The translations under genes and the position numbers were made by a program. The notes below the pieces were generated by a model. It was given only the letters and a program-made list of their open reading frames with translations. It was not told the DNA's origin and made no database searches. DNA of 51,504 nucleotides from Candidatus Woesearchaeota archaeon (lineage in GTDB: Archaea > Nanobdellota > Nanobdellia > SCGC-AAA011-G17 > GW2011-AR17), in assembly GCA_043818535.1 (NCBI GenBank), contig JBDRFS010000033.1, positions 1 through 51,504 of the forward strand. Reading direction: 5' to 3'. Shown here piece by piece: positions 1-51,504 of this stretch. Numbering within the stretch: the first letter of the stretch is position 1; every line of letters starts with the position of its first letter.

Positions 1-270
1 GAGATAAAGTTTTCTTTCTTCACTTTCTTACAACTCTTTGCAAGAGTTGCCAGACTTTTTGCTCCAACTTAGGTCATATTTGAGCTACATATCTAAAGAA
101 AAGAACTAGAGGGAACAATGCAGCTGCTGAAAAAAAAAGAAGTTTTCTAAAGAAAAAAGAAAGAATGTAGAATTAATGGGCAAGCAAATATAAAGCAAAA
201 TCTATTTTTAGACTCTCAAACCATCTAAACCTGCTAAAAATCAAGACGAGACTTGACAGTCACAAATCAC

Positions 271-287
271 CGAAACGTTTATATATT
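271..287 (+). promoter_or_regulatory. BRE/TATA promoter of the rRNA operon
   Basis: cgaaacg is directly followed by tttatatatt, about 250 nt upstream of the 16S 5' end. The same AAAC..TTTATATA architecture recurs in front of protein genes in this window. Confidence 0.55.
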
Positions 288-441
288 AGTTGCCTCCAAC
301 ATACTATACAGCCAAGGAGATAGATTCGTGATATCTTCCTGGATATCACCTCCATTCTAAATAATCCTTATATCAAGGATAACAATACGGCGGATGGATG
401 CTGCCGTATAATAATGAGTGCTTGATTGAATTATCAAGTAT

Positions 442-473
442 GATGTATGGGTAGATGGTAGATTGTGGTAGTG
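442..473 (+). other. 5' strand of the pre-16S processing helix
   Basis: gatgtatgggtagatggtagattgtggtagtg is complementary to 2017-2047 (cactgccacagccaatatctacccatacatc). There are 15 perfect bp, then a bulged region, then about 10 more bp. This is the typical archaeal rRNA processing stem. Confidence 0.7.
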
Positions 474-534
474 CAAAACGCTTCTTCTGATGAAGCGTAC
501 ATTTAATAGTAGTTTCAGTTTTTGGCCTTATTTT

Positions 535-2007
<1,473 letters not shown>

Positions 2008-2016
2008 ATTTATTTT

Positions 2017-2047
2017 CACTGCCACAGCCAATATCTACCCATACATC
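2017..2047 (+). other. 3' strand of the pre-16S processing helix
   Basis: Reverse complement of 442-473 (see that feature). Confidence 0.7.
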
Positions 2048-2058
2048 TCACGATTCAT

Positions 2059-2147
2059 GGGCCGGTAGCTCAGTCTGGTAGAGCACCGCCCTTGCATATC
2101 GCCTTCAGGAAAGGCGGGGGCCTCGGGTTCGAATCCCGACCGGTCCA
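2059..2147 (+). tRNA. tRNA-Ala(UGC) with a 15-nt intron (2097-2111) at the canonical 37/38 site, in the 16S-23S spacer
   Basis: Manual cloverleaf. Acceptor GGGCCGG/CCGGTCC with the G3:U70 alanine identity pair. D arm GCTC-AGTCTGGTA-GAGC. Anticodon stem CCGCC/GGCGG with loop CTTGCA|intron|A. T arm TCGGG-TTCGAAT-CCCGA. Intron 3' part CAGG pairs with loop CTTG, leaving 3-nt bulges. No encoded CCA. Confidence 0.9.
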
Positions 2148-2262
2148 TTCACATTCATCATTCACTTGATACAATGCGCATCTTCTCGCGGGAGAAGGTG
2201 TAAGGGTGTCCATGTCCCTGGAAGCAGGAGCTTAAGGGTAGACTAGCATCCGTTAGATGTTC

Positions 2263-2282
2263 ATGGCGCTGTGCATAGGCGT

Positions 2283-2295
<13 letters not shown>
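2263..2295 (+). other. 5' strand of the pre-23S processing helix / helix 1
   Basis: atggcgctgtgcataggcgtgcactaaataaag pairs with 5201-5232 (ctttatttaatgcacgcctgcacagcttccat), about 30 bp with small bulges. Confidence 0.7.
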
Positions 2296-5200
<2,905 letters not shown>

Positions 5201-5215
<15 letters not shown>

Positions 5216-5232
5216 GCCTGCACAGCTTCCAT
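5201..5232 (+). other. 3' strand of the pre-23S processing helix
   Basis: Reverse complement of 2263-2295. Confidence 0.7.
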
Positions 5233-5276
5233 TTTTTCTTTGTGCTTTAGTAGGTAGTGTGAACTCTTTTTAATTT

Positions 5277-5317
5277 GGGAGCCTGCATTGCTTTCTTTTG
5301 TTTGAGAAGAAGGCCTT
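5277..5317 (+). repeat. Interspersed intergenic element, plus orientation (downstream of the rRNA operon)
   Basis: gggagcctgcattgctttcttttgtttgagaagaaggcctt matches the family core seen in most intergenic regions of this window. Confidence 0.6.
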
Positions 5318-6656
5318 ACCTGCTAAGAATCCTTAAAAGGATAGATATGAATGTTGCTTTTGTTTCAGGTTTTACTCCAGCCAGACTGCCATCTCTAATT
5401 TCCTTATCCTGTGGCATTACATGAGCACCCATATTGTCCTGGTGAGTCAGCTCATCCAAGTTCTTAATCCTTACTGATTCGCTGACAACCCTGTCACCAT
5501 CACAAGAGGGGTTATATTCCCACAATTGCGAATTTATCTGGTCCCAATAATCTTCATAACGGCTGCAAAGCATGGATCCGGATACAAATAAGGAGTTGCC
5601 TTCCCTGTGCAATCCTATGTTGTACTGCCTCCTGTTATTGTAGATGTCATCATTAAATGCAAGATAGCCCCTTTCACTTGAACTCCAGCCTAAAAGTTCA
5701 TCCTTAGTCATCAATAAGTCTGAAGCAGGTATTGCAGCATAGTCTGCGATGAAATCTCCATGGACATATAAGTCTAAAGAAGGCATATATGCCACACCGT
5801 GCTGGTCCCTCCAGATCTTATAGGCTGGTATGTTTATAGACTGCAGCACGGCAGGAACCACCATGCTGGTTGTCTGGCAGCCGACAATCCTTTCTTGAAA
5901 AAGCTCTTCCAGGGTATATCTCATAATGTTTCTGGGATAGCCGTAAGTATCTTCCCAGCCCCATCCGCTTTCTGCATGCAGGAAATTTTTCTCTGCCCAT
6001 TCTATTATCTTGCCTGCTGCCTGCAGCTGGCTTTCAGAACCTTCAGCCAGGCCTTTTGCCAATGGAAAGGCCTTATACCAGTCTTTTGAAGCGTTTCCCA
6101 GTCGCCAGCTGCTGTCTTCTGAGCTAAATTGAGCATTGTCTATAAGTGATGACATCGAATGGTATGATTCTTCATACCGCCAAAGGAGAAGTATTGCAAT
6201 CTCATCACGGCTGTAGTCCTTCAATGACCAGGGGACAATGTCGCTGCTTTCAAGCCACAAGGAATGTGCAACGTGGATCAAGAATATCCTTCCTTCCTCA
6301 TCCAGGTAACCATATCTCTCAAAAACAGCATCAAACTTGTTTTCCTTTTGGCTAATGGGCTCGTAAGGGTTGTAAATGTCCAGGATTTCCTCTAAGGCTT
6401 CAAACCCATTAATCTCAATTATTTTATCTCTGACAGGGGATAATGAGCCATAGGCATATAACAAGCCAATTGGCTTGATTGGTATTTCCATTGAAGGCAA
6501 AGGCGGTTCAACAAGGACTATTTCAACAGGAGGTATTGGTTTCTTAGCAGACCAAGGAAACCTAAAAGCTCCTGTTAGGTCTTCCCAGAACCCTGCTGCT
6601 ACTATTGTAGAGCAGAGTAACAATGCTATTACAATAAAAATTCCGGGTTTTTTCAA
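5316..6656 (-). CDS. Membrane-anchored/secreted transglutaminase-like (Cys-His-Asp papain-fold) protein
   Basis: 446-aa ORF with an N-terminal hydrophobic anchor MKKPGIFIVIALLLCSTIVAAG. GCQTTSMVVPAVLQSINIPAYKIW ... HGVAY ... HGD resembles the transglutaminase-core G-C..L-R-x-x-G-I-P-A-R / H / D pattern. The start codon is TTG, preceded by ggtgga. Confidence 0.5.
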   Translation of the reverse strand: MKKPGIFIVIALLLCSTIVAAGFWEDLTGAFRFPWSAKKPIPPVEIVLVEPPLPSMEIPIKPIGLLYAYGSLSPVRDKIIEINGFEALEEILDIYNPYEPISQKENKFDAVFERYGYLDEEGRIFLIHVAHSLWLESSDIVPWSLKDYSRDEIAILLLWRYEESYHSMSSLIDNAQFSSEDSSWRLGNASKDWYKAFPLAKGLAEGSESQLQAAGKIIEWAEKNFLHAESGWGWEDTYGYPRNIMRYTLEELFQERIVGCQTTSMVVPAVLQSINIPAYKIWRDQHGVAYMPSLDLYVHGDFIADYAAIPASDLLMTKDELLGWSSSERGYLAFNDDIYNNRRQYNIGLHREGNSLFVSGSMLCSRYEDYWDQINSQLWEYNPSCDGDRVVSESVRIKNLDELTHQDNMGAHVMPQDKEIRDGSLAGVKPETKATFISILLRILSR

Positions 6657-6818
6657 AGTCAGTCCACCTTATGTTAAGTTAATCTTTAAGATATTTAAAG
6701 TTTGCTCAATGGAAATGCAAAACGCTGGAAGCAAAGTAATTCTTAAAGAGCCAGAAAAGGTTTCAAAGCAGACTACTGCGGCTGCTATTCCTTATTTTAT
6801 ACATTCCTATAAAGTAAT

Positions 6819-7110
6819 CCGCAAGTCATAAGAGCTGAAAGCATCTAAGCTCGAAGGATACCGTGAAAAGAGACTCAGAGCACCTGCATAACACAGGTTT
6901 GATGGGGCTGGGGTGTAAGTACCGAGCTTCGGCGAGGTATTCAGCCCGCAGTTTCCAACAGCTTGACTTTATACTATTATTAGTGCACGCCTTTGTACAG
7001 CTTCCATTTTTTTCTTTGTGTCTTGGAAGGTAGTGTGAACTCTTTTTAAGAATAAGTTTTAGCAGTCTGCATTGCTTTCTTTTGTTACAGAAGAAAGCTT
7101 TACCTGCCAA
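6819..7110 (+). pseudogene. Orphan duplicate of the 23S rRNA 3' terminus (about 150 nt) plus its downstream spacer
   Basis: 6819-6966 aligns base-for-base with 5050-5197 (8 differences in 147 nt by my count). The similarity continues, more diverged, through the spacer to about 7110. No upstream 23S body is attached. Confidence 0.8.
7061..7100 (+). repeat. Interspersed intergenic element, plus orientation (inside the duplicated spacer)
   Basis: agcagtctgcattgctttcttttgttacagaagaaagctt is the counterpart of 5277-5317. Confidence 0.6.
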
Positions 7111-7239
7111 AAAGCCTCATGGCAGTTATAATTTTACAATAACGGTTTCTGCCCTTCTTTATCCTTAATGGCCTAGTCCTCTGAGCCGCCATTATGAGAG
7201 TAGCCTTAATCGTTCGTTTGATTCAGGTTGTTCGTCTGA

Positions 7240-7809
7240 TTAAGGAGGCGAACAGCAAAGGGCATCCAATGTCATAAGGTTATCCACAACCGCTTTATCG
7301 CAAGACCAGAACATAGCAGTAAATAGCCCTTCTCTTACGCCAATTGTGGCTACGCATGTTTGGCCTAAACTTGTGCACTTTTCATTGCCTGTTTCTAATC
7401 CATCCTGAGATATTGATTCAGAAACACAACTATTCAACATATCCAACACTCCTTGATATGTCACTTTAGGCTGTATTATTGTTCCTTCTGCGCTTGCTTC
7501 TGGACTGGTCAATTCTTCATATTCCCGTTCAGCGCATTTTTTGCCCATCCGGGATATTGCCTTGCAGTATCCACTTTGGCATTGAGAATCCACTGTACAA
7601 GGTTCTCCAATGCCTTTTTTTAATTCCACTGCTTCCTCAATTGGAGTTCCTTCAACAAGATTTTCCGTTTCCTCTATTGTTTGTGCTTTAGCTTTCCAAG
7701 AAAAGAACGGAAACTTAAAAGCTCCTGTTATGTCATCCCAAACCCCTGCTGCCACAAAGGTAGAGCAGAGCAAAAGCCCTATTACAATTATAATCCCTAT
7801 TTTTTTCAA
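7240..7809 (-). CDS. Cys-rich secreted/anchored protein, N-terminal paralog of 5316..6656
   Basis: 189-aa ORF. The N-terminus MKKIGIIIVIGLLLCSTFVAAGVWDDITGAFKFPF parallels MKKPGIFIVIALLLCSTIVAAGFWEDLTGAFRFPW. The mature part has 10 Cys. The start codon is TTG with ggaggtg 6 nt upstream. Confidence 0.6.
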   Translation of the reverse strand: MKKIGIIIVIGLLLCSTFVAAGVWDDITGAFKFPFFSWKAKAQTIEETENLVEGTPIEEAVELKKGIGEPCTVDSQCQSGYCKAISRMGKKCAEREYEELTSPEASAEGTIIQPKVTYQGVLDMLNSCVSESISQDGLETGNEKCTSLGQTCVATIGVREGLFTAMFWSCDKAVVDNLMTLDALCCSPP

Positions 7810-7972
7810 AGTTTAACACCTCCGTATATTATAAATAATAAGGCATTTAAGGTTTATAAATACCCCCTCCCAAACATGCATATTGCAAAATATATGTTGC
7901 ACTGCACATGCCCTAAACATAAAAAGAATACTCCAAAAATGCTTAAAAAGCAAGAGCCAAACCATCCATTCA

Positions 7973-8015
7973 GGAGCCATAAAAAGTTCCAAAATGAATT
8001 AAGGCGGGCTGCTAA
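7973..8015 (-). repeat. Left direct repeat flanking the HEPN/MNT cassette (member of the interspersed family)
   Basis: Aligns with 9223-9265. The 20-mer gaattaaggcgggctgctaa is identical at 7996-8015 and 9246-9265. It supplies the TAG stop of 8012..8632. Confidence 0.7.
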
Positions 8016-8632
8016 ACAGCATAAACTATCTTCTTTATCCTGTACTCAGCGCCAAAAGCCTTAAGCATTTGCTCAACATATTCCCTTTTTTCTCTGCTTA
8101 CCATTACGCCCCCTTTGCCAACTCCGATAATCTCCGTTTCATCTATTATCCCCGGATAGGTTTTAACAACTTTTTCCTTTCCTTTATAATACCAGCTCTT
8201 TCTCCCATGAAGGATCTGGGAAAGCCTTGTTTGTTTCACTCTATCTTTAACATTAAATGTGAAAATATAATAAGCTTTCAACCCAAGTTGTCCATTGCCC
8301 AATACAAACATTCCAGAAGCGTAAACGACCTCGCCTTCTTCAAGCATCTTCCTTAGCAAAGACCCATCCTCTTTTGATATGCTAATGGCCTGGAATTCTG
8401 GTTGAATCCTGACCCTTAATTTTGCATTTATCCTTGAAACCAAATCCTCAATCTTATCTATAAGGCTAGAGGGAACTTTCTTTTTGTTTACTACAATTAA
8501 TAAATCTATGTCAGAGTGCCTCTTGCTGTATTCTTTTCTCGCTAAACTGCCGTAAAGAAAAACTATAATAACATCCTTAAAATTAGGCATTTCTTTTACA
8601 AATTTGTCCACCGCAGCTTGTGCATCAATCAT
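8012..8632 (-). CDS. Minimal nucleotidyltransferase (MNT-type, Pol-beta fold) with C-terminal extension
   Basis: FLYGSLARKEYSKRHSDIDLLIVV matches the G-S-x(9-10)-D-x-D NTase signature. There is a 4-nt ATGA overlap with the upstream HEPN-like ORF. Confidence 0.65.
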   Translation of the reverse strand: MIDAQAAVDKFVKEMPNFKDVIIVFLYGSLARKEYSKRHSDIDLLIVVNKKKVPSSLIDKIEDLVSRINAKLRVRIQPEFQAISISKEDGSLLRKMLEEGEVVYASGMFVLGNGQLGLKAYYIFTFNVKDRVKQTRLSQILHGRKSWYYKGKEKVVKTYPGIIDETEIIGVGKGGVMVSREKREYVEQMLKAFGAEYRIKKIVYAV

Positions 8633-9000
8633 TTTGCCTCTTTAACCATGAGGGAAGCAAATTCCCTGATTAACTTATATTTTTTGCCGTTTTCACCCCT
8701 ATAGGCCACCTTGTTCCTTATGTTTCTGTCAATCTGATCAAATAGCCTGACAGCATCCTCAGAAAACAATTCGTTATTTTCAAGCACTTTTCTTGCCCTA
8801 TTTTCATGGCTAAAGGAGTGAAGCTCTTTTTCTGCTAGTTTCGCCTCAATAAAGCTTATTGCTGAATAAAAATAATTCTGGGCAGCAACACACCTTACAG
8901 CAATTTTTGGTTTTCCTTCAGCACTTTCATGCTTTTTATGCTCCTTTTCGGCAATCTCAAAATGCGCCTTTGCAATCAAAATGTGGGTTTCTCTGTCCAT
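8629..9000 (-). CDS. HEPN-like small helical protein, partner of the MNT
   Basis: 123-aa all-helical-looking ORF translationally coupled to the NTase. The C-terminal IRNKVAYRG resembles the HEPN R-x4-6-H motif, but with Tyr where His is expected. Confidence 0.45.
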   Translation of the reverse strand: MDRETHILIAKAHFEIAEKEHKKHESAEGKPKIAVRCVAAQNYFYSAISFIEAKLAEKELHSFSHENRARKVLENNELFSEDAVRLFDQIDRNIRNKVAYRGENGKKYKLIREFASLMVKEAK

Positions 9001-9222
9001 TTTATCTCCTGTTTAACATAATAAACAGCCACCCTATTTAAAGGTTTCTGTTTAATTTGTTGACAACTAGCCCCTCGCTTGTGCGACTAATCATAACAAG
9101 ATTATGAACGGTTATAAACTATTCGCTTATTTTTCGGAATATTTTCGGGCTATAATCTCTAAACAGTAAAAAGAGTCATCAACAGTACAAAACACGAGGG
9201 GTGGAAGCAAAACAATTGTCAA

Positions 9223-9265
9223 AGAGCCATGAAAAGCCTCAAAGCGAATTAAGGCGGGCTGCTAA
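9223..9265 (-). repeat. Right direct repeat flanking the HEPN/MNT cassette
   Basis: See 7973-8015. Here it lies 75-115 nt upstream of the plus-strand gene at 9339. Confidence 0.7.
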
Positions 9266-9338
9266 GACTTAATTAAAAGCACACTTTTGCACACGGCAAT
9301 CATTAACTATATAAAGCCTTTAACTCTTCCTAAAAACC

Positions 9339-9710
9339 ATGAAATACCTGGAAGAGCTAAAGAAAATGAAGCTCCCTGAAAATGAGTTTGCCATATTCGG
9401 CTCCGGACCAATGGCAATAAGAGGCATTAGGGAGAACAAGGACTTGGACATCCTGGCCAAGGCAAGTCTGTGGGATAATCTCAAAAAGCAATTTCCTGTA
9501 TCAGATAATGACTCAATAAAAGTTGGGGAAATAGAGTTCTTCAGGGAATGGCCATTTTTTGAGAATCCGGAAGAATTGATAGACCATGCTGATATCATAG
9601 ACGGCTTCAGGTTTGTCAAGCTAAAAGACGTTATAAAGTTTAAACAGGCACTTGGAAGGGAAAAGGACCAAAGGGACATAAGGAAGATCGAAGAGTTTCT
9701 CAGAAAGTAA
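9339..9710 (+). CDS. Small nucleotidyltransferase-fold protein (uncharacterised)
   Basis: FAIFGSGPMAIRGIRENKDLDILA resembles a G-S-G...D-x-D NTase P-loop-like motif. 123 aa. The TATA-like tatataaag lies about 25 nt upstream of the ATG. Confidence 0.4.
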   Translation: MKYLEELKKMKLPENEFAIFGSGPMAIRGIRENKDLDILAKASLWDNLKKQFPVSDNDSIKVGEIEFFREWPFFENPEELIDHADIIDGFRFVKLKDVIKFKQALGREKDQRDIRKIEEFLRK

Positions 9711-10938
9711 TCTCATAAGGCTTGACAGGGCACTGCTCAACCGCAATAGGATTGACTATGTCATATAGCTCCTTATTCCCGGCATCAACCCTCTGCTGTA
9801 TTATGTCAAGATGCCTGCCGTAGTACATGAAGGGAACTAGTTGTAAGAACATGTCTGGCCCCACAGAATCCAGAAGATGCTCAAGCTTTGGCCTGGCATC
9901 GCTGCCTGAATACCTTGCAAACAAAGCAAGCCTTGCCTCGTTAAAATACTTTTTTACTCCGCTTTTCTTAAAATAATGCTCTGAAACAGCTTCCAGTATT
10001 TCATCCCTGTTATCCAGCCTGTCTTCTTCTGGGAAAGACTTGTAAAATGCCACGGCGCTTTGGTTATACTCATCACTGTTGGCAAAATATTCCCTAAGCT
10101 TTACTGACCTCTTGTAAAGTTCACTATCTTTTTCTAAGCTATTCTCTATAAAAAGCCCTGCAACCCTGTCTGCCACCACATCGCAGGCTGTCTCATGTAT
10201 TGGCACAACTTCCTTGTTATTGTTCCAGTTGAGGTAGGCGAACAGGAAGTGCGCTGCGTAGCCTATGGTCATATCATTGTAGATCATTGTATGCGTATAT
10301 TCGTGTGCCTGCGAGACAAAAGAGCCGTACAGGGAATAAGCGTCCTCGTCCATCCTTATGTAATAGTATATCAGCAGGTCTAGTGCATAGCCACCGATGC
10401 CCATCATGTAAGCCGAGTATTCTGGTTCTGGCAAGGAATATTTCTTGTCATAATCATTTAGCAGCTGCATTTCATCCTTTTCAAATATTTTTACAAGCTC
10501 TTTAAACTTTTCTGACTTGTCGTTCTTTTTCAGTTTTTTAGTTCCTACACGTTCGGCAAGATATTCTATTGCCTTTATCTCATCTCTTGAAAGCTTTTGG
10601 TTGTAATAGAGCTTCATGCTCTCAACATCAATGCTGCCCCTTTTTGTCAATACTAGCTGGTTGCCGGTTTCCTTGAAATGCGGAGAAGGGAAGTCTATCT
10701 TCTTGTCCAAGTAAATGCTGTAGTTCTCTTCAACCAGGGCTTCTATTTCCTTCTGCGCCCACTTTTCATCCTTAAGCAATATTTCATTATTTTCAAGAAA
10801 CAGTTTGCCTAGCTTGCTTGTATCCTCAACTATGTGCTGCTTGGCTTTCTCTGCATACTTTACGTCCATGTCTGCAACATATGTCACGCAGCTGTTTAGC
10901 ATAATGGATGCCAGTGCGGATGCTGCCAAAGCCTTCAT
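9700..10938 (-). CDS. Putative lipoprotein zinc metalloprotease (HExxH)
   Basis: 412-aa ORF. The N-terminus MKALAASALASIMLNSC is lipobox-like. There is a single HEYTH (HExxH) motif in SQAHEYTHTM. Confidence 0.5.
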   Translation of the reverse strand: MKALAASALASIMLNSCVTYVADMDVKYAEKAKQHIVEDTSKLGKLFLENNEILLKDEKWAQKEIEALVEENYSIYLDKKIDFPSPHFKETGNQLVLTKRGSIDVESMKLYYNQKLSRDEIKAIEYLAERVGTKKLKKNDKSEKFKELVKIFEKDEMQLLNDYDKKYSLPEPEYSAYMMGIGGYALDLLIYYYIRMDEDAYSLYGSFVSQAHEYTHTMIYNDMTIGYAAHFLFAYLNWNNNKEVVPIHETACDVVADRVAGLFIENSLEKDSELYKRSVKLREYFANSDEYNQSAVAFYKSFPEEDRLDNRDEILEAVSEHYFKKSGVKKYFNEARLALFARYSGSDARPKLEHLLDSVGPDMFLQLVPFMYYGRHLDIIQQRVDAGNKELYDIVNPIAVEQCPVKPYEITF

Positions 10939-11024
10939 ATGCCATGTTATTCCCTTTTGATTTATAAAGTTTTGCGGAAATATTTCAGCAATCCTTAAAT
11001 AGTTCTTAATTTAATTTATCCTGT

Positions 11025-11705
11025 ATGAGAAGCCTTACTGCTGCCCAAATGAAGGAGGTTGATGCTGTCTGCATGCAAGAGCTTGGCATAGAGAATGAGA
11101 AACTCATGGAGGAAGCTGGCAAGAGGGTTTATGAGTTAGCAGCTGAGATATTAGGCAATGTTTCTGGGAAAAGCGTTGTTGTTCTTGTTGGGCCTGGCAA
11201 TAATGGAGGGGATGGATTGGTTGCTGCGAGGCATCTTGCTGCTGAAGCTTCTGTTTTTGTGGCACTTTCTAAGGAAGTAAAAGGCTTGCCTAAATTGCAA
11301 TTGGAAAGGCTTGAGCCTTTTGGAATATCTTACATTGATTATAAGGAGTCATTCCCTGTAATGTGTGCCTGTGACCTGATAATAGACGCGCTTTTGGGGT
11401 ACAGTGCTTTTGGAGCTCCAAGGGGGATTGTAAGGGAGCTCATTGTTTCTGCTAACCGTTCTGGAAAGAAGATAATCTCTGTTGACATCCCTTCTGGCCT
11501 GGATTGCACTTCTGGGAGCATAGAAGGAGAATGCATCAAGGCTTATGCTACTGTTACATTGGGAGCTATGAAGGCTGGCTTGGAGAAGGCTAGAGGTGTT
11601 TCTGGAAAGGTTTATGTTGCGGACATTGGGATTCCTGAGGGGGCCTATAAGCGGCTGGGGCTGGAGGCTCCTGGTTTTAGCGGGAAGAAGTTGGCTATGC
11701 CTTGA
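11025..11705 (+). CDS. nnrE: NAD(P)H-hydrate epimerase (YjeF N-terminal domain)
   Basis: VVVLVGPGNNGGDGLVAARHL and DALLGYS are hallmarks of the YjeF_N/AI-BP family. 226 aa is the size of a single-domain epimerase. Confidence 0.8.
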   Translation: MRSLTAAQMKEVDAVCMQELGIENEKLMEEAGKRVYELAAEILGNVSGKSVVVLVGPGNNGGDGLVAARHLAAEASVFVALSKEVKGLPKLQLERLEPFGISYIDYKESFPVMCACDLIIDALLGYSAFGAPRGIVRELIVSANRSGKKIISVDIPSGLDCTSGSIEGECIKAYATVTLGAMKAGLEKARGVSGKVYVADIGIPEGAYKRLGLEAPGFSGKKLAMP

Positions 11706-12102
11706 CAGCACACATGACAGAAGTCTCCTCAAGCTTGTTATGCCCTAAAGGTGCTGTAAGCTGCTGTGTGATATTCTCTTTTTCTGTCAGCAAGGGAATT
11801 ATTCTGTTCCTGTGCTTGGCTATGAACTTGAAGGTTATTGTTATGACTTTGTTCTCTACGCTAGCCTTGAACTCCCCATGAACAATGTTTTTTAAAACAT
11901 AGTTATCTACGCCAAATACTTGGGACGCATCAAATACTCTCATCCCGGTAACAAAATCTTCTTCATCTATGTCTATGACAAAGTTCTGGAACTCTACAGA
12001 TTTCTTGTAGTTCCTGTTTTTTATTCTGAATGTAAGAATGTCATGACTATAGTCATAGAGGAATTCTCCTTCCTTTGGTGCGTTGAGGTGTCTTTTTTTC
12101 AT
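11695..12102 (-). CDS. DUF2283-like small protein (antitoxin-like partner)
   Basis: YDYSHDILTFRI and FVIDIDEEDFVTGMRVFDAS resemble the YD-x-E-x-D-x-L-Y-I ... D-x-D-x-x-G-x-I-x-G-I-E pattern of DUF2283. It starts 1 nt after the stop of 12104..12427. Confidence 0.45.
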   Translation of the reverse strand: MKKRHLNAPKEGEFLYDYSHDILTFRIKNRNYKKSVEFQNFVIDIDEEDFVTGMRVFDASQVFGVDNYVLKNIVHGEFKASVENKVITITFKFIAKHRNRIIPLLTEKENITQQLTAPLGHNKLEETSVMCAVKA

Positions 12103-12103
12103 C

Positions 12104-12427
12104 TTACAGCTTTATCTTTGGGATTTCAATAGTGTTCATGAATGATACAACCACAGCCTTCTCCCCTTCTAACTCTATTATTATCTTCCTGTAGCCATCG
12201 CTTTTTCTGTAGTATGCACCGAATCTAGCGTTCTGTTGCAAATAAACTTTTCGTGGCTTTTCTTTCCTTATGATATTGATTAATTCACTTTCTTTAAATA
12301 TGTTTCTTTGTTTTGTGCTTAAATGATCTGCTGCATGTGAGGAAATTATGATGTTCTTTTTTTTCAGCAACCTTTTGAACTCTTCTGTGCCGATCTCTTT
12401 TATTGGCTTGGTGGTGTAAATTCCCAT
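12104..12427 (-). CDS. DUF4258-like small protein (toxin-like partner)
   Basis: 107 aa. IIISSHAADHLSTKQRNIFKESELINII resembles the H-A-x-x-R-x-x-x-R-x-I DUF4258 N-terminus. It is tightly linked to a DUF2283-like gene, a recurrent pairing. Confidence 0.4.
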   Translation of the reverse strand: MGIYTTKPIKEIGTEEFKRLLKKKNIIISSHAADHLSTKQRNIFKESELINIIRKEKPRKVYLQQNARFGAYYRKSDGYRKIIIELEGEKAVVVSFMNTIEIPKIKL

Positions 12428-12549
12428 CCTCCTGATTATATTTTAATTCTGTTTAATATGTGTTTTGTTTTATTCTCGGAAATCCTTCAGAATGAGACAC
12501 TTTTTCCAGAAGAATGCATCATTTCCTCTTAAACAGCTTCTCTATCTGT

Positions 12550-12996
12550 TTAGCGGGAAGACTTTTTTTTGTCCCTGACAAGAGCAACCTTCCTTTCAGA
12601 GGATTCTAAGAAAATCATATTTCTTTTGTTTTCAGTAGCTTTTATTGTCTTCTTGAGCGGCACATAGATTGCAACCTTCTTAATCCTGGGAACAACTTTC
12701 CTTCCAGTCTTGCTTAGCTCTACTATCTCATGCCCTTCAAGCAGCTTTAAGTCCCTGTGCACTGCTTCCTTCTTCCTTCCACTCAAGTCAGCAAGCATCT
12801 GTATGCTTCTAGGTTTGGCAGACTCAATAAGGCTAATCAACTCCAGCCTTTTTTTTGTGAAAACTTCGCTTAGCACATTTGCATCAGGAAAAATCAATGC
12901 GTTATTTGGGATTCTGCCATTAATCATGTCAGCTATCAGGGTTTCGGCTTCTCTGTGCTTGTTCTTTAGATACTTCCTTAATCTTACTTTTTTCAT
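12550..12996 (-). CDS. Winged-helix DNA-binding protein (HVO_A0114/TumA-like antitoxin candidate)
   Basis: VFTKKRLELISLIESAKPRSIQMLADLSGRKKEAVHRDLKLLEGHEIVEL is a wHTH segment. There is a 4-nt overlap with the upstream 103-aa ORF. Confidence 0.5.
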   Translation of the reverse strand: MKKVRLRKYLKNKHREAETLIADMINGRIPNNALIFPDANVLSEVFTKKRLELISLIESAKPRSIQMLADLSGRKKEAVHRDLKLLEGHEIVELSKTGRKVVPRIKKVAIYVPLKKTIKATENKRNMIFLESSERKVALVRDKKKSSR

Positions 12997-13304
12997 CTTC
13001 TCCTCATGAAATACGTTTTGTATTTTTGGAAATTTTCTTTTATGAACTTGTAGTACTCAGCAACTATTGATGCTAAAGGGAATGATTCCTCATTTATTAA
13101 TGGTCTTGGTTTGCTGCTTATCCTAAATCTTTGCTCATGCAAAAAGCCGTGAAAGTTATCCCCTCTATACACAACCTCCCATTTCTTGTTGATAAGTGTC
13201 CTGTAGTTCAATGCAAACTTGACAATAATGCCTCCTTTTATTAGCATCATAACGTCCATTACATCCTCTTGGGAGAGATGCACGGAAAATTTTTCTAGTT
13301 TCAT
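12993..13304 (-). CDS. Small protein, TumE/DUF6516-like toxin candidate
   Basis: 103 aa. VVYRGDNFHGFLHEQ resembles the R-Y-D-N-x-x-H core I recall for DUF6516. It is translationally coupled to the wHTH gene. Confidence 0.35.
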   Translation of the reverse strand: MKLEKFSVHLSQEDVMDVMMLIKGGIIVKFALNYRTLINKKWEVVYRGDNFHGFLHEQRFRISSKPRPLINEESFPLASIVAEYYKFIKENFQKYKTYFMRRR

Positions 13305-13437
13305 TGTATGCCATATATTAACATCTTATGTTAACCCTTTATATAAGCCTTTCTTTTAATATTGAAAGGATTCTTCATAAAGCTTTCCAGAAAAAACAGG
13401 GTTTATTTTCGGAGTTTACGGAAACTTTCCGGAAATC

Positions 13438-15168
13438 TCATCTCCTCTTAAACATCTTCTCTATCTCAGAGTAAGAGAACTTTACTATAATAGGCCGCCC
13501 ATGCGGGCAAGTATAGGGCAATTCAGTGGCATCCAGTTCCTCTAACATCTTCTCCATCTGCGGAATCGAGACATAGTCCCCTGCCTTCACAGAAGCCCTG
13601 CAGGCCATGCGAATAATGATAGACTCCTGCATCTTCTCAAAAGAGCTCTTCCTAGAAGATATCTCAGAAATTATGTCCTTCACAAGCTCGTCAGGCAGCC
13701 CCTTCCCAAACACCATGGGCATAGCACCTATCCTGAACGTATTATCGCCAAAATGCTCGATGTCAAACCCCATGCCCCTTATCTTCTCAAGATTCTCTTT
13801 CAGAACCACTGCCTCAGCAGCCTTCAAAGGCATTAGCTTTGGTGTCAACAAGCCTTGCTTCTTAACCTTCTTGCCCATGAACTCAGCCATGAACCTTTCG
13901 TAAAGCACCCTCTCCCAAACTACATGCTGGTCAATAAGGGCCATCCCTTCAGGAGTCTCTGCAATGAAATAGGTCTTTCCAATACACCCAATAAGCTTCA
14001 TCTTCGGCAGCTTGGAGAACTTCCTGCTTTCAGACTTCTCCTTAGAGAAAAATGCCTGCTTATCCCGCAACAGCGGCCTTTCTTTCCTCTCAGGATAAGG
14101 TTTAGCAAGATCAGGCTTCTTAAGACTTAAAGGCTTTGAAAGAGCGCTTTGAGATTCAGCCGAATGCTCTGGAATAAGCTCATTCCCCTTCAAGGCATCC
14201 CTCAAGGCATTGAACACAACCTCATACACCAATGATGAACGCTCAATCTTTATCCTGTCCTTTGTAGGATGCACATTGACATCAACCTTGGAAGCATCCA
14301 GGCTTATCTCTAAAACAACTACAGGGTGCCTGTTAACAAAAAGCAAGGTATGATAGGCATCATAGATGGCATCTGCTATGGCCTCCTCCTTTACACATCT
14401 CCCATTTACGTAAATTGACTGGTAGCTCTTGTCCCCTTTCAATAAAGAAGGCTTGGAAATATATCCCTTTATCTTTACGCCCTTGCCTTCATGCTCAATC
14501 TTGATCATCTGCTTTGCAACATCCCCGCCATAAATTGCAGCGATGTTCTGCAGCATGTCTGAATTAGGAGGCGCTTCAACCAGCACATGCCCCTCATGCA
14601 CAAGGCTGAATGACAAATCAGAATACAGCAAGGCATAGTTCGTTACAACATCAATTATGTGCTTCAGCTCATTGCTGTCTGACTTCATGAACTTCAGCCT
14701 TGCAGGAGTGTTAAAAAACAAGTCTTTTACCTCAATAGTTGTCCCATGTGAGCATCCGACAGTATTGCTGTACGTTATCTTCCCTCCCTCAACCTCTATT
14801 GTGTAGCCCTTTACCCCGTTTTTCTCTTTAGTAGTTAACGTGAGCATGGAAACAGCTGCAATGCTCGCCAATGCCTCCCCCCTGAAACCCAGTGTTTTTA
14901 TTGCAAACAAGTCCTCTGCCTTCCTTATCTTGCTTGTGGAATGCCTCATTAATGCTAATTTGGCATCCTCCCCGCTCATGCCGGAGCCATTATCCTTCAC
15001 CTTTATGAGCTTCTTCCCAAACCCTTCCACTTCAACTTTAATCTCAGTAGCTCCTGCATCAATTGCGTTCTCAACCAATTCCTTCACAACAGAAGCAGGC
15101 CTTTCAACCACTTCCCCGGCTGCAATCTTGTTAACAAGCCTTTCATCCAATAGTATTATGTTTCCCAT
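13438..15168 (-). CDS. mutL: DNA mismatch repair protein MutL (endonuclease-type)
   Basis: N-terminal GHKL ATPase motifs (IAAGEVVERPASVVKELVENAIDAG, DNGSGM). C-terminal DQHVVWERVLYE (DQHA-x2-E-x4-E nicking motif) and CPHGRP. Confidence 0.92.
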   Translation of the reverse strand: MGNIILLDERLVNKIAAGEVVERPASVVKELVENAIDAGATEIKVEVEGFGKKLIKVKDNGSGMSGEDAKLALMRHSTSKIRKAEDLFAIKTLGFRGEALASIAAVSMLTLTTKEKNGVKGYTIEVEGGKITYSNTVGCSHGTTIEVKDLFFNTPARLKFMKSDSNELKHIIDVVTNYALLYSDLSFSLVHEGHVLVEAPPNSDMLQNIAAIYGGDVAKQMIKIEHEGKGVKIKGYISKPSLLKGDKSYQSIYVNGRCVKEEAIADAIYDAYHTLLFVNRHPVVVLEISLDASKVDVNVHPTKDRIKIERSSLVYEVVFNALRDALKGNELIPEHSAESQSALSKPLSLKKPDLAKPYPERKERPLLRDKQAFFSKEKSESRKFSKLPKMKLIGCIGKTYFIAETPEGMALIDQHVVWERVLYERFMAEFMGKKVKKQGLLTPKLMPLKAAEAVVLKENLEKIRGMGFDIEHFGDNTFRIGAMPMVFGKGLPDELVKDIISEISSRKSSFEKMQESIIIRMACRASVKAGDYVSIPQMEKMLEELDATELPYTCPHGRPIIVKFSYSEIEKMFKRR

Positions 15169-15171
15169 TTT

Positions 15172-17664
15172 TCACATCTCCAGTAAGGTCTTCTGCTCAA
15201 CCATCTTCTTTGCTTTCAGCTTCCTCATCATCTCGTCCTCTTCTTCCAGTTTCTTCTGGATTTCCCTTGCCCTGTCAATTACGTCCTTAGGCAATCCAGC
15301 CAGCTTCGCCACATGCACCCCATAACTCTTGTCAGTGCCCCCTTCAATCAGTTTCCTCAGGAATATTATATCTTCATTGGTGTCCATGACTGAAATGTTG
15401 TAGTTCTTCACCCTTTCAAACTCTTTCTCCAGCTTGTTCATCACATGGTAGTGCGTTGCAAACATTGTTTTGGCTTTCACCTTGTTGTAGATGTACTCAG
15501 TGATGCTCCATGCCAATGCCACGCCATCAAAAGTTGATGTCCCCCTCCCAATCTCATCCAGTATTATCAGGCTTCTTGAAGTGGCATTATTAAGGATATT
15601 GGCTGCCTCAATCATTTCCACCATAAAAGTTGACTGCCCCATTGTAAGGTCGTCATATGCTCCCACCCTAGTGAATATCCTGTCCACAATTCCAACTTCA
15701 GCTTCAGACGCTGCAACAAAGCATCCTAGTTGCGCCATCAGGACATTTAAGGCTGCCTGCCTCAGCACAGTGCTCTTGCCTGCCATGTTAGGTCCTGTGA
15801 TTATCATCACCTCATAATCCTGCAGGATGATGTCATTTGCTATGAATGATTTTTCTATGCATTCCACAACGGGGTGCCTCGACTCCATGAGCATTATTTT
15901 CTTGGAATCATTAACAATCGGCTTCACATAATTGTTCGAGCTTGCAACTGTTGCAAAGGAAAGCATCACATCCAGCCTTGCAATTTTCTTTGCTGCATCC
16001 TGAACCTTTTCTGTGTAAGAAGACGCTTCCCTGATAATCTCCTGGAATATGTTGTACTCCAGCTCCTGCAGCTTCTCCTCAGCCCCAAGGATAAGGGATT
16101 CCTGCTCTTTAAGTTCCTCTGTTATGAACCTTTCGCTATTTACAGTTGTCTGCTTCCTTATGTAAGATTCTGGAACCAGCTTCAGGTTGGACTTGCTCAC
16201 CTCTAGGTAATAGCCGAACACCCTGTTGAATCCTATCCTAAGGTTCTTTATCCCGGTTTTCTCCTTCTCCTTTGCCTCCAGCTTAGAGATGTAGCTGCGG
16301 CCATTGGTTTTTATTTCGTGCAGCTTTTTGAGCTCTTCATTGTATGAGGGCTTTATCATCCCCCCTTCCCTAATTGAAACAGGCGCATCGTCCCTTATTG
16401 CTGAATCCAGCTTCTCCACCAATTCAGCGAAATCCTCAAAATGGTAGAGCTCCCTTAACAGGTTTGGAAGGTTCTCTTCCAGAAGCTTGTTTACCACTGG
16501 CACTAATGTTTCAGTTATGAAAGGCAGATGCCTCAATGAAGATTTCAACGAGTTCAAGTCGCGGGCATTGGCACTGCCATAATTTACCCTTGAGATAAGC
16601 CTTTCAATGTCTGTGATGCCTTTCAGAAGCCCTGAAAGCTCTTCGTGCAGGATCCTGTTCTTTTTTAGTATTTCAACAGCATTCAGCCTTTTCCTTATTT
16701 CATCCACATCCAAGAGAGGCTCTTTTATCCATCTCCTTAGCAGCCTCGAACCCATTGATGTTACTGTCCTGTCAAGAACAGAAAGAAGAGAGCCCCTCCT
16801 GCTTCCGTCCCTTATGTTTCCTACTAGTTCCAGGTTCCTTATTGTTGAGGAATCCAGGACCATCTCGCTTGACTCGTGCACTAGAGATATCCTGCTTATG
16901 TGCTTCAACGCATTAAGCTGGGTCTCCTGGAGATAGCAAAGCAGTGCCCCGGAAGCCTGTACTGGCAATTCTTCGCTAATGCCGTAGCCTTCCATGTTAA
17001 GCACCTTGAAGTGCTGCGTGAGCCTTTTTAATGCTGTATCGTAGCGGAAGTGCCTGTCCTCGTATTTTGTGAGGAAAATCCCGCCTAGCTTAAGGCTTTT
17101 AATCAGCTCAGTGTTAACTGCTAATGTTATTGGAAGGATGCATTCTGCTGGGCAGAACCTTGTGATATCGTTCTGCAAGCATTCTATCTTTTTTGGATTG
17201 GTGGCTAGGAACTCTCCTGTAGAAACATCACATAATGAGATGGAGTATTCGTCTTCCTTTACTGCTATGGCCATTATGTAGTTGTTGCTCTTTTCATCTA
17301 GGATTGATTGTTCTATAACTGTCCCAGGAGTCACAACCCTGACAACATCCCTTTTCACCAGGCCTTTGGCCTTTTTTGGGTCTTCAACCTGTTCCACTAT
17401 CACGACCTTGTACCCTTTTTTCACTAGCTTTGCTAAATAAGGTTCTAAGGCATGGTATGGTATTCCGGCCAATGGTGCTTTCTTTTCCCCCTTCCCCCTT
17501 GAAGTAAGTGTGATATCTAATTCTTTGGCAGCTGTCTTTGCATCATCGTAGAACGTTTCATAGAAGTCTCCCATCCTGAATAGCACAATGCCATCTGGAT
17601 ATTTCTGCTTCACTTCATGGAACTGCTTCATTGCCGGAGTCAGGTTACTTGAATCTATCCCCAT
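15172..17664 (-). CDS. mutS: DNA mismatch repair protein MutS (MutS1 type)
   Basis: It has TPAMKQFHEVK, GDFYETF (the Phe-x-Glu mismatch-binding motif), Walker A TGPNMAGKST and DEIGRGTS. I place the start at the internal ATG (MGIDSS...), because the 30 upstream codons of the tracked ORF run through a TATA box and an interspersed repeat. Confidence 0.92.
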   Translation of the reverse strand: MGIDSSNLTPAMKQFHEVKQKYPDGIVLFRMGDFYETFYDDAKTAAKELDITLTSRGKGEKKAPLAGIPYHALEPYLAKLVKKGYKVVIVEQVEDPKKAKGLVKRDVVRVVTPGTVIEQSILDEKSNNYIMAIAVKEDEYSISLCDVSTGEFLATNPKKIECLQNDITRFCPAECILPITLAVNTELIKSLKLGGIFLTKYEDRHFRYDTALKRLTQHFKVLNMEGYGISEELPVQASGALLCYLQETQLNALKHISRISLVHESSEMVLDSSTIRNLELVGNIRDGSRRGSLLSVLDRTVTSMGSRLLRRWIKEPLLDVDEIRKRLNAVEILKKNRILHEELSGLLKGITDIERLISRVNYGSANARDLNSLKSSLRHLPFITETLVPVVNKLLEENLPNLLRELYHFEDFAELVEKLDSAIRDDAPVSIREGGMIKPSYNEELKKLHEIKTNGRSYISKLEAKEKEKTGIKNLRIGFNRVFGYYLEVSKSNLKLVPESYIRKQTTVNSERFITEELKEQESLILGAEEKLQELEYNIFQEIIREASSYTEKVQDAAKKIARLDVMLSFATVASSNNYVKPIVNDSKKIMLMESRHPVVECIEKSFIANDIILQDYEVMIITGPNMAGKSTVLRQAALNVLMAQLGCFVAASEAEVGIVDRIFTRVGAYDDLTMGQSTFMVEMIEAANILNNATSRSLIILDEIGRGTSTFDGVALAWSITEYIYNKVKAKTMFATHYHVMNKLEKEFERVKNYNISVMDTNEDIIFLRKLIEGGTDKSYGVHVAKLAGLPKDVIDRAREIQKKLEEEDEMMRKLKAKKMVEQKTLLEM

Positions 17665-17721
17665 TTTTCTTTCTTTATAATAAACGCGTGATTTATATAT
17701 TTTTGCCTGTGAGTATGCTGT

Positions 17722-17822
17722 ATTCTTTCTTTTCAATATATCAGAAGCAAGCAATGCGGCTGTTGTAAGTAAAGGTCGTCAAGGCTTTCTTTTGAAACAA
17801 AAGAAGCAGTGCAGGCTGCTGA
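17722..17822 (-). repeat. Two tandem interspersed elements, minus orientation (17722-17766 and 17781-17822)
   Basis: Reverse complements read cagcagcctgcactgcttcttttgtttcaaaagaaagcctt and acagccgcattgcttgcttctgatatattgaaaagaaagaat. Confidence 0.6.
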
Positions 17823-17886
17823 AATAATAGGGCGTGCTTAATTTTTCTCCAAAAAGCTTATAAGACTGGCTTTATTAGCTTTAAGG

Positions 17887-18870
17887 ATGGCTGAAGAATA
17901 CAATTGTGATAAGGAGATTATTGAGTATTGCAGCGAGTTGGCAAAAGAAGCCCACAAGGACATGACTCGTGATACTGGTGAGCCTTACTTCCTGCACCCG
18001 CAAGAGGTGGCATGCCTTGTTGACAAATTGCTATTGAAAACGAGGTTCAAGGAGGCTGGCGTGGCTGCTGCCTACCTGCATGATGTTGTTGAGGATGTTG
18101 AGGAATTCGATGTTTGCCATCCCCCAGGAGAAATTTTTAAGATGTTCCTTCCTTCAGATAAGACTTATATCAATAACTTGCTCTTGGCAGCAGGTGACAC
18201 CGGCAATAAGATATGTTACATACTTGATAAAGTAACTCTAAGGGACTCTACCTCTTATGCAGAATACATGGACAAGATCTTTTCTATGTTTCCTAGCAGG
18301 GGATACATGAGGTCCCTTGACATAATCTCACTGGTCCTTAAGTTTGCAGACCGGACAGTGAACTGCCTTCCAGGAGAGGTTCTCAACAAGAGGGTATTGC
18401 TGGCAGAGTACAGGAAGCTTGAGAATGCTAATGCGGCAGAATTAAGCAAGTTTTACAAGAAGAAGAAAGTTACAGACACATTCATTGCAAAGAATGGCAT
18501 ATGCTATGATGAAGAGCTCTACCTTTATGCAATGGATGACAAGTTTGAAAGCAAGAAAGTGGCTAATGCACTAGATAATGTTCTTTGCTATATCCCGGAA
18601 ATAGACAAGCTTCTTCTGCAGGACGATGTTGATAATATTGCTGGAGTTGGAGAAGATGAGATTTATGACAAGAAGAAGCTTGACGAGCTCGTTGACAAGT
18701 GCCTGTTCAACTCAATGAACATAATAGAGCAGGCAGACTTGAGTGATTCCCTTAAGCTTGTACATGTCCTTTACAAGACAGCTAACTACAGGGGTGTAAC
18801 TTCGACCTCGATGCAAAGGCTTAAGAAGCTGAGGCATAAGCTGAGGGAGAAGAAGGATGTGCCATCCTGA
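17887..18870 (+). CDS. RelA/SpoT-type HD-domain phosphohydrolase (small alarmone hydrolase-like) with an unknown C-terminal half
   Basis: GEPYFLHPQEVACLV ... AAAYLHDVVEDV matches the H...HD...D pattern of SpoT/Mesh1 hydrolase domains. About 130 extra C-terminal residues have no motif I recognise. Confidence 0.6.
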   Translation: MAEEYNCDKEIIEYCSELAKEAHKDMTRDTGEPYFLHPQEVACLVDKLLLKTRFKEAGVAAAYLHDVVEDVEEFDVCHPPGEIFKMFLPSDKTYINNLLLAAGDTGNKICYILDKVTLRDSTSYAEYMDKIFSMFPSRGYMRSLDIISLVLKFADRTVNCLPGEVLNKRVLLAEYRKLENANAAELSKFYKKKKVTDTFIAKNGICYDEELYLYAMDDKFESKKVANALDNVLCYIPEIDKLLLQDDVDNIAGVGEDEIYDKKKLDELVDKCLFNSMNIIEQADLSDSLKLVHVLYKTANYRGVTSTSMQRLKKLRHKLREKKDVPS

Positions 18871-18930
18871 AACTATTTCTTAAGGGCAGCTTAAGCCGTT
18901 CCATCTTTACTTGCAATTTTCCCAAACTTT

Positions 18931-18938
18931 TTTATATC
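18931..18938 (+). promoter_or_regulatory. TATA box for the HAD hydrolase gene (leaderless spacing)
   Basis: cccaaactttttTATATCcc ends 20 nt before the ATG at 18959. Confidence 0.45.
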
Positions 18939-18958
18939 CCTACTTATTAACTAATCTT

Positions 18959-19639
18959 ATGATCAAGGCAGTAATATTCGACTTGGACAACACCTTGTTG
19001 GACTTCTACAAGGTGAAACATCTCTCAATAGACGCAGCTACAAAGGCAATGATAGAGGCTGGCCTGGATTTGCCTGAAGAAGAGATAAAGAAAGGGATAT
19101 CAAAGATCTACGACAAGTGGGGGATAGAGTATGACTATGTTTTTGAGGAATACATGAAGGAGTTCTTTGGCAAGATAGATTGGAAGGTAGTGGCTAATGC
19201 AATAATCGCTTACAGGAGAGTTCGTGACAGCTTGATGCAGCCTTACTCAGGTGTATCATCCACTTTAATGAAGATGAAAAAGCAAGGTATGCAGTTGGCA
19301 ATAGTTTCAGATGCTCCCAGCTTAAGGGCGTGGCTTAGGCTTACTGTAATGAAACTGGATGACTTCTTTGACGTTGTGGTAGCTTATGATGACACTAAGC
19401 AGTATAAGCCTAGTGAGCTGCCATTTAAGGCGGCTTTGGAAAAACTGGGTGTGAAGCCAGAGGAAACTCTTATGGTTGGGGATAATATTGACAGGGACAT
19501 AATGGGTGCAAAGAAGCTTGGCATGAAAACTTGCTTTGCCAAGTACGGCCATATCAAAGGATGGAGCGGGAAGTCACAAGAGCACAATGCTGACTTTGAG
19601 GCAGAACAGTTCGAGGATATTCTTAATTTTGTAGTCTAA
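18959..19639 (+). CDS. HAD-superfamily hydrolase (subfamily IA-like)
   Basis: MIKAVIFDLDNTLLDF (DxDxT motif I), a VSDAPS-type motif II region and GDNIDRDIMGAKKLGM (motif IV). The start was moved to the ATG at 18959, downstream of the TATA box. Confidence 0.75.
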   Translation: MIKAVIFDLDNTLLDFYKVKHLSIDAATKAMIEAGLDLPEEEIKKGISKIYDKWGIEYDYVFEEYMKEFFGKIDWKVVANAIIAYRRVRDSLMQPYSGVSSTLMKMKKQGMQLAIVSDAPSLRAWLRLTVMKLDDFFDVVVAYDDTKQYKPSELPFKAALEKLGVKPEETLMVGDNIDRDIMGAKKLGMKTCFAKYGHIKGWSGKSQEHNADFEAEQFEDILNFVV

Positions 19640-20142
19640 TACCAGGTCAAATCAAATTCTGGAATTACTTCTTCTATGCTTATGGTACCTTCTCTTGTGC
19701 TTACATGCAGGTCATATGAGTCAACATCACTTCTCCCAACCTTTGCCCTAATCCTTTTCTTATCAATTCCAGATTTAGCAAGTATCTCCCGTATCTTAGA
19801 AGTGGTTTGATTAGCATTCTCTACGTATTTTTCATAAGTGTCACCCTCTTCATCAACCCTGCCTAGATATTCTCCCCTTGTTTCTATAACATTCCCCACT
19901 ACCGCAACTTTTAAGTTTGAAACAGAAGAGCACTCTTCCACTGCCTTCTTTACTGCCTCTTCAAGCGTTACTGTTGCATCAGGAATAAGGTGGCCGACAT
20001 AAGCAAACTTCTTTTCAGTGTCATAAATAGCAAAGCCTATGCATGGAGCAACACCTTCAACATGCGCATTATCCGGGCAATCAACTTTAGCATAATCCCC
20101 CATACCAACTACAATATCCTCGATGTGAAGCGGCTCTTTCAT
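19636..20142 (-). CDS. CheD-like protein (glutamine deamidase fold), orphan
   Basis: VGMGDYAK, GVAPCIGFAIYDTEKKFAYVGHLIP and the C-terminal ...GRSDVDSYDLHVSTREGTISIEE align by eye with Thermotoga CheD (IGIGEYAV, GLGSCVAVCMRDPVAKVGAMAHVMLP, ...RSVEYNIETGKLLV). The candidate catalytic Cys and His are conserved. Confidence 0.5.
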   Translation of the reverse strand: MKEPLHIEDIVVGMGDYAKVDCPDNAHVEGVAPCIGFAIYDTEKKFAYVGHLIPDATVTLEEAVKKAVEECSSVSNLKVAVVGNVIETRGEYLGRVDEEGDTYEKYVENANQTTSKIREILAKSGIDKKRIRAKVGRSDVDSYDLHVSTREGTISIEEVIPEFDLTWY

Positions 20143-20202
20143 AATCTCTTTTACCCCTATAGCTTCTTAATAAAGCTTTTTGTCTTGAAAACTGGCAATA
20201 CT

Positions 20203-20238
20203 CAAGAAGCCTGTGAAGAAAAGAAATGCGGCTGCTAA
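20203..20238 (-). repeat. Interspersed element, minus orientation, upstream of AsnRS
   Basis: Reverse complement reads tagcagccgcatttcttttcttcacaggcttctt. Confidence 0.55.
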
Positions 20239-20257
20239 AGTATTTAAGATAGCAACC

Positions 20258-20265
20258 TTTTTATA
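20258..20265 (+). promoter_or_regulatory. TATA box for the AsnRS gene
   Basis: gcaaccTTTTTATATttg ends about 23 nt before the ATG at 20289. Confidence 0.45.
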
Positions 20266-20288
20266 TTTGAAATGAAACCCTTAGTGCT

Positions 20289-21584
20289 ATGGCGTTCATA
20301 AAGATACAGGAAGCTATAGGAAAGTGTTCTGGAGAAATAGCCATAAGGGGCTGGGTATACAGGGAAAGGAAGCTTAAGGACAAAATCTTCATTGTTCTTC
20401 GTGATTCATCAAACATCCTGCAGTGCATAATAAAAAAAGAGGAAGTTTCTAATGAGGAATGGGATACAGCAGAAAAAATGCTTATCGAGAGCTCTGTGGA
20501 AATAGAGGGGAGCATAAAGGAAGACAGTAGGGCCCCAACAGGATATGAGGTGCATGTAACAAGGCTAACTTTAATTGGGGCTTCTGATGTCTTCCCAATT
20601 ACAAAGGACCAGAGCAAGGAGTTTCTGGCTGACAACAGGCATCTTTGGCTTAGGTCAAGAAAAATGACTGCTGTGCTAAAGATAAGGAGCACAATCTTTG
20701 GGGCGATACACGAGTACTTCAGAAGCAATGGATTCTATGAGTTCCAGTCTCCAATCTTCCAGTCCACCCAATGCGAAGGCGGCTCTACCTTGTTCCCTGT
20801 GAAATATTTTGGGGAAAAGCTGTACTTGACACAAACCTGGCAGCTGCAGGCCGAAGCAGGAATATTTGCCTTGGAGAACATATACTGCGTTGCCCCTTCT
20901 TTCCGTGCTGAAAAGTCAAAGACTTCCAGGCATCTGACTGAATACTGGCATGCTGAGATGGAGATCGTGTGGGACGGCTTTGACAAGCTGCAGGATTATG
21001 GCGAGGAATTGATAAAGTTCATAGTCAAGAAAGTTTTGGAAACTAACATAGGGGAGCTTGAAGTGCTTAAGAGGGATGTGGAGAAGCTGAAGATTACTTT
21101 AGAAAAGCCTTTCCCAAGGATGACTTACACTGAAGCATTAGATATTCTTAAGGAGAAATGCAGCATGGATGTTGTGTGGGGCAAGGATTTGAGAACAATT
21201 GAGGAAGATAAGATTATGGAGCATTATGACACCCCTATTATAGTAACCAATTATCCAAAGGAAGTAAAGGCTTTCTATATGAGAGAAGATCCTGAAGATC
21301 CTAAGGTTGTGTTGGGCTATGACATGCTTGCGCCTGAAGGCTATGGGGAGATAATTGGCGCTTCTGAAAGAGAGCCCGACATGGAAAATATTAAGGCAAG
21401 GCTCAGGGAGCAGGGTGAAGACCCAAAGAACTACGGATTCTACTTGGATACTAGGAAATATGGCAGTGTGCCGCATGCCGGGTTCGGGATGGGTGTTGAA
21501 AGGGTAGTTTCATGGATTTGCGGATTGGACAACATCAAGGATGCTATCGCCTTCCCTAGGACCATGACCAGGTATTATCCTTAA
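20289..21584 (+). CDS. asnS: Class IIb aminoacyl-tRNA synthetase, most likely asparaginyl-tRNA synthetase
   Basis: N-terminal OB fold (IRGWVYRERKLKDKIFIVLRD), motif 2 SFRAEKSKTSRHLTEYWHAEME and motif 3 GFGMGVERVV...AFPR. The AEKS-x-T-x-RHL-x-E-x-W pattern favours AsnRS over archaeal AspRS, but this needs an HMM or tree. Confidence 0.65.
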   Translation: MAFIKIQEAIGKCSGEIAIRGWVYRERKLKDKIFIVLRDSSNILQCIIKKEEVSNEEWDTAEKMLIESSVEIEGSIKEDSRAPTGYEVHVTRLTLIGASDVFPITKDQSKEFLADNRHLWLRSRKMTAVLKIRSTIFGAIHEYFRSNGFYEFQSPIFQSTQCEGGSTLFPVKYFGEKLYLTQTWQLQAEAGIFALENIYCVAPSFRAEKSKTSRHLTEYWHAEMEIVWDGFDKLQDYGEELIKFIVKKVLETNIGELEVLKRDVEKLKITLEKPFPRMTYTEALDILKEKCSMDVVWGKDLRTIEEDKIMEHYDTPIIVTNYPKEVKAFYMREDPEDPKVVLGYDMLAPEGYGEIIGASEREPDMENIKARLREQGEDPKNYGFYLDTRKYGSVPHAGFGMGVERVVSWICGLDNIKDAIAFPRTMTRYYP

Positions 21585-21677
21585 GGAGCACGCATTGTTT
21601 TGGAAGAATTCTTTTTGTGGGTTTGTAAGAGTAAAGACTGAGTCTTCCACGTAGCATATCGCCTAGCCAGCTAAACC

Positions 21678-21685
21678 TTTATATA
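21678..21685 (+). promoter_or_regulatory. TATA box for rad50
   Basis: ctaaaccTTTATATAtttc ends 23 nt before the ATG at 21709. The 13-mer aaacctttatata is shared with 27429-27441 and 28654-28666. Confidence 0.5.
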
Positions 21686-21708
21686 TTTCAACTATATAGG
21701 CTTTAGTG

Positions 21709-23754
21709 ATGAGAATAAAGGGAATTGCTTTGGATAATATCAGGAGCTATGTGCAGCAGGAGATTAAGTTTCCTGAGGGCAGTGTCTTGCTGTCCGGCAA
21801 CATAGGCTCTGGGAAGTCTACTATCTTGCTGGCCATGGAGTTTGCCCTGTTTGGATTGATGAGGGGGACATTGTCAGGGGCAGCATTGCTTAGGAACGGG
21901 ACAGACAGGGGGAGCGTCAGGCTGGATTTTTCTGTCGAAGAAAAGGAGATTACAATCTACAGGAGCCTGAAAAGGACAAAAGCCAGCGTGACACAGGATG
22001 CAGGATGGGTGGAGATTAATGGTGTAAGAAAAGAAGCCACTGCTGTTGAGCTGAAGCAGAAGGTCTTGGAGCTTTTGAACTATCCTTTGGACCTGCTTAC
22101 AAAGAGCAAGTCATTAGTCTTCCGTTACACAGTGTACACTCCCCAGGAAGAGATGAAGCATATTCTATTCTGTGACCAGGAGGAAAGGCTGGATATTCTA
22201 AGGAAAGTGTTTGGCGTGGAGAAGTACAAGAGGATAACCTCAAATACGCAATTAATTGCTTCAAAGCTTAGGGAGAACATGAGGGAGATTGCAGGCTACA
22301 TAGCTGACCTGGAAAACAAGAGGGAAAACAGGAATAGCAAGGCAGATGAGGTAAAGGAGCATGAATCCAAACTGAAGAGAATGCTTGGGCCATTGAAGAA
22401 GGCTTCTGAAAAGGCTTTGGAGGCAAAATCAACACTGGCAGAGATTGAGTCAAGGATGAAGGAAGTGAATTCTCTGCAGCAGGAGCTTACTGGAAGGAAG
22501 GTTGAGCTTGAACATGCAATAAGGGAAAGGAAGCGGCTGAAAGAGGAATCCGAAGCCTTGGAGAAAGAGGTGAAGGGCATGGAAGGCTTGAAGGCAGAAG
22601 AGTTAATGCCCCAAATAGAGAAAAAGAAGCTTGCCATAACTGCTGCTGAAAACTTATTAAGGAAAATAGTAAGAGATGTCCAGGAATTGAAGGTGAAGAT
22701 AAGGATATCAAAAGACATAGTTGATAAGGTAAACAAGCTCAGCAAGTGCCCGACATGCCTCCAGGACGTTCCAGATTCGCATAAAACCGGAATTAAGGAT
22801 AAGGAGAAGCAAAAGATAGGCAGCTTGTCTTCAGAGTTTGAGAAGGGCGTGAAGGAGGAAATAGCCAAAGGGCAGGAGATAGAAAGGCTCAAGTCTGAAA
22901 TGGACGAGCTTATAGCGCTGGAAAAGGAAGCTGCAATAATAAGGCAGATGATGAGAGAAGTGGAAGAGAAGAAGAAAAGGCTTTCTTCAGCATCAAAACA
23001 GCTGTCTGAAACAAAATCCCTTATTGGGACTTTAAATTCTGCAATCGAGGACCTCTATAAGAGGATTGAGCCTTTTGCAAAGGTTGATGAGGAGTATGCC
23101 ACAGCCAAAGAAGATTATGAGGCAGTTGCAGATGACAAGAATAAGCTGGAGGTTGAGAAGGCGAGGGTTGAGGCCACGGTTTCTGCAGTGAAGTCAGAAT
23201 TGAAGGGAATTGACCATGAAATCAAGGAAAAGGAAGGCAAAAGGGATGAGCTCAATAAACTTTCCGGGTTGCAGGACTGGCTTGTGAAGGATTTTGTAAG
23301 CTTGGTGTCAGCTATGGAGAAGAGCATAATGTTCAAGGTGCATGAAAGCTTCAACAGCCTTTTTGAGAGGTGGTTCGGGATCTTGGTTGAAGGGGATGTG
23401 ATAAATGTGTCCCTTGATGAGTTCTTTACGCCGAGAATAGGGCAGAACGGCTATGACATAGAGTATGACTTCCTGTCTGGAGGGGAGAAGACAGCTGTTG
23501 CATTGGCTTACAGGCTAGCCTTGAACCAAGTCATCAATAACCTCATGTCAGGCATTAATACTCGCGATTTGATAATACTGGATGAGCCAACTGACGGATT
23601 CTCTTCTGAGCAGCTTGACAGGATGAAGATGCTGTTAGAAGAGCTTGAAGTGGGGCAGATGGTTATAGTGAGCCATGAGCCGAAGGTCGAGAGCTTTGTG
23701 GATACTGTTATAAGGTTTGAGAAGGCAGAGCACGTTAGCAGGGCTTTCTCTTAA
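21709..23754 (+). CDS. rad50: Rad50-type SMC-like ATPase with central CxxC zinc hook
   Basis: Walker A GNIGSGKST, long Glu/Lys-rich coiled coil with central KCPTCLQ hook, signature LSGGEKTAVALAYRLAL and Walker B LIILDEPTDGF. The start was set at the ATG at 21709 (the tracked ORF begins at a GTG 3 nt earlier). Confidence 0.75.
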   Translation: MRIKGIALDNIRSYVQQEIKFPEGSVLLSGNIGSGKSTILLAMEFALFGLMRGTLSGAALLRNGTDRGSVRLDFSVEEKEITIYRSLKRTKASVTQDAGWVEINGVRKEATAVELKQKVLELLNYPLDLLTKSKSLVFRYTVYTPQEEMKHILFCDQEERLDILRKVFGVEKYKRITSNTQLIASKLRENMREIAGYIADLENKRENRNSKADEVKEHESKLKRMLGPLKKASEKALEAKSTLAEIESRMKEVNSLQQELTGRKVELEHAIRERKRLKEESEALEKEVKGMEGLKAEELMPQIEKKKLAITAAENLLRKIVRDVQELKVKIRISKDIVDKVNKLSKCPTCLQDVPDSHKTGIKDKEKQKIGSLSSEFEKGVKEEIAKGQEIERLKSEMDELIALEKEAAIIRQMMREVEEKKKRLSSASKQLSETKSLIGTLNSAIEDLYKRIEPFAKVDEEYATAKEDYEAVADDKNKLEVEKARVEATVSAVKSELKGIDHEIKEKEGKRDELNKLSGLQDWLVKDFVSLVSAMEKSIMFKVHESFNSLFERWFGILVEGDVINVSLDEFFTPRIGQNGYDIEYDFLSGGEKTAVALAYRLALNQVINNLMSGINTRDLIILDEPTDGFSSEQLDRMKMLLEELEVGQMVIVSHEPKVESFVDTVIRFEKAEHVSRAFS

Positions 23755-24065
23755 GGTAAATCTTTCACCCTTTCAATTAATGGTATACTGCCCCTTTCTT
23801 CAACCTCGCCCTCTTTCTCGTAAAGCACTTGTCCATTTTCAATGCTGATTTCTGACTTGTAGGTTTTACACCCCTGGCACCAAAGCAGTATTGGAACAAC
23901 TCCTTGTTCTTTCCAGTCCTTGTAGTATTCACCCTGAACAGTACAAAATATGTCCTCTTCACAATCTGGGCAGCTTTGGTAAAGGATTGCGCCTACGCCC
24001 ATTTTTTCCAGTCTTTCTTCTGTGACTCCGATTTCTTCAAGTTTTGGATGCATTTTATTTCCCAT
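23751..24065 (-). CDS. Small zinc-ribbon-like protein (hypothetical)
   Basis: 104-aa ORF with CPDC...C and CQGC pairs. It converges on rad50 with a 4-nt overlap. The TATA-like tttataccccc lies on the minus strand about 40 nt upstream. Confidence 0.5.
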   Translation of the reverse strand: MGNKMHPKLEEIGVTEERLEKMGVGAILYQSCPDCEEDIFCTVQGEYYKDWKEQGVVPILLWCQGCKTYKSEISIENGQVLYEKEGEVEERGSIPLIERVKDLP

Positions 24066-24245
24066 ATTTGCACCTCCAATCAGCAGGGATGTAATAGGGG
24101 GTATAAATAGCTTTTCCTGGAGTCGGGCTTGGTGCGAAATATGTATTAGCAGCCAGATTCTGCATCCTGCTGGCAGGTGCTGATTGCAATATCATGCTCT
24201 GCGCATTATGCACGAGTCCCTGGAGTCCAATCTACAGGTCGTAAA

Positions 24246-24283
24246 CCCTGGCAAGAAACCCCGCGAAGGGTTTCTTGCTGGGG
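24246..24283. ncRNA. Strong hairpin inside a 340-nt unassigned intergenic region (candidate structured RNA, identity unknown)
   Basis: gcaagaaaccc (24251-24261) and gggtttcttgc (24268-24278) form a perfect 11-bp stem over a 6-nt loop cgcgaa. The stem is extendable to 16 bp by ccctg/tgggg with two G-U pairs. The surrounding 24176-24300 is GC-richer than other spacers. Confidence 0.3.
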
Positions 24284-24408
24284 AAAAAGAGGTGATACAG
24301 CCCGTTAGAATATATAACTCCTATATAAATGTTTCGGTGATTTAGTAATCTTGAAGTAGTGACATGCCTATCGTCAATTATTTATAATCCAAGCATTCTC
24401 CTATACCT

Positions 24409-24933
24409 ATGGGGGAATCTTTGCGACTGGACAACAAGGAGCTTGTTTCTGAGATAAAAAAGGGGAAACTCTTCATATTCCCAACAGATGCAGGCTACTG
24501 CATGGGCTGCAATGCTTTAAAGCAGAAGGCTGTTAATAAGCTGGTTGAGCTTTCAAATGGCGAAATAGAGCTTCTTGCACCTTCAAAGGAGTGGGTTGGC
24601 GAGAATTTTAGGATAAGGAAAAGTTATGTTGAGCAGCTTCCAGGGCCATTTATCTATGTTCTCAGGGCAAAAAGGTATGTAAAGGCTGAGGGCGGGAATG
24701 CCTTTAAGGTTAGGATGCCGGAGCATTCTTTCACCAAAGTTGTTGGGCAGGCAAAAGTCCCTGTGGCTTTTGCAGAGATTGGCAATTTTACTGAGCTTAA
24801 GAGGATTCCTCCAAAGATTGCCAGAAAGGCTGACTTTGTAGTTGATGCTGGGAGGATTGAGAGGCATCCGCTGTCAGTTGTTGACTTTACAGGGAATATT
24901 CCAAAGATTCTTTTGAAAAGAGAACATATTTAA
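24409..24933 (+). CDS. YrdC/Sua5-family (TsaC-like) threonylcarbamoyl-AMP synthase domain protein
   Basis: KGKLFIFPTDAGYCMGCNA matches the P-T-D-T-x-Y-G-L core. The 174-aa size fits a single YrdC domain. Confidence 0.6.
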   Translation: MGESLRLDNKELVSEIKKGKLFIFPTDAGYCMGCNALKQKAVNKLVELSNGEIELLAPSKEWVGENFRIRKSYVEQLPGPFIYVLRAKRYVKAEGGNAFKVRMPEHSFTKVVGQAKVPVAFAEIGNFTELKRIPPKIARKADFVVDAGRIERHPLSVVDFTGNIPKILLKREHI

Positions 24934-24961
24934 AGGAGATACATCTTACATTTTTCTTATT

Positions 24962-25060
24962 GGGGCTGTAGTCTAGCCTGGACTAGGACTCATGCTTGGG
25001 GAATCGGATTGGGTCCGGTACAAAATGTGTGCAACCGGGGTTCAAATCCTCGCAGCCCCA
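24962..25060 (+). tRNA. tRNA-Pro(GGG) with a 24-nt intron (25002-25025) at 37/38
   Basis: Manual fold. Acceptor GGGGCTG/CAGCCCC. D arm GTCT-AGCCTGGACTA-GGAC. Anticodon stem CATGC/GTGTG with loop TTGGGG|intron|T. Variable loop CAAC. T arm CGGGG-TTCAAAT-CCTCG. Discriminator A. The intron forms a bulge-helix-bulge: central helix TTGG/ACAA (one G-A mismatch), 3-nt bulges GG|A and AA|T, and distal helix ATCGGA/TCCGGT. Confidence 0.7.
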
Positions 25061-25070
25061 TATTTATTTT

Positions 25071-25145
25071 TAGCAGCCCATTTTGTCTGTTGTGTTACAG
25101 CTTAAAGCCATAGCCTCAAAACAAAAGGAGCAGGCCAGCTGCCTA
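25071..25145. repeat. Face-to-face pair of interspersed elements (plus copy 25071-25109, minus copy 25114-25145)
   Basis: The plus copy reads tagcagcccattttgtctgttgtgttacagcttaaagcc. The reverse complement of the minus copy reads taggcagctggcctgctccttttgttttgagg. Confidence 0.55.
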
Positions 25146-25204
25146 AAAAATATTCTTCTACAAAATAGCAATAGTTAAATATCCCTGTGTATTCTAAAAG
25201 TACT

Positions 25205-25891
25205 ATGAATTACCCAAATGAAGGAAGGCTTATTGATTTTGTCAAAGATGGCCTGCAAAAAGGCTATGGCGAGGAAACAATCATTAACATGATGAGGGAG
25301 CATAACATCACTGAAGATGAGATGAATGAAGTGATGGAAGAGGCCAAGAGGGAGCTTGCAGGCATCCAGGCAGAACCATCCCAAGAAGAGTCTCCTGCAC
25401 AGCCTGAAGAGCCTGGGGAACAGCCAGCTCCTGCAGAAGAGTCTCCTGCACAGCCTGAAGAGTCTGGGGAACAGCCTGCTGAAGAAGTTCAAGAAGAAGT
25501 ACCACCAACAGAGCAAAGGATAGAGGAGGTTGGCAAGGAGCTTGAAGAGGCTGAAAGCATGGAGCAGGAAGAGACCCATCACCATGCGCTTGATGCACTC
25601 AGGCAGAGGGAGGGGCTGTACTCTGTGCTGCTTATTATCGTATCCTTTGCAATAATGCTTGCAGTCTACATTGGGAGGATGTTTGGTAGCGTTAGTGAGA
25701 TCCAATTAGAGGGCGGAACAACAGGCATTGGGCTAAGGCTGATAAAGGCTTTGTGGCCTTTGGCTTTCCCGCTGGCTGCAAACACTGCAAACTTCTTCCT
25801 GTTTAGGAGGCATTTCAAGCTCTGCCTAATAATAAGCATGATAATACTGGGTTCAGTCTTACTAGTGCTTGCTCTGCTGACGCTTTTTTAA
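25205..25891 (+). CDS. Membrane protein with acidic Pro/Glu-rich repeat linker (hypothetical)
   Basis: The ORF has a soluble N-terminal domain, a duplicated SPAQPEE(P/S)GEQPA repeat and three C-terminal hydrophobic segments. The start was set at the ATG at 25205, 22 nt after the TATA-like ttaaatat (the tracked ORF begins at a GTG at 25187). Confidence 0.55.
   Translation: MNYPNEGRLIDFVKDGLQKGYGEETIINMMREHNITEDEMNEVMEEAKRELAGIQAEPSQEESPAQPEEPGEQPAPAEESPAQPEESGEQPAEEVQEEVPPTEQRIEEVGKELEEAESMEQEETHHHALDALRQREGLYSVLLIIVSFAIMLAVYIGRMFGSVSEIQLEGGTTGIGLRLIKALWPLAFPLAANTANFFLFRRHFKLCLIISMIILGSVLLVLALLTLF
25385..25486 (+). repeat. 2 x 51-bp in-frame tandem repeat
   Basis: gaagagtctcctgcacagcctgaagagcctggggaacagccagctcctgca is followed by the near-identical gaagagtctcctgcacagcctgaagagtctggggaacagcctgctgaagaa. 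Confidence 0.85.
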
Positions 25892-25914
25892 TTTTTTACT
25901 TTACAAGTTAGAGC

Positions 25915-27273
25915 CTAGAACTTGAACCCTTTCGGGATTTTGCCCTTAAACTTCTTCATCAAAGAATTGACATCCCCTGCATCCCCGCCCTTCATCATCT
26001 TGAGCATCTTCTTTGCCATCCTGTACTGCTTCAGGAGATCCCTGACATTCCCTATACTCACTCCAGCACCCTTGGCAATCCTCTCTACCCGGCCACCAGT
26101 GATTATCTCCGGTTCTTCCAGCTCTTCTTTGGTCATGGACTTCATTATGTGCTTCCAGGTCTTGAGCTTGTCCTCCTGGCCTTCAAGCATCTCCTTTGGA
26201 ATATTAAGATTGCCCATGCCCGGGATCAAGTCAACTAATTTTGAGAATGAGCCCATCTTTGCCATGGCCTGCATCTGCTCATACAAATCAAGGAAGTTGA
26301 ACTCACCCTTTAAGAGCTTCTTGCCCATGTCCTCGGCTTCCTCTTCTGATATGGCGTTCTGAGCCTTTTCCAGCAGTGCCTCTATGTCTCCCATGCCCAG
26401 CATCCTGCCAACAAAGCCCTGGGGGTTGAACTGCTCCAGGTCGTCAATCTTTTCCCCGATGCCAATGAACTTTATTGGTGCAGAAGTTACAGAGCATGCG
26501 CTCAATGCCCCGCCAGCTTTTGCAGTGCCGTCCATCTTTGTGGCTATTACGCCAGTGACATTGCAGCTCTTGTGGAACTGTTCAGCCTGTTTCTGGGCTG
26601 CCTGGCCAATGTCTGCGGAGATTACCAGCAGTACCTCATCAGGCTTTACCGCCGCATTGATCTTTTCCACTTCTTTTATTAAGTCGCTGGATAAGGCGTC
26701 CCTGCCTGCGGTGTCGATTATTATTAGGTCAAAGTCCTTGAACTGTTTTTCATGCTTCTTTATTATCTTTAAAGGGTCTTTTTCCTTTTCATCTCCAAAG
26801 AAGGCAACATTGGCTTGCTTTGCCAAAGTTTTTAATTGGTGATAGGCGGCAGGCCTCCACGTGTCTGTCTGCATTACAGCGACTTTGATTCCCCTTTTTG
26901 CGTAGAACTTAGCCAATTTTCCGGATTGTGTTGTCTTCCCACTGCCGTAGAGGCCCACAAGCATTATCTTGAAGGGCTTCTTGTCTATCACTACTTCGTT
27001 CTTCTCTCCGCCCAGGAATCTTGTCAGCTCATCATAGACTATCTTTATGAGGCATTCCTTCTGCGTCATCCCTGCCGGAGGCTTCTCATTCAGTGCCTTT
27101 TCCTTGATCCTCTTTGAGAGCTCAAAAACGAGCCTGACGTTCACGTCTGATTGAATCAAAGCTCTTTGTATGTCTTTTACTAATTCGTCTATCAGCTTTT
27201 CGTCAACGAACATGCTTCTGGCTATCTTTGAGAGCGTATTCTTCAATGATGAGCCTAGCTTGTCCATTACCAT
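25915..27273 (-). CDS. srp54: Signal recognition particle protein SRP54
   Basis: N domain, G domain GLYGSGKTT ... DTAGR ... TKMDG, and a Met-rich M domain (MLKMMKGG). Confidence 0.93.
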   Translation of the reverse strand: MVMDKLGSSLKNTLSKIARSMFVDEKLIDELVKDIQRALIQSDVNVRLVFELSKRIKEKALNEKPPAGMTQKECLIKIVYDELTRFLGGEKNEVVIDKKPFKIMLVGLYGSGKTTQSGKLAKFYAKRGIKVAVMQTDTWRPAAYHQLKTLAKQANVAFFGDEKEKDPLKIIKKHEKQFKDFDLIIIDTAGRDALSSDLIKEVEKINAAVKPDEVLLVISADIGQAAQKQAEQFHKSCNVTGVIATKMDGTAKAGGALSACSVTSAPIKFIGIGEKIDDLEQFNPQGFVGRMLGMGDIEALLEKAQNAISEEEAEDMGKKLLKGEFNFLDLYEQMQAMAKMGSFSKLVDLIPGMGNLNIPKEMLEGQEDKLKTWKHIMKSMTKEELEEPEIITGGRVERIAKGAGVSIGNVRDLLKQYRMAKKMLKMMKGGDAGDVNSLMKKFKGKIPKGFKF

Positions 27274-27350
27274 AATCCCATATTAGTAGACTCTTTCTTT
27301 ATAAGATTTGGGTTTTTTTGGAGCCAGCATTGTATCTTATGTATCAATGG

Positions 27351-27396
27351 ATCGCAATGCTTTCTTCTGAAACAATGGGGGCATTGCAGGCTGCTA
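27351..27396 (-). repeat. Interspersed element, minus orientation, upstream of the NADAR gene
   Basis: Reverse complement reads tagcagcctgcaatgcccccattgtttcagaagaaagcattgcgat. A weaker plus-oriented partner lies at 27321-27341. Confidence 0.6.
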
Positions 27397-27433
27397 TTCA
27401 AGGAGAGAAAGTAAACCCCCAACAACAAAAACC

Positions 27434-27441
27434 TTTATATG
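27434..27441 (+). promoter_or_regulatory. TATA box for the NADAR gene
   Basis: caaaaaccTTTATATGgc ends 27 nt before the ATG at 27469. Confidence 0.5.
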
Positions 27442-27468
27442 GCTCCTGCAGAATAGGGATCATTAAAA

Positions 27469-28083
27469 ATGGCAATAATATTTTACCGGACTAGTGAAGT
27501 ACCATATGGGTGCTTTTCGAATTTCTCACTCCGCCCTATCAAGATAGACGGAAAAGAATGGCCTACTTCAGAACATTTTTTCCAGGCCTACAAGTTTATC
27601 ACTACAGATCCAGAATATGCTGAGACCATCCGCAACACATCCCGGCCACATGATGTTGCAGACCTTGGGCGTGACAGGAACTATCCCTTAAGGCATGACT
27701 GGGAAGATGTAAAGGATGATGTGATGCGAATAGCTGTTGCGACAAAATTCAGCCAGCACGAGGACATCCAAAAGATTCTACTAAACACAGGAGATGAGAC
27801 AATTATAGAGGCAACGACCAAAGATAATTATTGGGGCGAAGGAACTAAGAAAAATGGAAAGAATATGCTTGGGATAATTCTTGAGGAGGTTCGTGATTGC
27901 CTTTGCGGACAGCAGCCTTTTGAAGATCATTGGGATGAAGAATTCCTAAAAGCAGAAGAAAGCAGGTCTCATATTGTGGAAGACAATACAGCTAATGCAT
28001 ATTGTTCTGCATTCAGGTCCTCTCCATTGGGCTTGTATCTGGCTGACAGTTGGAGTATTGTTGATCCTGGCAAGTTAGAGTAA
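27469..28083 (+). CDS. NADAR (YbiA/DUF1768) family protein
   Basis: FYRTSEVPYGCFSNFS...IDGKEWPTSEHFFQAYKF...YWGEG matches the NADAR core motifs. A roughly 50-aa C-terminal extension is present. Confidence 0.7.
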   Translation: MAIIFYRTSEVPYGCFSNFSLRPIKIDGKEWPTSEHFFQAYKFITTDPEYAETIRNTSRPHDVADLGRDRNYPLRHDWEDVKDDVMRIAVATKFSQHEDIQKILLNTGDETIIEATTKDNYWGEGTKKNGKNMLGIILEEVRDCLCGQQPFEDHWDEEFLKAEESRSHIVEDNTANAYCSAFRSSPLGLYLADSWSIVDPGKLE

Positions 28084-28207
28084 TACGTTGAGAGCGTTTT
28101 TTCAGAAGCCCGTATTTTTACTCCTATCCTGCGTGGGAGGCATTTTATTGCTCTTTTCTCCGTAAAGCATATAAAGCATTCATATTTCCATACCTGAAGG
28201 TGAAAAC

Positions 28208-28630
28208 ATGAAAAAAACTTTAGTGGCAGGTTTGGCATGCCTTCTGTTGGGAGCATGCGCAGGACCAAAGATAGTTAGCAATGCACAAGACGCAAAATAT
28301 ACTTACAAGGACAATTTTCTAGGGTTTAAAGTCTCTGCCAAGACTAAGGATAAGATTCCTATGATGCGCTATAAGGGCAGCCACAACTGCGCCTTGTACC
28401 TGAATGACTGGGTGATAGTCGATGCTGAATGCGATAAGAAGATTGAGTATGTATGCCAAAAAGATGAGTTCTATTACTTCGTCTTTGGAGAAAGAGGCGT
28501 CGCCCTGACAAACTGCAAAAGGCAGGAAGGGCTTGAGAAGCTGAAGAATTCCATGACTTACCAAAAGTACTGGGACAGCATGGATATGGGCTACCTGATA
28601 AAGCACTGGAAGGAAGAGCACGGGCGGTAG
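28208..28630 (+). CDS. Lipoprotein-like secreted protein with a C-type-lectin-like Cys pattern
   Basis: The signal/lipobox is MKKTLVAGLACLLLGAC. NCALYLNDWVIVDAECDKKIEYVCQK resembles the C...W-x-D-x-x-C...-C end of CTLD folds. Confidence 0.45.
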   Translation: MKKTLVAGLACLLLGACAGPKIVSNAQDAKYTYKDNFLGFKVSAKTKDKIPMMRYKGSHNCALYLNDWVIVDAECDKKIEYVCQKDEFYYFVFGERGVALTNCKRQEGLEKLKNSMTYQKYWDSMDMGYLIKHWKEEHGR

Positions 28631-28658
28631 TTTTTACTACTTTTATGTAACAAAAACC

Positions 28659-28666
28659 TTTATATA
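28659..28666 (+). promoter_or_regulatory. TATA box for the GGDEF gene
   Basis: caaaaaccTTTATATActc ends 27 nt before the ATG at 28694. Confidence 0.5.
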
Positions 28667-28693
28667 CTCGGAAGTACGCTTATTTGTATTAAG

Positions 28694-29326
28694 ATGGCAG
28701 ACAAAATGTATGAGAGGATAATGGAAAAGCTTGATCCTGAGGAGAGGGAATACCTCCAGAAGTTTGTAGATAATCTCGAGGAGCTTGGTAATAAGGATTC
28801 ACTTACTAAGCTCTATAACAAGAAGAAGTTCTATGAGGACCTGGAATCTGCAATATCGGAGGCAGAGAGGGAAAACAGCGACCTTGTGCTGTTTATGATG
28901 GATATTGATAATTTTAAGCAATATAATGATTCCAGGGGGCATGTTGCGGGTGACAAGGAACTTAAGAGTGTTGCAGACAGCCTTAGAAAGAACGTTGCCA
29001 AGTGCCTCACAAGGAGCTTGAGGAAGCATGAAAGGAACGTATACAGGTTTGGCGGAGAGGAAATAGGCATAGTAATCCCTAAAGCCAGCCTCGAGCACGG
29101 CTTGGTTATAGGCGAGCGTTTAAGGAAGGGCGTTGAAAAAGAATGCGGCGTTACAATAAGTGTTGGGGCGGCGAGCTACAGGCCGGTTTGCAGGTATCTT
29201 CCTGGATCCAAGGCAGAGCAGCTTGTAGAGGATGCAGACAGCGCATTGTATATTTCTAAGACAGAGGGCAGGAACAGGGTTAGTTGCCATAACAGGTCAA
29301 GGCCGACTTTGAGGATGAAGCAGTAG
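28694..29326 (+). CDS. Stand-alone GGDEF-domain protein (putative diguanylate cyclase, GGEEI variant)
   Basis: DSLTKLYNKKKF, MMDIDNFKQYNDSRGHVAGDKEL, YRFGGEEIGIV (29051-29065) and DADSALYISKTEGRNRV cover all canonical GGDEF blocks. I see no RxxD I-site five residues upstream. A roughly 35-aa helical N-terminus is the only extra sequence. Confidence 0.75.
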   Translation: MADKMYERIMEKLDPEEREYLQKFVDNLEELGNKDSLTKLYNKKKFYEDLESAISEAERENSDLVLFMMDIDNFKQYNDSRGHVAGDKELKSVADSLRKNVAKCLTRSLRKHERNVYRFGGEEIGIVIPKASLEHGLVIGERLRKGVEKECGVTISVGAASYRPVCRYLPGSKAEQLVEDADSALYISKTEGRNRVSCHNRSRPTLRMKQ

Positions 29327-29454
29327 AGCTCGGATATCTTTTCCTCCAAGAAGGATTCTTCATCAATGCGGCCCCTATAGGAAGTCCCAGAAAACAGTGT
29401 CTGTCAAGTCTCGTCTTGATACTCAAAAAGTAAGAGCTAAGCCTCGCTCTTCTT

Positions 29455-29530
29455 GGCCATATCAGCAGATAAGAACTTCCACGCCAACAAATCCAAAAGC
29501 GCAGGCTGCCTACTTTTACGCTTTATCAAG
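29455..29530 (-). repeat. Long-form interspersed element, copy A (core 29474-29510)
   Basis: The core aacttccacgccaacaaatccaaaagcgcaggctgcc is identical at 34 of 37 positions to 35745-35781 and related to 50100-50137. It lies 100-150 nt upstream of rpl1. Confidence 0.75.
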
Positions 29531-29627
29531 GCCAAAGTTTACAGCCCAGAAAATAGTAAGATTTATAAATAACCTCCATGTTCTAACAATAAACCCGTAA
29601 ACACTACGTGAAGTAGGAGGGAAAATA

Positions 29628-30296
29628 ATGGAAAAAAAAGAATTCCTTAACGCTATAAAAAAACTACGTACTGACGCAAAAAAGCGCAAGTTCAACCAGA
29701 CTTTTGACTTCATTGTAAACCTGAAGAATTTAGACCTTAAGAAGCCTGATAATAAGGTGGATCTTTTCTTAGTCTTGCCCCATGGCATAGGGAAGAAGAG
29801 GAAGCTCTGTGCTTTCGTGGATGGAAGCCTTGTTACAGCAGCAAAGAAGGTATTCGATAAAGTGCTAGAGGAGAGGGAGTTCAAGATAATAGGAAAGAAC
29901 AAGAGGGAAGCCAGGAAGCTTGCCTCGCAGTATAACTTCTTCGTGGCACAGGCTAACCTGATGCCGCAGGTGGCTTCCGCATTTGGTAAGATTCTTGGGC
30001 CTAAAGGCAAGATGCCTAATCCTAAGGGCGGATGCGTGATACCGCCTAAGATCCTGAATTTAGAGCCTATCGTCAAAAAGCTCCAGAAGACCATAAGGAT
30101 CATGACTAAGAATGAGCTAAGCGTGAAGTGCCCTGTAGGCAATGAGAGCATGACTGATGAGGAAGTGGCAGAAAACCTGGCTTATGTTTACACGAATCTT
30201 GAGCACTCATTGTCTCAGGGAAAGAATAATGTAAGGGCTGTTTTCCTGAAACTTACTATGGGCAGCCCTGTGAAGGTGGGTGAGAGCGATGAGTAA
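29628..30296 (+). CDS. rpl1: 50S ribosomal protein L1 (uL1)
   Basis: It has typical uL1 blocks (FDFIVNLKNLDLKKP, FFVAQANLMPQVA, LGPKGKMPNPK). An SD-like aggaggg lies 8 nt upstream. It is followed by P0 and L12 as in archaeal stalk operons. Confidence 0.9.
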   Translation: MEKKEFLNAIKKLRTDAKKRKFNQTFDFIVNLKNLDLKKPDNKVDLFLVLPHGIGKKRKLCAFVDGSLVTAAKKVFDKVLEEREFKIIGKNKREARKLASQYNFFVAQANLMPQVASAFGKILGPKGKMPNPKGGCVIPPKILNLEPIVKKLQKTIRIMTKNELSVKCPVGNESMTDEEVAENLAYVYTNLEHSLSQGKNNVRAVFLKLTMGSPVKVGESDE

Positions 30297-31146
30297 GCCC
30301 AAAGCATATGTTTCAGAAGCAAAGAAGACGGCAGTCAAAGAGCTTAAGAAGCTTTTCAAGGAGTACCCTGTTATTGGGATAGTGAACCTCGAGAACCTCC
30401 CATCTCAGCAGCTTCAGAAGATGAGGCATCAGCTAAGGGGCAAGATGCTTATACTTACAGCTAAAGGAAGGCTGATTAAGATAGCAATCAAAGGCATTAC
30501 TGAAAAGGAGGGCTTTGAGAAGCTTGAGGAGCACATTAAGGGGATGCCAGCAATTATCTTCACCAATGAGGATCCTTTTAAGCTCTATAAGGCGCTCCAG
30601 AAGAGCAAATCTGCAGCAGCAGCCAAGCCCGGGCAGAAGGCTCCGAATGACTTGGTGATATCTGCAGGGCCAACTTCTTTTGCACCTGGTCCAATAATCA
30701 GTGAGTTCGGTTCCATGGGAATAAAGACAGCTATTGAAGATGGCAAGATCGTTATCAAGGCAGACAAGGTGGTGGCAAAGGAAGGCGATGTTATTAATGA
30801 GAAGACTGCTTCATTGCTTGCGAAGATGGGGATAGAGCCTATGGAGATAGGGCTTAATCTTATAGCAGTCTATGAAAACGGTACAATATTCACCAAGGAT
30901 GTGCTAGCAATAGACGAGAAAGAGTACATAGACAACATCAAGAGGCTCAGTTCGGAGTCTATGGCATTGGCAATGCACATCAGTTATGCCACAAAAGACA
31001 CAATACGTGCGCTGCTTTCAAAAGCCTACAGGGAGACCAAGGCTTTGGCAGACAGCCATGATATCCTTACAAAGGACAATGTAAAGGATATTCTTGCCAA
31101 GGCTGAAAGGCAGGGAAGCGCACTGAAAGCTCATGTTAAAGATTAG
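30289..31146 (+). CDS. rpl10: 50S ribosomal stalk protein P0 (uL10), apparently lacking the acidic C-terminal tail
   Basis: The position between L1 and L12 and the uL10 N-terminal domain (PVIGIVNLENLPSQQLQKMRHQLRG) support the call. The start was set at ATG 30289, overlapping the L1 stop (ATGAGTAA). It ends ...SALKAHVKD without a GLGALFG-type tail. Confidence 0.85.
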   Translation: MSKPKAYVSEAKKTAVKELKKLFKEYPVIGIVNLENLPSQQLQKMRHQLRGKMLILTAKGRLIKIAIKGITEKEGFEKLEEHIKGMPAIIFTNEDPFKLYKALQKSKSAAAAKPGQKAPNDLVISAGPTSFAPGPIISEFGSMGIKTAIEDGKIVIKADKVVAKEGDVINEKTASLLAKMGIEPMEIGLNLIAVYENGTIFTKDVLAIDEKEYIDNIKRLSSESMALAMHISYATKDTIRALLSKAYRETKALADSHDILTKDNVKDILAKAERQGSALKAHVKD

Positions 31147-31158
31147 GAGGTAACAAAG

Positions 31159-31452
31159 ATGGAATACATCTACGCAGCTATGTTGCTCCACAAAGCAGGA
31201 AAGGAGCTTAACGAGGAGAATGTAAAGAAAGTGTTAGAAGCTGCTGGCGTTGCAGTTGATGAAGGAAGAGTAAAGGCCTTATTGGCAGCTCTTGACGGCG
31301 TTGACATCGAGGCAGCAATCAAAGAGGCAGCCACAGCACCAGTTGCAGCAGCACCAGTTGCAGCAGCAGATGCTCCTAAGGAAGCTAAACAGGAGAAAAA
31401 AGAGGAGAAGAGAGAGGAAGCTGCTGCAGGGCTTGGAGCACTGTTCGGCTAG
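31159..31452 (+). CDS. rpl12: 50S ribosomal stalk protein L12/P1
   Basis: [31 protein letters not shown]..., an Ala/Pro hinge, an acidic block and the terminal GLGALFG. Confidence 0.92.
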
Positions 31453-31499
31453 GCATTTTTTTTATTTTAAATAAAAGACGCATAAGACAAGGTTAAAAC

Positions 31500-32552
31500 A
31501 TGACAGATGAGGAAAAGATAGAGGAAACGAATTCTTCTGGAGATAACAGAAGGGCTGAAGGAGAGAAAGACGGAGCTCAAGAGCAAAAGAAGCCCGCGCC
31601 TAAAGAAAATAAGGCAGCAGCCAAGGAAGATTCTGTTGAACTGGAGAAAAAGAACCTGCCGGAACTTAAGAGGGATTTGGAAAGCTTAAACCAGAACAAG
31701 GAGGAATGGTTTAAGAAGAAGGAAGACTTTAAGCAGGATATAGCTTCCATGATAGCGAAGATTAGGGCAGTGAGGGCAAGAAAGGAAGAACTTGCAAAGA
31801 AGATACAGGAACTTAAGGGCAAAAGGGATAAGTTCAATGCTGATGTCAAGGCACTTGTTGTAAAGATAAAAGATATCAACAAAGTTAGGGATGAGAGGCT
31901 TATCTTAGGCGGGAGAAGGATAAATCCTGAGCATATAAAGATCCAGATGGATAAGCTCGAGCTTGAGTTGGAAACAGAAGCCTTCAGCTTTGACAAAGAG
32001 AAAAAGGTTATGAAGAAGATAAACAGCCTGAAGAAAGTCTATGCTTCCTTAAAAGATGTTGCAGAAATTGTTGAGGAATCCTGGCAACTTTCAAAGAAGA
32101 TAGATGAGACAAAAAATAAGGCGGATGATTTCCATAACCAGCTGATGGAGGCCTTAAAAGAGAACAAGCAGGGCAACCAGGACTTCTCCAAGCTTTCTAA
32201 AGACCTTAATAAGCTCAAAAAAGTGCAGGAGGGAGCTTTTGACAATTTCATAAAGTACAAGCAGGACTTTTCAGAAGTTAATAGGGCAGTGAAGGGGAAG
32301 CTTACCTTGCTCAAGGAGCAGCAGAATGAGAAGAGGAGGAAGACGGAGGAGAGGGTAAAGATAAAGAAAGAGAAGGAAGCTGAGAAGATTAAGGAGAGGG
32401 TCAAGGAAGTTGAGGAGAAGATTAAGGGCAAGGTTGATGATGAGATAATTGAAGAGGAAAATAAGCCGCTGGAAGTTAAAAAGAAGAAAAAGAAGAAAGT
32501 AATCCTTACAACTGAGGACCTGATAGCATTCCAGGGAAGTCTAAATGAATAA
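31500..32552 (+). CDS. Lys/Glu-rich coiled-coil protein (archaeal COG1340-like, function unknown)
   Basis: 350-aa ORF with heptad-like K/E-rich sequence throughout, co-oriented directly after rpl12. Confidence 0.5.
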   Translation: MTDEEKIEETNSSGDNRRAEGEKDGAQEQKKPAPKENKAAAKEDSVELEKKNLPELKRDLESLNQNKEEWFKKKEDFKQDIASMIAKIRAVRARKEELAKKIQELKGKRDKFNADVKALVVKIKDINKVRDERLILGGRRINPEHIKIQMDKLELELETEAFSFDKEKKVMKKINSLKKVYASLKDVAEIVEESWQLSKKIDETKNKADDFHNQLMEALKENKQGNQDFSKLSKDLNKLKKVQEGAFDNFIKYKQDFSEVNRAVKGKLTLLKEQQNEKRRKTEERVKIKKEKEAEKIKERVKEVEEKIKGKVDDEIIEEENKPLEVKKKKKKKVILTTEDLIAFQGSLNE

Positions 32553-32997
32553 TGCTATTTACGCGATAATATTAAGCCTCTTGCCTGTTTCTGAATTGAG
32601 AGGGGGGATACCTTATGCAATCAGCCAGGGCATGAACCCTTTTTGGGCGTATTTTATTTGTGTTATACCTAATATCCTTATAATTTTTCCAGTATTCTTT
32701 TTTTTGGACTATTTACACCACCACTTCATAAAGTTCAGCCTTTACAAGAAGCTTTTTGACATCTACCTGAAGAGGGTGCAGAGGAAGCTTGAAAAGATGC
32801 TGCACTTGTGGGAGTATTTGATACTGTTTCTCTTTGTAGCCATACCTATGCCTGGTACAGGGGCTTATACTGGATGCTTGGTGGCTTGGTTGTTGAAGAT
32901 GAGAAGAGTTAATTCAATGATTGCAATAGCAGTTGCGGTCATGGTTGCCGGCGTTATTGTTACATTGGCTTCTGTGGGAATATTTTCTTTGTTTTAG
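32545..32997 (+). CDS. Small multi-TM membrane protein (Sm_multidrug_ex-like family)
   Basis: LLPVSELRGGIPYAI is the conserved E-L-R-G-x-I-P motif of the 'putative small multidrug export' family. It has four hydrophobic segments and an 8-nt overlap with the preceding gene. Confidence 0.55.
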   Translation: MNNAIYAIILSLLPVSELRGGIPYAISQGMNPFWAYFICVIPNILIIFPVFFFLDYLHHHFIKFSLYKKLFDIYLKRVQRKLEKMLHLWEYLILFLFVAIPMPGTGAYTGCLVAWLLKMRRVNSMIAIAVAVMVAGVIVTLASVGIFSLF

Positions 32998-33030
32998 CAG
33001 CCGCATTTTGAGAAGTTGTGAGCCCTCTGG
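32995..33030 (+). repeat. Interspersed element, plus orientation, beginning with the TAG stop of 32545..32997
   Basis: tagcagccgcattttgagaagttgtgagccc. Confidence 0.55.
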
Positions 33031-33146
33031 AGCGAGGGATCCCTTGAGTCGGGCGGTAACTAGGGTGAAGCGACTGACAGTATGGTGAGAAACCCGTTAA
33101 TCTAGTGCAAAGCACAATAAAATTTAAGAATTAAAAGCCCTGACCG

Positions 33147-33572
33147 TTAAATACCTAAACCAAAAGGACCGTTAGATTTTCTTCTTTTTGGAAGTGCACC
33201 AAATAGGCTTCCACCAAAAGGAGAATCATCTTTTTTCCTTGACTGTGCTTTCTTCTTTTCAGTTTGTTTTAATTTATCTTTATGGGTTTTAATATTATGA
33301 CAATTTGCACAAAGGGCCTGCAAGTTTGAAACTGTGCTTTTTCCACTTTTATAAACTTCTCTAATGTGGTCAAAATGAGTTGCTCGCATGTCTAATGGTT
33401 TTTTACACATAGCACATTTATTCTTTTGTCTTGCAAGAACCTCATTTTTTTGAGATTTGGCAACAGATTCTCTCTTTGGTTTACTATTTGATTTTGGTCC
33501 TAATCCAAAACCTCCTCCAAAAGGATTTGTATTTTTTCTTCCTCTTTGTGGTGCAAAAGGATTATCAAACAT
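33147..33572 (-). CDS. HNH endonuclease with Gly/Phe-rich basic tails
   Basis: CAMCKKPLDMRATHFDHIREVYKSGKSTVSNLQALCANCHNIKTH is a complete C-x2-C...H...N...C-x2-C-H HNH core. The termini carry NPFGGGFGLGPKS and SPFGGSLFG...GPFGLGI. A TATA box tttatatag lies about 25 nt upstream on the minus strand. Confidence 0.7.
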   Translation of the reverse strand: MFDNPFAPQRGRKNTNPFGGGFGLGPKSNSKPKRESVAKSQKNEVLARQKNKCAMCKKPLDMRATHFDHIREVYKSGKSTVSNLQALCANCHNIKTHKDKLKQTEKKKAQSRKKDDSPFGGSLFGALPKRRKSNGPFGLGI

Positions 33573-33755
33573 ATTTTTATATACTGGATAAATACTATAT
33601 AAATCTTACGTTAGGTTTTGGCTTTCAAATAAAACGTTTTTTTCGAGTAATATACTGCAGCTTCCTTACCGGCCTTCATCCCTGCTTCCTTTTGAGATGC
33701 TATTGCCTTAAACCTGGTGCCCTTCCAAAACTGCTGGCTCGCCGGCCTGAACTAT

Positions 33756-35558
33756 TTAAGCGAACATGGAGTCAAAGCCCTTCCTCGCCTCTTCCCAGTA
33801 CTGCTTTGCAGCATTCCACTTGTCAGCCCTGAAAAGCCCCACCCATTTCTCCAGTGCCTTGTCGCTGCTGTCTGCAGCATAAAGCTTTTCAAGGTAAGTG
33901 CTTACCACGTCCACAACCCTTTCGCTCTCCCAGAATGTGCCATTTGCCTTGCTTGCTTCCCATATCCTTGAAGCTAATTCCTTATGGTGGGCATAATAGT
34001 CAATGCTTATTCCTGTAAGCTCCTTCACCAGGGCTTCCATTGCCTTCTCAGACCATCCCCTGTGGAACCTGCAGAATCCAGTGTTGTCACAGTACAGCTC
34101 CTTTATTGTCCTGTCAGCGCAGCTCTTTCCAAGCTCAAAAGGCTCCTTGAACTCGGTGTGGTAGTCGCTGAGGAACTTGCCCTGGATAGGCAGTGGCAGG
34201 AAGAACGCAGGCAGCCAGTACTGGTTTGGGGATATGCCCCCTTTGCCATGAGGCGTGTACAATGCCCTGTTGGTTGCATCAAGGCTTTTTGCAGCGGCCC
34301 TTATGCCTTTTGAGAACCTATCATCGCGCAGCATCATGTTGGCTATCTCAATGCCAAGCTTTGCATTATGCATTGAGTCATTCACCAAGTCAAAGTTCCT
34401 GAAGTCCCACTTAGGGGCAGAGCTTAGGCCGTATTCTTCAGGCTTTTTTGTGCCGCTGGAAAGCAGTTCCATCACCAGGCTTATTATGGTTCCTGCCTCT
34501 ATCGCATCAAAGCCAAGGCTGTCAATTTCAGATAACAGGATCTCGGCTGCCCTCTGGTCAAATACCCCGCAGTTGCAGCCTGCCGCCTCATACGGCTCAT
34601 AGTCCTTCTTGTGGGCGTTGTATACTTTCTTGCACACAGCGACACACTTCTCCCCGCAGTTCATGAATTTTTTTGGCTTTATTATCTCATCATTGAACTG
34701 CTGCAGGTAGTGGCCAGCAACCATCGTGTCATATATCTGCTTTCTTTCATCTTCTGTGAAGTATATTGACTGCCAGTTGAAGCTTAAGGTCCATGTCTTT
34801 AGGGAAGTGAGGTTGACCCCAAAAGTGCCGCCGCTTTTCAGTGCATCGTCATACCTGTACTTGCCTGTGGCTGAAGATATTGCCTGCACAGCCGGCTTGC
34901 CTGCGACTTTTGCTATTACCTCATTCACCTTATCAGCAGAGTTTTTCCAGACATCGCCCCTTGTGCCTCCAATGAGAATTGCTGCTATGTTGTGTTTCTG
35001 CGCCATCAGCGACCCAAAGCCTCCCCTTCCTGCAAAGGAGATTACTCCCTCAACAAACTTGCCGTTCCTGATAACAGTTGAGCCTATGACCCCGAAGCTT
35101 GTGCTGAATGATGCCGGGCCGACTGCAAGTATCCTGAAGTTGCCCTCCGGCCTGAACTTGTCATAAACATGCTGCTCAAGAGCTACTAAGCCCTTTTTGC
35201 CGCTGTAGCCTTCAAATATCTTCTCAACATCTTCCAGGCTGTGGAATTCCAGTTTCCCGTCCCATATCTTAAGGACTTGCGGGCTGCTAGCCCTGCCGCC
35301 TATTGAGAGGCAGTCAAATCCTGAAGCATAGAGCGCCTCTGCAGCTCCGCTAAGCGTTGATATGAAGAAGTCATCCCACTGCATGGAGTTCCCGCTTAAG
35401 ATTAGCCTGTGTGCCCCTTGCACTGCATATGGTGCAAGCTTGCCTATGCCTATGTTGAGCCTTTCCTTGTTCCTTAGCCCAAAGTCCACAGGGCCGAAGT
35501 CCTGGGCATCTTCTTCTGTGCCCGGTTTTTTTTCCGCATCTATGTAAAGAGTTTTCAT
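33756..35558 (-). CDS. Aldehyde:ferredoxin oxidoreductase (AOR) family tungsten/molybdopterin enzyme
   Basis: 600 aa. It has an AFOR N-domain-like start (MKTLYIDAE...GIGKLAPY), FAGRGGFGS and the Cys cluster region DNTGFCRF, typical of AOR-family Fe-S ligands. Confidence 0.7.
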   Translation of the reverse strand: MKTLYIDAEKKPGTEEDAQDFGPVDFGLRNKERLNIGIGKLAPYAVQGAHRLILSGNSMQWDDFFISTLSGAAEALYASGFDCLSIGGRASSPQVLKIWDGKLEFHSLEDVEKIFEGYSGKKGLVALEQHVYDKFRPEGNFRILAVGPASFSTSFGVIGSTVIRNGKFVEGVISFAGRGGFGSLMAQKHNIAAILIGGTRGDVWKNSADKVNEVIAKVAGKPAVQAISSATGKYRYDDALKSGGTFGVNLTSLKTWTLSFNWQSIYFTEDERKQIYDTMVAGHYLQQFNDEIIKPKKFMNCGEKCVAVCKKVYNAHKKDYEPYEAAGCNCGVFDQRAAEILLSEIDSLGFDAIEAGTIISLVMELLSSGTKKPEEYGLSSAPKWDFRNFDLVNDSMHNAKLGIEIANMMLRDDRFSKGIRAAAKSLDATNRALYTPHGKGGISPNQYWLPAFFLPLPIQGKFLSDYHTEFKEPFELGKSCADRTIKELYCDNTGFCRFHRGWSEKAMEALVKELTGISIDYYAHHKELASRIWEASKANGTFWESERVVDVVSTYLEKLYAADSSDKALEKWVGLFRADKWNAAKQYWEEARKGFDSMFA

Positions 35559-35629
35559 TTTTTTATTCTCCGTAATTACTTTTTTGTTAGGGGATAAGAC
35601 TTTATAAAGTTTAGCGTTGATTAATTATT

Positions 35630-35675
35630 GGCAGCCTGCCATGCTGCTTTTATTTCAAAAGAAAGCCTTGAGGCC
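35630..35675 (+). repeat. Interspersed element, plus orientation, upstream of the AOR gene
   Basis: ggcagcctgccatgctgcttttatttcaaaagaaagccttgaggcc. Confidence 0.65.
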
Positions 35676-35722
35676 TTCAGTTAGGTGCAATGCTGGATTC
35701 TTACATGAGGCAGTCAAAGCTA

Positions 35723-35790
35723 TGCCCATATTAAAACTAAAAAAAACTTCCACGCCGACAAATCCAACAGCGCAAGCTGCCATGCTTAAT
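35723..35790 (-). repeat. Long-form interspersed element, copy B (core 35745-35781)
   Basis: aacttccacgccgacaaatccaacagcgcaagctgcc. It faces the plus copy at 35630-35675 and lies 90-130 nt upstream of the transporter gene. Confidence 0.75.
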
Positions 35791-35876
35791 CAAGATTAAA
35801 GCCACCCAAATATAGAAAGGTTTAATAATGTTTTTTGCCCCTTTTATTTCTATGGTTAGTTCAGAAGAGGTGCCAA

Positions 35877-37169
35877 ATGGATGCTTTTAGCCTTAAGGTC
35901 ATCACTGCGGCAGTCTTTATCCTTGTCTATCTCCTCATAGTCCTGTACTACAGGCTGAAGGCGTGGATAATATGGGGGGGGGTCGCTGCTATGCTCCTCA
36001 TAGGGGCGGTTACGCTGAGGACGGCATTCAGCTCCATAAACTGGGATGTGATAGGGATATATGTAGGGATGCTGTTCATAGCAGAGGCTTTAGTTATATC
36101 CAAGGTTCCTGACTATCTTGCCATATGGGTAACAAACAAGTCAAGCAAGGTATGGAGCGCCATGCTGCTTGTGTGCATGTTTACAGGCATACTCTCAATA
36201 GTTGTGGAGAACGTGGCCTGCGTGCTTATCGTGGCTCCAATAATCTTCTCCATAGCAAAGAGGATAAAAGTGTCCCCAATACCGATGATAATAGGCGCTG
36301 CTGTCTCCTCAAACTTGCAGGGCGTTGCTACGCTTATAGGGGACCCTCCGAGCATGCTGCTTGCCTCTCACGCAAAGCTTACGTTTAATGACTTCTTCTT
36401 CTTCCAAGGCAAGCTGGGGCTGTTCTTTGCAGTGCAGATAGGCATGATTGCATCGCTGTTCGTGCTTTACTTTTTCTTCAGAAAGTACAGCCATCACGTG
36501 GGCGACTTCAAGGAAGCAAAGGTAAAGAGCCTGTTTCCTGCACTTATGCTGCTTTCAATGATAGTGGCACTCGCAGTTGCCTCCTTCTTTAATGGCGGCC
36601 GCTTCCGCTATTCTTCTGGCGCCGTATGCCTTATTTTTGGAGCAATATGCCTGGTATGGATTATAAGGAGGCTGAGGAAGGCAAAACAGAGCGTGTACGC
36701 CACGCTTAAGGACATGGACTGGATAACCGCGCTGTTCATCCTAGCAATATTCATCGTGGTTGACTCGCTTACGCAGACCGGAATAATAAAGGACCTCGCA
36801 CTGCTTATCTACAGTATAACTGGAAGCAGCGTGTTTTTCGCCTTCGTCCTCATAGTAATAATTTCAGTGTTCCTTTCTGCATTTGTTGACAATGTGCCTT
36901 ACATCGTTGCGATGCTTCCTGTCACGCAGATTGTTGCTGAGCAGGCTGCTGTGTCGCCATATGTGCTTTATTTCGGGCTTCTCATTGGCGCGAGCGTTGG
37001 AGGCAACATAACGCCCATAGGGGCTTCTGCAAACATTGTAGGGGTTGGGCTTCTTAACAAGAAGGGCTATCACACCTCATTCTGGGATTTCGTGAAGATA
37101 GGGCTGCCTTTTACTCTTATTTCTGTTGCCGCTTCGGCAGCGTTCGTATGGCTGATGTACGGGTTTTGA
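35877..37169 (+). CDS. ArsB/NhaD-superfamily (citrate-transporter-like) anion permease
   Basis: A roughly 430-aa polytopic membrane protein. LQGVATLIGDPPSMLLAS and GASANIVGVGLL resemble the two hairpin motifs of the ArsB/NhaD permease fold. The start was set at ATG 35877 (the tracked ORF begins at a TTG). Confidence 0.6.
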   Translation: MDAFSLKVITAAVFILVYLLIVLYYRLKAWIIWGGVAAMLLIGAVTLRTAFSSINWDVIGIYVGMLFIAEALVISKVPDYLAIWVTNKSSKVWSAMLLVCMFTGILSIVVENVACVLIVAPIIFSIAKRIKVSPIPMIIGAAVSSNLQGVATLIGDPPSMLLASHAKLTFNDFFFFQGKLGLFFAVQIGMIASLFVLYFFFRKYSHHVGDFKEAKVKSLFPALMLLSMIVALAVASFFNGGRFRYSSGAVCLIFGAICLVWIIRRLRKAKQSVYATLKDMDWITALFILAIFIVVDSLTQTGIIKDLALLIYSITGSSVFFAFVLIVIISVFLSAFVDNVPYIVAMLPVTQIVAEQAAVSPYVLYFGLLIGASVGGNITPIGASANIVGVGLLNKKGYHTSFWDFVKIGLPFTLISVAASAAFVWLMYGF

Positions 37170-37260
37170 AAGTGCTTTATCAGTTTAGTTCGAAGACGCT
37201 GAAGCTTTACTCAAAAGCAGTGAATTGCTATTCGGAATTTGCCAAGAAGAATTCATGACA

Positions 37261-39423
37261 CTAAAGCTTTTTCCTCTTCAGCAGCAATGAATTTGTAACA
37301 ACGCTTACTGAGCTGAGGGCCATAGCTGCTCCTGCAATCATAGGGTTCAAAAGCCATCCTGTGAACGGGTACAATAATCCAGCAGCTATAGGTATGCCAA
37401 GAGAGTTGTAGAACAATGCCCAGAACATATTCTGCCTTATCTTCGACATTGTAAGCCTGCTAAGCTTTATTGCCTTTGAAACATCAAGAAGGCTGTTTCT
37501 CATCAGGACTATGCTTCCTGTTTCCATTGCAACATCGGTTCCAGAGCCCATTGCTATGCCAATGTCTGCTTGCGCCAAAGCAGGAGCGTCATTTATCCCA
37601 TCTCCAACCATGCACACCTTGCCCTTTTTCTGAAGCTTTTTGACATAACTGGCTTTATCCTCAGGCAATACTTCAGCAAAGAAATTACTTATGCCCGCCT
37701 TGTTTGCGATTGCTTCAGCTGTAACATTGTTGTCGCCTGTGATCATATAGACTTCTATGCCAAGCTCTTTCAGTTTTCTTACAGCTTCAGCAGAGTCTTC
37801 CTTTATTGCATCAGCAACAGCTACGATTCCTAAGACTCCTTTCGTGTCAGAGAGCAGCATAGCAGTCTTCCCTTCTCTTTCTAATTTAATGATATTATCT
37901 TTAGCAGCCGCGATGCTTATTTTATTCCTTTTCATGAGCTTTGCATTGCCAAGATAGTAGCTCCTCATCCCGAGCTTTGCTGTAACGCCATGGCCAGGGA
38001 CCGCTTTGAAATTTCTTGCAAGCTTAACTCTTCCCCTTGCCTTTTTAACGATTGCATCTGCAAGCGGATGCTCAGAGCCTTTTTCTATGCTTGCCGCAAT
38101 TGTAAGAATCTCGCTTTCCTTAAGCTTTCCTAGCGAAACAACATCTGTAACCTCAGGCTGCCCTTTTGTTATTGTCCCGGTCTTGTCAAATATGATATAC
38201 TTAAGCTTATGCGCAGTCTCTAACGCTTCCCCCCCTTTTATTAAGATGCCTGCTTTTGCTCCCTTCCCTGTACCTACCATTATTGCTGTGGGGGTTGCCA
38301 AGCCCAATGCGCAAGGGCACGCTATAACCAAGACTGCAACCGCTGCAATCAATGCAAAAGAGAACTCTGCAGCAAAATACCAGACCAAGAAAGTAAGGAC
38401 AGATATGCCCAGAACTGCTGGCACGAAATATGCTGAAACTTTGTCTGCAAACCTCTGTATGGGAGCCTTTGAGCCTTGTGCTTCCTCAACGAGCTTTATT
38501 ATCCTTGATAGGGTTGTATTTTCTCCCACATTTGTTGCCTTAAAGCTGAAGCTGCCGTACTTGTTGATTGTAGCGCCTATTACTTTATCACCCTTCTTCT
38601 TTTCAACCGGAATGCTCTCACCGGTGACCATGCTCTCGTCTATTGAAGTGTTGCCCTCTACTAAGATGCCGTCCACTGGAATTTTTTCTCCCGGCTTAAC
38701 AAGAACTATGTCCCCAACTTTAACATCGTCAATATTTATTTTCATTTCCTTCCCATTTCTTATTACAGTAGCAGTTTTCGGGCTCAGAGTCATAAGCTTC
38801 TGTATGGCCTCTGAAGTCCTTCCCCTTGCCGCAGCTTCAAGCAGCCTTCCAAGTATCACTACTGTTATCAATACTGCTGAAGCTTCAAAGTACTGGTGTG
38901 AGGAAGGAGAGAAAAGCACAACGTAAACGCTGTAGAAGTATGCGGATGAAGTGCCCATAGCTATAAGGGTGTCCATGTTTGCTGAAAAGTTCCTCAATGC
39001 TGCAAATGCCCCTCTGTAAAACTGGAATCCTACAAAGAACTGGACAGGTGTTGCAAGTGCCCACATTATGTAGGGCTGATACGGGACAGGAGTTTTTGTA
39101 AAAAACATCCCAAGTATGAAAACAGGGACAGCGAATATTGCGCTTATTAGGAACAATATCTTCATCCTTCTTATCTCATCTTTCTTAACTAAATAAGAAT
39201 GACTGTGTGCTGCTTCATGCTCTGCCCCATAGCCCAAGGATTTTATAATTCCTATTATCTTATTCTCAGAAACTTTTTTTGGATCAAACTTAACAGTGGC
39301 TGTTTCAGTGGCAAGGTTTACATTTGAATATGATATGCCCTCATGCTTAGCTAGCTTTTTGTCTATGAGCGTGGCGCAGCTTTGGCAGTGCATCCCATTT
39401 ATCTTTAGGCTTACTTTCTTCAT
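37261..39423 (-). CDS. copA: Copper-translocating P1B-type ATPase
   Basis: N-terminal HMA domain [15 protein letters not shown] motif ([11 protein letters not shown]), DKTGT, HP-type nucleotide-binding region and GDGINDAP. Confidence 0.93.
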
Positions 39424-39441
39424 CTGTTAGCTTCCTCTTTT

Positions 39442-39819
39442 TTAAGGGTGGCTGTTTTTATCACCTGGGTTGTATATATCTCTATCTTGATAGGGATTGG
39501 AATCTCCATTCTTCCATGTCCCATTCTCGTCTCCAAGCTCCCAGCCGTTGCTTTTGCCATCTCCGTCAGAATCCTTTTTTGCTAAAGCGCCACCCCATTT
39601 CATTTCGTTGGCCTTGAAATCTGCACCAAAAAGGTTGAGGTTGTCTGCTTTGTAACCGCCCGAATTGTGGCAGGTCTTACAGCTATACGCCTTTCCGTTC
39701 GGTATGTCTTTTATGCAGGTTGGCTTTGCCCGTCCACCCGTAGCTGCTGTTAAGCCTAGCAGAAGGCAGAGTCCTCCGGCAAAAAGTACGCCTTGCTTCA
39801 ATTTTTTTACTAAATTCAT
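39442..39819 (-). CDS. Small secreted protein with CxxCH motif and DxDxDG calcium-binding-like repeat
   Basis: 125 aa. It has an N-terminal signal-like segment, SCKTCH and DSDGDGKSNGWELGDENG. An SD aggagg precedes the ATG. It sits between the HMA-membrane fusion and copA. Confidence 0.5.
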   Translation of the reverse strand: MNLVKKLKQGVLFAGGLCLLLGLTAATGGRAKPTCIKDIPNGKAYSCKTCHNSGGYKADNLNLFGADFKANEMKWGGALAKKDSDGDGKSNGWELGDENGTWKNGDSNPYQDRDIYNPGDKNSHP

Positions 39820-39873
39820 TTTTCCTCCTAAATTTATTATTCTCTTTAACTATTTAATATTTCACTTATTGCA

Positions 39874-41313
39874 TTAACTTGCTCCACATCCTCCCCCACA
39901 CCCTCCGCCGCATCCGCCCCCGCAGCCTCCGCCGCAAGAGCCTTTTGGCTGTTCAACATTGCCTAGTTCTTCTTTTATTTCATTTATGTTAGTCACATCA
40001 TCCTTGACCATGAAAACCCCTGGAATCATGCCCATCCAGCAGCTCCATGGGATGACACCTTCTTCTTCAGGAGTGAATTCTATAACCTGCTCGCCTTTCT
40101 TGATATCAAAATTTAAACCTAGCTTTGGGACCTGTATTGCGTTGTTGCAGCCGTTTATCTCTTTCCCGTTAATGACCCATCTCACAGGAACGCCTTTCTT
40201 TAACACAAACTTGTCGGGTTCCCATCCGTATCTTACTACATCCATCCTTATCTCCTGGTAGCCCTGATTCATTGCAATAAAGCTGTCATCAGAAAGCTCT
40301 TTTGCAAAAGAGCCAGTTATGAGCGTATTATAATCATAGCCTGAGCCGGTAAGTGCAAAGCCCCTGTTAATCATAATAATGCCAAGTATCATCACAAGCA
40401 CCCCGGATGCTTTTAATATCTTGTTTGTAAGCTGGGAGCTTATCACTGATGTTAGTACCCCAAATCCAAGCATTACTGGAAGCGTGCCTAATGCAAAAAC
40501 TGCTAAGGCGATTGCCCCCTTAATAATGCTGCCAGTCCCTGCTGCATAGATGTATATTGCCAATAAAGGACCGCATGCAATCATGAAGCCGTTAAGCAGG
40601 CCAGTAACTAAAGGAGCCGTGTTACGACCTAGCTTACGGTTTATAAATGAAGGTGTTTGAGGCTGGAGTTTTCTCAACAAGGGAAAAATGTCAAGCATCT
40701 TAAGGCCAAAAGCTAAAAGGAAAATCCCTGCAAGGATAGCAATAATGCCCCTTAGCTTAGGAGTGAACACCACTAACGAGCCTATAAGGCCAAATAATGC
40801 TCCAAATGATGCATATGAGATTATCTTTCCTATGCCGTAGGACACATGTGACTTGAGGTTAAGACCTTTTTTCTTCATGGAACCTTTTGCAGAGTAAGAT
40901 ACAATAAATCCCCCGCACATTGCAATGCAGTGGAATCCTGTAAGAAGTCCAATAAGGAATATAATCACAAGGGATGTTTCAGCGCCAAGCTCTGGCAGGG
41001 TAAGCCTGTAAGCGCCCTTAAGTATAAGATAGGCTCCTGCAAGCGCAACAACTATGGCAGTTGCAATTGCATAATTCCTATTCTTCCTTTTCAGCTTTTC
41101 TTCTTCATCTGTGCAAGAGTATCCTTTCTCATTTACTATTTTGCAGAGCCTTTCATAACTGGTTCTTTCCGGATCAAATGAGACTACGCATTTACCGGAT
41201 GCATAATCAGCAGTGCAGCTTCTGACACCTTCTTCTTCAATGATGCTGCTTTCAATAATCTTCTCGCAGCTGCTGCAGTGCATCCCCTCAACATCTAAAA
41301 CTGTTTTTGCCAT
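39874..41313 (-). CDS. HMA domain - TauE/SafE- or DsbD_2-like membrane domain - cupredoxin-like domain fusion with a (CGGG)n tail
   Basis: N-terminal GMHCSSCEKI (HMA). About 6 TM segments with GFHCIAMCGGF. The C-terminal beta-rich domain ends IPWSCWMGMIPGVFMV (a cupredoxin-like C-x-M-G-M ligand motif). The last 22 residues are GSCGGGCGGGCGGGCGGGCGAS. Confidence 0.6.
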   Translation of the reverse strand: MAKTVLDVEGMHCSSCEKIIESSIIEEEGVRSCTADYASGKCVVSFDPERTSYERLCKIVNEKGYSCTDEEEKLKRKNRNYAIATAIVVALAGAYLILKGAYRLTLPELGAETSLVIIFLIGLLTGFHCIAMCGGFIVSYSAKGSMKKKGLNLKSHVSYGIGKIISYASFGALFGLIGSLVVFTPKLRGIIAILAGIFLLAFGLKMLDIFPLLRKLQPQTPSFINRKLGRNTAPLVTGLLNGFMIACGPLLAIYIYAAGTGSIIKGAIALAVFALGTLPVMLGFGVLTSVISSQLTNKILKASGVLVMILGIIMINRGFALTGSGYDYNTLITGSFAKELSDDSFIAMNQGYQEIRMDVVRYGWEPDKFVLKKGVPVRWVINGKEINGCNNAIQVPKLGLNFDIKKGEQVIEFTPEEEGVIPWSCWMGMIPGVFMVKDDVTNINEIKEELGNVEQPKGSCGGGCGGGCGGGCGGGCGAS

Positions 41314-41331
41314 AGCAGATAAGAGAATTGA

Positions 41332-41349
41332 AACCCCTTATAAGGGGTT
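41332..41349. promoter_or_regulatory. Perfect 18-bp palindrome overlapping the promoter of the HMA-fusion/copA transcription unit (candidate operator)
   Basis: aaccccttataaggggtt lies 19-36 nt upstream of the ATG at 41313, with TTATAA at its centre. A second 14-bp palindrome tgaaactagtttca is at 41353-41366. Confidence 0.45.
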
Positions 41350-41363
41350 GTATGAAACTAGTT

Positions 41364-41849
41364 TCACTGCTTTAATATAACAACGTTGGTCATTCCGCGC
41401 CTTCTCCTCTCTATAATGCCCTTCCCCTCCAGCTTATCCAGGATTCTTGTCATCTTCACTTTTGTAAGCCCTGTCTTGTCCACAAGATCTGACTGGAAGA
41501 TTGTGCCTTCGGCTTTCACTACTTGCTTTATGACTGTTTTTTCATCTCCCTTAAGTTTTCTGACGATTGCTGAGTAATCCTTCTTTTTTTCCTTCTTCCT
41601 TATTGTCTTTATCACTATCTTCTCGTCCCTCCCAAAGAAGACAAGATAGATTCCTATAAGTGCTACAACGACTGTGATGCCGATGCTAACATTTGTGTGA
41701 AAGTTTATAGTGCCCCACATAGGGCATTCTGGCCCATGGGAGCAAGCGGTATTTACTATATCCGTAAGTGCCTTGTTGAAGGAATAGACAATAAAAGCTA
41801 TAAGTATAGCCACTCCAATAATTATGTATCCGACAATCCTGTTTTTCAT
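41364..41849 (-). CDS. Membrane-anchored winged-helix transcriptional regulator with extracytoplasmic Cys motif
   Basis: It has two TM segments flanking ACSHGPECPMWG, then a C-terminal MarR/TrmB-like wHTH (TIFQSDLVDKTGLTKVKMTRILDKLEGKGIIERRRRG). Confidence 0.55.
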   Translation of the reverse strand: MKNRIVGYIIIGVAILIAFIVYSFNKALTDIVNTACSHGPECPMWGTINFHTNVSIGITVVVALIGIYLVFFGRDEKIVIKTIRKKEKKKDYSAIVRKLKGDEKTVIKQVVKAEGTIFQSDLVDKTGLTKVKMTRILDKLEGKGIIERRRRGMTNVVILKQ

Positions 41850-41889
41850 GCTATTGTCTTACTGCCAGTTTTTTTAAACCTTACGGATT

Positions 41890-42381
41890 TCAAGCTCTTT
41901 TATTGAAACTTTCAGATTTAATGAAAGAAATAAGCGAGACTATTGAAAGCACAAGTATTGTGGCTATGAATATTGCGGAAGTGACGCACAGCGGGCATAT
42001 CGCATGCAGGACATAGACTTCTATGTATGTGAGGAAGAGAGAGAACATGAACGCTGCTAGTACTAGGAGGAAAACTGAGTAGTAGACGTCCCTTGTCCTG
42101 ATCTTCCTATGTACCTTTGAGAAGTCAATGTCTTTCAGGAGCAAGAGTGATAATATGAGGAATGCTATGTATCCTATAACTCCAAGTAAAGCTACTGGTA
42201 TTCCAAACATCTTAGAGTATTCACTCCTGTTGACAATGTCGCAGCTTACCTGCTCGTTTATGTCGCAGAAGCTCTCGTGGCTCACCTTGTAGTGCGCGTA
42301 TGTCTGGTAGGATGAGAGGATTATTCCTGATACTGCTATCAAGGCTATGAGCATGAGGCAGATGTTTATTGTCCTTTTCAT
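41890..42381 (-). CDS. Vitamin K epoxide reductase (VKOR) family thiol oxidoreductase
   Basis: Four TM segments, a loop Cys pair (CDINEQVSCD) and the CPLC active-site motif in the last helix. The start was set at ATG 42381 (the tracked ORF begins at a GTG 3 nt upstream). Confidence 0.6.
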   Translation of the reverse strand: MKRTINICLMLIALIAVSGIILSSYQTYAHYKVSHESFCDINEQVSCDIVNRSEYSKMFGIPVALLGVIGYIAFLILSLLLLKDIDFSKVHRKIRTRDVYYSVFLLVLAAFMFSLFLTYIEVYVLHAICPLCVTSAIFIATILVLSIVSLISFIKSESFNKRA

Positions 42382-42402
42382 CACATTTTAATTCAGCGCA
42401 AG

Positions 42403-42414
42403 GCTTATATAAGC
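42403..42414. promoter_or_regulatory. Palindromic shared TATA box for the divergent VKOR and DUF1461-like genes
   Basis: gcttatataagc is a perfect 12-bp palindrome, 22 nt from the VKOR ATG and 20 nt from the ATG at 42434. Confidence 0.45.
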
Positions 42415-42433
42415 TTTTTCCTTTTGGTTAACT

Positions 42434-43054
42434 ATGAAGATTCTTAAGGTGCTTCTGGTGCTCATGATGCCTGTTATGGTATTGCTTTTTAGCTCTATGG
42501 CAATCATTATGGATGATGATTTCTTTTATGGCCAGTTTAACGAGAATGGTGTTTACTTGTCTGTGCCTGAGGCTGATGATGTTTACTATAATCTTTCTTT
42601 TTATCTGGTAAAGGGTGGGGAACTGGACCAGTCTTATTATTCGGAGACAGAGGTCAAGCATCTGGAGGATGTGAAGATCATTATTGGGACTGCATCCTAT
42701 CTTCTTGTTATACTCATAATATCTTCTATCTCTATTACAGCCTATCTTTTTGTCAGGAAGGACTATTCTGGTGCAGGCACATCTTTCTTTATTGGAGGCA
42801 TATTGTCTTTTGTGATATCTGTTGTGCTGGCTGCTTATGCGTATTTTTCCTTTAATGACTTCTTTTTAATGTTTCACCAGATAATGTTTAAGAATGATTT
42901 TTGGATGCTGCCTTCTTCTTCAATGCTGATAAGGCTTTTCCCGCAGGAGTTTTTCTTTGCTGCTGCGAAAAGGGTTGTTTTTAGCTGTATGCTTTTGTCT
43001 TCCTTTAGTGTTGTGAAGGGCATAGTGCTGAGGGTTTTGCCTAAGAAGCTTTAG
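42434..43054 (+). CDS. Integral membrane protein, TIGR01906/DUF1461-like
   Basis: An N-terminal TM segment, an extracytoplasmic stretch with ETEVKHLEDVK (E-x-x-H-M-x-D-V-like motif), then 3 TM segments. 206 aa. Confidence 0.45.
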   Translation: MKILKVLLVLMMPVMVLLFSSMAIIMDDDFFYGQFNENGVYLSVPEADDVYYNLSFYLVKGGELDQSYYSETEVKHLEDVKIIIGTASYLLVILIISSISITAYLFVRKDYSGAGTSFFIGGILSFVISVVLAAYAYFSFNDFFLMFHQIMFKNDFWMLPSSSMLIRLFPQEFFFAAAKRVVFSCMLLSSFSVVKGIVLRVLPKKL

Positions 43055-43124
43055 GAGCACGTTTTGTTTTGGTTTTTATTGTGGGTATGGGTCTAGGGAA
43101 GTCTATAAGAACTATTTATCCTGA

Positions 43125-43229
43125 CTAACAGTCGTTCCATCTCTCATCGTACTCATTGTCCCAAAGCTCTATCAGGCTGCTTGCTAATCCATGGTGGGAT
43201 TCCTTTTCTTGCTCTTTTTGTTTTTTCAT
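43125..43229 (-). CDS. Possible 34-aa small ORF (MKKQKEQEKESHHGLASSLIELWDNEYDERWNDC)
   Basis: It is below the ORF-track cutoff. On the minus strand the TATA-like ctttatatcc is followed by the ATG about 20 nt later. It may instead be non-coding repeat sequence (it contains agcagcctg). Confidence 0.2.
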   Translation of the reverse strand: MKKQKEQEKESHHGLASSLIELWDNEYDERWNDC

Positions 43230-43329
43230 GTTATTGTTGGTGGAGGTTGGATATAAAGCTTTCTGATAATTTTCGTGCTTTTTTTCGAAATGATACAGAA
43301 TTACGGTTTATTCTCGGAAAAGTGTGTCA

Positions 43330-43373
43330 AATACTCCCACACAAACAAAACCAACAACCCCGGCTTCTAACTA
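43330..43373 (-). repeat. Interspersed element (G/T-rich variant), minus orientation, starting at the pheT TAG stop
   Basis: Reverse complement reads tagttagaagccggggttgttggttttgtttgtgtggg. Nearly the same string occurs at 50980-51022 (plus) and 48751-48780 (minus). Confidence 0.6.
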
Positions 43374-45008
43374 AAGAACATCAAACAAATCACTCAAATT
43401 AAGCTCGAACCCAGCCACAGGAACCTCCAAGCCAAAATTCTCCAAAACCTCAGGGCTAACCTCGCCAATAAAAGCAACCTCTTTCCCCTTGACAGAAACC
43501 CTTCCAACCCTCCCTTCAATAAAAGAATCGTGATTAATTTCCTCAATAGTGTAATCAACGCCAAATGACCTCATAAGGACATCCAGTACCTGCTTCACTT
43601 CAGTAAAAGTAGCATTGTTATGCGCAGTAACCACAGCCAGCCTCTTGTAATCCTTCAAGTCCTTCTTCTTTGTAATCCAGCCAGCCTCAAACAGCCTCTG
43701 AGGATACTCAACATGCTTGTTCTTAGACAAAACATCAAGAAGCATTGGAAGAACCCATGTCCTTACAACAGAATAATGCTCTGTCATGTAGTGCTCAATC
43801 TCAACAGTGCCAAAGTCCTTTATGTTCATCTTTTCATAAAGAAGTTCCTTATTGGACAATATGGGGCTGAATATCTCCTGGTAGCCTAATCCTGAGATAA
43901 TATCCCTTGTGTTATTAATGAAGCCAGTGATAGGGAATGTCTCCCCAACTGTATAGCTCTCAAGAGGATGCTCGGGAATATTGTTGTAGCCGTACATTAT
44001 GGCTATCTCTTCAATCAGGTCCACAGGATGTATGATATCATGCCTGTAATCAGGGATAAAAGCCACGCCGTTCTTATAGCCGAACCTTGCCTTTTCAAGC
44101 AATTTCTTAACCTGGGCATCTGTGAGCTTTATTCCCAATCTTTCATTTACATCACTCAGCTTAAGCTTCATCTTCTCGTTAAAGCTGAAGGGGCATTTGA
44201 CCTTCTTGCTGCCATAGTCTGTTTCCACTTCAGATATCTGAAATCCTCGTTCAGCAAAAGTATAAGCAAATATGTTGGCAGCCAGCAATACTGCCCTTAA
44301 GTCGTTGCCCGTCGCTTCGAAAAACAAATCCTTGTCTCCAGCCTCAACCTTGCCAGAATAGTTTGAATTGATAATCGGCGGGAATGACAAAACTTCCTTG
44401 TTGCTGTCAATTAATATGGGGTACTTCTTTTGCCCCTTAAGGATCCAGGAGAACTCAATGCCTTTTGGATGCGTCTCCAGTATCTCGCCTAATGACATCT
44501 CCCTCTTGAACTCTAATGGCACAAACTTTATGCTTTCAGGCGCAACAGCCTTGTAGTGAACAGGAAACTTAATCTTCTTGTGGGAATACACGCCTATTGC
44601 AACATTTTCCCTTTTCCTCCCATAGCTCTGGCACAGCTTTTCCTGCAGCTGTATGAGCTGCTTTATCAGGTAATCGTCTACTTCCTTGCCGCGTGCAGTG
44701 AACGCAGCAACATAGGGCCTTACAGCAGAAACGCTCTTGTCCACTATTATCTTTTCAGGGGATTTCTTGACATTCAGCTTAGCCAAGCCCTTTTCCTTTC
44801 CTAAAATGCCCTTTAGCAGCCTTGCAAACCCTTCAACACTCCATAGGTAAGGCAGGTTAGTATCATCAAAGTTTACTTCAAGTTCACCCTTCTCTCCTCC
44901 TTTTACCTCTCCTTTTGCATAATCCACCAAGTCCTCAAGCTCTTTCAATGTAAGCTTCTTCCCCACAAGCTTATTGAGGTCATTTAGCTCGAAAGTTATT
45001 GTTGGCAT
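43371..45008 (-). CDS. pheT: Phenylalanyl-tRNA synthetase beta subunit (archaeal type)
   Basis: 545 aa with B3/4 and B5 domain order (MPTITFELNDL..., IPDYRHDIIHPVDLIEEIAIMYGYNNI). It lies directly downstream of pheS with a 1-nt gap. Confidence 0.9.
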   Translation of the reverse strand: MPTITFELNDLNKLVGKKLTLKELEDLVDYAKGEVKGGEKGELEVNFDDTNLPYLWSVEGFARLLKGILGKEKGLAKLNVKKSPEKIIVDKSVSAVRPYVAAFTARGKEVDDYLIKQLIQLQEKLCQSYGRKRENVAIGVYSHKKIKFPVHYKAVAPESIKFVPLEFKREMSLGEILETHPKGIEFSWILKGQKKYPILIDSNKEVLSFPPIINSNYSGKVEAGDKDLFFEATGNDLRAVLLAANIFAYTFAERGFQISEVETDYGSKKVKCPFSFNEKMKLKLSDVNERLGIKLTDAQVKKLLEKARFGYKNGVAFIPDYRHDIIHPVDLIEEIAIMYGYNNIPEHPLESYTVGETFPITGFINNTRDIISGLGYQEIFSPILSNKELLYEKMNIKDFGTVEIEHYMTEHYSVVRTWVLPMLLDVLSKNKHVEYPQRLFEAGWITKKKDLKDYKRLAVVTAHNNATFTEVKQVLDVLMRSFGVDYTIEEINHDSFIEGRVGRVSVKGKEVAFIGEVSPEVLENFGLEVPVAGFELNLSDLFDVL

Positions 45009-45009
45009 C

Positions 45010-46515
45010 TTATACGTATTTCACTCCCCTTAAAAACCCCAAGTCATGGCTGAACAATTGCCTTATGTCTTTTATCCCTAACTTGAACATTGCAATCCTG
45101 TCTATGCCGATGCCCCATGCCACAACAGGGACATTCACCCCTAAAGGCTTTGTCATTTCCGGCCTGAATATTCCTGAGCCAGCCAATTCAATCCATCCCA
45201 TCTCCGGGTGCTTGGCAAAGAGCTCAGCTGAAGGCTCTGTGAATGGGAAATACGCAGGCTTGATTTTTATTTGGTCGGTCTGGGCAAACTCTTCTGCAAA
45301 CATCTTTAGCAAAGCCTTCAAGTGCCCAAAATTTAATCCTTCTTCAACTACAATGCCTTCTGTCTGGAAAAAGTCGCAGTTATGGGTGGCGTCAACAACG
45401 TCATAGCGGAAGCAGCGTGCTATGGCGAAGTACTTTCCAGGAACCTTTAATCCCTTTGAAGCCAGCATCCTCGCAGAGCACGCAGTTGTCTGTGTCCTTA
45501 ACAGGTTCCTTAATGTCCGTTTTTCATCAAACTTGTACTGCCAGCCCTTGCTTCCGGTGTTGAAGCCGTTCTCATGGGCTGCCTTGACTTTCTGGATGAG
45601 CTTTGCATCAACTTTGCCGTACTTTGGGTCCTTTACATAATAGGCGTCATGGATGTCCCTTGCAGAATGGAACTGCGGCATGAACAATGCGTCCATGTCC
45701 CAGAAGTCAGTCTCCACTATTGGCCCCCGCATCTCTGTAAAGCCCATTGCCAGCAATTTCACCCTTACTTCTTCCAGGAAATTGCGGTAATGCTGCTTCC
45801 TTCCTCCGAAGACCTTTGGGACATTTATCCTTATGTCATAAGCCCTGAAGCTTTTGCCCTTCCAGGACTTCTCCTTTAGTATTCCTTGAGTGAGCGTGTC
45901 TATGATATCTTTTGCATCAAACTTCATTAAGCAGAGCTTTTTGCCAAGCTCTGTAAGCCCTATGCTCCTTGTCTTCACAATGTCTGTCTTTATTATCCCT
46001 TTCCTTAGCTTCAGCTCCCTGTAGGCAAAGACCTGCTCTGGGGAAAGGCTTTCCACCTTTAATGGCAGGCTTTTCAGCAGCTGCTCTTCCAATGTGCCCT
46101 TTTCCAGCATCTTTTTCCCCTGGCCTGTTATTGAGAACATTAATTCCTTGCCTTTCTTTATTGTTATCGCAATCCTTTTTCTCAGTATTCCAATGCTTAT
46201 GTTGAGCTCTTCCTTTGATATGTCTATCTTTGAAATTGGGGTGTCTTTCCCTACCTGCTTTAGGAACCTTATCTCCGGCAATCCCTCATTGATGTATTTT
46301 TCACCATTCTTGTCTAAGGCTATCGCCTCTACAGTGCTCTGGGTTATGTTAAGCACTTCCTTGTTCTCCAGCCACTGCAATGCCCTCATAGCCTCAACTT
46401 CCTTCATGCCTGAAAGCTTTACCAGCTCCTTTAATGTTGCGCCTTCTCTAAGGAATGGAAGAATCTTCCGTTCTAAAGGGTGAAGTGTTTTCAGCACTGA
46501 TTCCGCGCTTGCCAT
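45010..46515 (-). CDS. pheS: Phenylalanyl-tRNA synthetase alpha subunit
   Basis: Archaeal/eukaryal-type N-terminal wHTH repeats, class II motifs (FRYD..D.TH, GWIELAGSGIFRPE, AWGIGIDRIAMF). Confidence 0.92.
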   Translation of the reverse strand: MASAESVLKTLHPLERKILPFLREGATLKELVKLSGMKEVEAMRALQWLENKEVLNITQSTVEAIALDKNGEKYINEGLPEIRFLKQVGKDTPISKIDISKEELNISIGILRKRIAITIKKGKELMFSITGQGKKMLEKGTLEEQLLKSLPLKVESLSPEQVFAYRELKLRKGIIKTDIVKTRSIGLTELGKKLCLMKFDAKDIIDTLTQGILKEKSWKGKSFRAYDIRINVPKVFGGRKQHYRNFLEEVRVKLLAMGFTEMRGPIVETDFWDMDALFMPQFHSARDIHDAYYVKDPKYGKVDAKLIQKVKAAHENGFNTGSKGWQYKFDEKRTLRNLLRTQTTACSARMLASKGLKVPGKYFAIARCFRYDVVDATHNCDFFQTEGIVVEEGLNFGHLKALLKMFAEEFAQTDQIKIKPAYFPFTEPSAELFAKHPEMGWIELAGSGIFRPEMTKPLGVNVPVVAWGIGIDRIAMFKLGIKDIRQLFSHDLGFLRGVKYV

Positions 46516-46566
46516 AAGATTACCTTATCTCATTGTTTACTTTTATACTTTTCGGTAAATTTATTG

Positions 46567-46633
46567 GCGGCCCGCCATGCTGCTTTTGTATGTTAAGAAG
46601 GCTTTGCAATCGGGAGAGAACTCTGGCTGCTGA
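46567..46633. repeat. Face-to-face pair of interspersed elements (plus 46567-46606, minus 46598-46633)
   Basis: The plus copy reads ggcggcccgccatgctgcttttgtatgttaagaaggcttt. The reverse complement of the minus copy reads tcagcagccagagttctctcccgattgcaaagcctt. Confidence 0.55.
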
Positions 46634-46690
46634 TGGCAGCATTAAAATCCGATAAGTATTTATATTACAAATTTCCCACTAATAACCAGA

Positions 46691-47431
46691 ATGAGGAATG
46701 CAATCGCCGTTTTGCTTGTAATTGTAGTGCTGTTCTTGTCAGGATGCACAACAATTGAGACAGCCCCTACTTCGGAAGCTGAACAGCCAACTGCCCCTGT
46801 TGAAGAGGTAGCTGATGAAGCAGAGGAAGTTATTGAAGAGGTAGAAGAGGCAGAGGAGGCTATTGAAGAGGTTGAAGAGGCAGCTGAATCTGAAGAGGCA
46901 GAGGAAGCCTTGGAAGAAGAGCCTGAAGAGGTGGAAGAAGAAGGCATCTATAATGTAAAGAAAGGCGACATAGTGGAGTTTGACGGCAAGACAATTGAGT
47001 TTACAGCTGCTTCAAGGAGCAATGGGCTTTACTTTAATGTTGATGGCTACAGGAGCAATGTCCAGGAGACTTCAAAGCATGAGATTGTACAGGGAATAAA
47101 GGTCACGTATGTGTCGGCCACGGATTTCATGAAAGACCAGACATTGAAAGTGAAGATTGAGAAATTAAAACTCGCAGAAAACGAGTATCTTGTTGAGCAG
47201 AATTCAAATAAAAATATTGAGGGAGTTATATTCCTGCTTGACCAGATAAACCTTGACTCGAATTCCAAGAAGGAAAGGGCTTACATAAGCTTCCCCTTGA
47301 GCAAGGGAGTCAAGGAGATAACAATGAGAACTGGCGAAACAGTTGAGAGGGCCAACCTTAGCATTACGATGGAAGCAGGCTACTACAAGGCTGGCAACCT
47401 TTATGGCATATTTAAGGTAGTTCCGGCCTGA
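46691..47431 (+). CDS. Lipoprotein-like secreted protein with poly-acidic (E/A/V) linker
   Basis: The signal/lipobox is VVLFLSGC. There is a roughly 55-aa EEV/EEA repeat region followed by a beta-rich C-terminal domain. Confidence 0.55.
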   Translation: MRNAIAVLLVIVVLFLSGCTTIETAPTSEAEQPTAPVEEVADEAEEVIEEVEEAEEAIEEVEEAAESEEAEEALEEEPEEVEEEGIYNVKKGDIVEFDGKTIEFTAASRSNGLYFNVDGYRSNVQETSKHEIVQGIKVTYVSATDFMKDQTLKVKIEKLKLAENEYLVEQNSNKNIEGVIFLLDQINLDSNSKKERAYISFPLSKGVKEITMRTGETVERANLSITMEAGYYKAGNLYGIFKVVPA

Positions 47432-47925
47432 TGAAAAAAGACAATTCTCCCCAGGGCTATATTGATGAGGATATCAAAACACTTCTTGAAAAGATAAATT
47501 CTCATCCGGAATACGAGACAACAAGCTCTTGTTCGGGAAGGATAGTTTTGCTTAACTCTCAGAGGAAAGGGGAAAGCAAATGGCTCTTTAAGTCACATGC
47601 TCCTGTTAAGGCTGAAGATATAATTGAGGCATTGGAAGGAAGGGCCTGGTTCATGCAGGAGCCTATTATACTTCATGTAAGGTGTAAAACCCTTGATGCT
47701 GCTGAAAAGCTCCTTTCAATAGCTAATTCTCTTGGGCTTAAGAAGTCCGGGATAACTTCTGTTAAGGGGATAATGGTTGAGGTCAAGGGAACTGAGCGGA
47801 TAGAGACAGTTCTTGAGAAAGGAATGGTTAGTGAAGAGTATATTCGGCTATTGGTTGAGGAAGCCAATGGGAAGCTTTTGAAGGCCAAGGAAAAGATCAA
47901 GAAGCTGGAAGAGGCTTTTTCTTAG
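47431..47925 (+). CDS. taw3: tRNA wybutosine/wyosine biosynthesis methyltransferase Taw3 (TYW3 family)
   Basis: YIDEDIKTLLEKINSHPEYETTSSCSGRIVLL contains the TYW3 hallmark T-x-S-S-C-S-G-R. The 164-aa size fits. Confidence 0.8.
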   Translation: MKKDNSPQGYIDEDIKTLLEKINSHPEYETTSSCSGRIVLLNSQRKGESKWLFKSHAPVKAEDIIEALEGRAWFMQEPIILHVRCKTLDAAEKLLSIANSLGLKKSGITSVKGIMVEVKGTERIETVLEKGMVSEEYIRLLVEEANGKLLKAKEKIKKLEEAFS

Positions 47926-48671
47926 ATGTGCTTGCTGTAATGTATTTCTGGCAGAAGAATTTGCTCTATGGTGGTTGGAGGATTCTTTATTACTTTGACA
48001 ACATCCATATCCTTTATCATGCTGGTGTAATTATAGCCTAAGATATAAGGGCTTTGCCCCATCACTGACCATGTTGGATATAAATAAAAAGCTTCACATA
48101 TATTGTTTCTCAAGATATCAAAGGGAACTTCATTCCCACCATGTACTAATTCTGATAAGCTTTCTTTATAGAAATCTTCCTTTTTCTTTCCTGCTTTTTG
48201 GATGTCTTCCCTGTCTGACTTGGTGCAGACTTCTAAGGCTATGTGATTTGCAATGCCTTCTTTGAATATGTTCTGTATGCAAAGCTTTTGAAGAGCCTCT
48301 TCTAGTTCTTTTTCTTCCATCTTATAAATTCTCTCTTTAAATTCTTTTTCTTGCAGCCCTTTGAGATCTACTACTTTAGGGAAAATATTCGGATTTAGGT
48401 GCTTTGTAAGGGCGTGGCCTAATTCGTGAAGGAAACTACAACATCTCAAACCACTATCTTTTGGAGTAGCGTGAGGATAAACATATATTCTGTTTCTATG
48501 AGCATTATATGCCATTATAGGATTTATATTAAGAGCTTCAATAATCTCTACAGGAGTTTGTAACTCTTCTTCACATTTGGCAGCATCGCAAAGCTCAGGC
48601 TTTTCAAAATCTACAGCATAGTTCTGCCTTACTAAGTTATAGCAATAATCCAATTCATCTTCTGATTCCAT
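47922..48671 (-). CDS. Hypothetical protein with HExxH motif (putative metallopeptidase)
   Basis: 249 aa. CCSFLHELGHALTKH is the only recognisable motif. Confidence 0.45.
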   Translation of the reverse strand: MESEDELDYCYNLVRQNYAVDFEKPELCDAAKCEEELQTPVEIIEALNINPIMAYNAHRNRIYVYPHATPKDSGLRCCSFLHELGHALTKHLNPNIFPKVVDLKGLQEKEFKERIYKMEEKELEEALQKLCIQNIFKEGIANHIALEVCTKSDREDIQKAGKKKEDFYKESLSELVHGGNEVPFDILRNNICEAFYLYPTWSVMGQSPYILGYNYTSMIKDMDVVKVIKNPPTTIEQILLPEIHYSKHI

Positions 48672-48777
48672 AACGGCTAAGAAGCTGATAAGAGCTATAT
48701 AAAGCTTTTTACCCGTCTGAGTGTGTTTTCGCCCAAGTATTTCTTAAGAACACCAAACAGAACCCACAACCCGGCTG

Positions 48778-49977
48778 CTAACCTTTAACATCTTCCCTGA
48801 CAACAGTCATAGGAAGCGTGCTCTTGCCAGGCCAAATCATCCTTCCGGGATAGAAGGCTGTCTTTATTCCCGTCTTTGCATTGTCTGCAATTACCGCCCC
48901 AAACTTCCTCCTTCCAGTGGACTTGATGCCATCCTTGCTCATCGCCTTCACATGAGAATTATCATGCTTGAGGTTTGCAGTAATGGTTCCAGCACCTATG
49001 TTGACGCCTTCGCCTAAAATAGAATCCGCAATGTAAGACAGATGGCCGACTTTTGTGTTGTCCATTAATATTGAATTCTTTACAGTGACAAAATTTCCAA
49101 CTGTGCAGTTGTCGCCGATGGAAGACCCTGGCCTGATGTAAGCGCTTGGGCCAATAGTGCAGTTCCTGCCAATGATGCAGTTGCCTTCAATGTAAGTGCC
49201 GGCCTTTACTATGGTGCCTGCGCCTATGTGGACATTCCCCTTGATTGTTGCCCCTTCCTCCACTTCCCCTTCAATCTTGCTGTAAGATAGTTCATCAGTG
49301 ACCACTTCATTTGCATTCAGCAAGTCCCAGGGGTAGCCTGTCGGGAGCCAGTAGCTTTCCATTATTATGCCTTTCACCTTTATGTCCTTGCATAACATCC
49401 TCAATACATCAGGAATGTAATACTCTTTCTGGCCTTCTGCCTTAGTCATCGGATAATCAAATATCCTCTTGTCGAACATGAATCCGCCTATAGAGGCTAG
49501 ATTGCCAATGTGCTCCTTTGGCTTCTCCACTATGTCTGTGAGGTATCCTTCTTCATCTAAGGTAGCAATGCCGAACCTTTCAGGAGCATCTGTCTCCATA
49601 AGGAGCATTGCATAATCATGCTCAAGGACCTTCTTCAAGTCAGTGGCTGTAATAATGTCATCTCCATAATGCACAATAAACCTGTCTTTCAGGAGACCCT
49701 TTGCAAGAGACAATGCGTGCATAGTGCCTTTGGCCTCATCCTGCACAACATAGGTAATCTTCATGCCTTTGAACTCATTACCAAACTTGGCTGTAATAAG
49801 CTCTTTCTTGTAGCCAACTACAAGTATTGTCTCTTCAACACCGCACTCAAAAAGGGCTTCCAGGAGATGCTCTAGTATGAACCTGTTGCCCACTTTAAGC
49901 AATCCCTTGTGCTTTGTGAGGGTTAAAGGATGTGTCCTTGTAGACTCCCCTGCAGCCAGTATTACAGCCTGAACCAT
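48778..49977 (-). CDS. Bifunctional sugar-1-phosphate nucleotidylyltransferase / left-handed beta-helix acetyltransferase (archaeal GlmU-like)
   Basis: The N-terminal MVQAVILAAGESTRTHPLT (G-x-G-T-R-like NTP-transferase loop) and C-terminal hexapeptide repeats (IGRNCTIGPSAYI, IGDNCTVGNFV, LGEGVNIGAGT). Confidence 0.75.
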   Translation of the reverse strand: MVQAVILAAGESTRTHPLTLTKHKGLLKVGNRFILEHLLEALFECGVEETILVVGYKKELITAKFGNEFKGMKITYVVQDEAKGTMHALSLAKGLLKDRFIVHYGDDIITATDLKKVLEHDYAMLLMETDAPERFGIATLDEEGYLTDIVEKPKEHIGNLASIGGFMFDKRIFDYPMTKAEGQKEYYIPDVLRMLCKDIKVKGIIMESYWLPTGYPWDLLNANEVVTDELSYSKIEGEVEEGATIKGNVHIGAGTIVKAGTYIEGNCIIGRNCTIGPSAYIRPGSSIGDNCTVGNFVTVKNSILMDNTKVGHLSYIADSILGEGVNIGAGTITANLKHDNSHVKAMSKDGIKSTGRRKFGAVIADNAKTGIKTAFYPGRMIWPGKSTLPMTVVREDVKG

Positions 49978-50077
49978 CTTAACTCGTGTTATCTTTAGTT
50001 CATTTATAATACTTATGGAGATTTAAGACAGTAAATTACTGGCTGCTTCTTAAAAAATAGGTGCCTGCCAAGCATCG

Positions 50078-50155
50078 TCTTGGTAGCAATATTAGCAAAA
50101 ACTTCCACGCTTGCAGAGCCAAAAATGCAGGCTGCTGATTTTTATGCTTTATCAG
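50078..50155 (-). repeat. Long-form interspersed element, copy C (core 50100-50137)
   Basis: aacttccacgcttgcagagccaaaaatgcaggctgctg followed by atttttatgctttatcag (compare ttttacgctttatcaag in copy A). It lies 75-125 nt upstream of the gene at 50221. Confidence 0.7.
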
Positions 50156-50220
50156 CACCACAATTATCCTAGAAAAAATGCGGAAATTATATATATGGCA
50201 GAACACTATTAATAAGTATC

Positions 50221-50898
50221 ATGGAGAAACGTGTAACAATAACCATTGTAACGCTATTATTGGTCTTTCTTGTCACTGCAGGCATACTGATACAGCTTTC
50301 AGATGGCGGGATGATTTCGCTAACAGGGAAAAGCATATTCTCAGACCTCTTTGCCAAATTAATAGGCAAGGATCCCAAGGCAGAGAAAGTAAAGACTCCT
50401 ACTGGACTTCAAGAGGGTGTAATCCCTTCAGAGACTGACCTTGAGGGCAGGGAAATACCCGCACCTCCAAAAATGGAAGCTGAGGTTGAGTTAGGCTCTA
50501 CACCGGGAGCTGAAGAGATGAAAGAGTTGGAGGCTGACATTTCAGAAATACGTGGCCCAATGTGCAAGGATAGCGATAGGGGCAAGTTCTATTTCGACCG
50601 AGGCGCAGTAACTGACTTCAGCCCTTTATACGATTCTACCTGCAGGGAAGCGATGATTCAATGCTTTGACCTCTGCAATCATGATCCAACCGCTTGTGCC
50701 ATGTGCATAAGGCTTTTTCCTGACTGGTGCATGCCTTATACTGTGATAGACTTCTGCCCGGGGCAGACTAGCACTACTATCCCGATCCAATTGATAGAGT
50801 TTTATTGCAATCACGACAAGATTGATTATGTTTTCTATGTTTGCCCGGAGGCTTGCTGGAATGGGGAATGCGTGAGCTTGGATGAGCTGACCGGGTGA
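50221..50898 (+). CDS. Membrane-anchored Cys-rich secreted protein (hypothetical)
   Basis: The N-terminal anchor is VTITIVTLLLVFLVTAGILI. There is an acidic linker, and the C-terminal domain has about 12 Cys. Confidence 0.55.
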   Translation: MEKRVTITIVTLLLVFLVTAGILIQLSDGGMISLTGKSIFSDLFAKLIGKDPKAEKVKTPTGLQEGVIPSETDLEGREIPAPPKMEAEVELGSTPGAEEMKELEADISEIRGPMCKDSDRGKFYFDRGAVTDFSPLYDSTCREAMIQCFDLCNHDPTACAMCIRLFPDWCMPYTVIDFCPGQTSTTIPIQLIEFYCNHDKIDYVFYVCPEACWNGECVSLDELTG

Positions 50899-50979
50899 AG
50901 TTGGAAGCCTGGTTTTTTGGTGGAATATCCTTGTTGATTAATTCTTAGTTTTTTGGTATGTTATTCTGAAGAGATGGTT

Positions 50980-51145
50980 TAGTTAGAAGCCTGTGTTGTT
51001 TTGTGTTGACTGTGTGGAAGTGTTTTTGGGTTTCCAACCACCTATATAAAGCATTTGCTTTCCGGTTCTTTGGAAGCCAGCAGCTTTTGTAACCTTGGGC
51101 CGTTAAGGCTTTCCTTTGGAACAGAAGAAGCAGGACAGGCTGCTA
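50980..51145. repeat. Cluster of interspersed elements (plus 50980-51022, plus 51072-51112, minus 51105-51145)
   Basis: The strings are tagttagaagcctgtgttgttttgtgttgactgtgtggaagtg and ggaagccagcagcttttgtaaccttgggccgttaaggcttt. The reverse complement of the third reads tagcagcctgtcctgcttcttctgttccaaaggaaagcctt. Confidence 0.55.
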
Positions 51146-51207
51146 AAAAAGTTCTAAAAGAAATGAATAAAGCTATCAGCTATAAACAAATTTTAGAGGC
51201 GTTAAAA

Positions 51208-51504
51208 TTAAACAATATTCCAAAGCCATTTAAAATATTCTAGATAAGATTCAGAAGTTTCTTTGCTTTTTATTAGAATTATAATAGGCTTTGTTTCAAT
51301 TGTTGGAGTTATTGGAATAATAGCTACTTTGCCTGAATAAACAAGAATGGACATTAGGTTTCGTATAGATTTAGGTAAAAATTTAATTTTTATATTTTTA
51401 TAAGAAATAAGTTTTGAGAATTGTATTCTAGCTAGTTTTGTATCTACTGCTAGAATTTTATATTCTATCTTGTTTTTATTAATATCGTCATAAAAATGAT
51501 AAAC
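51208..51504 (-). CDS. 3' part of a gene truncated by the window edge (hypothetical, AT-rich)
   Basis: There are 98 stop-free codons on the minus strand (…YDDINKNKIEYKILAVDTKLARIQFSKL…GKVAIIPITPTIETKPIIILIKSKETSESYLEYFKWLWNIV*) in DNA that looks only about 25 percent GC. A stop-free run this long is unlikely by chance there. It is not in the ORF track because the start lies outside the window. Confidence 0.4.
   Translation of the reverse strand, partial: VYHFYDDINKNKIEYKILAVDTKLARIQFSKLISYKNIKIKFLPKSIRNLMSILVYSGKVAIIPITPTIETKPIIILIKSKETSESYLEYFKWLWNIV

Follow-up and report, generated by a model that had tools for sequence, protein, structure and literature searches.

The window analysed here is the whole of a 51.5-kb contig from a Woesearchaeota-type DPANN archaeon, the gene content of which was assigned using Pfam. 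An archaeal 16S-tRNA-23S operon lies at positions 536-5209, and the housekeeping genes find their best matches among Woesearchaeota/Nanoarchaeota MAGs. When ORFs of at least 95 aa are counted as coding together with the RNA genes, coding DNA amounts to 44.9 kb and intergenic DNA to 6.35 kb. The focal locus is a spacer in which a complete unit of one repeat subfamily (termed here subfamily A; 35626-35705) is followed by a copy of another (subfamily B; 35723-35810), the two lying between divergent TATA boxes; the A unit sits about 20 nt beyond the TATA box of a divergent GAPOR-like gene. The genome itself is a tiny one, and its spacers are otherwise nearly zero. The closest relative, GCA_974558285.1, encodes AsnRS and PheRS-alpha proteins that are 80% and 81% identical to those of the window, and the SRP54 encoded in the window is at most 69% identical to the SRP54 of 80 GTDB species; exact-product look-ups for SRP54 and L12 of the window found no further contigs.

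About 27 copies of a short sequence, termed here the head, occur in the window, where they make up about 15 units of 37-160 bp that together account for roughly one fifth of the spacer DNA. The common form of the head is (T)TAGCAGCC(N)GCAYTG, which is followed by a T/G-rich tail. Relative to dinucleotide-preserving shuffles of the window, TAGCAGCC is found 14 times where 2.75 occurrences are expected (shuffle maximum 7), GCAGCCNGC 13 times where 2.47 are expected (maximum again 7), and AGCAGCC 27 times where 12.9 are expected; no shuffle reached the observed count for any of the three. Ten of the occurrences of TAGCAGCC fall within 6.3 kb of intergenic DNA and four within the 44.9 kb of coding DNA (about 16-fold per base), and an unbiased comparison of intergenic with coding DNA places it first among enriched 8-mers other than those of TATA boxes. 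An iterated head PWM with a threshold of 12 bits or more matches 32 intergenic and 9 coding sites, a comparison that is partly circular inasmuch as the matrix was trained on intergenic matches. Overall, the intergenic-to-coding enrichment of heads is about 16-25x, and heads within coding regions occur at chance level. (The PWM also drifted onto the 3' half of the subfamily-A hairpin, TTTCAAAAGAAAGCCTTG; such matches were removed by hand before orientation was tested.)

A sequence-only reading of the same DNA had listed about 30 copies of what it took to be one element family. The listed sequences are present at those positions, the above counts show their excess over shuffled sequence, and a family indeed exists; it is, however, heterogeneous rather than uniform, consisting of at least four subfamilies that have in common only a head of about 14 nt and a T/G-rich tail. 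Most of the list stands, except that the copies at 21640-21673, 17722-17766, 25114-25145 and 50060-50083 are weak and that further copies, absent from it, occur at 28100-28125(+), 50899-50920(+), 35688-35705(-) and 6764-6787(-). Likewise the ending AAGAAAGCC, which was described as frequent, is confined to the seven copies of subfamily A.

These seven copies align with one another over 47 nt (TAGCAGCCTGCAnTGC-TTCTTTTGTTTCAAAAGAAAGCCTT) at nhmmer E-values of 1e-12 to 1e-15; in four of them the unit is longer, about 75-80 bp, and closes with an inverted, degenerate head (GGAGCCAGCAnTGC). Subfamily B (3 copies, about 70-100 nt), subfamily C (3 copies, about 60 nt) and subfamily D (5-7 copies, the GT-rich tails of which close with GTGGAAGT/GTGGGAGT) each have 40-70 nt in common among their own members. 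Context differs by subfamily as well, albeit in small numbers: the D copies all face a stop codon and the B copies all lie upstream of a promoter. Two of the A copies (5274 and 7057) arose by segmental duplication rather than by transposition, and the C copies possibly did so too. The copies are set out in Table 1.

Table 1. Repeat copies and units within the 51.5-kb window, with their strand and surroundings.
Feature	Position	Strand	Remarks
Focal left, complete subfamily-A unit	35626..35705	+	head TGGCAGCCTGCCATGC, hairpin/T-run GCTTTTATTTCAAAAGAAAGCC, degenerate inverted head 35688-35705; nhmmer E 1.7e-15
Focal right, subfamily-B copy	35723..35810	-	internal head GGCAGCTTGCGCTGTTGGATTTG...GTGGAAGT; upstream of CitMHS transporter promoter
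Subfamily-A core	5274..5320	+	downstream of 23S rRNA; 3' end overlaps stop codon of convergent 446-aa gene
Subfamily-A core	7057..7105	+	within segmental duplicate of 23S 3' end and its downstream spacer
Subfamily-A core	17777..17824	-	upstream of HD-domain gene promoter; nhmmer E 9.8e-16
Degenerate A-like copy	17725..17766	-	tandem with 17777..17824; orientation-rule exception on mutS side; E 0.013
Complete A unit	27318..27398	-	core 27353-27398, inverted head 27318-27332; midway between the divergent promoters of SRP54 and NADAR
Complete A unit	46562..46636	+	core 46562-46609, inverted head 46618-46635; between divergent PheRS-alpha promoter and promoter of 46691 gene
Complete A unit	51069..51148	-	core 51101-51148, inverted head 51069-51085
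Subfamily-B copy	29455..29539	-	upstream of L1/L10/L12 operon promoter
Subfamily-B unit	50060..50165	-	outer inverted ends GGTGCCTGCCAAGCAT / GGTGCTGATAAAGCAT, internal head CAGCAGCCTGCATTTTTGG
Subfamily-C copy	6726..6787	-	TAGCAGCCGCAGTAG...; missing from the earlier list
Subfamily-C copy	7952..8015	-	TAG is stop codon of nucleotidyltransferase gene 8012-8632
Subfamily-C copy	9202..9265	-	
Convergent pair	21582..21673	.	D-type head TAAGGAGCACGCATTGTTTTGG begins at AsnRS stop codon; weak inverted end TAGCTGGCTAGG 4 nt before next TATA box
D-type copy	43052..43095	+	TAG is stop codon of Lit gene; tail TTTTGTTTTGGTTTTT
D-type copy	43330..43373	-	TAG is stop codon of PheRS-beta; with 43052 copy bounds 316-bp spacer
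D-type copy	48751..48780	-	TAG is stop codon of NTP-transferase gene; absent after the ortholog in locus L083
Two D-type heads	50899..51022	+	50899-50920 and 50980-51022, past stop of gene 50221-50898
D-like head TTTCAGAAGCCCGTATTTTT	28100..28125	+	20 nt past NADAR gene stop
Head TAGCAGCCGCATTTTG	32995..33030	+	TAG is stop codon of Sm_multidrug_ex gene
75-bp convergent pair TAGCAGCCCATTTTG ... CAGCTGCCTA	25071..25145	.	immediately after intron-containing tRNA
37-bp mini pair TAGCAGCCAG ... CTGGCAGGTGCTGA	24147..24183	.	
Head TTAGCAGCCGCATTTCTTTTC	20203..20238	-	upstream of AsnRS promoter; overlapping inverted D-like head AAGAAGCCTGTG
Head TCAGCAGCTGCATTG with T-rich tail	85..130	-	upstream of rRNA promoter region

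Within a unit, two convergent heads of 7-14 nt would form degenerate inverted termini; TA lies next to most of these heads. The head-to-head spans are 37, 40, 67, 74, 75, 76, 78, 92, 153 and 322 bp, with a cluster at 67-78 bp. Outside the heads, paired arms mostly resemble each other no better than shuffled controls do (p 0.04-0.8). Read inward from the head, tails are rich in T (39%, as against 19% A), a run of at least four T's occurring within 40 nt in 21 of 27 and a run of at least four A's in 2. RNA folds of whole units are not better than those of shuffles (z -2.1 to +1.6); the 9-11-bp hairpin of subfamily A yields a weak alifold consensus (-1.4 kcal/mol, a single compensatory pair), subfamilies B and D are without a comparable hairpin, and the Rfam matches in the window are to rRNA and tRNA, with no covariance-model match to the repeats. 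On account of these weak folds and the lack of an Rfam match, a structured-RNA reading was rejected. Pfam and protein checks of the 51.5-kb window revealed no transposase or RAYT/Y1 gene, and proteins of unassigned function in the repeat-rich 5-11 kb region carry no transposase signatures.

Placement relative to genes follows a simple geometry. The GCAGCC end points at the nearer gene boundary in 20 of the 22 heads that are flanked by genes on both sides (binomial p=1.2e-4), and in all of the 9-10 spacers that hold both orientations the '+' copies lie to the left of the '-' copies, with heads outward and tails inward. The orientation rule thereby reduces to convergent heads within each spacer, whatever the strand of the gene, as expected of inverted termini: the GCAGCC end would face a gene because heads are the outer ends of inverted-terminus units in a genome whose spacers are otherwise nearly zero. 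Two sites depart from it, the tandem pair 17725/17777 and a set of three '+' heads (50899/50980/51069); because the true start of MutS is the ATG at 17664, the copy at 17725-17766 is intergenic and hence a genuine wrong-way exception. At six sites (8012, 21582, 32995, 43052, 43371 and 48778) the head overlaps a stop codon, which is TAG in five cases and TAA at 21582, as against an overall TAG usage of 30%, and these stop-fused copies hold the sole nearby T-runs for their genes. Of the roughly 25 3' ends of transcription units, about 10 have a head, and plain oligo-T is found at the remainder. On the upstream side, a head lies 4-49 nt from the TATA box (16-25 nt for six heads), and a reading of the head as a fixed-distance promoter element was rejected on the strength of this spread. 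The sequence-only reading had asserted that orientation is not random, that the leading TAG is often the stop codon itself (at 8012, 32995, 43052, 43371 and 48778), that spacers carry face-to-face pairs, and that mutS, with two tandem copies at 17722-17822, breaks the rule; on each of these points the present counts agree with it.

Outside the window the family is narrowly distributed. Among 80 SRP54 loci of Woesearchaeota (at most 69% SRP54 identity) nhmmer found no match to family A, and the 32 occurrences of TAGCAGCC in the 1.24 Mb of these loci are at chance level and without element-like context. The density of head PWM matches is 0.56/kb in the window versus 0.043/kb in 1.27 Mb of other Woesearchaeota loci; a pattern scan for family A over JGI metagenome contigs and IMG/VR gave 0 matches; relatives at 70-74% identity (loci L082, L085 and L086) have no elements; and other Woesearchaeota loci of similar GC content hold no comparable interspersed repeats. 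(A comparison of 9-mer multiplicity across loci was swamped by AT-rich composition and was uninformative.)

The closest relative, GCA_974558285.1, does possess the head: three short heads (TAGCAGCCGCAYTG) occur within the 13.4 kb of its locus L081, one at the TAG that ends an exosortase-like gene, one upstream of the start of an HAD gene and one after the AsnRS stop. These follow the same orientation rule and have tails unlike those of the window; to judge from these sequences, the terminus is conserved and the interior variable between the two genomes. Locus L083, which is syntenic with window positions 41.3-50 kb, is free of elements. In that locus the stop codons of PheRS-beta and Lit are directly adjacent (TAGCTA, 0 bp), whereas in the window they are separated by a 316-bp spacer that contains an ORF of 34 aa together with a TATA box of its own and that has at its edges two inverted D copies, the TAGs of which are the two stop codons. 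Because the C-termini of PheRS-beta and of Lit are of the same length in both genomes, the extra DNA begins exactly at the stops. Moreover, the closest relative has no element after the NTP-transferase stop, nor upstream of PheRS-alpha or L1. Such presence or absence at orthologous spacers is a species-level comparison, made at 80% amino-acid identity between the window and GCA_974558285.1. A further candidate difference, inversion of a Rad50-like gene in the relative via recombination between flanking copies, was rejected since the two proteins of about 681 aa are unrelated.

The family thus exists, is restricted to spacers, oriented, structured into subfamilies and restricted to one lineage, and varies in presence between relatives. 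We favour, with some reserve, the view that it is a lineage-specific family of short non-coding MITE/REP-like interspersed repeats, comprising at least four subfamilies, that fills the spacers of a compact DPANN genome. This view rests on identity within subfamilies, on a conserved terminus combined with a variable interior, on the narrow lineage range and on presence versus absence at orthologous sites; in particular, the 47-70 nt that are common within subfamilies point to copying over convergent function. A MITE-like mobile origin had been named as an alternative in the sequence-only reading, and it is now favoured by the subfamily identity, the lineage restriction, the element-free orthologous sites, the use of the head at a minority of 3' ends, the variable spacing to the TATA box and the convergent geometry. 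Against it, the termini are short and degenerate, similarity of the arms beyond the head is mostly not significant, the window encodes no transposase or RAYT, and the D and B copies keep to separate contexts.

As repeats of the MITE/REP-like kind, units of about 37-160 bp would each carry inverted termini of about 14 nt, (T)TAGCAGCC(N)GCAYTG, at their outer ends, with arms that are T/G-rich inward. They may have spread by transposition or copying, via a trans-acting enzyme that recognises the head, with TA as the putative insertion target. Because spare intergenic DNA is all but lacking from the genome, the insertions that survived would be those lying flush with the sole dispensable boundaries, namely the stop codon and the far side of the BRE/TATA promoter. 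At stop codons, TA together with the first G of the element would regenerate TAG--that is, stop-fused copies would read TAG because a TA-flanked terminus begins with G. On both strands, an RNA polymerase that runs out of a gene would meet T4-T5 runs within 10-35 nt of the head.

The elements probably double as oligo-T terminators, serving some 40% of 3' ends: such a role is likely at about 10 of the roughly 25 because the arms are T-rich in the sense of outward transcription and provide the sole nearby T-runs at stop-fused copies. Read-in towards promoters may also be stopped by them, and promoter-upstream copies are possible, putative sites at which divergent or antisense transcripts are stopped. 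The strong asymmetry of T over A between strands hints at selection for function, besides insertion geometry.

Sense-oriented T-runs are likewise the starting point for the explanation that the sequence-only reading had put forward, namely that the element is a dedicated terminator/insulator: head and T-rich tail would constitute a signal, under selection, that halts transcription as it exits a gene on one strand or the other (read-through at 3' ends, promoter-divergent or antisense transcripts at 5' ends), and both its spread and its orientation would have been kept by selection. The T-rich arms and their outward sense stand (sense-strand T runs in 21 of 27 tails versus A runs in 2), as do the six heads that begin at a stop codon where the element holds the sole nearby T-runs; the exclusive contexts of D-type and B-type copies, the retention of the head in the closest relative in both contexts, and the fact that several TATA boxes are near-palindromic (CTTTATAAAG), which makes divergent initiation conceivable, also speak for it. 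Several facts count against dedication: the signal is used at about 10 of about 25 3' ends, the rest having plain oligo-T; its distance from the TATA box is variable; the GC-rich head is unneeded for oligo-T termination; identities of 47-70 nt within subfamilies exceed the needs of a signal; and the tandem and same-sense exceptions (17725/17777 and 50899/50980/51069) depart from it. Since the element is optional, with orthologous gene ends in the relative lacking it, and was not found in the other Woesearchaeota examined, a dedicated, selected insulator is a minority reading, which we consider unlikely. Somewhat less probable again is domestication for gene-bracketing, in which a lineage-specific factor bound to the head would act in concert with the T-rich tail to end all gene-exiting transcription on both strands, thereby insulating every transcription unit, even from promoter-divergent transcripts that start at near-symmetric archaeal TATA boxes. 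Protein binding at boundaries--the head as an operator at which a lineage-specific chromatin or DNA-binding protein marks gene borders--would accord with the palindromic form of the commonest head variant (GCAG-C-CTGC, 4+1+4) and with the head being the sole part conserved between the two genomes; given that D-type heads (GAAGCCGGGG, GGAGCACG) lose the palindrome, that promoter spacing is variable, that the site is absent from relatives with a shared proteome, and that no candidate binding protein was identified, we regard such boundary sites as decidedly improbable.

Another explanation concerns how the repeats are copied. Rather than by a DDE enzyme, single-strand hairpin units bearing a 5' tag (TAG/CAG, compare GTAG) could have been copied by a Y1 (RAYT / IS200-IS605-like) transposase, as in REP/REPIN systems. 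REP/BIME/REPIN elements with RAYT resemble the window repeats in being extragenic palindromic units that combine a conserved short tag with adjoining palindromic sequence and that form inverted pairs, often at the 3' ends of genes, and subfamily A does have a 9-11-bp hairpin; roles in termination and mRNA stability have been proposed for them. The window repeats differ, however, in being without a stable GC-rich hairpin (that of A is weak and barely conserved, at -1.4 kcal/mol with one compensatory pair, and B and D have nothing comparable) and in the absence of RAYT or any other Y1 transposase from the window; to our knowledge, REP/BIME/REPIN elements have not been described in archaea. We therefore consider copying of this type improbable. 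Short non-coding RNAs, divergent from neighbouring promoters, starting near a head and ending in a T-run, are very improbable: the six heads at 16-25 nt from a TATA box do lie near the expected divergent start site, but stop-fused copies are without a promoter of their own, spacing is variable, and neither an Rfam match nor a conserved structure was found. Least credible is a motif like the DNA uptake sequence, by analogy with the paired DUS of Neisseria, which also act as terminators. The density of the short conserved motif, about 0.5 per kb, and its frequent arrangement as inverted pairs past gene ends fit that picture, but DUS/USS are common inside genes whereas coding-region occurrences are here at chance level, the long tails are common within subfamilies, and no competence genes were seen in the window.

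Two other known systems are instructive for the termination-like features. Oligo-T is the archaeal intrinsic termination signal, as Term-seq has established in Methanosarcina, Sulfolobus and Haloferax, and the repeats resemble such terminators in placing T4-T5 on the non-template strand a few tens of nt past a stop. They differ in that canonical signals need no head, are not repeats, and are not found in antisense upstream of promoters. SPRITE, like the window family, is a dispersed repeat that resembles its host's type of terminator; this is a bacterial hairpin-plus-T terminator in the case of SPRITE, in contrast to archaeal oligo-T with a GC-rich head here.

The closest likeness under the favoured MITE/REP-like reading is to MITEs, which can carry regulatory signals, examples being Neisseria Correia/NEMIS, the MITEs of Sulfolobus and Haloquadratum, and those of MITE-dense DPANN genomes (PMC11602168). 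The window repeats are small (<500 bp, the units being <200 bp), non-coding, multicopy and mainly intergenic, with putative inverted termini, many of them flanked by TA; they form subfamilies with common termini and different interiors; and they are taxon-specific and present or absent between related genomes. They differ in having strongly T-rich inward arms, termini fused to stop codons, no partner transposase within the window, and termini of just 7-14 nt that are degenerate. Among MITE features, terminal inverted repeats are given as at least 10-15 bp (PMC11602168) or as 4-30 bp (PMC10969869). A target-site duplication is another such feature, for which the TA beside many of the termini is a candidate. 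The sequence-only reading knew of no described element of this sort, which is too strong: a census places a Woesearchaea genome among the most MITE-dense of archaeal genomes, at 105/Mb (PMC11602168), a value below the roughly 300 units/Mb that is extrapolated from the 51.5 kb of the window.

Most likely, then, the family does not represent a new kind of genetic signal, but rather MITE/REP-like repeats with terminator-like arms. As such it offers a well-resolved case of a repeat family that saturates the intergenic DNA of a DPANN archaeon and whose termini join directly onto stop codons and the edges of promoters. It illustrates how small repeats can reshape even a reduced genome of about 1 Mb by bringing new TAG stops, terminators and the growth of a spacer from 0 to 316 bp. 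The family serves as a lineage marker and probably causes the assemblies of MAGs from this group to break. It also provides a natural test bed for asking whether repeats of this kind are co-opted as archaeal terminators or insulators.

The stray 23S rRNA 3'-end fragment found 1.6 kb past the rRNA operon is accounted for by a segmental duplication, which takes in the final ~148 nt of 23S rRNA (95% identical) and also includes the downstream spacer with its subfamily-A copy (that is, one of the intergenic repeat copies alignable over 47 nt). At the other end of the operon, the rRNA TATA box and the DNA directly upstream (window 240-291) consist of two blocks, each of which is found again, inverted, elsewhere in the window. 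Two tRNA genes are present, both of them long (91 nt within the rRNA spacer and 101 nt for the other), the extra length presumably corresponding to introns. The rRNA-spacer tRNA is called Gly(GCC) by ARAGORN, in contrast to the usual tRNA at this location, which is Ala; for the other gene the anticodon call is 4 nt and undetermined.

Coordinates of the features within the window
Feature	Position (strand)	Matching position	Identity
Segmental duplication	6819-7117	5050-5333 (source)
Promoter block	240-263	29397-29420, inverted, upstream of L1 operon	96%
Promoter block	264-291	24316-24343, inverted, upstream of Sua5-like gene	89%
tRNA gene, rRNA spacer	2058-2148
tRNA gene	24961-25061
Stem-loop	24246-24283
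GC-rich spacer	32998-33146
HNH endonuclease gene	33147-33572 (-)
34-aa ORF	43125-43229 (-)
GGDEF protein	28694-29326 (+)
Common N-terminal coding segment	6540-6659	7693-7812	78%
46-nt coding repeat, 2 copies	25384-25480		96%
Acidic uncharacterised protein	25187-25891
TCGGAA / CGGAAA words (examples)	9131-9150, 12477, 13405-13437, 43280-43320, 50176

Among the protein-coding regions, a GGDEF diguanylate-cyclase domain (Pfam E 6e-33) occurs as a stand-alone protein, which to our knowledge is unusual for an archaeon. The N-terminal segment common to two uncharacterised proteins (446 aa and 189 aa), both of which sit in the repeat-rich 5-9.3 kb region, gives a weak GIVxVP-like (pilin/signal-type) match; the two copies of the 46-nt repeat, 51 nt apart, both lie within the acidic protein. 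The 316-bp spacer between PheRS-beta and Lit, which the closest relative (GCA_974558285.1) lacks, contains a 34-aa ORF (MKKQKEQEKESHHGLASSLIELWDNEYDERWNDC) that has a TATA box of its own. The stand-alone HNH endonuclease gene (141 aa) is preceded, in window coordinates, by a 149-bp GC-rich spacer that starts with a head (the ~14-nt conserved terminus of the repeat family); an Rfam search of this spacer gave no match and its fold was not significant.

Within a 343-bp divergent spacer, beside an inverted promoter-like block, there is a perfect 16-bp stem-loop, CCCTGGCAAGAAACCC-CGCGAA-GGGTTTCTTGCTGGGG, the fold z of which is -4.5 on the '+' strand and -4.0 on the '-' strand. The stem-loop is possibly a small RNA that has escaped annotation; an Rfam search returned no match. 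The words TCGGAA and CGGAAA, finally, are strongly enriched in intergenic DNA of the window (TCGGAA 5 vs 1), often with a TATA box directly downstream, and they probably represent the local BRE.

Follow-up and report, generated by a model that had tools for sequence, protein, structure and literature searches.

A five-gene cluster in the DNA analysed here (the window, a 51,504-nt contig of a Candidatus Woesearchaeota archaeon) probably encodes a membrane-tethered, copper-responsive one-component regulator, REG, that controls a leaderless FUS-TEMP-CopA operon. A sequence-only reading had described five minus-strand genes, and the ORFs are indeed found in the order VKOR, REG, FUS, TEMP and CopA, with intergenic gaps of 40, 50, 54 and 18 nt (Table 1). 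The motifs quoted in it (CPLC, CSHGPEC, HCIAMCGG, CKTCH, DSDGDG and the aggagg and gaggaag spacers) are present in the window sequence. The cluster genes have hundreds to thousands of homologues and are thus not chance ORFs. The interpretation as a copper system stands, with CopA, a regulator that is membrane-bound and contains Cys, and a membrane protein rich in Cys and Met that bears an external copper domain; so does the statement that the arrangement differs from the classical archaeal copR/copT-copA-copZ. We compared the cluster with 160 other loci, comprising 80 REG loci and 80 loci retrieved from metagenomes with the operator DNA as the sole query.

Table 1. Features of the cluster and their positions in the window.
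Feature	Position	Strand	Description
CopA	37261..39423	-	Predicted P1B-1 Cu(I)/Ag(I)-exporting ATPase with one N-terminal HMA domain
TEMP	39442..39819	-	Temptin_C mini-protein, predicted secreted or anchored; CKTCH and DSDGDG
FUS	39874..41313	-	HMA, 7-TM DsbD_2 core, CupA-like cupredoxin domain, (CGGG)n tail
Core promoter with TATA-overlapping second hemi-operator	41329..41349	-	TATA box TTATAA at 41338-41343; third half-site GTTTCA at 41329-41334
Operator O1, TGAAACTAGTTTCA	41353..41366	-	TGAAAC-TA-GTTTCA, perfect palindrome; overlaps the REG stop codon TGA
REG	41364..41849	-	Predicted membrane-tethered one-component regulator (Pfam, loop conservation, structure model, hydropathy and charge)
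REG TATA-like box, TTTAAAAAAA	41869..41878	-	A/T-rich, in front of REG; read from sequence, putative function
VKOR	41890..42384	-	Stand-alone VKOR-family membrane thiol oxidoreductase; probable start ATG at 42381
VKOR TATA-like box, TTATATAA	42405..42412	-	About 27 nt before the ATG at 42381; putative function

REG and its operator are linked to copper genes

Of the 63 loci whose sequence extends far enough downstream of REG to be evaluated, 49 have CopA there, in the same orientation. The earlier reading had called for a check of the five-gene order in relatives; the succession of REG and CopA is kept in relatives, and VKOR and TEMP are not. In the window, REG is followed by the operator, then by the TATA box and then by a third GTTTCA half-site, and O1 is the sole operator match. 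TGAAACNNGTTTCA occurs exactly once per locus in 61/80 REG loci, and variants with one or two mismatches are found in about 12 more. The operator precedes copper or Cys-rich genes in all exact-match REG loci but one (L049), where it stands before a second REG copy, and it stays before the first copper or Cys-rich gene even when unrelated genes separate REG from the cop genes.

There are 52 evaluable operator loci, among which CopA is found in 44, a protein of the HMA-membrane-ectodomain type in 41, and at least one HMA domain in 47; in six, no copper gene is recognised within 6 kb. In the reverse test, which started from operator DNA alone, the gene immediately upstream was REG in 45 of the 67 metagenome loci that could be evaluated, and an HMA or membrane copper protein was encoded immediately downstream in 40 of 70. 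Where a cop gene does not come next, the first gene after the operator still encodes a secreted Cys-rich protein (DUF411/CopG-like, DsbA-like, PCYCGC or a Cys/Gly peptide). The most common operator-controlled genes encode CopA, CopZ-like HMA proteins and CupA-like domains. The linkage of REG, operator and cop genes extends across hundreds of genomes, and this co-occurrence suggests that REG binds the operator.

REG is a predicted membrane-anchored DNA-binding protein

REG matches the Pfam profiles DUF7343 (44.4 bits) and MarR (29.3 bits). Its predicted layout is TM1 (residues 5-23), an external helical-hairpin tip, TM2 (54-72), a Lys-rich linker and a MarR/ArsR-like wHTH domain (93-159). The tip carries C36-S-H38-G-P-E-C42-P-M44-W45, in which C36, H38, G39, C42, M44 and W45 do not vary among 24 diverse sequences; of 131 complete REG ORFs, about 113 have the motif CxHGxxC(P/A)MW. 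The structure model (mefa281026c73) places these residues at the tip of the TM hairpin with the C-x5-C pair solvent-exposed, and the charge distribution would force the loop outside. Topology prediction agrees with the earlier proposal that both the REG Cys motif and the FUS copper domain are located outside the membrane. The family includes more than 1240 proteins, with 58-78% identity across DPANN phyla, and REG relatives occur in 553 species-level archaeal genomes, mostly DPANN.

The FUS-TEMP-CopA promoter

An 18-bp perfect palindrome that encloses the TTATAA box, AACCCCTTATAAGGGGTT (41332-41349), had been noted at the promoter. It is not the conserved cis-element: its CCCC/GGGG arms exhibit no conservation across loci, and the palindrome is a window-specific elaboration around the TATA box. 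The conserved operator is instead TGAAACTAGTTTCA-N18-GTTTCA: the GTTTCA half-site is >90% conserved across loci at a fixed 24-nt offset, and the promoter consensus across loci is TGAAACTAGTTTCAtACAAnnn(c)TTATAAGGnGTTTCA. We did not find the operator sequence in the searchable literature. The centre of the TATA box lies 27.5 nt upstream of the FUS ATG, and in many loci the ATG is 52-53 nt from the start of O1 (conserved +52/53), suggesting a leaderless transcript. As proposed earlier, FUS, TEMP and CopA look like a single transcript with a regulatory palindrome at its promoter.

We propose that REG acts as a membrane-tethered one-component transcription factor, with the hairpin tip on the outer face, the wHTH domain in the cytoplasm and the Lys-rich linker between them. 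REG dimers would bind TGAAACTAGTTTCA just upstream of the BRE/TATA, and would also occupy a second, weaker site that combines the TATA box with the GTTTCA half-site just downstream of it. In the absence of copper, REG occupancy would compete with TBP/TFB and keep the promoter shut. Binding of Cu(I) or Ag(I) to the Cys/His/Met tip would alter hairpin pairing, which would free the TATA box and yield the leaderless FUS-TEMP-CopA transcript. We infer that the signal is copper and that REG represses rather than activates. The linker is disordered in the model and variable in length across relatives, so that allosteric signalling through it is uncertain.

A palindrome upstream of the BRE fits an activator equally well. 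Copper-bridged dimerisation of the tip, in the manner of ToxR/CadC, would then join two wHTH domains on the palindrome and recruit TFB/TBP. O1 is a perfect palindrome centred about 46 nt before the ATG, a position upstream of BRE/TATA is usual for archaeal activators, and a flexible linker suits dimerisation control better than allostery. However, the TATA box and the third half-site together give a degenerate version of the palindrome, TATAAG-NN-GTTTCA, at a constant distance, which is most simply read as competition with TBP, and we regard activation as possible but on the unlikely side.

FUS, CopA and TEMP

The earlier assignments of CopA and of an HMA domain in FUS were upheld by profile searches. 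CopA scores 670 bits against TIGR01511 (cut-off 397) and contains the P1B-1 motifs GMHCQSC, CPC369, DKTGT413, GDGIND607, YN672 and MALSS701. In FUS, the N-terminal HMA domain (51.9 bits) is predicted to be cytoplasmic and carries CSSC. The core has seven hydrophobic segments with alternating charge, TGFHCIAMCGG in core TM1 and ACGP in core TM4. The cupredoxin-like domain of the sequence-only reading gave only a sub-threshold Cupredoxin_1 match (16.4 bits), but structure and sequence homology to the pneumococcal Cu(I) chaperone CupA confirm it. A Foldseek search with the FUS model (m153165ca1ff8) returned CupA (4f2e) as the top match (E 4e-9, TM-score 0.89, 36% identity), and phmmer aligned FUS with CupA at E 1.3e-14 with the ligands in register (Cys…CxMxM). 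The C-terminal domain of FUS is homologous to CupA and conserves its Cu(I) ligands, C389 and C425-W-M427-G-M429; it is predicted to lie outside the membrane.

The fold and sequence of this domain are shared with Streptococcus pneumoniae CupA/CopA(MBD) (PDB 4F2E, 4F2F), and the bridging Cys and CxMxM of the binuclear Cu(I) site, whose ligand chemistry has been described (PMC7558416), align. CupA, like FUS, is encoded in a cop operon with CopA (PMC7558416). CupA has a single-TM anchor, and its reported role places it at the cytoplasmic face of the membrane, delivering Cu(I) to a CopA metal-binding domain of the cupredoxin type, whereas the FUS domain follows the 7-TM DsbD_2 core, is predicted to be outside the cell, and is accompanied by a CopA with an ordinary HMA domain. 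FUS also adds the N-terminal HMA domain and the Cys/Gly tail. According to a review, CupA is confined to a few streptococci (PMC7558416), whereas the FUS-type fusion is widespread in DPANN archaea.

TEMP matches Temptin_C (PF24784, 63.1 bits), begins with a hydrophobic segment and has homologues in 1881 representative clusters. It is absent from all 160 comparison loci, REG and operator-defined alike; in L081, TEMP comes directly after CopA. TEMP is a rare accessory gene of the operon. In the proposed copper route CopA would export Cu(I), and FUS would receive Cu(I) through the HMA domain in the cytoplasm and/or from the CopA exit site, pass or hold it on His/Cys/Met residues in the membrane, on the external CupA-like binuclear site and on the Cys/Gly tail, and thereby buffer copper at the cell surface. 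TEMP would serve as an accessory external Cys/His protein.

Alternatively, the DsbD_2 core may carry electrons instead of copper, which would make FUS a CcdA/DsbD-type reductant conduit that keeps its own CupA-like domain and Cys/Gly tail reduced for CopA-delivered Cu(I). The core matches DsbD_2 (148.8 bits) and DsbD_TM (29.1 bits), the invariant C129 and C133 in core TM1 and C247 in the ACGP of core TM4 are placed as in CcdA/DsbD, and the external Cys ligands would have to stay reduced. ScsB-type systems are linked to copper tolerance. Unlike in the CcdA/DsbD/ScsB systems, the flanking domains of FUS are metal-binding (HMA and CupA-like), the H-C-x-x-M-C of TM1 looks like a metal site, no thioredoxin-like domain or partner was found, the N-terminal domain being an HMA metal-binding fold, and the neighbouring genes encode neither an electron donor nor an acceptor partner. 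A search of the PDB gave no sequence relative of the TM core. In 29 of the 52 operator loci the same operon slot is filled by an alternative protein with an HMA domain, a 'GLIPHIGC' TM segment and an HMA-like ectodomain; the sequences read have only a single conserved TM Cys, beside a His, which makes a redox pair impossible. Electron transfer by FUS is accordingly a tentative alternative that we rather doubt, and we prefer copper transfer and buffering.

Thiol redox and the VKOR neighbour

The external Cys of REG may become oxidised to a disulfide and then be unable to bind Cu(I). REG might even sense external thiol or oxidative stress, or copper-catalysed thiol oxidation, with a C36-C42 disulfide as the switch in place of Cu(I) coordination. 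The exposure of C-x5-C in the model and the DsbA-like and many secreted Cys-rich proteins in the regulon are in line with this, and across paralogues the Cys pair is conserved best: some paralogues retain only C-x5-C and have lost His/Met/Trp, so that a redox switch fits these as well. In the main family, however, His38, Met44 and Trp45 match the Cys pair in conservation; these are typical Cu(I) ligand or capping residues, needless for a plain disulfide switch, and the dominant regulated genes are those for copper proteins. We consider such a switch improbable, and retain copper as the preferred signal.

VKOR was assigned correctly (PF07884, 105.5 bits; cut-off 27.5) and has the loop Cys pair (Cys40/Cys48) and CxxC (CPLC at 130-133) of VKOR-DsbA systems. 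Unlike those systems it has no DsbA-like partner, fused or adjacent, and only in this lineage was it found next to a copper regulator. VKOR abuts REG in the window and in the nearest relative (L083/L084). L083 has the same GnTTATATAAGCC box before VKOR and no counterpart of the A/T-rich box of REG: the VKOR stop and REG start are 2 nt apart, and the two genes are probably co-transcribed there.

This adjacency could mean that all five genes form one system for combined Cu(I)/thiol-redox sensing, in which VKOR oxidises or redox-balances the external Cys of REG and the copper proteins. VKOR is found inside an operator-controlled operon in L007, between a CopZ-like gene and a FUS homologue, and after CopA in L020; DsbA-like thioredoxins lie between REG and CopA in 3-4 loci and directly after the operator in L138. 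Retention of C-x5-C as the sole loop feature in divergent REG paralogues would also fit. Non-native disulfides form in the bacterial envelope under copper catalysis, and DsbA-dependent periplasmic disulfides are present in the sensors ToxR and CadC; both facts are consistent with such a system. The thiol redox theme therefore keeps some support, from DsbA-like genes occasionally behind the same operator and VKOR in one such locus, but VKOR itself is not a conserved cluster member. It occurs within ±8 kb in 3/80 REG loci, which by a rough estimate is about the level of a single-copy gene in a roughly 1-Mb genome, and in 0/80 operator-defined loci. The 76 immediate upstream neighbours of REG are heterogeneous, transketolase being the commonest family (five times) and VKOR not being among the families listed, and L086, equally close by REG identity (78%), has ThiI upstream. 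The VKOR gene of the window is preceded by a TATA box of its own, without an operator. A five-gene system is thus quite unlikely.

Relation to known regulators

ToxR, CadC and TcpP are bacterial membrane-bound one-component regulators, and external Cys matter in ToxR and CadC. REG resembles them as one membrane-spanning chain with an external sensor, a cytoplasmic winged helix and a nearby promoter. It differs in its reversed domain order (N-terminal 2-TM hairpin, C-terminal wHTH), in a MarR/ArsR/CodY-like rather than OmpR-like wHTH, in its sensor, a hairpin tip of 30 residues in place of a folded periplasmic domain, and in its archaeal host with TATA/BRE promoters.

The soluble HTH protein CopR/CopT senses copper in the cytoplasm and has a TRASH metal-binding domain at its C-terminus. 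The CopR/CopT-CopA-CopZ systems (copTMA; Sulfolobus, Thermococcus, Pyrococcus) likewise have a dedicated regulator gene beside copA and a chaperone gene, an operator overlapping the core promoter, and a copper response, predicted here. In contrast, REG is predicted to be membrane-embedded with its candidate ligands outside the cell, and a profile search found no TRASH domain in it.

The CusS/CopS two-component sensors detect envelope copper, as REG would, and CusF has a Met2His-Trp Cu(I) site whose soft Met/His residues and adjacent Trp may resemble the C-x-H…C-x-M-W of REG. The REG site includes Cys ligands and there is no periplasmic PAS-like domain, unlike in CusS/CopS; with no histidine kinase or response regulator, REG would be a single-protein system.

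REG is an undescribed, uncharacterised archaeal regulator, predicted to be membrane-anchored and DNA-binding. The conserved functional unit consists of REG, its operator and the copper-handling and export genes, and VKOR is a lineage-specific upstream neighbour.

Gene content of the cluster

The sequence-only reading had proposed a five-gene copper/thiol system on the minus strand. All five ORFs lie exactly where it had placed them, with gaps of 40, 50, 54 and 18 nt, and the motifs that it had named, both Shine-Dalgarno-like spacers and an 18-bp palindrome (AACCCCTTATAAGGGGTT, 41332-41349) enclosing TTATAA are found in the sequence. Profile searches confirmed outright the assignments of VKOR, the wHTH regulator (REG), the HMA/DsbD_2 fusion (FUS) and CopA. 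The fifth gene, for which only motifs had been described, encodes a Temptin_C domain protein (TEMP; PF24784, 63.1 bits vs 27). The window contains an archaeal 16S-tRNA-23S operon, and the closest relatives of its proteins come from MAGs labelled Woesearchaeota, Pacearchaeota, Nanoarchaeota, Aenigmatarchaeota, Altiarchaeota and similar, which marks the host as a DPANN-like archaeon. In the 16S-23S spacer ARAGORN reports a tRNA of 91 nt, and Rfam a tRNA at 2059-2147; this tRNA is long and possibly holds an intron. ARAGORN also reports a 101-nt 'tRNA-???' with a four-base anticodon that Rfam does not report.

Judged by its motifs, the window CopA carries every P1B-1 signature: CPC369 in TM4, YN672 in TM5, MALSS701 in TM6, DKTGT413 and an N-terminal HMA domain with GMHCQSC10. 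It scores 670 bits vs 397 with TIGR01511 and 678 bits vs 346 with TIGR01525. VKOR matches PF07884 at 105.5 bits (cut-off 27.5) and is a divergent member, since all NCBIfam VKOR equivalogs fall below their own cut-offs. It has an external-loop Cys pair (C40/C48) and C130-P-L-C133 where the last core TM helix begins; no DsbA-like gene, a candidate thioredoxin-like partner, was found within the five-gene cluster. Divergent from VKOR lies a gene for a membrane protein of the Lit/TIGR01906 family (lipoprotein intramolecular transacylase family, 80.8 bits), which is syntenic in the nearest relative and belongs to a family unusual in an archaeon.

REG is linked to CopA, and VKOR and TEMP are not core members

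We searched 80 REG-centred genomic loci with the window's proteins. Of the 63 loci that extend at least 4 kb downstream, 49 have CopA downstream of REG on the same strand, 46 of them within 4.5 kb. The gene immediately upstream of REG varies in size, strand and family; among 76 upstream neighbours scanned with Pfam, transketolase was the commonest family (five times) and VKOR was not among the families listed. An HMM search found VKOR within ±8 kb in 3/80 REG loci, never in the same place: in L007 it lies within the operon, in L020 it follows CopA and in L053 it is 1.1 kb upstream of REG. None of the 80 operator-defined metagenome loci contains VKOR. On the Pfam scan of the 76 neighbours and the HMM search of these 160 loci we reject VKOR as a conserved upstream partner, and it is unlikely to belong to one system with the other genes. 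In the nearest relative (GCA_974558285.1, locus L083), whose REG is 77% identical, the synteny PheS-PheT-Lit-VKOR-REG-FUS is wholly kept. There only 2 nt separate the VKOR stop codon from the REG ATG (L083:6229-7211), as compared to a 40-nt A-rich spacer in the window (41364-42384), so that VKOR and REG possibly form a dicistron in this relative. Because upstream neighbours vary, VKOR is rare and two other relatives carry ThiI (REG 78% identical, thus no more distant by REG) or an HxlR gene (REG 70% identical) upstream of REG, the VKOR-REG pair is a young, lineage-specific juxtaposition and not a conserved module.

The SCxTCH and DSDGDGxTNGxELGDP motifs of TEMP match the Temptin_C consensus (IPNG..FSC.TCH…DSDGDG.TNG.ELGDP) of 156 aligned sequences. 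The domain is common (1881 representative clusters) and usually forms the N-terminal part of secreted proteins that are 100-1300 residues long. Close relatives of the window TEMP are few. In L081 one is encoded directly after CopA; in L082 the gene ahead of one encodes an unrelated tRNA-binding protein. An HMM built from the 156 sequences detected no Temptin_C gene in the 160 loci (80 REG, 80 operator), and one other contig links Temptin_C to CopA, with the order reversed; we therefore rejected Temptin_C as a conserved operon member. TEMP was also rejected as a cytochrome c, having only a 22-bit partial match to a dihaem model (cut-off 300) and no PDB sequence relative. We treat TEMP as a probable rare accessory external Cys/His protein, which fits the theme of variable Cys-rich surface proteins in the regulon. 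The original interpretation is supported in part. With VKOR and TEMP outside the core the finding is narrower, yet it is also broader, a widespread, sharply defined and apparently undescribed DPANN copper regulatory cassette.

A conserved putative operator is linked to REG and to copper genes

Alignment of the DNA after REG stop codons revealed an element, TGAAAC-TA-GTTTCA (TGAAACTAGTTTCA), that is far better conserved than the 18-bp palindrome and often begins with the REG stop codon itself. Downstream of it, tACAA and a TATA box ((c)TTATAAGG) follow, and then a third half-site, GTTTCA, whose offset is fixed at 24 nt. With the TATA box as its left arm, TATAAG-NN-GTTTCA forms a degenerate version of the palindrome. 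Of the 80 REG loci, 61 contain TGAAACNNGTTTCA exactly once, and ~12 more contain variants with one or two mismatches. Twelve specified bases in ~16 kb would be expected by chance on the order of 0.001 times per locus, a rough estimate. Where unrelated genes part REG from the cop genes, the operator stays with the cop genes (e.g. L002, L005, L017, L018, L053), with the exception of L049, where it precedes a second REG copy. The 18-bp palindrome, read earlier as overlapping the promoter, is only the window's own extension of a palindromic CTTATAAG core. Its CCCC/GGGG arms are unconserved, with one mismatch even in the nearest relative, and TGAAACTAGTTTCA with GTTTCA is preferred as the operator.

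Archaeal promoters carry BRE/TATA ~26-27 nt before the start, and leaderless mRNAs are frequent. In many loci, the window included, the ATG lies 52-53 nt after the start of the palindrome and the TATA centre ~27 nt before the ATG, a spacing that implies a putative leaderless transcript. Elsewhere the ATG is found at +63-65, together with a GGTGAT ribosome-binding site. In one REG locus (L019) the operator module seems to be partly duplicated, with GTTTCATACAA present twice, ~40 nt apart, each copy before a TATA-like box, which suggests possible tandem promoters.

Coordinates of features in the window and in related loci
Feature	Position	Strand	Remark
VKOR	41890..42384	-	
REG	41364..41849	-	
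FUS	39874..41313	-	
TEMP	39442..39819	-	
CopA	37261..39423	-	
Operator	41353-41366	-	only match within two mismatches in the window
TATA box TTATAA	41338-41343	-	promoter ahead of FUS
Third half-site GTTTCA	41329-41334	-	offset fixed across loci
FUS C-terminal repeat	39874-39960	-	residues 451-479
Lit/TIGR01906 gene	42434-43054	+	
Spacer tRNA	2058-2148		
'tRNA-???'	24961-25061		
Type B proteins	L001:8558-9331, L008:8574-9512, L028:5773-6666, L033:8562-9923		behind operator; ~40 other loci
Second REG-like copies	L049:1055-1540, L049:1600-2100, L053:3147-3656, L053:8001-8501		tandem in L049
Putative partial duplication of the operator module	L019:5827-5900		
Small anchored peptides	L059:8581-8823, L067:8570-8842, L069:8536-8772, L078:7546-7842, L146:3519-3779		
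Pfam-less Cys-rich families	L092:2055-2714, L111:378-1022, L116:288-1010, L118:2901-3650, L149:883-1551; L115:1855-2469, L143:1183-1734, L089:867-1295		
VKOR in operon	L007:3621-4166		
DsbA-like Thioredoxin_4 protein	L138:2172-2765		
DUF411/CopG-like proteins	L088:2784-3332, L120:6915-7400		

In a reverse test, a metagenome collection was scanned with the operator pattern alone, yielding at least 120 stretches, and 80 loci were analysed. Of the 67 loci whose upstream DNA is long enough, 45 have REG as the directly preceding gene on the same strand, and ~57 have it within 2.5 kb. In 40/70 loci, a gene for an HMA or membrane copper protein lies within 450 nt downstream of the operator. Since the forward (REG) and reverse (operator) searches agree, the operator, REG and a copper/Cys-rich regulon predict one another from either direction. 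We consider this three-way linkage established, as we do the gene identities, and REG probably binds the operator.

At operator loci without a following cop gene, the operator-proximal gene encodes a secreted or anchored Cys-rich protein (DUF411/CopG-like, DsbA-like, PCYCGC, small Cys/Gly peptides and two families without a Pfam match). The small peptides are signal-anchored, 80-100 aa long and the first gene product after the operator where cop genes are absent. Their Cys/Gly-rich tails (e.g. ...CGNPTCG...GGCGCSK) resemble the C-terminal tail of FUS, and they look like secreted metallothionein-like copper sponges. The two Pfam-less families, encoded directly behind the operator, are membrane-anchored and Cys-rich, with the motifs 'SQISCEYCCG…ACGCAHSYAMRGL' and 'EIPCCGF…CxCGHH'. 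Envelope thiol/copper accessory genes are occasionally found under the operator, among them VKOR, a DsbA-like Thioredoxin_4 protein and DUF411/CopG-like proteins.

REG is a membrane-anchored winged-helix protein with a conserved Cys-His-Cys tip

More than 1240 REG relatives, mostly 58-78% identical over their full length, are present in the protein collection, and 553 species-level genomes encode them. The wHTH matches DUF7343 (44.4 bits vs 27.6) and MarR (29.3 bits vs 24.6, spanning residues 114-150 only), and its likeness to ArsR/SmtB, MarR and CodY domains, including in a Foldseek search with the REG model, is generic only. The N-terminal half has no match in the PDB. Its hydrophobic segments (5-23 and 54-72) flank a stretch that, in an alignment of 24 diverse members, is the most conserved besides the DNA-binding helix, with C36, H38, G39, C42, M44 and W45 invariant; C-x-H-G-x-x-C-(P/A)-M-W is found in ~113 of 131 complete ORFs. 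The AlphaFold model (pLDDT 79) shows a helical hairpin (2-35/43-72) whose tip is formed by the Cys-His-Cys turn; a disordered, Lys-rich linker (76-89) connects it to a winged helix (93-159). Positive charge lies at the N-terminus (MKNR) and, strongly so, after TM2. As the wHTH must reach DNA, the hairpin tip is placed on the outer face of the membrane. Second REG-like copies in L049 and L053 have altered tips (CFIDGEC, CSVSGPSC, CTEGLSCPMW) in which the C-x5/6-C pair is kept, the His is lost and, in some, the Met-Trp is lost; these may be paralogous sensors with other specificities.

REG fits none of the known regulator types that we considered. A classical MarR protein is a soluble dimer with its wHTH between N- and C-terminal dimerisation helices; REG ends at the wing (residue 161), and its N-terminal half consists of a TM hairpin and a disordered linker. 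CopR/CopT sense in the cytoplasm through a TRASH domain, whereas Pfam and NCBIfam searches detected no TRASH domain in REG and its candidate site is external; that the cluster differs from the classical CopR/CopT-type system, as first noted, therefore holds. ToxR-like proteins have an N-terminal OmpR-type wHTH, one TM helix and a C-terminal periplasmic domain, whereas REG reverses this domain order, has two TM helices and carries a MarR/ArsR-like wHTH, so that it resembles the membrane one-component regulators ToxR and CadC in function only. Like CusS/CopS, REG is proposed to sense in the envelope, but it has no kinase.

FUS joins a DsbD-type core to a CupA-type domain

CopA is encoded in 44 of 52 evaluable operator loci, an HMA domain in 47 and one of two 'HMA–membrane–ectodomain' protein types in 41. 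FUS, the type A protein, matches HMA (51.9 bits), DsbD_2 (148.8 bits vs 24.9) and DsbD_TM (29.1 bits vs 27.1). Invariant in 38 FUS-family sequences are the HMA CxxC, TGFHC..MCGG in core TM1, ACGP in core TM4 and two tail Cys. The earlier cupredoxin call is sub-threshold by HMM (Cupredoxin_1, 16.4 bits, cut-off 27) and is borne out by homology to CupA: the best PDB match of the ectodomain by Foldseek is pneumococcal CupA (4f2e; E 4.3e-9, 36% identity, TM-score 0.89), phmmer aligns the two at E 1.3e-14, and Foldseek also matches the cupredoxin metal-binding domain of pneumococcal CopA (4f2f). We take this homology as established. CupA, whose type of Cu(I) site has so far been described only in a few streptococci, uses a bridging Cys together with bis-thiolate and Met-rich sites to hold a binuclear Cu(I) cluster, and it passes copper on to CopA (PMC7558416). 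C389 and C425-W-M427-G-M429 of FUS align with the CupA ligands in '...spCld...' and '...aCgMnMm...'; among the 38 homologues C389, M427 and M429 never vary, and >90% retain C425.

In the FUS model (pLDDT 77.5; >90 for ectodomain residues 351-420), seven TM helices separate the HMA domain from a β-sandwich. The seven hydrophobic segments and the alternating loop charge place the HMA domain on the cytoplasmic side and the CupA-like domain and (CGGG)n tail outside; we count the predicted topologies of FUS and REG as established. The tail is a (CGGG)n repeat, GSCGGGCGGGCGGGCGGGCGAS, which varies in length among homologues and always ends in GGGCGCGG-like Cys/Gly runs. CupA has a single N-terminal TM anchor and is cytoplasmic, whereas in FUS seven TM segments precede the domain, which is predicted to lie outside the cell; the partner CopA has an HMA and not a cupredoxin metal-binding domain. 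By these comparisons FUS has both a CupA-type domain and a DsbD-type core without being an orthologue of either protein. The DsbD/CcdA-type Cys C129, C133 and C247 are present and invariant. Pfam and NCBIfam searches detected no thioredoxin-fold domain or neighbour in the window cluster, and a PDB sequence search with the FUS TM core found nothing.

In 29 loci the FUS slot is filled by a type B protein, with an optional HMA domain, 3-4 TM helices containing 'GLIPHIGC' and an external HMA-like domain with 'IPCPGH'; its TM part has no Pfam match, and it often ends in the same Cys/Gly tail as FUS. The TM motif extends to 'GLIPHIGCIAF', the external HMA-like domain carries 'VDIPCPGHAPLI', and a CupA-like domain is sometimes present. 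The type B sequences that we read have one conserved TM Cys next to a His, which suggests that the shared job of types A and B is more likely metal handling than electron relay.

A model for copper control at the cell surface

In the following model we infer that REG binds DNA, which ligand it responds to, whether it represses or activates, and the route that copper takes. REG dimers would sit on the perfect palindrome and bind the TATA-overlapping hemi-site cooperatively, thereby blocking TBP/TFB. Cu(I) or Ag(I) would bind the external Cys2-His-Met site with the Trp as a cap, as Trp caps the Cu(I) site of CusF. Metal binding would repack the TM hairpins and free the TATA box, and the freed promoter would yield a leaderless FUS-TEMP-CopA mRNA; the 54- and 18-nt gaps between these genes have Shine-Dalgarno motifs and no T-tracts. 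CopA would then export Cu(I), and FUS would buffer or relay the exported Cu(I) at the surface. Two rival readings are live: REG may be an activator that acts via copper-induced dimerisation, or it may be a redox switch operated by a disulfide.

We tentatively favour the derepression model and, with it, a proposal to which we give slightly less than an even chance: REG founds a new class of archaeal metal sensor, a membrane-tethered one-component factor that reads extracytoplasmic Cu(I)/Ag(I) directly via its C-x-H-G-x-x-C-P-M-W tip and brackets the TATA box (TGAAACTAGTTTCA-N18-GTTTCA). With 'HMA–membrane–ectodomain' copper relay proteins, whose TM parts are of two unrelated types, it would make up a compact, probably mobile copper-defence cassette common to most DPANN lineages and some methanogen relatives.

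In the open literature we found no description of the REG family, the operator or the FUS architecture, an absence that is not proof of novelty, and nothing relevant on DUF7343, DsbD_2/Cupredoxin_1 fusions, membrane-bound archaeal copper regulators or prokaryotic temptin. To our knowledge, archaeal copper sensing is known almost only from the soluble TRASH-domain CopR of a few cultivated thermophiles. DPANN archaea are uncultivated, with tiny genomes and very few recognisable regulators. If the proposal is true, the REG circuit, with its operator and regulon in >500 species-level genomes, would be among the best-defined transcriptional circuits of the DPANN superphylum, and REG would be a rare archaeal membrane-bound one-component regulator that senses envelope copper without a two-component system. 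The circuit is directly testable: its operator is short, REG has 161 residues and the candidate metal site has 30. In the FUS family, a CupA-type Cu(I) site is predicted to sit on the outer side of a DsbD-like membrane core, a layout that suggests a new way to handle exported copper at the surface of a cell without an outer membrane.
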